The notes: generated by a model not told the origin, from the letters alone. DNA of 40,571 nucleotides from Chloroflexota bacterium (GCA_024276515.1 JAJRXB010000341.1:1-40571), one strand, 5' to 3'. Shown: positions 1 through 40,571, numbered from the stretch's first letter. Made by a program: numbers and translations.

Positions 1-16
1 CAGTGATCAATTCACC

Positions 17-116
17 AGACTTCGGAAGTCTGCGAAGGGGGTTTCACCCGGCAGGATTGCCTTGCGGTGCGCAGCAACTCTGTCGGCAAAAGTGCTTTGG
101 CGGACTTCCGAAGTCT
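17..116. repeat. Inverted pair of short REP-like palindromes (AGACTTCGGAAGTCT / GACTTCCGAAGTCT)
   Basis: Palindromic motifs at 17-31 and 103-116 in opposite orientation, downstream of ccmF. Confidence 0.6.
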
Positions 117-147
117 CAAGTGTCAAGTGCGTAAGTCCTGTGATTGA

Positions 148-265
148 GAGCGTGTCTGAAAAATGCTCGTAGTGACGACTTCAGTCGTTAATTGCAGGTA
201 TTATTGAGCCAAAACGACTAAAGTCGCTACTACGGACCCTAAACCCTGAATTTTCAGACGCGCTC
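148..265. mobile_element. MITE, IS5/IS1031-like ends, containing a GTAG-type REP doublet
   Basis: TIR GAGCGTGTCTGAAAA (148-162) / TTTTCAGACGCGCTC (251-265), 1 mismatch; TGA on both flanks (145-147, 266-268); internal GTAGTGACGACTTTCAGTCG...CGACTAAAGTCGCTACTAC. Confidence 0.7.
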
Positions 266-325
266 TGAGTGACAAGTAGACGAAGGACGGATGTGAATCT
301 ACTGTTTCACCCTCCCATCGGCCCG

Positions 326-2446
<2,121 letters not shown>

Positions 2447-2467
2447 CACCATCTCCAAATCAGAAAA

Positions 2468-2935
2468 TCAGCGAACTGCTTCTACTTTCTCCTCGGTGAA
2501 GCCACCTTCCTCGTAGCGGGAGGGGCATTTGAGCAAAAGCTCTTGAGCCGTAAACACATTCCCATCGAATTTGCCCTCGACGATGGCTTCGGCGTCGTGG
2601 CGCATCTGGTCGGGCCTGGGCCCGTTGAAGACGACGGGCAGGGTTTCCCCGGTCTCGCCGACGATCTCGAAGCGCAGGATCAGGTCGCGCGAGTTGAAGT
2701 CAATGGTATCGCCCAGCACCTTGCCCGACACACGCACGTTGCGGCCCACAATGGCCGACCCTTTGTCGTGCAGTTCTTCCACGGTCAGAAAGTAGGCGGC
2801 GGTGCTTTGGGTGGCGGTGAAGATGAGGTAGATAATCGCCAGGGCAATCACCGCACCGCCGATGATGAATTTGATGCGTTTGTTGGCCGCGCCGCTGCGG
2901 GCCTGAGATGGGGCTTGAGTTGCCAATTCGGTCAT
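2468..2935 (-). CDS. ccmE: Cytochrome c maturation heme chaperone CcmE (CxxxY variant)
   Basis: N-terminal TM, OB-fold pattern (VRVSGKV, AIVEG), C-terminal LKCPSRY; GGAGG RBS; upstream of ccmF. Confidence 0.93.
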   Translation of the reverse strand: MTELATQAPSQARSGAANKRIKFIIGGAVIALAIIYLIFTATQSTAAYFLTVEELHDKGSAIVGRNVRVSGKVLGDTIDFNSRDLILRFEIVGETGETLPVVFNGPRPDQMRHDAEAIVEGKFDGNVFTAQELLLKCPSRYEEGGFTEEKVEAVR

Positions 2936-2951
2936 TGTTTGTTACCTCCAT

Positions 2952-2998
2952 AGTCTCCAGTCTCCAGTCTCCAATCTCCAGTCTCCAGCCCCCAATCC
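2952..2998. repeat. Heptamer tandem repeat (AGTCTCC)n, ~6 degenerate units
   Basis: agtctcc agtctcc agtctcc aatctcc agtctcc agccccc just upstream of the ccmE RBS. Confidence 0.8.
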
Positions 2999-4743
2999 TA
3001 TGGCCGCACCGACGACCACCACAACCGGGCATCGGCCGGCAAAGGAACGCCTTTGAGGGCGATCAAAAATGGGTAATCACCCACCTGGAGCATTTGATCG
3101 TAGGTAAAGTACCGGTCCAGCTCGAACTGCGGGTACACCTCTTGCATCGCCGCGTACCAGGGCAGACCCTCTGTCTTCTGGTAGTGCCAGTATTCAAACG
3201 CTTTAAAGTGCCAGGTCCAGCTAAAGTCGTCGTCGTGCCACGAGGAGATGCGGGTCCAACCGTATTCGCGGGCCAGGGCGGTGAAGTCCACGTAATAACC
3301 GTGCAGCATCGGCTTTTCGATGCCCCCCTGGTCGGGGGCAAGCTCGGCCCGTGCCCGGTAGCTGTAATCCCAGGTGTTCACGGTGATGGGCCGGCCGCAG
3401 GCTCCACTCTGATCGATGCAGCGCAAGAAGACCCGCCAATAGGTCTCGCCGCCCATGTCGTCGCGAGCGATCTCCATCACCTGGCCGTCGTCGGTGCGAT
3501 ACTCGAACAGGGTGTCCACGGCGCGTCCACTTTTGTGCCAGCTCGCGTATTCCGACGTGTCGTTGAAAAAGTCGTAGGGACGCCACGCCTCCGACACCTG
3601 CCCCAGGAAGTCGTAACCCACTTCGTCGGCCAGCCGGCGACGGAGGGCGCTGTACGAGTCGTCCACCCGGTCGCTCAGGTAGGGGGTCATGGCCGGGGTG
3701 GGCAGGCGCAACCCGGCCACCGGCACCAGGTCCCAGGGTTCGCCGCTGCCACTCTGGCTGGGGGTCAGTTCCTCCACGTACAGGGGCGAAGGTCCGGCGT
3801 CGCTCAGCCCGGCCGCCGGTGTGCCGTAGTCGATGGCAGAGGCGCTCCAGGCGGGACGTCCATCCAGCCAGGCCACTTCGGTCAGGCGGGTGGGCAACTG
3901 GTGCGTTTGGCCGGGAGTCAACCACAAAAGCTGTTCGCCGTCAAAGCGCCGGTGGAGCACCGCCAATCGCTCCCCCTCCGGCGACCAGGTTGGGCCGTCG
4001 TCTCGTCCCAGCCAGGTGACTTGGGTGACCGGCCCGCCGTCGGCGGGCGGGGCGGCGATGGTCATCGTATAAACCTCGCGCTCGCCCAGCCAGTTGCGGA
4101 CGAAAGCCAGCCGGGTCCCATCGGGGCTCCAGGCGGGCCATTCCTCGGCGGCCTGGCTGTTTGTGAGTTGGGCCAGCGCGCCGGTTTCCAAATCCAGCGC
4201 AAACAGGTCCTTGTCGCCCATCCGCCAGGAGGTAAAAGCGATGCGGGTTCCATCGGGACTCCAGGCCGGCGCAAAATCGCCGGCCGGCGAGTCGGCGGTC
4301 AGATTCCAAAGCGCGCCGCTGTCTAAATCTATTGCCCACACGTCCAGGTCGCCGGCGCGAAACGATTCAAAGGCGATTTGCGTCCCATCGGGGCTCCAGG
4401 CGGGTGCGCCGTCGTAGGCCGGGTGATCGGTCAGGCGCGTCTGCCGGCCGGACGTCAGGTCCAGGATGTAAAGGTCCCAGTTTCGATCCCGGCGCGAGGC
4501 AAAGGCCAGCTTCGTTCCATCGGGCGAGTAGGCCGGGTCTCGGTCTTCGTAGGGATCGTCGGTCAGTTGCCGCAAGTCGGCACCGGTTTCATCTGCGCTG
4601 TAAAGGTCCCACTGGCCGCGCCGATAGGCGGCGAAAGCGAGACGCGACGAGTCACCAGCAGCCTGGAGGTCGGGATGCGCCACCATCGGCCATATGAGCA
4701 AAATGACCAGGCCGGCGATGATCTCGTATCTGAGATGTGACAT
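2998..4743 (-). CDS. Exported PD40/TolB-like beta-propeller protein with C-terminal M15-type (DD-peptidase fold) metallopeptidase domain
   Basis: N-terminal hydrophobic segment; repeated PA(W/Y)SPDG motifs; C-terminal SWHKSGRAVD (SxHxxGxAxD) and EYWH (ExxH); start uncertain (4743 or 4773). Confidence 0.8.
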   Translation of the reverse strand: MSHLRYEIIAGLVILLIWPMVAHPDLQAAGDSSRLAFAAYRRGQWDLYSADETGADLRQLTDDPYEDRDPAYSPDGTKLAFASRRDRNWDLYILDLTSGRQTRLTDHPAYDGAPAWSPDGTQIAFESFRAGDLDVWAIDLDSGALWNLTADSPAGDFAPAWSPDGTRIAFTSWRMGDKDLFALDLETGALAQLTNSQAAEEWPAWSPDGTRLAFVRNWLGEREVYTMTIAAPPADGGPVTQVTWLGRDDGPTWSPEGERLAVLHRRFDGEQLLWLTPGQTHQLPTRLTEVAWLDGRPAWSASAIDYGTPAAGLSDAGPSPLYVEELTPSQSGSGEPWDLVPVAGLRLPTPAMTPYLSDRVDDSYSALRRRLADEVGYDFLGQVSEAWRPYDFFNDTSEYASWHKSGRAVDTLFEYRTDDGQVMEIARDDMGGETYWRVFLRCIDQSGACGRPITVNTWDYSYRARAELAPDQGGIEKPMLHGYYVDFTALAREYGWTRISSWHDDDFSWTWHFKAFEYWHYQKTEGLPWYAAMQEVYPQFELDRYFTYDQMLQVGDYPFLIALKGVPLPADARLWWSSVRP

Positions 4744-4833
4744 TTGCGATTTAGTATGTGTGTATTTAACCACAAACGCATTAACCTAAGATTAAAATTG
4801 TGGGGAATTGTGATGCTGCCGGTCGCTACTGTT

Positions 4834-5226
4834 TCACTCGGAGCGACGGCGCCGGGCATATCGGGCCACGATGTTCACCAATTGCTCTGCCTCTACCGGT
4901 TTGGAGAAGATGGCATCGGCGCCCGCCCTTTCGACGATGTTACCCAACTGCGAACCGGGCCCGACCCAGGCCGAAATCACCACGATGGGCACGTCACCGA
5001 TCTTCGTGTCTCGCCGCACACGGTGGATGACTTCGATGCCGTCGGTCCGAGGCATCATCAAGTCCAATAGAATCAAATCAGGGTCCCACTCACGGGCCTT
5101 GTTGATGCCTTCCAGGCCATCGGTGGCTATTTGAATTTCGACGTCGTCGAGTTGATATTCGAGGATCGCGGCCAGAGCATCGGCCTGATCTTTGGCATCC
5201 TCAATGTACAGGATTTTCGTGGACAA
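4834..5226 (-). CDS. Single-domain response regulator (receiver)
   Basis: ILYIED, PDLILLDLMMP (phospho-Asp), ISA, SKP; TTG at 5226 follows GGGAGG (ORF track start 5247). Confidence 0.9.
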   Translation of the reverse strand: MSTKILYIEDAKDQADALAAILEYQLDDVEIQIATDGLEGINKAREWDPDLILLDLMMPRTDGIEVIHRVRRDTKIGDVPIVVISAWVGPGSQLGNIVERAGADAIFSKPVEAEQLVNIVARYARRRRSE

Positions 5227-5410
5227 GGGAGCACCTCCCGCCGTCATACTGAAGGCAATCCAATCAGGTGAAAAGGTTTCCCATCAGGGACGCGCGAAAC
5301 GCAATATTTGCCCCTGGCATAGTGCGTAGTTGAACCTGCCTACATTCTACTCGCTTTGTCGCTCTGTGTCCAATTGTGTCCAATAATGTAGTGGTAGAAA
5401 AGTAAGTGAT

Positions 5411-5495
5411 ATGTCATTGCGAGGGAGTGAAACGGACGAAGCAATCCCCGTTCACCAACGGCTGAGACCGCTTCGCCTCCGGCTCGCGGTGACAT
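5411..5495. repeat. GTCATTGCGAG...GAAGCAATC...CTCGCGGTGAC palindromic intergenic repeat
   Basis: ATGTCATTGCGAG / CTCGCGGTGACAT inverted ends with internal CGAAGCAATC / CGCTTCG pairing; resembles a widespread REP-like family. Confidence 0.65.
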
Positions 5496-5693
5496 GTCGG
5501 CACACTTTTCATACACGAGCCAAGCTTTCAATTTGGGGGCGTCTGTTCGCCCTGTAGCGGGCAGACACATACCATCCTGGCACGGGGTCGGCCTGCCCCT
5601 ACTCGTTTTGAACACACCCTAATCCTACGACCGTAGATGCCCCAGGTGACTGTCACCTTCTGCCCTCCCCAAAGGGGAAGTGCGGTTATAGTA

Positions 5694-6656
5694 CTAATCA
5701 TTCGCCGTTTCGGCGCACCCGCCGCTCTGGGTGTACGTGTCTACCACTGTGCCGTCAATGGCGATGAACTGGTAGGAAATGGTGGTCCGGGTGACCGTCA
5801 CCAGCATGGCGCCGAAATTGGCGTTGTATCGAACCTGACTGCCAGGCACGGGCGATCCAAACGAATATTTGCTGGAGCCCCCCAAACCATTGACGAAATA
5901 GGGGAAGCCGTCGAGGACAATGCGTTCATACGTGTGGTCGTGGCCAGACAGGGCCGCGTCGGCGCCCCAGGTTTGGTACGGCCACTGCATGTAGGTGGTG
6001 GGACCGTGCAACCCGGACGAAAAGGGGGCGTGGTGAAAGTAGACCAGGTTCCAGCACGCGCTGGAGGCAGCCAACTGACTCTGCAACCACGTGGCCTGGG
6101 CCGACGTGCTCGACACGCCGTCCGGTTCGTGGGAGTCGCTGTCGAGGGCGAACAGACGCACCGGTCCCCAGGTGAAATCGTAGTAGCGTTCGTTTCCGGG
6201 CAGTGTGAAATAGTTCAGGTATGGCGCAGCGCCGGAGGTGTACCAATCGTGGTTGCCCAGCGAGGGGAAAAAGAGGTTGGTGGTAGCTCCTGCCCCGTAG
6301 CTCCCGGCGTAGGGATAGATGAACTGGTGGTAGTACTGGCCGATGTTCCGGTCGATGGTCGAGGCAGCGCCGCTGGGATAGTTGTTGTCGCCGGTGGTGA
6401 TGACGAAGTCCGGGTCCCAGCTCTTGACCATATCCGCCACGGCCAGTTCTCCCTGGCCGGCCTGGCCGTAATCACCGATGACGGCAAAGCGGACGCTCTC
6501 GCCCCGCATGATGAGCGGCAGCCAGACGACGACGGTGCCGGTGGGTGTGGGTTGCTCCGTCGCCTCGGGCTGCGGCCCGCCCAGCGATTCCTCGACGAAG
6601 GCCGGCGCGAGGCCCAGGGTCAGCAGCAGACTGATGAACAGAAGCAAACGGTGCAT
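5694..6656 (-). CDS. Secreted calcineurin-like metallophosphoesterase (purple acid phosphatase type)
   Basis: GDYG, GDNNY, GNHD, HHAP, GHDH motifs; signal peptide from MHRLLL with AGGAG RBS. Confidence 0.88.
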   Translation of the reverse strand: MHRLLLFISLLLTLGLAPAFVEESLGGPQPEATEQPTPTGTVVVWLPLIMRGESVRFAVIGDYGQAGQGELAVADMVKSWDPDFVITTGDNNYPSGAASTIDRNIGQYYHQFIYPYAGSYGAGATTNLFFPSLGNHDWYTSGAAPYLNYFTLPGNERYYDFTWGPVRLFALDSDSHEPDGVSSTSAQATWLQSQLAASSACWNLVYFHHAPFSSGLHGPTTYMQWPYQTWGADAALSGHDHTYERIVLDGFPYFVNGLGGSSKYSFGSPVPGSQVRYNANFGAMLVTVTRTTISYQFIAIDGTVVDTYTQSGGCAETAND

Positions 6657-6691
6657 CGTGAGCACTCCTGTTATTGCACTCCCCGGTTTTT

Positions 6692-6720
6692 TTGACATCC
6701 CTCTTTTTGACGTATATAAT
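6692..6720 (+). promoter_or_regulatory. Consensus sigma70 promoter of vapBC
   Basis: TTGACA (6692-6697), 17 bp, TATAAT (6715-6720). Confidence 0.8.
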
Positions 6721-6769
6721 CCTGATTGTCGGACGAAATGTCATTTGTCGGAAAATGGAGGAGTAGTCA

Positions 6770-7021
6770 GTGATCATTACGAAGGTAGGACGTCGAGGTC
6801 AAATCACGCTTCCCCGGCCAATCCGTCGCCAATTGGACTTGCAGGAAGGGGATCGGATCGCGTTTGTGCAACGGGGCGACGAGATCATTTTGCAGCCGCT
6901 CACCAAAACCCTGTTCGATCTGCGGGGCAGTGTTCCCGTGTCTGGGCCTCAGGATTTCGCGACCATCCGGCAGCAGGTAGTCGAGACCCACGCACGAAAG
7001 GTCGTCCAGGATGAAACCTGA
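6770..7021 (+). CDS. AbrB/MazE/SpoVT-family antitoxin
   Basis: KVGRRGQITLP...LDLQEGD AbrB signature; GGAGGAG RBS; overlaps the PIN gene. Confidence 0.9.
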   Translation: MIITKVGRRGQITLPRPIRRQLDLQEGDRIAFVQRGDEIILQPLTKTLFDLRGSVPVSGPQDFATIRQQVVETHARKVVQDET

Positions 7022-7439
7022 GCGCGTCTTGGCCGACACCAACCTGTTCTTGCGCTACCTGACCAACGACGTGCCGGAGCAGGCAGACGCCGTCGAGCAG
7101 TTGCTTCGCCGCGCAGCCGCCGGGGAGATGGTCCTGGTTACTAACAGCCTGGTCATCGCCGAGATTGTGTGGGCCCTGGAATCATTCTATCAACTGCCCC
7201 GAGACGACGTCAAAGACAAGGTGTTGGCGATTCTGAACACGCCCGGCCTGGAGGTCGTGGACGGGGATATGGTATTGCGAGCCATCACCTGGTATGCCGA
7301 GAAGAACGTGGACTGGATTGATGCCCACAACGCGGCCTGGTTGTTGACCCGGCAAATGAGGACGGTATACACCTTTGACCACAAACATTTTGCCCGCTTC
7401 GAGGGGATTACGGTCAAGGTCCCAGGAGAGGAAGGGTAG
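7011..7439 (+). CDS. PIN-domain (VapC-like) toxin
   Basis: ADTNLFLRYL, AE, DWIDA, TFDHKHF acidic PIN residues. Confidence 0.9.
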   Translation: MKPERVLADTNLFLRYLTNDVPEQADAVEQLLRRAAAGEMVLVTNSLVIAEIVWALESFYQLPRDDVKDKVLAILNTPGLEVVDGDMVLRAITWYAEKNVDWIDAHNAAWLLTRQMRTVYTFDHKHFARFEGITVKVPGEEG

Positions 7440-8223
7440 GGCGAACGCCCCTCAAATAGAAATTCATCACCCGATATAGCTGGCGGAATCTTTGAAAAAG
7501 AGAAAACAGCAACCTTTCCGACGGGGAGTAGTAGCGTTTCAACAAACGTTTGTGCTCCTGGCGTAAGACGTATCGATGGAGCTCGCTCTGCCCGCCGGCC
7601 GTGTATCTCACCACGACTTCTGGAATGTGCTTGTAGGCAATCTGCCTTTTCAACAGCCAGAAAAAAAAGAAGTCGTGGTCTGCTTTCAGGCGAAAAGATA
7701 GGTCAAACGCCCGCTCCAGGTAAAGGTCTCTGCTCACAAACCACGACTGCTGGCATATAGAGATCAGAAAGGCAGTGAGGCGATCAAAGGTATCGGGGAA
7801 TCTCAACACACGGCCCTGACCGTTGTCGCCGGCTCCATAGATCGGATGGCGCTGCATGGTCAAAACGTCGCCATAAAAAAAGGGCACTTCTGGGAATTTC
7901 TCGATATAATCAGCCACCGACCGCAGAACATTTTCGTGGATAAAGGTGTCCCCGGCGTTCAGAAAGCAGATGTACCTCCCCCGGCAAAGGGGCAAGGCCC
8001 GATTCATCGCATCGTAAATACCCCCGTCTGGCGCAGAAACCACAGTTGTAACCCCCAAAGCGCGCAACACGTCTACCGTGCCATCGGTCGAACCGCCGTC
8101 TTTGACCACGTATTCGTAGTCCGAAAAAGTTTGGCGATGCACGCTTTGGGCGGTGCGTCGCGCTGCGTCGGCGCAATTCAGGGTGACGGTGACGATGCTG
8201 AACAAGGGCGATTGGGGTCGCAT
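7414..8223 (-). CDS. Glycosyltransferase family 2 (WcaE-like)
   Basis: SIVTVTLN, DGGSTDG, DGGIYDAMN, FLNAGD. Confidence 0.9.
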   Translation of the reverse strand: MRPQSPLFSIVTVTLNCADAARRTAQSVHRQTFSDYEYVVKDGGSTDGTVDVLRALGVTTVVSAPDGGIYDAMNRALPLCRGRYICFLNAGDTFIHENVLRSVADYIEKFPEVPFFYGDVLTMQRHPIYGAGDNGQGRVLRFPDTFDRLTAFLISICQQSWFVSRDLYLERAFDLSFRLKADHDFFFFWLLKRQIAYKHIPEVVVRYTAGGQSELHRYVLRQEHKRLLKRYYSPSERLLFSLFQRFRQLYRVMNFYLRGVRPTLPLLGP

Positions 8224-8232
8224 AGCGTTATC

Positions 8233-9453
8233 CTACCACAGGCTTTGCTTTCTGGCGAAGGCGACCTGACGGGTGTAAACTCCCAACACCCGCTTCAAGC
8301 CGACGCGCAACAGGTGATATGGTTGATACACGGTCAGATTCCACCAATAGCGTCGTGATGAATACGCCCGGGCCGCCTGGGCAAAGGCTTCCTGGTGAGC
8401 CTGGACCGTTTGATCTACCGAAAACTTTCGGGCTTGCCGATAACCAGAGTCTATCAACCGGGTTCGCAAGGTCGCGTCGAACCAAAGCCTTTTGATAGCC
8501 CTGGCGATTTCGTCCGGCGTGGTGGGGTCAAAATAAAGGGCGGCCTCGCCCGCGACTTCCGGTAAGCTTGTGCGATTGGCTGCCGCTATCGGGCAGCCGA
8601 CGGCCATCGCTTCGACCAGGGGGATGCCAAATCCTTCGAACAGTGACGGAAATATCAACAGGCGCGCCCGACGGTACAGGTAGGCCATCTCCTCCACCGA
8701 CACGAAGCCTATTTGATGCACCAGATCGCCCACCCCATACCGGGCCGCCATCTCATTGAGTTGATACCCGCCGTTCACGTCATTCCCGGTAAAAACAGCG
8801 TTGATGGAAAGTCCTTCATGCTCTTTGAGCAACTGCATCGCTCGTAGCAGGCCGTCGTGATTCTTATGCTGCCACCGATTGGCCGGATAGAGGATAAACG
8901 TCTCTGGCAAAGGATGAGAGGGAGCTTTGGCCACTTCGGCGCTGCGATAGTATCGCTCATCAGCGCAGGGATAGGCAACCACCAGCCTATCTGGCCGCAG
9001 ACGATAGTGGTGAGCTATCGTTTGTTTTGAAAACTGTGAGATGGCGATCACCCGATCAGCCAGGTGGCTGGAGACGCGGAGATACCAGTCCCGGTAGAAT
9101 AGGTCCTGTGGCGTGAAGAACTGGGGGTAATACAAATCTTGGGTGTCGGCCAGGGTGATGACCGTAGGGATGGGCGGGAGAGGCAATGGCTGCAATCCGT
9201 TGATCGGGCTGAAGTACACGTCCAGATCGGCCAGATGTCGTCTGATCTGCCCGATATTTTGCAAAAAAACGGCGTCAGCCTGCCAGTGGTCGGTGCCAAG
9301 TTTGGCTAACTCGGGGACGTTGTGTGGAAAGTAAAAGAATACGAAGGTATCAGTCGTGTCACGGATTAACAACTCACGAAAAAGGTTGATGAAATATTGT
9401 CTCATCCCACCGATGTGGGGTTGAAGAAAATAGCAATTGACGCCGATTCTCAC
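8233..9453 (-). CDS. Glycosyltransferase family 4
   Basis: HKNH, FPSLFEGFGIPLVEAMAVG. Confidence 0.92.
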   Translation of the reverse strand: MRIGVNCYFLQPHIGGMRQYFINLFRELLIRDTTDTFVFFYFPHNVPELAKLGTDHWQADAVFLQNIGQIRRHLADLDVYFSPINGLQPLPLPPIPTVITLADTQDLYYPQFFTPQDLFYRDWYLRVSSHLADRVIAISQFSKQTIAHHYRLRPDRLVVAYPCADERYYRSAEVAKAPSHPLPETFILYPANRWQHKNHDGLLRAMQLLKEHEGLSINAVFTGNDVNGGYQLNEMAARYGVGDLVHQIGFVSVEEMAYLYRRARLLIFPSLFEGFGIPLVEAMAVGCPIAAANRTSLPEVAGEAALYFDPTTPDEIARAIKRLWFDATLRTRLIDSGYRQARKFSVDQTVQAHQEAFAQAARAYSSRRYWWNLTVYQPYHLLRVGLKRVLGVYTRQVAFARKQSLW

Positions 9454-9457
9454 AAGG

Positions 9458-10560
<1,103 letters not shown>

Positions 10561-10597
10561 GATTTGTTATGACTGATGAAAAGCAGACGTGCAAACG

Positions 10598-13072
10598 TTA
10601 ATCCTCTGTTAAAGGCTTCACGGTAATCTGGCGCAGGAGAACCAGCAGGGGGCGGGTATCCCCGTTAGGTTGTTCGAGGATGGTGGCTTCATCCAGCACG
10701 ATGAATTGAAAATCGTTGCGACCTGGTTGGAGTTCACCGATAAAAGTGAGGTCGGTTGCTTGATCAAATTGCCGGCGGGCCCTTTGCGTGCCAGCCTGGT
10801 TTTGAAGGACCACCTCGACAGTGCGCTGAGCATCTGGCCGGGCCGGCCCTGGCTCAACCTCAAATATGGCTCGAATTGCCTGGCGTTCAGTTGCCCAGAA
10901 TGTACCCCCCAATCCTTGCTCCTCACCATATCCCAGCCATAGCAAACTAGCATCGTCATAAACTTCTATTCCCCAAGGTGGTGTTTGGAGTTGTGGGTCT
11001 ATACCCACTGTTCCCGTAAGAGATGGATCTACCATTACCAGAGGATGATTTGCCGGCCCTGCCTGGCTGACACCTAATAATTTCGAAGAAGGAACCCATT
11101 CGATCCAATGGTATGCGAGGCTCAATACACGTGGATCCCCATTAAGGTTCTTGAACTGATTGCTATGCTCAATCAAAACCTTGACAAATGGTTTTGTATG
11201 GATCCGCTCAGCAGGGATAAAGAACGTAATCACCCCATCGCCAAGGGGAGCAGTTGTCGAGTCTATAAGTTCGCCATCAATCAGCAAACGCACTTCCTGA
11301 TTTTCATCGGACAGGCCATACCTGACCCACGCGCGAAATATATAGTCCTGATTTACCTCAACTGGGAATTGTAAATACAGTGACGGTCCAGCCCACCTGT
11401 GATAATAGCCAGCACTTCGCTCAAGGTTGTGAAAACCGTCGTTAGCTTGGAGAAGCTTTTCAAAGTCGCAATCCTCTACTGACAAGCGGTAATTATGCTC
11501 TTCCAACGCTCTTGTTGTGCTCAACGCCCAAATATCTGGGTCTGTAATATCAGGGAAAATGCCATCAGACTCACACATATCAAACCTAAGTACATAACTT
11601 GATATGTAACTCCGGTCTTCGAGCAGTCCTAAATCTGTACCAAAGTAGAAATCGAGAATCAATCGAAAAGAATTGACAGGCGTTATGGATGGATATAAAT
11701 ACTGTTCACCACCACCTGGCAGATAATAGGCGTTAAATATTGGCAAGGCTTCTCTTGATTTTATCCAGCCGGACCATGTCCCATGGTCTGCTTGAAGGAC
11801 AATAATCGGTGGCGTTTCGGACTGAGCAAGAATACTGTCGATGAGATCTTCTGTCAGATGGTTAACGTAAGAAAGTTGATCGGTGTACGCCTGCTTAGGT
11901 AGCCAGACGTTGCCATTTACATTTTCATAGTACTCAACCCCTGTAAAGTTGCCCTCACGATCAAATACATATGGTGGATGCGGAGCCACAATATGAGCGA
12001 AAGTGAAGGTTGGGTCTTTGATCTTGGGAACTTCTTTTAACTTACTAAACGTATCGAGGATACCTTCTCTACGATCTTTTGTAAACAGATCAAAGGCTTT
12101 GTATATGGTCGTTCCTAAAAAAACCTTAGTAAACTCACTTCTGCCGCGAAACGGATGGTTAATATCCGCCTGTTCGCTATAATTTGTGAGCCTAAACTCG
12201 GAACCAAAGTGGATCGTTGTGTATCCCAAGTCATTAAACTGTCTTGTTAAGTAGTTTTCGTGGGCCAAGAATGTTAACCTGTTGGTCTTTTCCCTGTCGC
12301 TCAACTTATCTTCTAGAACACCCAAGTTATCCAGATAATCTATATTCAAGGATGATGGAATAGACAGACTCGTTTGGGCATAGTTGCTATGACTCTCCGA
12401 GGCAACATAAAAACCGTTTGAAGTCAAGTAGTTAATAAATGCACTATTGTCGAAGTCGTAGTAATCACGTAAAACATCACCTCGAGCGTACCCATCGAGA
12501 ATAATATAATACACATCTGGCAACGCATCTAATCTAACCCGAGAGTTGAGGCTACGTCCCTTTGTTGGAGTAGGCATCTCTACCAAATGTTCTGATGCCT
12601 TAGCTTGATCAAAATAAGATTGCGCAACCGGAATCAAAGCCATCACAACTAGCACAACAGACAAGAAATTCAAATATCCATCTACCTTGGACTGTGTATT
12701 AAGTTTCCACACTGCCAGAGCGATAATAAAGACAAAGAAGATAATCCACAAAGGTAGCAAATAGTTATGTCGGGGCTCAACATTGACAAAATTAGGATCA
12801 GGAGAAATCCTCCTAAAAACTTCATCATAATAATAACCGTAGTACAAAGCAGCAAAAGCTATTGCAGTTGTAATGACTCCTGCCCTCGTGTTCGCTTTAA
12901 GAGACCAATTCACTGCTAAGTATAAAACAGCAGTTGCACCAAGGATCAAAGCTAAAGGTAAAAGGATTTCTGAAAATGCCATTAACTCAATGTTGGTAGC
13001 ATACAAGTGAAGCAGCGGATAGACGGCGAAGAGAAAGGGGTAAACAATAATCTGTCGGCGCTTAGTCTGCAT
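10598..13072 (-). CDS. Membrane-anchored alkaline-phosphatase-superfamily (LtaS/sulfatase-like) protein with C-terminal accessory domains
   Basis: ~5 N-terminal TM helices; IILDGYAR, YAQTSLS, APHPPY, ADHG metal-site motifs. Confidence 0.8.
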   Translation of the reverse strand: MQTKRRQIIVYPFLFAVYPLLHLYATNIELMAFSEILLPLALILGATAVLYLAVNWSLKANTRAGVITTAIAFAALYYGYYYDEVFRRISPDPNFVNVEPRHNYLLPLWIIFFVFIIALAVWKLNTQSKVDGYLNFLSVVLVVMALIPVAQSYFDQAKASEHLVEMPTPTKGRSLNSRVRLDALPDVYYIILDGYARGDVLRDYYDFDNSAFINYLTSNGFYVASESHSNYAQTSLSIPSSLNIDYLDNLGVLEDKLSDREKTNRLTFLAHENYLTRQFNDLGYTTIHFGSEFRLTNYSEQADINHPFRGRSEFTKVFLGTTIYKAFDLFTKDRREGILDTFSKLKEVPKIKDPTFTFAHIVAPHPPYVFDREGNFTGVEYYENVNGNVWLPKQAYTDQLSYVNHLTEDLIDSILAQSETPPIIVLQADHGTWSGWIKSREALPIFNAYYLPGGGEQYLYPSITPVNSFRLILDFYFGTDLGLLEDRSYISSYVLRFDMCESDGIFPDITDPDIWALSTTRALEEHNYRLSVEDCDFEKLLQANDGFHNLERSAGYYHRWAGPSLYLQFPVEVNQDYIFRAWVRYGLSDENQEVRLLIDGELIDSTTAPLGDGVITFFIPAERIHTKPFVKVLIEHSNQFKNLNGDPRVLSLAYHWIEWVPSSKLLGVSQAGPANHPLVMVDPSLTGTVGIDPQLQTPPWGIEVYDDASLLWLGYGEEQGLGGTFWATERQAIRAIFEVEPGPARPDAQRTVEVVLQNQAGTQRARRQFDQATDLTFIGELQPGRNDFQFIVLDEATILEQPNGDTRPLLVLLRQITVKPLTED

Positions 13073-14456
13073 AGCGTTTTTCTCTCATCAAATATAAGAC
13101 TCTCGAGGAATCCTTAATAGGTTCAGTACGTTGAATGGTAAAATAATGACCGAAGGCCACTTCAAAACCTGGCTGGGTGTAGTTGGGAAAAATATCATCC
13201 CGAGTCGCCAGCAGTCTTTGTACCTTCGGGTCCCCTTTGGGCACGAACTCAATGATGAGCCAATCACATAACTCAGCCAGAAAACCGGCGACCATATCAA
13301 GGGGGGTGTTGTTCGAGATGACCAGGTGATGGATGAGGGCCAGGGCCAGAATCAGATCGACAGGTCCGCGTTCTACAAAAGACATTCGTTCTTGGGTGTT
13401 CCACCCGATAGCAGGACTGGGGTTTGTTAAGTCAAGCAGTAACGGCAATAGGTTGGTTTCACCATTTTTTACTGTTTGACGGAAACTGATATCTACGGCC
13501 CCTGGGTCGACGTCCCATGCAACGGTTGGAATCCCTTGATGGCTGGCAATCCGGCTGAACAAACCCGTGTTGGCGCCCAAGTCCCATACTGTTTTGGGGT
13601 TGGCAATCTTAATGAAATCTGCTACGAGCTGTCGCTTGTGCTTAATTCCTTCTGCGCTGTAGCTGTCATCCTGGTAGTAATTCGCCCAGGCAGTTTTCTT
13701 AGGGTTCCAATGAAGCTTCTTGACACCGGTTTCCAGGTTGTCGAGCAGCCCTAGCAACGCTTTTCGGCTTATGCCCCGTTTGGCCGTTGTGCCGTTCACT
13801 GTTTTGTCTTTGAAATACTGCTGACTTCTGGCGTGGAGATGAATGTGTAAAAGCAAAGGCAAGCTGAAGTAACTACGGACAGGTAGTAATTTGGCCGCCA
13901 AATCGAGCGGGATGCCATCAATGAACACCCGCAGCAGTTGATTGAGACGGATATCTTTATATGCCATCAGAGCGAGTGGAGCGAGAAAATGCTGACAGAA
14001 TTGGCGGTAAGGTACCCAAACTGTCCCCTCCCGATAATGCTCAAAGGAGAGCGTGTCTATGAGGATCGGTTTTCCATTTAAGAACTGGATATTGTAGGCG
14101 CTGCTATCCTTTAGTGACATATTAAACTCAAGCGCTATTCTCTGCACTTCGAGTGTCGCCAGCGCCGCCGCTTTTAGTTGGCTGAAGCTCCATTCATAGG
14201 GGTATGAGATAAACTCTATAGGTTGCGGCTGAATCACCTTGTAGGCATCGCCAGACCGAGCCAATTCAAGACTGGCTTCAGTATGGGGAATCAGTAGCCC
14301 AGCCTCCACGAGCCGCTGATATAAGCCCGAACTGATCAGATGATCGTAGTTGTCCTTGTAGACCACGTTGATTTGGCGATAAAGCAAGCCGTTGTGTCGA
14401 AAGATGAAGCCACTTGGGTCTCGGAAGGAAGCCAAGATCCTTCGATCGTTAGTCAC
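13062..14456 (-). CDS. NoeA-like protein: N-terminal kinase-like region plus class I SAM methyltransferase
   Basis: SFRDPSG, ISYPYEWSF, LKDSSAYNI...IDTLSF, WDLGANTG SAM motif, LALIHHL. Confidence 0.8.
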   Translation of the reverse strand: MTNDRRILASFRDPSGFIFRHNGLLYRQINVVYKDNYDHLISSGLYQRLVEAGLLIPHTEASLELARSGDAYKVIQPQPIEFISYPYEWSFSQLKAAALATLEVQRIALEFNMSLKDSSAYNIQFLNGKPILIDTLSFEHYREGTVWVPYRQFCQHFLAPLALMAYKDIRLNQLLRVFIDGIPLDLAAKLLPVRSYFSLPLLLHIHLHARSQQYFKDKTVNGTTAKRGISRKALLGLLDNLETGVKKLHWNPKKTAWANYYQDDSYSAEGIKHKRQLVADFIKIANPKTVWDLGANTGLFSRIASHQGIPTVAWDVDPGAVDISFRQTVKNGETNLLPLLLDLTNPSPAIGWNTQERMSFVERGPVDLILALALIHHLVISNNTPLDMVAGFLAELCDWLIIEFVPKGDPKVQRLLATRDDIFPNYTQPGFEVAFGHYFTIQRTEPIKDSSRVLYLMREKRYAD

Positions 14457-14495
14457 CTTGTTCTTGATTCTCCATTCTCAAAATGTAGCGAGTTG

Positions 14496-14708
14496 CTATT
14501 GCAGCGATTCGTCGGTAGATTCGTCTGATCGCCCGAAAATGCCTTTGATTTTACCCCAGAACACTTTTGCGAAGAATAGGGTGCTCAATAGAGCACCAAA
14601 GAGCAGTTGTATAATCAAACTACCGCTTCCGGGGTCAAGATATGACAGAATCAATCTGCCAAATAGAATTCCTCCAGCAATTTTAGAAGCTTTTCGAAGT
14701 AAACCCAT
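14496..14708 (-). CDS. Small membrane protein with YLDPGSGS motif (70 aa)
   Basis: AGGAG RBS before ATG 14708; YLDPGSGSLIIQLL followed by a TM helix and basic patch. Confidence 0.7.
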   Translation of the reverse strand: MGLLRKASKIAGGILFGRLILSYLDPGSGSLIIQLLFGALLSTLFFAKVFWGKIKGIFGRSDESTDESLQ

Positions 14709-14891
14709 CTTAACTCTCCTTTTCTGCTGTGCTATTGTAGGTATTACCAACTTTACATCTATGTAGTTCTAAGCATTTTGGGCGATTCCACGATGTTTTG
14801 ACGGATAGCAGGCAGCACCTATCACCTAATCGCTGACACCTCAAACAGTCGGAATGATCAGAGGTCAAGGATGACCAGTAGCTATCCTCTA

Positions 14892-16031
14892 CTACGCAAG
14901 TTCTTCATACACATCTAACACCCCCCGCGCCATCTTCTCCCACGAGAAAAGTTTAGATCGAGCCAGGGCACGCCGTTGCAAATCGGCGTGGAGAGTGCTA
15001 TCGTTTTGCAGGCGAAGCATAGCCTCGGCCATTGCTTCAACATCCTCAGGGTCTACACTGAGCGCCGCATCGCCAGCGATTTCTGGCAGGCTGGTCACAT
15101 TGGAGGTAATCACCGCCGCGCCCAGGCTCATCGCTTCCAGCACCGGCATGCCAAACCCTTCAAACAAAGCCGGGTACAAAAAGGCGAAACAATGACGGTA
15201 GAGCCAGTGCAGTTGAGCGTCGTTGACATACCCCAACAGGTGTACGTCGTTTTGAATGCCCAGGCCGGCGATATAATCTGGCAAGTCTTCCTCCAGCCAG
15301 CCTTTACCCCCGGCCACTGCCAGCGGTAAGTCGGTCAACCCTTCGTGACGCAGGCGGGCGTAGGCTTGCAACAGGCGACGCAGGTTTTTGCGCGGCTCCA
15401 GCGTGCCCACCGACAGCCAAAATTCTCCTGCAGGCAACTTTTTGACCTGCCCGGCCTTTTCATCAACATCGTCTGTCAGCGAGAAGCGGCTGGCCGGGTG
15501 TAGTACCTGCACCCGCTCGGCCGGATAGTGGGGAAAGATCTCCAAAAAGTGACGTCTAGAATATTCAGAGATGGAGATGATCATATCCGCACGCAAACTG
15601 GCCTCAAATACCCCGTTAAAACAGATCAGCCGATTTGCCTCAGTGGTAAATTCTGGATGCTCTACATATACCAAATCATACAACGTGTAAACCAGGCGGG
15701 CATGGCGCAAGCCCTTTGGGCAAAAATAGTTATTGGCGTGGACGACATCGGGCCTGCCCAATTGATCTTCAAAACCTGGGGCGGGGTTTGACCAGAAAAC
15801 CCTGGCCTGGCTATGGGAGAACTCGGTGAAGCGCCGCTCGAAATTAGCCTGCCGGGTTTGAAAGGTGTTTCGTTTATGATCGGCATCCCAAAAATCGGGA
15901 CCAAAATTAGAATACAGGATATAATAGTTATCGTGATCAAGCCGGGCCAGGTGTTGAATTAACGAGTAGGCAACATAACCACAGCCGGCCTTATTCGACC
16001 CGGTTTGGCTTACATCAAAGCCAATTCTCAT
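14892..16031 (-). CDS. Glycosyltransferase family 4
   Basis: GTLEPRKN, EGFGMPVLEAMSLG; start MRIGFD overlaps the upstream stop (ATGA). Confidence 0.92.
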   Translation of the reverse strand: MRIGFDVSQTGSNKAGCGYVAYSLIQHLARLDHDNYYILYSNFGPDFWDADHKRNTFQTRQANFERRFTEFSHSQARVFWSNPAPGFEDQLGRPDVVHANNYFCPKGLRHARLVYTLYDLVYVEHPEFTTEANRLICFNGVFEASLRADMIISISEYSRRHFLEIFPHYPAERVQVLHPASRFSLTDDVDEKAGQVKKLPAGEFWLSVGTLEPRKNLRRLLQAYARLRHEGLTDLPLAVAGGKGWLEEDLPDYIAGLGIQNDVHLLGYVNDAQLHWLYRHCFAFLYPALFEGFGMPVLEAMSLGAAVITSNVTSLPEIAGDAALSVDPEDVEAMAEAMLRLQNDSTLHADLQRRALARSKLFSWEKMARGVLDVYEELA

Positions 16032-16930
16032 CGGTTTAGCCACCCCCGCAACGTATGATACAGGGGATCGACTACCCAGCCCCACATCGTCTGCATAGCA
16101 TCAAGCGGGACGTAATGATACCAACGAAGAAAGGAGATGGTGGAAACGGAGATAAGTAAAGTCATATATTTGATTTTTTCCGCCGGTATCTGGAGGTTGT
16201 AGTCCCTGGCATCCACAACAGCGTGGGCATAGTTAAAAATCCAGCGCTGGGGCGCTTGGCCCAGCCGCTTTTTCGTCATCTCAATGATCTCACGATGCAC
16301 AGCCACACGGCTGCCCAGCGTTTTATTGGCATCGTATAGCCGCGAACCGGCCAGCACGCGATTCAGACGGACGAATTTTGTGTCGGCGCCCAGACGCAGC
16401 CAATATTCGTAATCCATACAGTAGCGCAAGGTGGGATCAAGCAAGCCCTTTGTTTCCACCACCCGCCGTCTGAAGAAAACGGCCGGCTGGCATAGATAGC
16501 ACACATCCTTGAGTCGCTCATAGTCCCAATCTTCGGTGTAATAAGGTTCTATGACCGCGCCATACTCGTCAATGTGATTGGCGTCACCGTAGACCACTTC
16601 TACGGCCGGGTTCTGTTCAAAAAAGTCCAGTACAAAGCGTAAAGTGCCCGGATAGTAAATATCGTCCGAATTTAACCAGCCAATCACATCGCCAGATGTA
16701 TTTAAGATGCCTTTGTTGACTGCATCGGCCTGTCCTCCGTCTGGCTCTGAAATCCAGCGCAGTTGGCCTTCGTACCGACGCAGAATATCTATGGTTTCAT
16801 CAGTGCTACCCCCATCGCAAACCATATATTCCAGGTCGGGGATACCCTGGGACAAGACGCTCTGAATGGTACGCTCGATGAAGTGGCCTTGATTGTAGGA
16901 AGGTGTAATCACACTGATGGTCAACGACAT
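16028..16930 (-). CDS. Glycosyltransferase family 2
   Basis: SVITPSYNQG, DGGSTD, WLNSDD, CMDYEYWLR. Confidence 0.92.
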   Translation of the reverse strand: MSLTISVITPSYNQGHFIERTIQSVLSQGIPDLEYMVCDGGSTDETIDILRRYEGQLRWISEPDGGQADAVNKGILNTSGDVIGWLNSDDIYYPGTLRFVLDFFEQNPAVEVVYGDANHIDEYGAVIEPYYTEDWDYERLKDVCYLCQPAVFFRRRVVETKGLLDPTLRYCMDYEYWLRLGADTKFVRLNRVLAGSRLYDANKTLGSRVAVHREIIEMTKKRLGQAPQRWIFNYAHAVVDARDYNLQIPAEKIKYMTLLISVSTISFLRWYHYVPLDAMQTMWGWVVDPLYHTLRGWLNR

Positions 16931-16939
16931 TGTAACGTT

Positions 16940-18607
16940 TCAATCCTCGGCCGACCGAAAAAGTATCTGCAGGGAACCATCAGGAGCAACAATTTGGCAG
17001 GATTGGCACTGGCAACTTAGCCAACGCTCATCACTCGAGTTCATATGTTCGCTGGGCTTGAAAACAGGCGAGGCGTGTAAAATAATATGCCCACCCTCAG
17101 GCGAAAGAGGGAGGCGAAGAGTGATCGTTTGTCCTCGCGGTAGGCTCCATTGATCCATCGAAGTCGTACTATTTTCGCACCGGAGAGTGATTTTGCGATG
17201 AGGTAACCAGGCGGGCGCAGCCAACTTTAGTTCCAAAATACGTGCATCATCGTGAGCGCTGTAGCTAATTTCCACCTCCTGACCAAGCCAGCCGTCCGCG
17301 AAAACACCCGCCAGCCCATCGGTGATGGTTTTGCTCTTTCGCAAAGTCTGGTCAAATATCTCCAAATAATAACGAACCATATCTTCCTGCCGGAATTTGG
17401 CCAACTGTTGATAACCCCGTTGTACCAAATCCTCAGCCAGTTGCGGTTGATTAAGCAGTGCCTCTATAGCCTGTACAATTGCTGTTGGCTTGCGAGGATC
17501 AAAGTATAACGCGGCTTCACCTCCAATCTCCGGCAAGCTGGCTACGTTGCTGCACAATACCGGTTTGCCAAAGGCAAAAGCTTCCAGGAGCGGAATGCCA
17601 AACCCCTCGTACAAAGAAGGATAAATCATAAACTGGCAACCCCGAAATACAGCAGCCAATTGCTCATCAGATAGATAACCCAAGAAGTGAACTCTTTGCT
17701 TTAGTCCCATCGCTTCCACAGTGGCGCGCAGTTCTTTCTCCGGTTGAGCCAGCGCGCCGCTAAAAACCAAGTCCAGTTTAAGGCCTGGGTTGCGCCGGAC
17801 CAGGATATTGTAAGCCGTCAACAACATCCGATGATTCTTGTGAGGCCAGAAGTTGGCCGGATAAAACATATAGGGCTGTGTGCCAATTTGAAGTTCCGAT
17901 AGCGTATCCGGTGGTGGAACAACTTCACTTAAGCGGGAGTGAATACAAATATGCACCGTATGGGTTCGTTCGGGCACAACATCAAGGTGAGTCACCAGGG
18001 TTTGGCGAGTGTATTCTGAGATGCAAATCATAACATCGGCCCGCCGACTCGATTGTTCCAGAATGGCATCTCTACCGGCAACCTCATGCGGGTCAAAAAA
18101 TTGGGGATAGATACGATGTTGCAAATCGTAAACAATGGAAACAACTGGGATGCCAAGTTCAGCATAGGTTGGCGCTGTAAAAGGGCAAAACAACAGATCA
18201 ACCCCGTGCGCCCGCAATAACCGATTGGGCACGTGAGGATGAGGGGGCAGCCTGGGCACGCGACCTAATCTCTGTTTGAGTTGTCTGGCAGGTGGCAATA
18301 GCAGAGAGATGATCCGCGAGGGCAACACCTGGCGTAGGCGGTGTAACATTTGGTCAAGGCGCTCGTAGTTTCCAACGGCAGCCTGTTTAGTTGGCGGGGC
18401 CTCCCCAGGCAGCACGCACAATCGTTCGAAGCCTGGCCCATCCAATGCGGCCAGTTCGTGGTGGTTCCAGCCGGCCGTAAGCAACAAAAAGTCATAGGGA
18501 TGAGTCAGGCGCTGGAAATCGGCCAAAAGTTGCAAGACCAGAAGTTTAGCCCCTCCATTTTCGCCCCCCGGACGAAGCGGGGTTAAGTCTATGGCAATGC
18601 GTGGCAT
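16940..18607 (-). CDS. Glycosyltransferase family 4 with C-terminal accessory domain
   Basis: YPANFWPHKNH, PSLYEGFGIPLLEA; extra ~130 aa (GVFADGW...SDERWLS). Confidence 0.9.
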   Translation of the reverse strand: MPRIAIDLTPLRPGGENGGAKLLVLQLLADFQRLTHPYDFLLLTAGWNHHELAALDGPGFERLCVLPGEAPPTKQAAVGNYERLDQMLHRLRQVLPSRIISLLLPPARQLKQRLGRVPRLPPHPHVPNRLLRAHGVDLLFCPFTAPTYAELGIPVVSIVYDLQHRIYPQFFDPHEVAGRDAILEQSSRRADVMICISEYTRQTLVTHLDVVPERTHTVHICIHSRLSEVVPPPDTLSELQIGTQPYMFYPANFWPHKNHRMLLTAYNILVRRNPGLKLDLVFSGALAQPEKELRATVEAMGLKQRVHFLGYLSDEQLAAVFRGCQFMIYPSLYEGFGIPLLEAFAFGKPVLCSNVASLPEIGGEAALYFDPRKPTAIVQAIEALLNQPQLAEDLVQRGYQQLAKFRQEDMVRYYLEIFDQTLRKSKTITDGLAGVFADGWLGQEVEISYSAHDDARILELKLAAPAWLPHRKITLRCENSTTSMDQWSLPRGQTITLRLPLSPEGGHIILHASPVFKPSEHMNSSDERWLSCQCQSCQIVAPDGSLQILFRSAED

Positions 18608-18636
18608 AGGTTACACAATTTCCTTCAGTCAAGAGG

Positions 18637-19917
18637 TTAAATCAACCGCAAACGGCGCAGCAGTCTAACGGGTGGCCGATTCAACGTTCGTTCTTGTGAT
18701 TGAATAATCTGTTCTTGCGATTGGATAACTTCCAGGCGGGCAGCACGGTCGGCCTCTGACTTCTGTAAAAGTTGAGTGAGCTTCTCAATCTGATCCAGCC
18801 GTGCTGCCCGGTCAGCTTCTGACTCTTGTAAACGCTGGGTTAGCGCTTTAATCTGATCCAGTCGGGCGGCGCGGTCAGCTTCGCTAGCTTGCAACCTCTC
18901 ACTCAGTTGATGGATGACCTTCAGCCGAGCGGCACGGTCGGCTTCGGCTTCTTGCCATTTAGACCGCAATATTTCTATCTCTTCTCTTAGTTCCATAATC
19001 TTATTTATGCGACTTCTACCAATACGGTCTCTAATTTCTACAGCTTTTGCCTCAGAAGGCGCTTGAAGCCCCAACAATTGCAGAGAATCAATCACATCAC
19101 TGTATCCCAGGCGGCGAAAAATATCAAAGCCTAATAACTCTATAAGTTGCTGCAATTCTGGCAGCGTAAATGTTTCTACCCATCTGCCAATAGATTGGGA
19201 ATGCACCAAGTGGGTGGTTAAGGCTTTTTTGTCACCCATCGTCGAAGCGTTGTGCCTTGCTATTAAGGTTTGGTTCTGCCCGTAATCCAGCATAGTTGCT
19301 TCAAATGGCACCCCCAGCCAGTCACAAATATCGGTCAACGTTTCTTGGGGTGTCTCTACCAACTTCTCATACTGAACCTCAAGCTTGTACGGTGAAGGGA
19401 GCTCAAAGTAGGCAGCCAGCTTAAACAAGCCAACTGCAAAATCAAAAGATAATGAAGTAATTTTTTGCCCCAAAATTATTTCAGGGCCAGCACCCCATGT
19501 TTTCTTATACGAGGAAGCTACATCAAGCGGGTTACGTTTTAACCAAATCTTCTGGGCTTTGGGAAAAAGCTGGTCAAGCCAAGGCAGAATATGGTAGTAT
19601 CGAGGCGTTTTGTCAACAAAAATTGTTTTACCCGCCGTTTGCAAATGGCTGTTGTAGACTGTAATGGCAAAAGCCCGGGAAGCTTCAATCAATGTTTCAT
19701 CTGATACAAACTCTTTAGTGCCAATTGCAGCCAATTCGTCATCAACAATGTTCTCGACAGAGCATGGTTGTGTAAGTGCGGCCAATTTGAGCAAGAACCA
19801 GGGCTCTGGAGGACAAAGTATATCCGAATGGCTACCCAGCAACAGACTCAAAAGCGTAGAGCCAGACCGGGGTAGTGACAGCAAAAAAACTAGATTTTCA
19901 CCTTTATTGTAAATCAT
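18637..19917 (-). CDS. PAPS-dependent sulfotransferase with C-terminal coiled-coil repeats
   Basis: 5'-PSB motif LPRSGSTLL, DKTP, 3'-PB motif RNPLDVASS, YEKLV; four EADRAARL repeats; amphipathic basic C-terminus. Confidence 0.9.
   Translation of the reverse strand: MIYNKGENLVFLLSLPRSGSTLLSLLLGSHSDILCPPEPWFLLKLAALTQPCSVENIVDDELAAIGTKEFVSDETLIEASRAFAITVYNSHLQTAGKTIFVDKTPRYYHILPWLDQLFPKAQKIWLKRNPLDVASSYKKTWGAGPEIILGQKITSLSFDFAVGLFKLAAYFELPSPYKLEVQYEKLVETPQETLTDICDWLGVPFEATMLDYGQNQTLIARHNASTMGDKKALTTHLVHSQSIGRWVETFTLPELQQLIELLGFDIFRRLGYSDVIDSLQLLGLQAPSEAKAVEIRDRIGRSRINKIMELREEIEILRSKWQEAEADRAARLKVIHQLSERLQASEADRAARLDQIKALTQRLQESEADRAARLDQIEKLTQLLQKSEADRAARLEVIQSQEQIIQSQERTLNRPPVRLLRRLRLI
18706..18957 (-). 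repeat. Four 63-bp (21-aa) intragenic tandem repeats
   Basis: EADRAARL cores begin at plus-strand positions 18733, 18796, 18859 and 18922 (period 63). Confidence 0.88.
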
Positions 19918-19944
19918 TGCTTACTAAACATACATCTATTTGAG

Positions 19945-21144
19945 TTACCAAGATATACTACGCAGGTGGGCGCGAAATTCACGAGGGTCGGAGATGTCGT
20001 GATAGTAGAAACCTTTACCAAGCTTAATATGGAGCTCCGTGAGTGTGTTAAGTCGAACCGGTGGAAATTTGAGTACGAGCTTATGTAGTCCTGGCTGTAA
20101 AGCAAAAGTCTTCTCCTTTACCATATCACCAAGTGAAACCGATCCAGTAAGTTGCCATCCTGAATCATTCGGGTTTTCAGGGACCATCATTTCGATAACA
20201 AGAGATTGGCAACTAGTTGGCAAGCTGACCAAGAATTTGGATTCTTTTTTCATCCAGCCGTCAGAAAAAGCGCCTGTTAGATAAACTCTTCCGCTGGTAA
20301 TATCGTCCTGCTGAACGACGAATAGCAGTGGTCTTCTGTCAGCTTTAACAATTACTTTCCCAAAATGATCCCTTTGACTATCTTCAAAGAATTCGATCAT
20401 CTTATCTTCAGCTAATTCCCAATGTGACCAAAAGACTACATACTTGTATGATTTGAATTGGTCGTATCGGCAGGTTGGGTCCAAGTGACAGTAATCTGGT
20501 GGAATTTGGTTTACCTTGGCTGCAATAGGAATAGTACTCTTCTCATCGCCCAAGATGAAACAATAATCATCACTGTATCTTGTGTGAGCAAACCAACCAT
20601 AGATCTGAAATTCTAATATGTCATTACGATTGAGCATATTCTTGAGTGGATACCGTGAGGCAAAATCAGATGCAATCGAGCGATTGAATACATATTGGGG
20701 AACAACTCCGTAAAGATAATCGATATTGCATCCAACAAATAGTTAAGATTGTTTTCTCCAGCGCAGCGGAGGCTCGTTTTCGCCCCAAGGACGATAAAAC
20801 CAGACTGGCTTTCCACAACGCAGAAAATCCTCATCAGAAGTGGGTTGGATAAATAGAAAATCCGAGTCCATAATGCAGAAATATTCTGTTGTTGCCACTT
20901 GATAGGCAAGCATTTTTAAGTAAGGTTGTTGACTGTAAGCAGTTGTACCTACTAACTCAGGATAATCATCTCTATAGAGCAAAGTTGTATTTTGGGGTAG
21001 CCGAATTTGCTCAAGCAAATACTGTTCCGACCGGCTCGCAAAGATAAACAACTTGTTTTTTGATTGATAGTATAAATCGTAACTGGCCAGGAAGTGTCTT
21101 AGCAGTTTAATGTCGGGGGCATAGGTGACAACCACAATATCCAT
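19945..21144 (-). pseudogene. GT-A-like (DUF6492-like) putative glycosyltransferase interrupted by one in-frame TAA at 20743-20745
   Basis: ORFs 20743..21144 and 19945..20637 share a frame; the 35 codons between them are open (LFVGCNIDYLYGVVPQY...); DSD motif, QQPYLK. Confidence 0.75.
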
Positions 21145-21167
21145 CCAAATAGACCTCTCTTATATGG

Positions 21168-22478
21168 CTATTCTCGATAGTACTCAACGTCGCAGGGCAT
21201 ATTAAATTCGCCCAGAAAAGGGGCCCGGTCTCTGTTATAATCCCAAAGGATAGAAATAGGGATTCGTGGCGTCTTATGAAAAGGAGTCCCGGTATTTGGC
21301 TTATGGCCTTCTTGGGTACCAACGACAAACTCCATAGTATAATCACCAGCTTGTAAGCCGAGTTCGAATTCAAAGTTGCAGAAGACCTGCTCATGCATTC
21401 CTAACAGAGGAGGAACAACGCCCTTAGTATAAGCCCCACCGCAGAATACTAAATGGTTAAACCTGTTATGTACGCCAACAGTAACGCTTGGGCGAACATT
21501 GTCACTGAAACTCTCTATGAGTAACTGTACACGCATTCGCTCCCCCATTTTGAAACTGAGGGTGTCCTTAGCCTGGGAGTTTTGAAAACGCACTCCCAAA
21601 ATTTTTGCTCGCTCAGTTTCGCTTTTGGCGGTGGGTGTGTCGTTAACCCATTGGCACTTTGACAGGAATTCAACCGTATCACGTGGATGACCGTCTATGC
21701 TTGACTCGAGATGATAACTATCAATAACGGTTCTGGTTGCACCAGCTTGAAGGGCTTGATATCTTAACACTGCGTTAACACTTTCTCCAGAGTAAATCAT
21801 TTCGCCCTTATCTAAAAGAATTGACTGTCGACATAGGGTCTGTATGGTGTTCATATTATGTGAAACTATCAGTAGTGTTGTACCATTCGCACGCAGCTTT
21901 TCCATCCGCGTGCTGCATTTCTGTTGAAAAAAAATATCACCCACAGCCAGTGCCTCGTCCACAATTAAGATATCCGGCTCAACACATGCCTGCACCGCAA
22001 AAGCCAGCCGCACAAACATGCCGCTAGAGTACAACTTCATCGGCTGGTCCATAAACTCGCCGATGTCGGCAAAGGCAGCGATCTCATCAAAGCGTTCGTC
22101 CATCTCCTCTCGGCTAAAGCCCAAAATAGCACCGTTGAGGTACACGTTCTCTCGCCCGGTAAACTCGGGGTTAAAGCCACTGCCAAGTTCCAGCAGGGCC
22201 CCCACCCGGCCATTGACCTGCACTTCGCCCTCGGTCGGTTGCAGTGTGCCGGCGATGATCTGCAACAGGGTGCTCTTGCCGGCTCCGTTACGACCGATAA
22301 TACCCACCATTTCTCCCCGTCGCACCTCAAAACTTACACCGCGCAGTGCCCAAAACTCGCGGGCGTAGTTTTTGCCGAAACGCCAAAACAAACTCTGCTT
22401 CAGCCGGTCTTGCGGCCGGTCGTAAAGCAGGTAGCGTTTGCTCACGTCCCGCACCGAAATGGCAATGTCATCGCTCAT
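21168..22478 (-). CDS. wzt: Polysaccharide ABC transporter ATP-binding protein with C-terminal (Wzt_C-like) domain
   Basis: GRNGAGKST, YSSGMFVRLAF, DEALAVGD; ~190-aa C-terminal extension. Confidence 0.93.
   Translation of the reverse strand: MSDDIAISVRDVSKRYLLYDRPQDRLKQSLFWRFGKNYAREFWALRGVSFEVRRGEMVGIIGRNGAGKSTLLQIIAGTLQPTEGEVQVNGRVGALLELGSGFNPEFTGRENVYLNGAILGFSREEMDERFDEIAAFADIGEFMDQPMKLYSSGMFVRLAFAVQACVEPDILIVDEALAVGDIFFQQKCSTRMEKLRANGTTLLIVSHNMNTIQTLCRQSILLDKGEMIYSGESVNAVLRYQALQAGATRTVIDSYHLESSIDGHPRDTVEFLSKCQWVNDTPTAKSETERAKILGVRFQNSQAKDTLSFKMGERMRVQLLIESFSDNVRPSVTVGVHNRFNHLVFCGGAYTKGVVPPLLGMHEQVFCNFEFELGLQAGDYTMEFVVGTQEGHKPNTGTPFHKTPRIPISILWDYNRDRAPFLGEFNMPCDVEYYRE
22424..22478 (-). repeat. 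55-bp direct repeat copy 1 (5' end of wzt)
   Basis: 52/55 identical to 23257-23311. Confidence 0.9.
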
Positions 22479-22486
22479 TATCTGAA

Positions 22487-22912
22487 TTATGAATCCTCTT
22501 GTCCAAGCGAGATACGAAGCCCAGGTGGCAAAAGTTCAAGGACAAAGTCCCAAACGGCTTGCGCTGTGGTCAGGGCGTCCACCGCTTCTTGCAGTGAAAT
22601 CTCCATTACCTCGCCAGGGTAGCGAATTTCCACCGCAAAGGGTGACAGAGCTTCCACGCTATCGCGCAAGGATACCAGGTCAGGCTCCTCTGCTTCGCAC
22701 AGGTCCAGCAAGTAGGGCAAGCTATGCACTTTTTCAAAAGGAACAGCTTTCCACACCAGAAAAGCCTTAAGCGTCTTTTCCACCGCCTGCTGGCAATGAA
22801 ACATCGCCGTGTCCAAGACTGGAGGTCGATGCTCTACCAGGATCTGCGCCGACAACAAGTCGTTTCTTGCTTTCTGAAGCCATTCTGTAATTTCATCCAC
22901 CTGGGGATTCAT
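22487..22912 (-). CDS. HEPN domain protein
   Basis: WLQKARNDL, FHCQQAVEKTLKA, HSL, RYPG; paired with the upstream MNT gene. Confidence 0.9.
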   Translation of the reverse strand: MNPQVDEITEWLQKARNDLLSAQILVEHRPPVLDTAMFHCQQAVEKTLKAFLVWKAVPFEKVHSLPYLLDLCEAEEPDLVSLRDSVEALSPFAVEIRYPGEVMEISLQEAVDALTTAQAVWDFVLELLPPGLRISLGQEDS

Positions 22913-23225
22913 AGAGTATCCTTCCTCTTTCCTCTACGATCCGCTCAAGGGAACTGATCCAGTGACGACGGCGCTCAAATTCCGCGTCAGTGACCACTTT
23001 GACCTCAATTGGCACACGGAGCCCCCGCAGTGCACGATAAACCTCCACTGCTCTTTTGTGCGGAGGTAATAAAGAATGATCAGTCACAATAAACAAATCT
23101 ACGTCACTGTTCTCATAGGGCTGGCCGTAAGCGTGAGAACCATAGAGGTAAATCCTTTTAGGCTGCAGCGCCGCTACAATCCGTCGAACGATTTCATCCA
23201 GTACTTCACTGTCTAAGGTCTTCAT
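22893..23225 (-). CDS. Minimal nucleotidyltransferase (MNT)
   Basis: LYGSHAYG...SDVDL. Confidence 0.9.
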   Translation of the reverse strand: MKTLDSEVLDEIVRRIVAALQPKRIYLYGSHAYGQPYENSDVDLFIVTDHSLLPPHKRAVEVYRALRGLRVPIEVKVVTDAEFERRRHWISSLERIVEERGRILYESPGG

Positions 23226-23251
23226 AAGAATCTCACTCCCGCCCGGTAAGA

Positions 23252-23311
23252 TCAGGAAAGCAGGTAGCGTTTGCTCACGCCCCGCACCGAAATGGCAATG
23301 TCATCATTCAT
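23252..23311 (-). pseudogene. Truncated duplicate of the wzt 5' end (MNDDIAISVRGVSKRYLLS*)
   Basis: Direct repeat of 22424-22478 ending in TGA at 23252-23254. Confidence 0.8.
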
Positions 23312-23362
23312 CGTTTTTCCAGATAGCTCGCAAATTTGGCAGGATTTACCTGTTCTCGCTCA

Positions 23363-23455
23363 TCAAGTCGGCCAGTAACCCGAGGTCAACGAGGTGTCAC
23401 TGACCACGGGCATACGTCAGACCGTCCTCAAGCTCTTCTCCAACGTCGGCCCAAC
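23363..23455 (-). pseudogene. Remnant junction of a UPF0175/DUF3368-like TA pair
   Basis: Minus strand reads ELGRR..EELEDGLTYARGQ* overlapping MPVVSDTS, recalled as typical termini of these families. Confidence 0.5.
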
Positions 23456-23914
23456 TCACAAAGCCTCGTCTATCATATCTGGATGTTCCCTCAACCAGCG
23501 TCTGTAGGCACTCAGAATTTGTTCCAGGTCGCCCAACTGATGGGCACAGATCCGATACAGCTCTTCCTGGGAAACCTCGTGATAGAAATGCACCAGGCGA
23601 TTGCGATAGCCGGCCAGAATGCGCAGCAGGTCTGCCTCTTCATCCTGCAAAACGCTATGCTCCTGCAATCTCTGCGCGATTTCCTTGTATTCACTCACTC
23701 CCAGACCAAAACCCCTGGTCAGAATGTGTCGCCCTATATCCAGCAGGGCTTCCAGGCCACGCCGCAGGCAGGACTCTGCCGTCCAGATATTCCTTCTGTC
23801 CGCGAAAAACGTCTGATCATCGTCCAGAGGAAGGGATCTGATGTCATCGAGCGTTGCCTCTACCCAGGCGATGCGGTCCACCACCACCCGCCTGGAGATC
23901 CGACCTGGTGTCAC
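23456..23914 (-). CDS. DUF86/HepT-like HEPN ribonuclease
   Basis: GYRNRLVHFY (RX4H); GTGA overlap with the MNT gene. Confidence 0.9.
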   Translation of the reverse strand: MTPGRISRRVVVDRIAWVEATLDDIRSLPLDDDQTFFADRRNIWTAESCLRRGLEALLDIGRHILTRGFGLGVSEYKEIAQRLQEHSVLQDEEADLLRILAGYRNRLVHFYHEVSQEELYRICAHQLGDLEQILSAYRRWLREHPDMIDEAL

Positions 23915-24354
23915 CGTTTCTCTCCCAAAATCAAAGCCATCCGTTCGCGCTCCAGGGGGATCAGATCGCCAGCCCGCCGCAAGACGTACAGATCGTATTC
24001 GTCGGCCTCGTGCTCATCTCGAGCGTACAGACGTTCGCCGCGCACGACGTTGGCCGCCAGGAAGGGGTCGGCCTCTGGCAAAGAGATCACGTCCACCCGC
24101 TCTACGTCAAAGAGATCCTCCAACGCGATTGCCAGGCGAACTTTTTCCTCCACAGAAAGGGGCATCCCGGGTATGGGTCTGACTCCAACGTCCACATCGG
24201 ACGGCCCGCGCCTGAAGGCTTGCCCCTCTTCTTTCACCCACGCCAATGCTTCTTTGGCCCGGCTGCCAAAAACGTATAAGGTAGCCACGTGGAACATTTG
24301 ACAGATGCGCGCCAGCGCTTCACGACGAGACTCGGCCCCTCTGATCTCTCCCAT
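23911..24354 (-). CDS. MntA-like nucleotidyltransferase antitoxin
   Basis: YVFGSRA...SDVDVGV, RVDVISL; ATG 24354 after GGAG. Confidence 0.88.
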   Translation of the reverse strand: MGEIRGAESRREALARICQMFHVATLYVFGSRAKEALAWVKEEGQAFRRGPSDVDVGVRPIPGMPLSVEEKVRLAIALEDLFDVERVDVISLPEADPFLAANVVRGERLYARDEHEADEYDLYVLRRAGDLIPLERERMALILGEKR

Positions 24355-24376
24355 CACTCCACTTTTGCCCTGTCCC

Positions 24377-25207
24377 TCATAGCACGTCGGCAAAGCCTTT
24401 CTTGGTGCGCATAAACCAAAAGTAGCCCAGCAAAAAGGCCAACAGGCACAATATCGCCGCGCCGATGAACCCATCCAGGCTGGGGAGTATCCCGGTCATA
24501 AAGGCATTTCGGTACAGAGTGATCAGCCGGGCCATCGGGTTGAGCCGAAAGATGATCAACGCCTGCGATGGCACCACGTCTTCCGGGTAAAAGATGGGGG
24601 TCAGAAACATCCACGCCCTGAGCAGCAGCGAGACAAGTTGCCCCATATCGGGCAGGTAGACGGCCAGGCTGGCCACGATCCAGTTTATCCCGATGGCGAA
24701 TAACAACTGCAAGGCCAAGATCACCGGCACAAACAGCAGAGTCCAGTACACCCGCCCGCTGACCCACCAGGCCAGAGGGAGTAGCAGCACAAAGCCGATC
24801 ACCTGCTGGATGGCGGCGGTCAAGGCCAGGTTCACCGGCAAAATCTCCAGCGGAAAGACCACGCGCTTGACCAGGTTGGTATTGGACCGGATCACACTTG
24901 TTGAGCGCGATAAGCCCTCGCTGACGGCGTTCCAGGGCAGCAGGCCGCACAACAGGTAAACCGAAAAGGTGAGCGGGCTGGCATCGGTGGTGAATTTCAC
25001 CCTGAGAAAAAGGGAGAAGACGACGGTATAGATGACCATCATCACCAACGGCTGGATGACAGACCAGAACAACCCGCCAAAGGAGCCCCGGTAGCGAGCG
25101 GTGAAGTCCCGCCAGGTCATGGTGCGGATCAATTCCCGGTGCCGGGCCAGGTTGCGGGTCAATCCCGGCAGGTCAAAAAACTCACGCGCATAATGCAGGG
25201 TAGCCAT
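24377..25207 (-). CDS. wzm: Polysaccharide ABC transporter permease
   Basis: RDFTARYRGSFGGLFW, LVKRVVFP, FLTPIFYP, LNPM, FADVL. Confidence 0.93.
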   Translation of the reverse strand: MATLHYAREFFDLPGLTRNLARHRELIRTMTWRDFTARYRGSFGGLFWSVIQPLVMMVIYTVVFSLFLRVKFTTDASPLTFSVYLLCGLLPWNAVSEGLSRSTSVIRSNTNLVKRVVFPLEILPVNLALTAAIQQVIGFVLLLPLAWWVSGRVYWTLLFVPVILALQLLFAIGINWIVASLAVYLPDMGQLVSLLLRAWMFLTPIFYPEDVVPSQALIIFRLNPMARLITLYRNAFMTGILPSLDGFIGAAILCLLAFLLGYFWFMRTKKGFADVL

Positions 25208-25210
25208 CCT

Positions 25211-25711
25211 TCACTCCAATTGATCCGCCGTCTCCCTCAACCAGGCGATGAACGTTCGCACCTCGGCCTCAAACTGTTGCCATACCATAGCTTGCTGCGC
25301 AACCAGTTGGGCTATCCTCTCTATTTCCAGCTCGTAGCCGTAAATGTTTCGAATCCCGTGGCGAAAAGCCAGGTATTTCTCCAGCGACCGTGCCGTCTGG
25401 CTGGAGATGAGAGGAGGTCTGCCTTCGTGGGTCCAGGCCATCCGTTCCAACAAACGTTTGTGCCAGTCGTATCCGGCTGGTAGCGCGCCGTTCAACTCGG
25501 AAGCCACGATTCGAAAAATTCGCTCGCAGCCGGTGTAAAAGTTGTGGAGTTTAAGGCCTTGATTTTCGTAAAGAATGTCAGCCAGTTCCGGTGAAGCAGC
25601 GATAAGCTGATCCACCTTTTCGATCTCTTCTCTCAGGCGAGCCAGTTGCCTTAACTCAACCTCAATATCCAGCGCGATCTCTTTCAGTTCGGGCGGCGTC
25701 AGGTGCTTCAT
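25211..25711 (-). CDS. HEPN/HepT-like protein
   Basis: LHNFYTGCERIF, WHKRLL, FRHGIRNIYG; downstream of an MNT gene. Confidence 0.85.
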   Translation of the reverse strand: MKHLTPPELKEIALDIEVELRQLARLREEIEKVDQLIAASPELADILYENQGLKLHNFYTGCERIFRIVASELNGALPAGYDWHKRLLERMAWTHEGRPPLISSQTARSLEKYLAFRHGIRNIYGYELEIERIAQLVAQQAMVWQQFEAEVRTFIAWLRETADQLE

Positions 25712-26054
25712 AAATTATCTCTCCTTGCGTCAAAACGCGCTGGCGGAAGTGAGGGTGCAAGCTTTCCAAAGGTTTTAAATCCACTTTAAACTGAGAAAGA
25801 CGGTTTACTTCAGCGTAGGCGGTAAAGAAGTCCGTTGGCGCAAGGCCGGCCACAGCCAGGTCAATATCAGATTCAGCAGTGAAGCGTCCCTTGACCAGAG
25901 AACCGAAGACGACCACCCGCTGCACGCCGTAGTTTTCCCTTAAGGCCTGAACAATTCGGTCCAGGTCGCGCCAGGCTGACCGGGCTAACCTTTGATGTCG
26001 GCGCTGGCGTATGGCCTGTTGTCGTTTCCAGTAAGCGACGTAAGGGTTTGCCAT
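25662..26054 (-). CDS. Minimal nucleotidyltransferase (MNT)
   Basis: VFGSLVKG...SDIDLAV, VDL; ATG 26054 after GGGAGAG. Confidence 0.88.
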   Translation of the reverse strand: MANPYVAYWKRQQAIRQRRHQRLARSAWRDLDRIVQALRENYGVQRVVVFGSLVKGRFTAESDIDLAVAGLAPTDFFTAYAEVNRLSQFKVDLKPLESLHPHFRQRVLTQGEIIYEAPDAARTERDRAGY

Positions 26055-26108
26055 GTCAGCGTCACTCTCCCATACCCTCAAAACGCAACACGGTGCTTGC
26101 GCAGCTAA

Positions 26109-26183
26109 GTACTTGTCCAAAAATAACTTTGGAGTTTAGGAGCCGTTTTGCGCCTGATCTGCGCTCTAAAGATGGACAAGTGC
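26109..26183. mobile_element. 75-bp MITE with TAA TSD
   Basis: GTACTTGTCCA / TGGACAAGTGC (1 mismatch), flanked by TAA at 26106-26108 and 26184-26186. Confidence 0.6.
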
Positions 26184-26221
26184 TAAACGAGGGGCAGAAC
26201 TGGATGGTCTTGCGCGCCTGC

Positions 26222-27334
26222 CTACAACAAAGCATCCACAATATACTCGGCAGCGTGGCCGTCGCCGTAGGGATTCACCGCCTGGGCCATCTGTTGGTAA
26301 GCGGCCGGGTCGTCCAGCAAACGACTGGCCTCGCGCACAATGAGCTCGCGGTTGGTGCCCACCAGCCGCACCGTGCCGGCCTACACCCCTTCGGGCCGCT
26401 CGGTCACTTCACGCAGCACCAGCACCGGCTTGCCCAGTCCCGGCGCTTCCTCCTGAATGCCGCCCGAATCGGTCAAAACCAGGGTACAACGCTTCATCAA
26501 ATGTACCAGCGGCAGATAGTCCAGGGGAGGCAGCAGGGTGACGTTGGGCACACCTCCCAACAGGCGATACACCGGTCCCTGCACGTTGGGGTTGAGATGT
26601 ACGGGATAGACGATGTGCACGTCGTCCGGGTAGCGACGAGCGATCTCGATCAGCGCGGCGCAAATCTCCTCCAATGGACGGCCAAAGTTCTCCCGCCGAT
26701 GCGCGGTGACCAGGACGATACGCCGCTCCCACGGCAGACCGGCCAGGGGTCCGGTCCCCGGATCATAGGGCCTGTCGGCGACCATCAGCAGCGCATCGAT
26801 CACCGGGTTGCCTGTGACGCAAACAGCCTCCGGCGCCACCCCCTCGCGCAGCAGATTGTCGCGAGCCCAGGCGGTGGGCGCAAAGTGCAGGTCGGCGACG
26901 ACGCCGGCCACCCGGCGATTGATCTCTTCGGGAAAGGGCCGATGCTTGTCGTGGGTGCGGAGTCCGGCTTCCACGTGGCCCACCTTAATTCGGTGATAAA
27001 AGGCCAGCAGGCCGGCAGCCATAACCGTCGTCGTGTCCCCCTGCACCAGCACCCAGTCGGGACGCTCGGCGGTCAACACCGGGTCCAAACCGGCGAAAAC
27101 CGAAGCAGTCACCTGGGCCAGGGATTGGTCTTCCCCCATAATGTCCAGGTCGTAGTCGGGGATCATATCGAAAAGTTCAAGGACCTGGTCCAACATCTCC
27201 CGGTGCTGAGCGGTAACGCAAACCCGCGATTCGATCCAATCAGGACGAGCCTCGAGGGCTTTCACCACGGGGGCCATCTTGATAGCCTCAGGACGGGTGC
27301 CGAAAATGGAAAGTACTTTAAGGTGAGAAGGCAT
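26222..27334 (-). pseudogene. wecB: UDP-N-acetylglucosamine 2-epimerase with an in-frame TAG at 26381-26383
   Basis: [43 protein letters not shown]; the conserved C-terminus (NPYGDGHAA) continues in frame to the stop at 26222. Confidence 0.9.
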
Positions 27335-27475
27335 AAACTTTAGCTGCCCGTGTCGCTCACGGCGCTTCAAGTTGTGGAGAGGTTATCCCGTTTGGGAAAA
27401 TCCAGGGGAGGTGGGTGCGCATCACAAATCTATCACCGAGCGATCTATGTGTTCCTGCCCAAGAGACTCGGTCAC

Positions 27476-27504
27476 ATTATAAACACATTCGTTTTCATTG
27501 GCAA
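27476..27504 (-). promoter_or_regulatory. Putative sigma70 promoter of the glycan locus
   Basis: Minus strand TTGCCA-N17-TATAAT upstream of wecB. Confidence 0.7.
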
Positions 27505-27595
27505 ACCTGCCACACCCATTGGGTGCATTTCAATTCTATGGCAGGATGCGTCTTTTATCTGGCCCGGCATCAGGCGATAGCGACTAATGTCGCGC

Positions 27596-27735
27596 CTGAA
27601 GGCCCCAGGCCGAGGCGTCGGCCGGCGCCGACGCGCCGGCGTCCACGGGAGGTGGACGCCTGGCCGTCAGGCCTGCAGGAGCGGTTTCAACCGCGTTTGT
27701 GCCTGGCACTAGCGCGAGCAAGGTGACTGTCACCT
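27596..27735. repeat. Cluster of REP-like palindromes in the divergent intergenic region
   Basis: GCGTCGGCCGGCGCCGACGC, GCGTCCACGGGAGGTGGACGC, GCGGTTTCAACCGC, AGGTGACTGTCACCT. Confidence 0.55.
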
Positions 27736-27866
27736 GGGTTAATCCTTTGAAAAGCCCTGACCCCTTGCGCTGAAGGATGTCCTCGTTGCGCCGGGGGCGT
27801 AACTATGCTCAATCTTGCGGGTTATGCTACAATAGGCCGACATTTTCACGCAAGGGAGGCATTCGC

Positions 27867-29147
27867 ATGTTCATCGGCCAACAATCCAAAGCGCAAATCA
27901 TCGAAGACTACGCCCGCTACGTGAATCCAGGCCGCGTATCCGTTTTCAAACAGATGGGGCTCGACTTTGTGCCAGGCCGGCGTGAGGGGGTGTGGCTGTG
28001 GGACGTGGACGAAAGCCGCCGGCTCCTCAACTGCCGTTGTTCCGGCGGGGTGTTCAACCTGGGACATCGTCCGCCGCGCGTGGTGGAGACGTTGAAAGCG
28101 GCGATGGACGAGATTGACGTGGGCGACCACATGCTGCTGGACGAGATGCGGGCCGCGCTGGGCAAGCGGCTGGCCCAACTCACGCCGGGCGACATTCAAT
28201 TTTCCACCTTCTCCCCCGGCGGCGCCGAAGCGATTGACGTGGCCATCAAGCTGGCGCGGGGCTACACCGGCCGGCCGGGCGTCATCTCGGTGAAGGGAGG
28301 CTACCACGGTCACACCGGCTTTGCCCTGGCGACGGGTGAGGATTCCTTCCGCGGCAAGTTCGGGCCGATGCCCCCCGGCTTCAGCAAAGTCCCCTTCGGC
28401 GACGCCGACGCGCTGGCGGACGCAGTGAGCGAGGAGACAGCCGCCGTCATCATCGAGACCATCCCGGCCACGGCCGGCATGCTCATCCCCCCCGACGACT
28501 ACTACCCCCGCGTGCGCCAGATTTGCGACGCCCACGGCGCGCAGCTCATCGTGGACGAGGTGCAATCGGGGCTGGGACGGACCGGCCGCATGTGGGCCAT
28601 CGAGGAGTGGGGCGTGGTGCCCGACATCCTGGTGACAGGCAAAGGACTCAGCGGCGCGGTGTACCCGATGTCGGCCACCTGCCATCGGCCCCACCTGGAC
28701 GCCTTCTTCCAGGAGAGCCCTTTTATCCACCTGTCGTCCTTCGGGGGGGCGGCGCTGGGCTGCGTCGCCGCGCTGACCACCCTCGATCAAACCACCGAGC
28801 CGGGCTTTATGGAACACGTCCAGGCCATGGGCGAGCGCTTTGAAGACGGTTTCGTCGAGTTGCGTTCGCGCCACCAGATTGTGGCCGGCTGGCGGCGGCG
28901 GGGATTGATGATCGGCTTTGAGCTGGTAGACCCTCGGATGGGACCGGCGATGAGCGTCGCCCTGGCGCAGAACGGTGTGCTGGCCGTCTTTGCCAATCAC
29001 CGGCCCAGCACCATCCAGATCATGCCGCCCCTCATCATCCAACCCGACGAGGTGGATTTTGTGCTGGAGGCGCTGGAGCGGTCGCTGACCTTCCTCACGG
29101 CACACCCCGAGATGGCGGAGTTGATCCCCAACGTGGGGGTGACGTAA
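27867..29147 (+). CDS. Class III PLP-dependent aminotransferase (putrescine/ornithine aminotransferase-like)
   Basis: FNLGH, GAEA, YHG, IVDEVQSGLGRTG, PDILVTGKGLSG (PLP Lys); GGGAGG RBS; upstream TGcTACAAT. Confidence 0.92.
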   Translation: MFIGQQSKAQIIEDYARYVNPGRVSVFKQMGLDFVPGRREGVWLWDVDESRRLLNCRCSGGVFNLGHRPPRVVETLKAAMDEIDVGDHMLLDEMRAALGKRLAQLTPGDIQFSTFSPGGAEAIDVAIKLARGYTGRPGVISVKGGYHGHTGFALATGEDSFRGKFGPMPPGFSKVPFGDADALADAVSEETAAVIIETIPATAGMLIPPDDYYPRVRQICDAHGAQLIVDEVQSGLGRTGRMWAIEEWGVVPDILVTGKGLSGAVYPMSATCHRPHLDAFFQESPFIHLSSFGGAALGCVAALTTLDQTTEPGFMEHVQAMGERFEDGFVELRSRHQIVAGWRRRGLMIGFELVDPRMGPAMSVALAQNGVLAVFANHRPSTIQIMPPLIIQPDEVDFVLEALERSLTFLTAHPEMAELIPNVGVT

Positions 29148-29201
29148 GGAGGAGAGGTAACTATCTATTCATCTGCTCTTCGAAATGTCGGGCTTTTCTC
29201 T

Positions 29202-29263
29202 GCCGGGATTAGGGGATGAGAGGATTTAACCTAAGCTTTATCCCCCAATCCCCTAATCCCGGC
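29202..29263. repeat. Perfect 16-bp inverted repeat (hairpin) between the aminotransferase and PEP-utiliser genes
   Basis: GCCGGGATTAGGGGAT (29202-29217) / ATCCCCTAATCCCGGC (29248-29263). Confidence 0.75.
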
Positions 29264-29311
29264 GAACAGGGTGAATGGTTACACGGAAAGACTGGAGGGA
29301 TGGGGGAACCG

Positions 29312-31927
29312 ATGGAGAAGACACCCTTTGTTCTGCAATTCCACGAGATAAGCGAAGACGACGCGCGGCTGGTGGGCGGCAAAGGTTTGCGCCTGGCCGA
29401 GATGTCGCAAGCGGGGCTGCCTGTTCCTCCCGGCTTCTGCGTGACGACGACCGCCTATCGCGCCTTTTTGTCGCACAATGGGCTGGCGCCGGCCGTGGCG
29501 GCCGGCGACGAGGCGACCGTGCGCCATCTCATCGCCACGGCCGAGTTGCCCCCAAACATCGCCACCGCCATCGTCGAGGCTTACGAAGGATTGCGCGGCC
29601 CGGTGGCCGTCCGCTCCTCGGCCACCGCCGAGGACAGCCACGACGCCTCCTTCGCCGGTCAATACGACACCTTCCTCAACGTGATCGGCGCCGAAGCGGT
29701 GCTGGACAAAGTGCGGGCTTGCTGGGTGGGACTCTGGAGCGAACGCGCCCTGACTTACATGCGAGAGCAGGGGCTCAACCCCTTCCAGGCCGATATGGGA
29801 GTGGTGGTGCAGCGCCAGGGACAGGCCCAGGCGGCCGGCGTCCTCTTCACCCTCAACCCGACCACCGGACGCGAAGAGGAGATGGTGGTCGAAGCGGTCT
29901 GGGGGCTGGGCGAGGCGGTCGTCTCGGGCCGGGTGACGCCCGACCGCTACGTGATCCACGTCTACGAGCGTCGGGTGTTGACCCGCGACATCGCCAACCA
30001 GTCCGTCGTCCTGGTCACCGGCGGCGACGGCGGGGTGCGCGAAGAGCCCCTCCCCCCCGACCAGCACGACCGGCCCGTCCTCGGCGACGAACAACTGCTG
30101 GCATTGACCGACCTGGGCCGTCGAGTGCAGGCCATCTACGGCTACCCCCAGGACATTGAATGGGCGCTGGTGGACGACGATTTCGTCCTGCTCCAAACCC
30201 GACCGCTGACCTCTTTCAGCTTCGACCCCGGCCTGGGCCAGTGGACTTCGGGCAACTACCGGGAGGTGCTGCCCGGCTTTGCCAGCCCGCTGGCCCTGTC
30301 GTTGAGCCTGGAGCACGATTACGGACGCGCCCTCAGCGAGTTCTTCCGCGACATCAAAATGGGCGAGGCCCCGCCCGGCACCGTGTGGGGCCGACCCTTC
30401 TTCGGTCGAGCCTATTGGAACGTGGGCGTCGCCAAGCGATTCGCCGCCCTGATCCCCGGCTTCAAAGAGCGCGTCTTCGACCAGACCGTCGGCATCGAAC
30501 CCACCTACGAAGGGGACGGGCTGACCACCCCCTGGTCGCCCCGGACCATCCTGCGCGCGTTGCCCATCCTGTTCGCCCTCAACGACCAGTTCAAAAAAGG
30601 CTGGCGCGAAGGACGTGCCTACCGCGACCGATTTTTGAACGAAATCGAGCCGGCCCTGAACGCCGTGGACCCGGCCTCCCTCTCGGACGCGGAATTGGCC
30701 GACTATTGCCACCAGATGGCCGAACTGCACTGGGAGGCCAACGGCACCGCCATCCGGGTCAGCATCCTTTCTACCCAGGCGCAAGACGACTTTGAGCCGA
30801 TGGTCCGCCGCCTGAACGCCACGTTGCCCCCCGACCAACGCATTGCCGAGGGAGACTTGATCACCGGCCTGAGCGACGTGCGTACCGCCCAGCCCACGCT
30901 GGAGTTGTGGGAACTGGCCCGCGCCGCCCTGGACGACCCCCAGGTGGCAACCGCCGTCACCCAGGGGGACCCGGACGGCATCCCAGAGCGACTCCAGGCC
31001 ACCGAGGCGGGCCGTGCCTTCTGGCAGCAGGTGCAGGATTACCTGACACGCTACCATTACATGGCCCCCATAGACGAGGACCTCAGCCAGCCCCGCTGGG
31101 ACGAGGACCCCAGCTTTGTGCTCTCCACGTTGCAGGCCTACGCCCGCGCCGACGAGTCGGTGGACCCGGCGCGTCACCTGGCGGCCCAGCGGCAGGTGCG
31201 CCGGACGACCGAGCGGCGCGTGCTGGAGATTCTGTCGCGCGGCTGGCGACGACTGTGGCCCTTTGGCCGGCGGTCGTTCATCAAGCAATTGCGCCTGGTC
31301 CGGCGTTACGTCTGGTGGCGAGAGGAGACGCGGGTCATCGCCTCGCGCGCCTTTTACCAGTGTCGCCGTTTTTACAAAGAGCTGGGCCACCGCTGGGCCG
31401 AGCAGGGCATCCTCGACGAGCCGGAGCACATCTTTCTGCTGCGCTGGCCGGCCATCCGTGCCGTCCTCGACGGCGAAGCGCCGGCCGAGGGACTGCGGTC
31501 CCAGGTAGCGGACTACCTGCTTCTGAAGACCTGCTACCGCAACTTCGAGCCGCCCGGCGTCATCGGCGTGGGGGCCAGCATGCAGAAGCCGGCCATCCGG
31601 CCCGGCCAACGGGTGTTCGAAGGCATCCCGTGCAGCAGCGGGCGGGTGGAAGGCGTTGCCCGCGTGGTGGAGACGCTGGAGGAGGCGCGGGCCTTGCAGC
31701 GCGGCGAGATTCTGGTCGCCCGCTACACCAACCCCGGCTGGACGCCCCTCTTCAACCTGGCAGGGGGCATCGTCATCGAGGAGGGAGGACTGCTCTCCCA
31801 CGGCGCGGTGGTGGCGCGAGAGTACGGCATCCCGGCGGTGCTGCGCATCGAGGGGGCGACCAAGATCTTTCGCACCGGCCAGCGACTGCGGATTGACGGC
31901 GGAGCCGGGACAGTAGAGATCCTGTAA
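29312..31927 (+). CDS. PEP-utilising enzyme of the rifampin phosphotransferase/PigC architecture
   Basis: ATP-grasp (VGGKG, VRSSATAED, SFAGQYDT, DIEWA, QTRP), central helical domain, C-terminal phospho-His swivel (GGLLSHGAVVAREYGIPAV); start 29300 or 29312. Confidence 0.88.
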   Translation: MEKTPFVLQFHEISEDDARLVGGKGLRLAEMSQAGLPVPPGFCVTTTAYRAFLSHNGLAPAVAAGDEATVRHLIATAELPPNIATAIVEAYEGLRGPVAVRSSATAEDSHDASFAGQYDTFLNVIGAEAVLDKVRACWVGLWSERALTYMREQGLNPFQADMGVVVQRQGQAQAAGVLFTLNPTTGREEEMVVEAVWGLGEAVVSGRVTPDRYVIHVYERRVLTRDIANQSVVLVTGGDGGVREEPLPPDQHDRPVLGDEQLLALTDLGRRVQAIYGYPQDIEWALVDDDFVLLQTRPLTSFSFDPGLGQWTSGNYREVLPGFASPLALSLSLEHDYGRALSEFFRDIKMGEAPPGTVWGRPFFGRAYWNVGVAKRFAALIPGFKERVFDQTVGIEPTYEGDGLTTPWSPRTILRALPILFALNDQFKKGWREGRAYRDRFLNEIEPALNAVDPASLSDAELADYCHQMAELHWEANGTAIRVSILSTQAQDDFEPMVRRLNATLPPDQRIAEGDLITGLSDVRTAQPTLELWELARAALDDPQVATAVTQGDPDGIPERLQATEAGRAFWQQVQDYLTRYHYMAPIDEDLSQPRWDEDPSFVLSTLQAYARADESVDPARHLAAQRQVRRTTERRVLEILSRGWRRLWPFGRRSFIKQLRLVRRYVWWREETRVIASRAFYQCRRFYKELGHRWAEQGILDEPEHIFLLRWPAIRAVLDGEAPAEGLRSQVADYLLLKTCYRNFEPPGVIGVGASMQKPAIRPGQRVFEGIPCSSGRVEGVARVVETLEEARALQRGEILVARYTNPGWTPLFNLAGGIVIEEGGLLSHGAVVAREYGIPAVLRIEGATKIFRTGQRLRIDGGAGTVEIL

Positions 31928-31981
31928 GCTCGTAAAATTTCCCTACGTTGCATCAAATGCGATAGATTGCAACAAAATGCC

Positions 31982-32010
31982 TTGACTTATCGTCTGGCTT
32001 CTGGTACAAT
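31982..32010 (+). promoter_or_regulatory. Putative sigma70 promoter
   Basis: TTGACT-N17-TACAAT with extended TG. Confidence 0.7.
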
Positions 32011-32060
32011 TTTGCCTGGACGCGACACACCAACGAGCAGGGTAAGTCCGGGGAGGCGCT

Positions 32061-32822
32061 ATGGCGGATTTGCTCACAACCAAACAGTTGCAAGAACTAT
32101 TGCAGGTTGACCGCACCACCATCTATCGTATGCTGAACGAGGGGCGGATTCCCGGCTTTAAAGTTGGAGGGCAATGGCGGTTCTCGCGTGATGCAATTGA
32201 GGCCTGGTTGCAAGAACAGGAGAGATCGCTGGGACCTTCCACCCCGGATGCCGCGAGAGCCATAAGGCCGACGGTCGAAGCCTTGCCCATCAATTGCGTC
32301 CAGTCCATGCAAGACATCTTCGCCGAGGCGATGGACGTGGGCTCAATCGTCACGCGGCTGGACGGTGAGCCGATCACCGAGATGAGCAATTCTTGCGAGT
32401 TTTGCAACCTGATCCTGTCCAGCCCCTCCGGTCGACAGGGATGTCTCGACTCGTGGCGACAATTGGCCAACCAAATAGATCGCAGACCCCGATTGCACGA
32501 ATGTCACGCCGGCCTGAAGTATGCCCGGGGGCGGATCGAAGTGCAGGACGAGTTTGTGGGGATGGTCTTTGCCGGCCAAATGTCGACAGACGCCGACACC
32601 GGTGGGCTGGAAGCCCGGCTACCAGAACTGGCAGCTCGCTACAACCTCGACGAGGCGAAATTGCGCCGGGCCGTGACCACGGTGCGCCTGAAGCCGAGCC
32701 ACGAGATCCCCAAGCTGTACAGGCTCCTGCAACGGATGGCCGACACCCTATCGGAGGTGGCCTGCGAACGACTGGCGTTGCTTCAAAAGCTGCGCCACAT
32801 CGCAGAGATCACTTCTATGTGA
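32061..32822 (+). CDS. Excisionase-like HTH (HTH_17) regulator with PocR sensory domain
   Basis: LLTTKQL...TIYRM...GRIPGFKVGGQWRF; PocR Cys pattern CEFC...GC...CHAGL...GQ; GGGAGG RBS. Confidence 0.85.
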   Translation: MADLLTTKQLQELLQVDRTTIYRMLNEGRIPGFKVGGQWRFSRDAIEAWLQEQERSLGPSTPDAARAIRPTVEALPINCVQSMQDIFAEAMDVGSIVTRLDGEPITEMSNSCEFCNLILSSPSGRQGCLDSWRQLANQIDRRPRLHECHAGLKYARGRIEVQDEFVGMVFAGQMSTDADTGGLEARLPELAARYNLDEAKLRRAVTTVRLKPSHEIPKLYRLLQRMADTLSEVACERLALLQKLRHIAEITSM

Positions 32823-32919
32823 TGGAGCCTTGCGCAGCGTCGCCGGCAGATGGGTTTCGGGAACTTCGGGGGTGGGGGGAGGGCTTTGCCTCCTCTCGCC
32901 GCCAACACGCAAGAGGGAG

Positions 32920-32955
32920 TTATGTAAGGGCGAGGCATGCCTCGCCCTTACATAA
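32920..32955. repeat. Perfect 36-bp palindrome, GTAG/GTAA-type REP
   Basis: TTATGTAAGGGCGAGGCA|TGCCTCGCCCTTACATAA. Confidence 0.8.
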
Positions 32956-33009
32956 ACATGGAAGCCACCACGTGTGAAGTTTTTCGGCATGTTACGTGAC
33001 ATGAGTCCA

Positions 33010-33038
33010 TTGACCGCCGAAGAAAGGCATGCTATACT
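33010..33038 (+). promoter_or_regulatory. Putative sigma70 promoter of the rrf2 gene
   Basis: TTGACC-N17-TATACT with extended TG. Confidence 0.7.
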
Positions 33039-33085
33039 GAAAATACACAATTCCTGTCCGATAAGGATACTTCTCGTGTACGCAG

Positions 33086-33544
33086 ATGGGAAAGGGGAGC
33101 GCTGTGGAAATCACCCGTCAGGCAGATTACGCAGTCCGTGCTATGACCTACCTGGCAGAGCTGCCATTGGAAAAGCGAGTCGCAACGGCCACCATCTCTC
33201 GGGTGGAGGGTATCCCCTTGCCGTTTCTCACCAAGGTCATCTCACGGCTGGCGACGGCTGGCCTGGTGGTCACCAGCCGGGGGATGGGGGGTGGCGTATC
33301 GCTGGCCCGTCCGCCCGAGGAGATCACCTTGCTGCAAGTCATCGAGGCGGTGGATGGCCCAATTCTCCTCAATCACTGTCTGCTGCGGTCAGATTCGTGC
33401 GACCGCGAACCTTATTGCGCGGCTCACGACGTGTGGGCCGAGATTCAGGGACGCCTGGTCCAGGAATTGGACACGGTGACAATGGACGATTTGGCCCGGC
33501 GACAAGCCGAGAAAAGAAAAATGTTGGTTGACAGCGGTCAGTAG
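33086..33544 (+). CDS. Rrf2-family transcriptional regulator (Fe-S binding)
   Basis: ADYAVRAM, SRGMGGGVSLARPPEEITL, C-x6-C-x5-C-x2-H; true start may be the GTG a few codons downstream. Confidence 0.92.
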   Translation: MGKGSAVEITRQADYAVRAMTYLAELPLEKRVATATISRVEGIPLPFLTKVISRLATAGLVVTSRGMGGGVSLARPPEEITLLQVIEAVDGPILLNHCLLRSDSCDREPYCAAHDVWAEIQGRLVQELDTVTMDDLARRQAEKRKMLVDSGQ

Positions 33545-33562
33545 AATTGTTCCCCTTTAAGC

Positions 33563-33611
33563 AACAGCAGGTGGCAGTCACTTGTGGCACAAGTGACTGT
33601 CACCTGCTGTT
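33563..33611. terminator. 24-bp inverted repeat between convergent genes (REP-like, possible bidirectional terminator)
   Basis: AACAGCAGGTGGCAGTCACTTGTG / CACAAGTGACTGTCACCTGCTGTT, 1 mismatch; core GTGACTGTCACC also at ~5645 and ~27722. Confidence 0.6.
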
Positions 33612-33617
33612 CCCCGT

Positions 33618-34421
33618 CTACTGTCTACTGAATTGAAATCGCTGCCGAAAGCGGCGCAACAGTCGCAGCACAGGCGCACCCAACAGTAGAAGCAGCAACA
33701 GATTGCCGATGGCACGCCCCGCATCCCACCAGAGAGAAGTGGTCAGATAAAACAGGCCATAACGCACCAGGGTTTGCAACAGACCGACGCTCGGCTCCCA
33801 GGTGGTGCTCCCCAACTCCCCGGCGGCCGGCCCTCCGCCGGGGGACACCAGATAAGGCCAGAACCAAAGGTTCATCACCAACCCGTAGAGAAAGCCACTG
33901 AGAGCACCCCAGACTGCCAGCAAGAATACCTCCAGGCGTCCCCGGCCGGAGAAATGCGGCAGCCAGCCCGAGGCCATCCCCATCCAGCCGGCGGCGAACA
34001 TTTGAAAAGGGAGCCAGGGTCCCACCCCGCTGGTGATGATCCCCGACACCAGCATCGAGAGTGCGCCCATCAAAAAACCGAAGTCGGCGCCAAAGACGTA
34101 GCCGCACAGGATGGGCAAAAAGAACATCGCGCTGAAGCCGGCCGGCCCGGGAACCAGACGCAACGTGGCGTTGATGCCCACCAGCACCCCCAACACCGCC
34201 ACCACTCGAGCGTCCATCCGGCGCGTTTCCAGGTTGGCGACGATCACCACCAGGCATAATCCCAACAGCAAAATAAAGATGAGCGGCGCGTCGTCTGTGT
34301 GGGCCATCCCCATAGGGGGTCGTTGCGGAGTGGGCGAGAAGAACGGATACAAAAAAGCCCACCCTCCCAGCACGCTGGCCAGCGCCAGGATGAGCGTCGA
34401 AAGAAATTGGGACTTCGTCAT
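33618..34421 (-). CDS. ECF transporter S component (CbrT-like, likely corrinoid)
   Basis: Hydrophobic; FGFLMG...GVGPWLPFQM, WDAGRA; last gene of the riboswitch-controlled operon. Confidence 0.85.
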   Translation of the reverse strand: MTKSQFLSTLILALASVLGGWAFLYPFFSPTPQRPPMGMAHTDDAPLIFILLLGLCLVVIVANLETRRMDARVVAVLGVLVGINATLRLVPGPAGFSAMFFLPILCGYVFGADFGFLMGALSMLVSGIITSGVGPWLPFQMFAAGWMGMASGWLPHFSGRGRLEVFLLAVWGALSGFLYGLVMNLWFWPYLVSPGGGPAAGELGSTTWEPSVGLLQTLVRYGLFYLTTSLWWDAGRAIGNLLLLLLLGAPVLRLLRRFRQRFQFSRQ

Positions 34422-34424
34422 TCG

Positions 34425-36122
34425 TCAATCCCCAATCCCCAACCCCCGCAACACGTCCTCCACCGTCAAAAAGCGGTCGTCGCGCAACAGCTTGTTGATT
34501 TGAGAGGCAAAAATCAGCGAGCCGGTCATCACCTCGCGCACCGGACCGTCTACCACCACCTGCCCCTCGCCCAGGATCACCACCCGGTCGGCGCAGCGGG
34601 CGACCAGTTCCACGTCGTGGGTGGCCATCACCACCGCCACCCCCCGGCGACGCAAGTCGGTGAGGATGGCGGTCAGTTGTTCTTTGTTGATGTAATCGAG
34701 ACCGCGCGTTGGCTCATCCAGGAGCAAAATCTCCGGCCCGGCAACCAGGATGGCAGCCAGGGCCGCCCGCTGACGCTCGCCGGTGCTCAGGTCGCGGGGA
34801 TAGGCCTGGGCCAGGTCGCTGAGGCCCAGCCGGTCCAACAAGGGGTGGACGTCGGCCTGGGGGATCTGATGCGCCCGGCAGGTGAAGGTCAACTCGTCGG
34901 CCACCGTCTCGCTGAAGAGAAGTCGCCCGGGGTTCTGGGGCACAAAACCCACCCGTCGGGTTATTTCGGTCAGCGACATCTTCCCCGTGTCCTGGTCGAG
35001 GATGCGGATTCTCCCCCGTTGCGGGCGCAGCACACCCACTATGTTCTTGAGCAGGGTGCTTTTGCCAGACCCGTTGCGTCCCATCAGCGCCACCAACTCG
35101 CCTCGTTCCACGTCGAGGCTCACACCCCGGAGCGCGTCGGCGCCGTTGTAGCGATACCACACGTTCCGGGCGGCGATGGCGGGCGACGGGGGACCTGCAA
35201 TTTGCACCTGGGGGAAGATGATTCGCGAGTCACCCACCTCCGTTCTTGCCTGCGCCGGTCCGTCGGCCTCGGGGGGGAGAGGGGAGTCGGGGCGAGCGGT
35301 CGCAAGCAAGTCGGCGGCAAAGGCGCGCCCCTCTTTGATGGTCAGCGGCACAGGCTGCCAGCCGAGCTTCCGTCCCAACTGCACCAGAGGAGGAGCGAGT
35401 TCTGCCCGCGCCAACACCTGGCGCGGGTCGCCGACGATAGGGGGCTGGCCCTGCGCCGGCAGATAACACACCCGGTCGGCGTATTGGGCCACCCGCTCCA
35501 GCCGGTGCTCGGAGATGACGATGGTCAGTCCCAGGTCTTCGTTCAGCTTTTGGAGGATGGTCAACACCTCTTCGGCGGCCTGCGGGTCGAGTTGCGAGGT
35601 TGGCTCGTCGAGGACCAGCACCGACGGTTGCAGGGTCAGCACGCTGCCAATGGCAACCCGCTGGCGCTCGCCGCCGGAGAGGGTCTCGACCCGCCGGTGG
35701 CGCAGGTGGGCGATGGAGAGTTGGTCGAGCACTTCTTCTACCCGCTTGCGCATCGTGGTTTGCGGGAGGTTGTGATTTTCCATAGCAAAGGCCAGTTCGT
35801 CTTCCACCCGCCGGGTGACGAATTGCGCTTCGGGGTCCTGGAACACGAAGCCGACCAGGTCGCTCATACCGCGCGGTCCCAGGGCCACCGGATCGCGGCC
35901 GGCCACGCGCACCTGGCCGCGAATCGTCCCGCCGTGGAAATGAGGGACCAACCCGTTCAAACAGCGGAGCAGGGTGCTCTTCCCTGCCCCCGAAGGTCCC
36001 ATCACCAGCAAAAATTCGCCAGCCGACACCCGAAGGGAAACGTCGCGCAGGGCGGGGAGTTTTTGGTTGGGATAATGATAGGTGACGCCGATCAGTTCAA
36101 TACCCATAGGGCGTTTCGTCAT
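34425..36122 (-). CDS. ECF transporter duplicated ATPase (A-A')
   Basis: GPSGAGKST / [17 protein letters not shown] / LSTGERQR, two DEPT motifs; GGAGAGG RBS. Confidence 0.92.
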
Positions 36123-37224
36123 AAGCAACCTCTCCGGTCAAGCGGCCGGCCAGGGCCGGCGCAGCGATGAGCAAGAGTGCCAGACCGATGAGCGGGTCGA
36201 AGGGGGGCCAGCCCAGTCGTGGATAGGGATAAAAGATAAGGGCGGAGCGATGAGTGACCCACGTCGCCAGGATGACCAACGTGGTAGTGATCGAGGCAGC
36301 GGCTACCAGCGAATCGCTCCGTCGCCACAGGTCGCGCCGGTAGCGACTGCGTCGCACGGTTTGCCCGACCATCCACAGGACGGCGACCAGCATCACGCCG
36401 CCGGCCAGCATCGTCGTCCCCCCAACGGCTTTGTTGGGAAAGTAACTCAGGGCGAAAGCCCCGCTGACCAGCACGACCAGGGCCAGGGCGATGATACTTT
36501 TGAACAGTAGCTCGGAGCGACCAGCGCGATCCGTCCCCGTGAGGGAAGCGGGGGGCGGCTGGCCCCCGAAGCCACGCGCGTCCATCGACTCGGCCAGGGT
36601 GATGCTGCGTTCCAGCCCTTCGGTCAGCAGCGCGACGAAAAGGGGAAGCAGGTCGCGGACGCCCCGGAAGCGGTGGCCGCGCAGCGCCTGTGCTTCGCGG
36701 ATCTCTCGCTGGGCGACGACCATCTGGGGCACAAAGGTGATGGCAATGGAGGCCACAATCGCCGATTGGTAGAGAAAGGCGGGTGTGCTGCGCAAAAGCT
36801 GGTAGTGATCCACCAGCGTGTTGAAAGTAGCAAAGGTGACGAGCACTCCCATCAGAGCCAGGCCGGTGGTCAGGCCGTAGACCAAGCTCTCCAGAGTGAC
36901 CTGGCCGCCAATCTGTATCAAGGCTGGCCCCTGCTGCAATGGCGTCGCCAGCTTCCAGCGCAGAGTGGGCAGGGTGAAGAGCAAAGTGTCGCCGGCACTG
37001 ACGAACAGCAGGTTGAAGGCGACGCTGAAGAGGACCAGAATCAGCCCGATGCGAAGAAACACCCCCCATTGACGAGCAGTGGGCGACGTCCGGCCCAGGG
37101 TGACGTAGTTGGCGCCCACGGCCAGGATGGCGACGAGCAGGTAAAAAGGGTTTTTGGTCAACACGACCGACGTCAGCGAGGCCAGCAGCCACAAGCCCCA
37201 CGCCTTGGGGTGATACATATTCAC
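36097..37224 (-). CDS. ECF transporter T component
   Basis: AQALRG and SMDARGFG coupling motifs; multiple TM helices. Confidence 0.9.
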   Translation of the reverse strand: MNMYHPKAWGLWLLASLTSVVLTKNPFYLLVAILAVGANYVTLGRTSPTARQWGVFLRIGLILVLFSVAFNLLFVSAGDTLLFTLPTLRWKLATPLQQGPALIQIGGQVTLESLVYGLTTGLALMGVLVTFATFNTLVDHYQLLRSTPAFLYQSAIVASIAITFVPQMVVAQREIREAQALRGHRFRGVRDLLPLFVALLTEGLERSITLAESMDARGFGGQPPPASLTGTDRAGRSELLFKSIIALALVVLVSGAFALSYFPNKAVGGTTMLAGGVMLVAVLWMVGQTVRRSRYRRDLWRRSDSLVAAASITTTLVILATWVTHRSALIFYPYPRLGWPPFDPLIGLALLLIAAPALAGRLTGEVAYDETPYGY

Positions 37225-38066
37225 GACCGCCCGCGGGTTACGAAGTAGGCCACGCCCAACAGCACAAGCCCCAACCCCGAAAGGCCGGTCACCAGCAGGA
37301 TGAATGGGGACGGGAGTTGGGAGCCGGGAACAGCGGGCTGGGGGGTAGAGATTGGAGGCTGGGGAGACGGGCTAAGAGCGCCAGACTCGAGCCGGGGGTT
37401 GGGCTGTGTGAGTGTGGGGGTGGCAGATAGACGGGCAACCGGTGGTGTGGAGTCCTCGCCCGACCTCGCCAGGGGAATGGGCGTCTCCGTTGCCGGCACA
37501 GGGCAGATGTCCTCGGCCAGAACCGCCACCGGCGGCGATTCTCGGCCACTGCCCCAAACCCAGCCTTCCACGCCACCATCCCTTACCGTGCGGTTGGATG
37601 CGCCCAAGGGGGAATACTTCCACCGACCGTCCTCCGCGTACCAATACGTCCAATACTGGCATGGCGTGCCCAGGCATTGGCAAAAGCAATCTTCCCCCGG
37701 ATAGTCGCACCCGGTTTCGCCGATTTTGCAGATGGCCGTGCCGAGCATCCCTTCTGTCTCGAAAATGAGGTCAAGTTCCGATTGGCGCAGAACGTCCAGC
37801 CCGGTCGCCTCGGCGGCCTCTAGCTCGACGCACCGGGTAAACGTGGAGCCGTCCTCAAATTGGACGTATAATCCCACCCGAATGGGGCCGTCGGCAAAAA
37901 CGGCGGGCACGTTCATCCCAAGCCAGACCCCCAACAAGACCCCTATCGCCAGGGCCAGGCGACGCCCGTCCCCCGCTCGCGTGGGTTTTGTGCGACTTTC
38001 TCCTGCTTTCCAACCCAACAAAATCCCCCCTGGCTTGTGGCATAGGGGGGTGACTTGCCTGCTCAT
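37221..38066 (-). CDS. Cys-rich membrane-anchored putative corrinoid-binding protein (DUF4430-like)
   Basis: Signal-like segment, CKIGETGC...CFCQC...YWTYW...GASNRTVRDGGVEGW, Pro-rich linker, C-terminal TM; start uncertain. Confidence 0.65.
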   Translation of the reverse strand: MSRQVTPLCHKPGGILLGWKAGESRTKPTRAGDGRRLALAIGVLLGVWLGMNVPAVFADGPIRVGLYVQFEDGSTFTRCVELEAAEATGLDVLRQSELDLIFETEGMLGTAICKIGETGCDYPGEDCFCQCLGTPCQYWTYWYAEDGRWKYSPLGASNRTVRDGGVEGWVWGSGRESPPVAVLAEDICPVPATETPIPLARSGEDSTPPVARLSATPTLTQPNPRLESGALSPSPQPPISTPQPAVPGSQLPSPFILLVTGLSGLGLVLLGVAYFVTRGRS

Positions 38067-38109
38067 CAATGCTCTTACCCCCTTTCCGCGAAGGTTGCAC
38101 AGAGCAGTG

Positions 38110-38355
38110 GCAGAGGCGGGTTTTCTGGCTTGGCCGGTAGTCAGAAGTCAGTAGCCAGATGTCAGTAGTCAGAAAGCTCTCCCCTGCTGCTCACTGACTT
38201 CTGAGTACTGGCATCTGACCACCGTCTACTGGCCTTACAGTTGCGGGACAGCGCCGGACTTCCAGTTTCCAGGAGAGGAAGCTGGGCACCGGTCTTCCCC
38301 CACGCTCGCGAGAGCGTGCGCCGCGCTTCCGGGCGGCTGGCGCACCTCTGCCAGT
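38110..38355 (-). ncRNA. Cobalamin riboswitch
   Basis: Minus strand AGGTG...GGGGAAGACCGGTG...CCGGCGCTGTCCCGCAACTGTAA...AAGCCAGAAAACCCGCC (B12 box) upstream of the ECF operon; boundaries approximate. Confidence 0.88.
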
Positions 38356-38459
38356 GCGCGTCAGATGTCGAATATTGTGTGCGGCCATCTTAGCACACTT
38401 GGCGGTGATCGTCAACAAACGAGGCATTCAATCCTACACTGGACACTGGCGATCTTTCT

Positions 38460-38570
38460 GTAGTGGCAACTTTGGTCGTCCACAGCAGGGCCAAAGCGAC
38501 TAAAGTCGCCACTACATCCCCACATCTTGGGATTCACCGGCACCGGGCGGACACATAGGTCCGCCCCTAC
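38460..38570. repeat. GTAG-type REP doublet plus a further REP
   Basis: GTAGTGGCAACTTTGGTCG...GCGACTAAAGTCGCCACTAC (same family as 169-233); GGGCGGACACATAGGTCCGCCCCTAC. Confidence 0.7.
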
Positions 38571-38626
38571 GGCGGATTTGCTAACATCCCGTGAGAATGG
38601 ATCAGCCCTGGCTCCGCTTCCGTCAC

Positions 38627-38655
38627 TTGAAGGAACGTCGGGGCCGTGTTATAAT
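38627..38655 (+). promoter_or_regulatory. Putative sigma70 promoter of the moaC operon
   Basis: TTGAAG-N17-TATAAT with extended TG. Confidence 0.7.
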
Positions 38656-38670
38656 CGCCCCCACAGGTGA

Positions 38671-39165
38671 ATGGAGATGAAACTGAGTCATTTAGACGAA
38701 CAAGGTCGTGCCCGCATGGTGGACGTGGGACACAAACTCGATACCCGACGCGAGGCCATCGCCAAAGGGCGGGTACTGATGCAACCCCAAACGCTGGCAC
38801 TCATCCAGAAGGGAGGGCTGCCCAAAGGGGACGTGTTGGCCGTGGCCCAGGTGGCCGGAGTGATGGCCGCCAAGCGAACTCACGAACTCATCCCGATGTG
38901 CCATCCGCTGCTGCTGACCCACGTCGGGCTGGAATTTGAGCCCCGCGAGCCGGAGGATGGGGACGAATTGGCCGCCATCGACATCACCGCTACGGTGCGC
39001 ACCACCGGCAAGACCGGCGTGGAAATGGAAGCTCTCACCGCTGTGGCCGTCGCCGGCTTGACGATTTACGATATGTGCAAGGCGGTAGACCGGGGGATGC
39101 GACTGGAAGCGGTGCGATTGGTGCGAAAGAGCGGGGGCAAAAGCGGGGAATGGATTGGAAAATGA
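38671..39165 (+). CDS. moaC: Cyclic pyranopterin monophosphate synthase
   Basis: [50 protein letters not shown]. Confidence 0.96.
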
Positions 39166-39845
39166 AAGTCACCATCAAACTTTTTGCCAGATTGAGAGAA
39201 GCCGTCGGCGCCGGAAAACTGGAACGCGAACTGAGCGACGGCGCTACCATCGAGGATTTGCTGAATGCCCTCCACGCCGAGTTCCCTCGCCTGGCCGATC
39301 TGACAGCGCGCACCATCGTCTCCGTCAACCAGGAATTCGCCACCCCCGACAGCCGGCTGCGCGACGGAGACGAAGTCGCCATCTTCCCCCCTGTCAGCGG
39401 CGGGGGGGATTCGTTCCGCGTCACCTTTGATCCCATCAGCATCGACGAGGTGGCGCAAGCGGTGGTGCGTCCGCACACCGGCGCGGTGACGACCTTCGTC
39501 GGCGTGGTGCGCAACGTGTCGGGGGGCAAGGCAGTGGCCTACCTGGAATACGAGGCCTACGAAGAGATGGCCGTCGCCAAAATGCGGCAGGTCGCCGACG
39601 AAGCGCGCAGGCAATGGCCGCAAATCGTGGACGTCGCCATCGTGCAGCGCATCGGGCACCTGGAGGTGGGCGACGTGGCGGTGGTGATTGCCGTGTCGAG
39701 CGGTCATCGCGACGAGGGATGTTTTGAAGCGTGCCGCTACGCCATTGACCGTCTCAAACAAATCGTACCTGTTTGGAAAAAGGAAGTAGGCCCAACCGGC
39801 GAAGAATGGGTGGAGGGCCACTACCTGCCGACGACGACCGACTGA
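39162..39845 (+). CDS. moaE: Molybdopterin synthase MoaD-MoaE fusion (MoaX-like)
   Basis: N-terminal MoaD (LFARLRE...VNQE...[14 protein letters not shown]) then MoaE ([24 protein letters not shown]); ATGA overlap with moaC. Confidence 0.92.
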
Positions 39846-39847
39846 AC

Positions 39848-40066
39848 CTACAAGTCCAGGTCCATCACCTCGTCTGGGCCTACCAGGTGGTCGCGGGTCG
39901 CCACCACGGTGGAATCTTCCTCTTGCATCAGTCGCATGCGCTCCTGGGCCAGGTATCCATCCAACGCCCGGCGCACCACCTCCTCGGGCGATATCTCCTC
40001 GGACTGAGCTATCGTCTCCAGAGCTTCCCACTCCTGCCAGGTCAGCTCCACCGTCAATCGAGGCAT
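39848..40066 (-). CDS. Small ribbon-helix-helix/CopG-like protein
   Basis: RLTVEL..E.EALE.IA....S.EEVVRRAL pattern; GGGGGAG RBS. Confidence 0.6.
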   Translation of the reverse strand: MPRLTVELTWQEWEALETIAQSEEISPEEVVRRALDGYLAQERMRLMQEEDSTVVATRDHLVGPDEVMDLDL

Positions 40067-40097
40067 CGGACTTCTCCCCCGCGTGCGCAATTGACTT

Positions 40098-40258
40098 GGG
40101 TGTGTTTCATCTCAGTTGGAGTGCGGAATTTATTCCGTTTTTTGGGCCGTTGGCAGAATGAATTCTGCACTCCGGCCCGTCACCTCTACTCGTTTGAAAC
40201 ACACCCGAATGAATTCTGCACTCCGGCTGGTCCCCTCGACTCAATTTGAAACACACCC
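40098..40258. mobile_element. 161-bp MITE with perfect 12-bp TIRs, 9-bp TSD and an internal tandem duplication
   Basis: GGGTGTGTTTCA (40098-40109) / TGAAACACACCC (40247-40258); AATTGACTT at 40089-40097 and 40259-40267; ~51-bp unit repeated at 40156-40206 and 40207-40258. Confidence 0.82.
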
Positions 40259-40397
40259 AATTGACTTTGATTATACCATCGGCGGAACGCACCGCAAGTC
40301 CAATTGCTGCCTTATACCAATTGTGTGTTCAAGTACCGGCGTTGTCTACCCCTACGCCAAACAGGTGAGTTTGCAGCGTTCAAACTCGCAACTGGTA

Positions 40398-40571
40398 TTA
40401 TGTGTTGACCGAGGTCGTCACCTGGCGGCGGGGTGCCTGAACCGGCTGGCGGGTGGCGAGCAGGAAGCCGACGAACATCAGAATCACCCCCAACAGCAAG
40501 GCCAGGGATTGAAACTCGGGCCGACCGAACCGGGTGAATATGCCTCCCAACGCTGGCGACATTGCGCCGAC
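40398..40571 (-). CDS. C-terminal fragment of a membrane protein (runs off the window)
   Basis: Open frame VGAMSPALGGIFTRFGRPEFQSLALLLGVILMFVGFLLA...* ending at TAA 40398-40400. Confidence 0.6.
   Translation of the reverse strand, partial: VGAMSPALGGIFTRFGRPEFQSLALLLGVILMFVGFLLATRQPVQAPRRQVTTSVNT

Follow-up and report, generated by a model that had tools for sequence, protein, structure and literature searches.

Gene content of the locus

The window, that is, the whole stretch of 40,571 nucleotides from a Chloroflexota bacterium (GCA_024276515.1 JAJRXB010000341.1:1-40571) that was analysed, carries three consecutive genes on its minus strand at positions 10598-14708. They encode a 70-aa microprotein (14496..14708), a 464-aa NoeA-like protein (13062..14456, GTG start), and an 824-aa NoeB-like protein (10598..13072, ATG start), the latter two identified by ORF calling and the first by ORF and ribosome binding site. 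The longest frame of the microprotein gene, 14496..14750, gives 84 aa from a TTG, and the ATG at 14708 is preceded by AGGAG at normal spacing. Many homologues were found for each of the three ORFs, which are therefore real genes rather than chance frames. The first-pass annotation had described them as a co-oriented AT-rich unit whose last two genes overlap by 11 bp, and both observations stand: the overlap spans positions 13062-13072, and the GC content of the microprotein, 464-aa and 824-aa genes is 0.427, 0.490, and 0.444, respectively, against 0.566 for the whole window (43-49% vs 57%).

The cassette lies within a glycan-assembly cluster on the same strand (7414..27370), in which Pfam identified Wzm (24377-25207), Wzt with a Wzt_C domain (21168-22478), a sulfotransferase (18637-19917), a NAD-dependent sugar epimerase/reductase (9458-10537), a UDP-GlcNAc 2-epimerase, and glycosyltransferases of the GT4 and GT2 types, all encoded on the minus strand. 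The sulfotransferase has a coiled-coil-like tail and is a candidate chain terminator.

The NoeA-like protein

Judged from its sequence, the 464-aa protein is a full-length homologue of NoeA and a member of the Lani_1194 family, which was described bioinformatically in 2022 by Krysinska et al. as combining a kinase-like and a class I methyltransferase domain (PMC9758233). A tblastn search of plasmids gave 57 Sinorhizobium records, annotated as noeA wherever there is annotation and including noeA of Sinorhizobium meliloti pSymA; identity is 36.8-37.1% across 97% of the query (E ~1e-66), and S. meliloti NoeA in turn matches the HMM of the 464-aa family with E 8.7e-112. The NoeA-like label given on first inspection is thus well founded.

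The N-terminal domain (13707..14456, about residues 1-250) is predicted to be an atypical kinase. Its kinase-like stretch reads SLKDSSAYNIQF..GKPILIDT, and residues R27, D117, N122, and D134 are invariant in 30 of 30 homologues, with K116 and I133 kept in at least 90%. The spacing is 5 between D117 and N122 and 12 between N122 and D134. According to the account of the Lani_1194 kinase-like domain in PMC9758233, an arginine replaces PKA K72 and equivalents of D166, N171, and D184 are present. The AF2 model shows an order of strands and helices compatible with a kinase core. An hhalign comparison with 11 Hanks kinase domains placed the D/N/D residues exactly, but at a non-significant probability of 0.2% and E 0.29, and a search of the N-terminal domain against PDB sequences returned no match. 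The earlier proposal of a kinase-like pattern ahead of the SAM motif is borne out in order and spacing at the level of sequence, and PMC9758233 likewise terms this domain an atypical kinase.

The C-terminal domain (13062..13694, about residues 255-464) is a predicted class I SAM methyltransferase with motif I DLGANTG, found in the context VWDLGANTG. Residues D292, G294, and G298 are invariant, as are H376 and H377 after strand β4. No transmembrane segment or coiled-coil was found in the protein, whose chain ends at residue 464. The best Foldseek matches are WbdD entries (4azs, E 9.5e-8, 213 columns, 16% identity). Assignment to the WbdD family by architecture was considered and set aside, the kinase-like domain being N-terminal, the methyltransferase C-terminal, and the coiled-coil missing.

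The NoeB-like protein

The 824-aa protein is, as far as sequence can tell, a NoeB-like membrane enzyme of the alkaline-phosphatase superfamily. Its N-terminal membrane domain (12608..13072, residues 1-155) contains four to five hydrophobic segments in residues 8-155 by hydropathy scan and is conserved in the family alignment. The alkaline-phosphatase-superfamily domain (11588..12520, residues 185-495), delimited by PF00884 and by conservation, gives the sole Pfam match of the protein (Sulfatase PF00884, residues 185-434, E 3.2e-10). Searches against solved PDB chains with the single sequence or with a profile found no sequence match. Among 32 NoeB-like sequences D186, D193, H360, H365, and G431 are invariant, D429 is kept in 31 and H430 in 30, whereas a regular-expression search found no [CS]xPxR formylglycine motif anywhere in the 824-aa protein. 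T234, in the sequence YAQTSLS and at the nucleophile-like position, is Thr in 27 and Ser in 5 of the 32 aligned members. The candidate metal motifs, the missing sulfatase signature and the threonine pointed out in the first-pass annotation are all seen in these data. The C-terminal extension (10598..11575, residues 500-824), defined from family lengths, is restricted to the nearest relatives (~790-980 aa), most family members being ~500-540 aa long, and has no Pfam family at E ≤ 10. Its best Atlas score, 0.86, is to ‘Phosphoglycerol transferase I / DUF7024’, which we take as a lead only.

The Pfam match and the sulfotransferase gene in the cluster could also be read together as indicating a hydrolytic sulfatase that trims a glycan sulfated by the neighboring enzyme, with the three genes not forming a functional unit. 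We consider this very improbable: the formylglycine signature is absent, Thr/Ser stands at the nucleophile-like position, the multi-pass membrane domain is as found in phosphotransferases, the linkage to the other two genes is conserved, and not a single sulfotransferase homologue was found in 80 related loci.

The YLDPG microprotein

The microprotein consists of an N-region (MGLLRKASKIAGGILFGRLILS), the motif YLDPGSGS at residues 23-30, a predicted transmembrane helix at about residues 28-51, a basic stretch (KVFWGKIKGIFGR), and an acidic tail. The same layout, a signal-peptide-like N-region, an invariant Y[LI]DPG[ST]GS, one transmembrane helix and a basic tail, recurs in the members encoded at 73 loci, and upon alignment of these with the window protein (74 sequences) Y23, D25, P26, S30, and Q34 are invariant. 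The position preceding the motif (-1) is Ala in 47 and Gly in 7 of 62 members with N-regions of at least 15 aa. The window protein shares the family traits of 50-100 aa length, a small residue at -1, Y-x-D-P...S...Q, a transmembrane segment and a basic juxtamembrane stretch. The family comprises at least 1561 clusters at E ≤ 1e-3, with 16 proteins recovered in another homologue search; Pfam and NCBIfam models gave no match to the microprotein.

Copies without NoeA adjoin genes of the alkaline-phosphatase superfamily (loci L083-L087 and L111), including microprotein and NoeB-like pairs at L083 and L085, and one natural fusion of the microprotein to a PF01663 domain was found (L109). The Phosphodiest protein adjoining the microprotein at L086 begins at the catalytic domain and has no export signal, which fits poorly with a simple picture of the motif outside the membrane beside the enzyme. 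Taken together, the microprotein looks, from its sequence, like a processed N-out single-pass adaptor and the constant partner of the module; its strict adjacency and the fusion to an alkaline-phosphatase-superfamily enzyme support the initial suggestion of an accessory subunit, here one in the membrane.

A small gene that directly precedes the gene for an enzyme with two modifying domains, is often coupled to it in translation and encodes a conserved motif with Ser/Thr is also what would be expected of a RiPP-like or signal-like precursor peptide, to be exported once the kinase/methyltransferase has modified it. What follows the motif, however, is a hydrophobic helix with a positive-inside tail, as is usual for a membrane anchor, the motif is predicted to lie outside while the enzyme would be cytoplasmic, and the core is invariant instead of variable. 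Together with the copies that have no such enzyme, one of them fused to an alkaline-phosphatase-type enzyme, this leaves the precursor peptide with hardly any probability in our estimate.

Conservation and linkage of the three genes

The three genes form a widely conserved unit that has already been noticed in print. Upstream of the NoeA-like gene, and on its strand, a microprotein homologue is present in 76 of 80 loci, which represent many phyla; in the other four the NoeA-like gene is at most 180 nt from a contig end. The NoeB-like gene is less constant: it directly follows the NoeA-like gene in 34 of the 72 loci with room for it and lies within 6 kb in 43 of 72, with about 40% of loci having none within that distance. 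Counts over whole genomes were made in a sample of the window's own phylum (151 genomes) and a second sample from the phylum of genome G151 (121 genomes); the genomes inside each sample are related, and the linkage counts overstate independence. In the own-phylum sample 11 of the 151 genomes have a NoeA-like gene. A microprotein adjoins it in each of these 11, and each also has NoeB-like genes, in up to 6 copies; only one of the remaining 140 genomes has a NoeB-like gene, again with an adjacent microprotein. In the second phylum the microprotein adjoins 10 of 12 full-length NoeA-like genes and NoeB-like genes are present in 8 of the 12 genomes, compared with 1 of 107 genomes lacking a NoeA-like match. 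At E ≤ 1e-25 no NoeB-like gene was detected in genome G152 or in 4 of the 12 second-phylum genomes, a cut-off that may overlook divergent NoeB forms such as that of S. meliloti. The module is found in many bacterial phyla and in some archaeal MAGs, at ~55-61% protein identity, and repeatedly in envelope-glycan loci. The co-occurrence of the three genes that had been anticipated from the window is thus upheld by both the gene neighborhoods and the genome-level counts.

The setting of the window invites comparison with chain termination. A methyl-phosphate cap, placed in the cytoplasm on the non-reducing end of the lipid-linked glycan by a WbdD-like enzyme, would stop elongation and be read by the C-terminal domain of Wzt; the microprotein would only anchor the enzyme, and the 824-aa protein would be an unrelated decorator using an ordinary phospholipid. 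The cluster has both Wzm and a Wzt with Wzt_C, WbdD pairs the two activities that we would assign to the 464-aa protein (as described in PMC3482155), and WbdD entries head the Foldseek list. Against this, the domain order is reversed and the coiled-coil is missing, a Wzt-like ATPase lies within 6 kb in only 7 of 80 loci, the strong association with NoeB-like genes seen at genome level would have no explanation, the module also occurs in S. meliloti in an operon (nodL-noeA-noeB) that is no O-antigen cluster, and the sulfotransferase of the window could itself be the terminator. We regard termination of this kind as unlikely, if still worth weighing.

Proposed mechanism

From the gene structure, homology, conserved residues, linkage, and fusion described above we infer a topology for the cassette, the formation of a complex, and a series of chemical steps. 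Our tentative preference, which we rate as somewhat short of an even chance, is for a trans-membrane machine for phospho-modification of envelope glycans, formed by this NoeA/NoeB-type module, in which the microprotein serves as adaptor. The 464-aa protein would be cytoplasmic and use ATP and SAM; its most likely task would be to phosphorylate and then methylate a donor or acceptor at the inner leaflet and so to prepare or mark it. The 824-aa protein would act in the manner of EptA, LtaS, or BcsG, with an outward alkaline-phosphatase-fold domain and a Thr nucleophile, and would transfer a phospho-headgroup, taken from a donor in the membrane, to an envelope or exported glycan; in the window this would be the glycan made by the surrounding Wzm/Wzt cluster. 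The microprotein would span the membrane once, N-out and C-in, with its Y[LI]DPG[ST]GS N-terminus at the outer face beside the phosphotransferase and its basic tail at the inner face, possibly holding the kinase/methyltransferase, so that the three proteins act as one machine. The conservation of catalytic residues in every domain agrees with this reading, the occurrence of several NoeB-like paralogues with a single NoeA/microprotein pair fits one shared preparation step feeding several transferases, and BcsE, BcsF, and BcsG (PMC8892547) offer a precedent for the architecture. The first-pass interpretation is thereby supported in part, its methylated phospho-donor, the transfer to the exported glycan and a carrier role of the microprotein being conjectural.

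A different division of labor is suggested by BcsE, BcsF, and BcsG, whose layout the cassette matches and of which BcsF is described in PMC8892547 as binding both partners. The NoeB-like enzyme would then use an ordinary phospholipid (PE or PG), and the microprotein would recruit a cytoplasmic protein that controls or times the transferase and does not make its substrate. The NoeA-free pairs at L083 and L085 fit such an arrangement, since they indicate that the transferase can work without the kinase/methyltransferase. On the other hand, neither the kinase-like nor the methyltransferase domain shows any change in its catalytic residues from phylum to phylum, which points to catalysis and not to a degenerate regulator like BcsE, and a domain search of the cassette found no sensory domain. 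Regulation of this type therefore appears to us a lesser possibility.

Within the preferred trans-membrane machine, a more specific and rather doubtful version can be formulated, in which the microprotein is the hub of a class of such machines not recognized before. The cytoplasmic kinase/methyltransferase would make, at the inner leaflet, a lipid donor bearing methyl-phosphate or some other phosphorylated and methylated group, and the processed N-out microprotein would couple this enzyme to one or several NoeB-like transferases of the alkaline-phosphatase fold, which move the headgroup to different envelope glycans on the outside. If true, this would give NoeA and NoeB a chemistry for the first time, and would show how bacteria and some archaea could make decorations of the methyl-phosphate type by way of the periplasm. 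More generally, a conserved neighborhood is turned into a testable three-subunit model by the constant microprotein partner, its adaptor-like appearance and its association and fusion with the alkaline-phosphatase superfamily, and a name and likely role become available for thousands of ‘hypothetical’ small ORFs that are often overlooked by gene callers.

Comparison with known systems

The closest parallel to the cassette is the S. meliloti nodL-noeA-noeB operon, in which a 71-aa gene with the sequence ‘AHA|YLDPGTGS’ lies between nodL and noeA and matches the microprotein profile with E 2.3e-19. S. meliloti noeB matches the NoeB-like profile (HMM) with E 7e-10 and is only a distant match to the window protein (blastp E 8e-5). 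The two differ in that the window NoeB-like protein combines a multi-pass membrane domain with 325 additional residues at the C-terminus, whereas S. meliloti NoeB is a 460-aa ORF with one N-terminal hydrophobic segment, and in context, a Wzm/Wzt glycan cluster as opposed to a nod operon. The noeA and noeB genes have been listed as host-range nodulation genes since 1995, in the accounts of PMC9758233 and PMC9048898 without a biochemical function. NoeA and Lani_1194, as presented in PMC9758233, share with the window protein the R/D/N/D kinase-like residues and the class I methyltransferase domain, and a small hypothetical protein and an alkaline-phosphatase-fold protein are neighbors in both Lani_1194 and window loci. 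The same source reports these in 65% and 38%, respectively, of 816 Lani_1194 neighborhoods; our linkage of 76 of 80 for the microprotein, compared with that 65%, was obtained from small ORFs read directly from DNA. For the neighbor protein in Legionella it reports that EptA and YejM were the most suitable templates.

WbdD of E. coli O9a, a bifunctional kinase-methyltransferase and O-antigen chain terminator (PMC3482155), joins a kinase-fold domain to a SAM methyltransferase, as the 464-aa protein does with its putative kinase domain; it is a cytoplasmic enzyme associated with the membrane and serves a glycan pathway that depends on an ABC transporter. It is among the best structural matches of the 464-aa protein, at ~16-18% identity and in the methyltransferase domain only. 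Its order of methyltransferase, kinase, and coiled-coil is the reverse of that in the window protein, which has no coiled-coil, and the descriptions of WbdD drawn on here (PMC3482155; PMC9758233) mention no microprotein or NoeB-like partner.

EptA/MCR, LtaS, and OpgB resemble the 824-aa protein in having an N-terminal multi-pass membrane domain and a catalytic domain of the Sulfatase/alkaline-phosphatase family, predicted to face outward in the 824-aa protein as it does in them. In enzymes of the EptA/LtaS/OpgB type a Thr/Ser hydroxyl nucleophile replaces formylglycine, a role suggested for T234 of the window enzyme by conservation. We know of no counterpart in EptA/MCR, LtaS, or OpgB to the extra C-terminal domain of the 824-aa protein. 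The BcsE-BcsF-BcsG system of E. coli-type cellulose secretion has the same three-part layout, by analogy and with no homology claimed, and to our knowledge BcsF lacks the YLDPGSGS motif. BcsF is a small single-pass protein that recruits cytosolic BcsE and also contacts BcsG, a phosphotransferase with five transmembrane helices and an alkaline-phosphatase domain that decorates the exported glycan, in the account of PMC8892547. The place taken there by BcsE, a degenerate c-di-GMP-binding regulator, is occupied in the cassette by the putative kinase/methyltransferase.

Genomic context of the cassette

The cassette consists of three minus-strand genes encoding a 70-aa microprotein (14496-14708, with an ATG start preceded by AGGAG; by ORF reading, the longest frame opens with TTG at 14750), a 464-aa NoeA-like protein (13062-14456), and an 824-aa NoeB-like membrane enzyme (10598-13072), the latter two overlapping by 11 bp. 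Each ORF has many homologues and is therefore regarded as a genuine gene. With GC contents of 0.43, 0.49, and 0.44, respectively, versus 0.57 for the window, they form the co-oriented, AT-rich unit described in the first-pass annotation. A scan for promoter and terminator signals at 10300-15100 did not rise above shuffles.

According to Pfam, the unit sits within a long glycan-assembly cluster on the same strand, which includes Wzm (24377-25207), Wzt with a Wzt_C domain (21168-22478), a 426-aa sulfotransferase (18637-19917; PF13469, E 6e-30), a UDP-GlcNAc 2-epimerase, three GT4 and two GT2 genes, and an NAD-dependent sugar epimerase/reductase. The Wzt_C domain is what a WbdD-like function of the cassette would call for, that is, capping in the cytoplasm with the cap read by the Wzt C-terminal domain. 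We consider this unlikely, though worth retaining; given the same Wzm/Wzt setting, the sulfotransferase is an alternative candidate for a ruler-type, chain-terminating capping enzyme. Its C-terminal tail (residues ~294-406) gives weak coiled-coil-type matches and nothing else.

Several other features of the window were also noted. Two gene pairs of the HEPN/nucleotidyltransferase type lie between Wzm and Wzt (22487-23225 and 23911-24474/25211-25711, minus strand), one composed of HEPN and NTP_transf_2 and the other of Polbeta and HepT-like genes, and look like toxin-antitoxin modules. An ORF of 230 aa that separates the sulfotransferase from Wzt (19945-20637, minus strand) lacks homologues in the 80 related loci, and a Pfam search as permissive as E<=10 gave no match to it. 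At the cluster edge is a Metallophos (calcineurin-like phosphoesterase) gene (5694-6698, minus strand), a homologue of which lies directly 3′ of the NoeA-like gene in one related locus (L009:7376-8311). A cobalamin riboswitch (RF00174, 54 bits, E 8e-11) was found at 38098-38364, minus strand.

The NoeA-like protein

Scoring covered more than 8000 homologues of the 464-aa protein. Among the top 120, full-length identity is 61-100%, and most are unnamed, or else called "SAM-dependent methyltransferase" or "PrmA". Its Pfam and NCBIfam matches are to methyltransferases at residues 277-384, all sub-threshold, with no other family. In a tblastn search of plasmids, 97% of the query aligns with noeA of S. 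meliloti at ~37% identity (E 1e-66), which makes the protein a homologue of NoeA. A genome scan confirmed 593 NoeA-like loci, of which the 80 retained (L001-L080) underlie the locus statistics given here. Their hosts are Chloroflexota, Planctomycetota, Desulfobacterota, Omnitrophota, Aminicenantes, Clostridia, Chlamydiota, candidate phyla, and archaeal MAGs, the distant ones including MAGs titled Methanomicrobia and Methanobacteriota. The 54-61% identity of their NoeA-like proteins to the 464-aa protein across distant phyla suggests strong constraint together with frequent horizontal transfer.

The kinase-like K-D-x4-N...I-D pattern noticed earlier in the N-domain (residues 1-250) holds up across the family, with D117, N122, and D134 invariant along with R27. 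In the structure model the domain runs through β-strands, a helix, a hinge, a long helix, a strand, K-D-x4-N, two strands, I-D, a strand, and a helical lobe, an order that appears to be that of a protein-kinase-like core. When the N-domain was compared by hhalign with 11 Hanks kinase domains from the same genome, the sole stretch aligned was the K-D-x4-N...I-D region, in the expected register (D117 as the HRD Asp, N122 as the Asn, D134 as the DFG Asp) and at a non-significant level (probability 0.2%, E 0.29). The full model matched in the methyltransferase domain only, with both Foldseek and VIA-align. Among solved structures, a sequence search with the whole protein gave a single chance-level match (E 0.85) and the N-domain profile gave none; the N-domain also had no Pfam match at E<=10 and retrieved only unnamed clusters from the Atlas, and a Kdo/WaaP family search meant to supply a kinase profile returned zero loci. 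An assignment of "TNPSP" as an NPPY-like N-methyltransferase motif was dropped, as its modelled position is after strand β3, not β4.

The NoeB-like membrane enzyme

The 824-aa protein has four to five hydrophobic segments within residues 8-155, followed by a Pfam Sulfatase domain (PF00884) at residues 185-434. The first-pass annotation had found no C/S-x-P-x-R signature and a Thr where a nucleophile would be placed. [CS]xPxR is indeed absent from the whole protein, and at this putative nucleophile position (T234) the family has Thr in 27/32 members and Ser in 5/32. Also conserved are D186, D193, H360, H365, and G431 (invariant), D429 (31/32), and H430 (30/32). A plain sulfatase, as the Pfam name would have it, is thus highly improbable for a protein lacking this signature. 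S. meliloti NoeB is a distant relative (HMM E 7e-10; blastp E 8e-5, in an alignment that keeps the motifs in register). Solved structures gave no sequence match to either the protein or the NoeB-like profile.

Most of the 2385 homologues are ~500-540 aa long, lengths of 790-980 aa being limited to the nearest relatives, which marks the last 325 residues as an extension specific to this lineage. This extension has no Pfam family at E<=10, and its best Atlas score, 0.86, is a lead only. Its coding region (10598-11572) has a GC content of 0.496, versus 0.41 for the conserved N-terminal 500 codons (11573-13072), which hints at a separate origin.

The microprotein

A representative search returned 1561 microprotein clusters at E<=1e-3, nearly all stand-alone and 50-130 aa long; the top match, P0257 (899 aa, 13 stretches), is a low-complexity repeat protein with no relation to the family and was set aside. 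In the 73 members from which the anatomy was read, an N-region of usually 15-35 aa ends in what looks like a signal-peptidase-I-like site, with Ala (47/62) or Gly (7/62) at -1 and Ala/Val/Ser (43/62) at -3. Directly after it comes Y[LI]DPG[ST]GS, of which Y, D, P, and S are invariant, as is a downstream Q. The chain continues with a hydrophobic helix and a basic segment, K-x-x-W-[KR]-K-I-K, and closes in a tail that varies and is often acidic. In some members no more than one to nine residues precede the Tyr, as in M-YLDPGTGS of locus L022. This anatomy, taken with the positive-inside rule, indicates a single-pass protein that would be N-out/C-in, with the conserved motif at the outer membrane face. 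A RiPP-like peptide would likewise be small, and we give this reading very little credence for a protein of such membrane anatomy.

The S. meliloti nodL-noeA-noeB operon also contains a microprotein gene, overlapping noeA and encoding 71 aa with "AHA|YLDPGTGS" (E 2.3e-19 against the family profile). The string "YLDPG" was not found in a literature text search. Complex prediction for the 464-aa protein with the microprotein scored 0.29, short of the 0.32 mark, and bears on binding in neither direction.

Linkage of the three genes

The gene-neighbourhood check proposed for YLDPG microproteins revealed conserved co-occurrence. With small ORFs read from DNA, 76/80 loci have a microprotein homologue 5′ of, and co-oriented with, the NoeA-like gene, and in the remaining four (L029, L036, L047, L049) the NoeA-like gene is no more than 180 nt from a contig end. 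The order is microprotein, NoeB-like, NoeA-like in L034 and L042. Where the contig leaves room (72 loci), a NoeB-like gene is directly 3′ of the NoeA-like gene in 34, often with a 4-nt overlap, and within 6 kb in 43; three more downstream genes outside the NoeB-like set carry PF00884 in Pfam, and L043, L058, and L070 have NoeB-like paralogues in tandem. Eight loci (L027, L032, L036, L039, L045, L059, L064, L077), mostly in MAGs titled Chloroflexota or Anaerolineae, have a ~330-360-aa protein without a Pfam family directly 3′ of the NoeA-like gene. The L027 protein, the only one translated, has two hydrophobic segments. DNA topoisomerase I is directly 5′ of the microprotein gene in 7/8 of these, L036 being cut at the contig edge.

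At the genome level, 11/151 genomes of the own-phylum sample have NoeA-like genes, and all 11 have both an adjacent microprotein and NoeB-like genes, the latter with as many as six copies, several of them adjacent in divergent orientation. NoeB-like genes occur in 1/140 genomes without NoeA (G076), with a microprotein gene directly upstream. A second sample (121 genomes from the phylum of genome G151; NoeB-like threshold E<=1e-25) gave 14 NoeA-like matches, 12 of them full-length; the microprotein is adjacent in 10/12 and NoeB-like genes are present in 8/12, compared with 1/107 genomes without a NoeA-like match. Genome G152, source of locus L016, has the microprotein and NoeA pair and no NoeB-like gene at this threshold. 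Genomes within each phylum sample are related, and these counts therefore represent few independent events.

Microprotein copies without NoeA were tallied with G191:C28, G182:C4, and G269:C288 left out. All 5/5 in the own-phylum sample adjoin alkaline-phosphatase-superfamily genes, which are NoeB-like in L083, L084, and L085 (E 1e-48 to 1e-96) and PF01663 and PF00884 genes in L086 and the weak L087. The L086 PF01663 protein (6175-7998), encoded directly 3′ of the microprotein gene, begins with its catalytic domain (match from residue 3) and has neither a signal peptide nor a TM segment; a straightforward placement outside the membrane does not agree with this. A NoeB-like gene adjoins the copy G246:C57 of the second sample and a PF00884 gene that of L111, and no superfamily gene was found among the neighbours checked in L110. 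In L109 (793-3357, minus strand) a microprotein segment (E 4.9e-8) is fused to a PF01663 phosphodiesterase/pyrophosphatase domain (E 5.7e-36), in the layout signal-peptide-like region, YIDPG motif, TM helix, basic stretch, second hydrophobic segment, PF01663. The gene upstream encodes a Sulfatase+TPR protein. Tied to NoeA-like and alkaline-phosphatase-superfamily partners independently, the microprotein is therefore the hub of the unit.

Proposed function and relation to known systems

The analysis establishes that the three genes are conserved and are linked both within loci and across genomes, that the catalytic motifs of three enzyme domains are intact, and that one fusion occurs naturally; the cassette is a member of the NoeA/NoeB module. 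The first-pass annotation had proposed that a methylated phospho-donor is made and transferred to the exported glycan; of its interpretation, the three-gene linkage and the NoeA homology stand, and the phospho-donor chemistry is unproven. In the corresponding trans-membrane phospho-modification machine, the 464-aa enzyme would act at the cytoplasmic face, its kinase and then its methyltransferase preparing a membrane donor, the 824-aa enzyme would serve as an EptA-, LtaS-, or BcsG-style phosphotransferase at the outer face, and the microprotein would span the membrane and join the two. Such a preparation step could be shared, feeding several transferases with different acceptors, which fits the frequent presence of several NoeB-like paralogues with one NoeA/microprotein pair. 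We favour this reading, architecture included, tentatively and at rather less than even confidence.

Krysinska et al. 2022 (PMC9758233) describe the Lani_1194 family as having a novel atypical kinase domain in which Arg replaces PKA K72 and the equivalents of D166, N171, and D184 are retained; of roughly two thousand homologues, 94% also carry a fused class I methyltransferase. They report Lani_1194 to be homologous to NoeA and, among 816 neighbourhoods, to have as neighbours the small hypothetical protein Lani_1193 in 65% and Lani_1195, an EptA/YejM-like NoeB homologue, in 38%. The 464-aa protein belongs to exactly the family so described. Relative to that description, the present analysis adds the microprotein anatomy, its near-complete linkage to NoeA, and three-way genome co-occurrence, part of the counts possibly being contained in the neighbourhood table of that paper, Table S6; it also adds the independent association of the microprotein, and its one fusion, with alkaline-phosphatase-superfamily enzymes. 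A parallel is BcsE/BcsF/BcsG, where BcsF joins BcsE and BcsG (PMC8892547), much as the microprotein would join its two partners. The parallel also admits BcsEFG-like regulation of a transferase using an ordinary phospholipid donor, a reading to which we assign a low probability.
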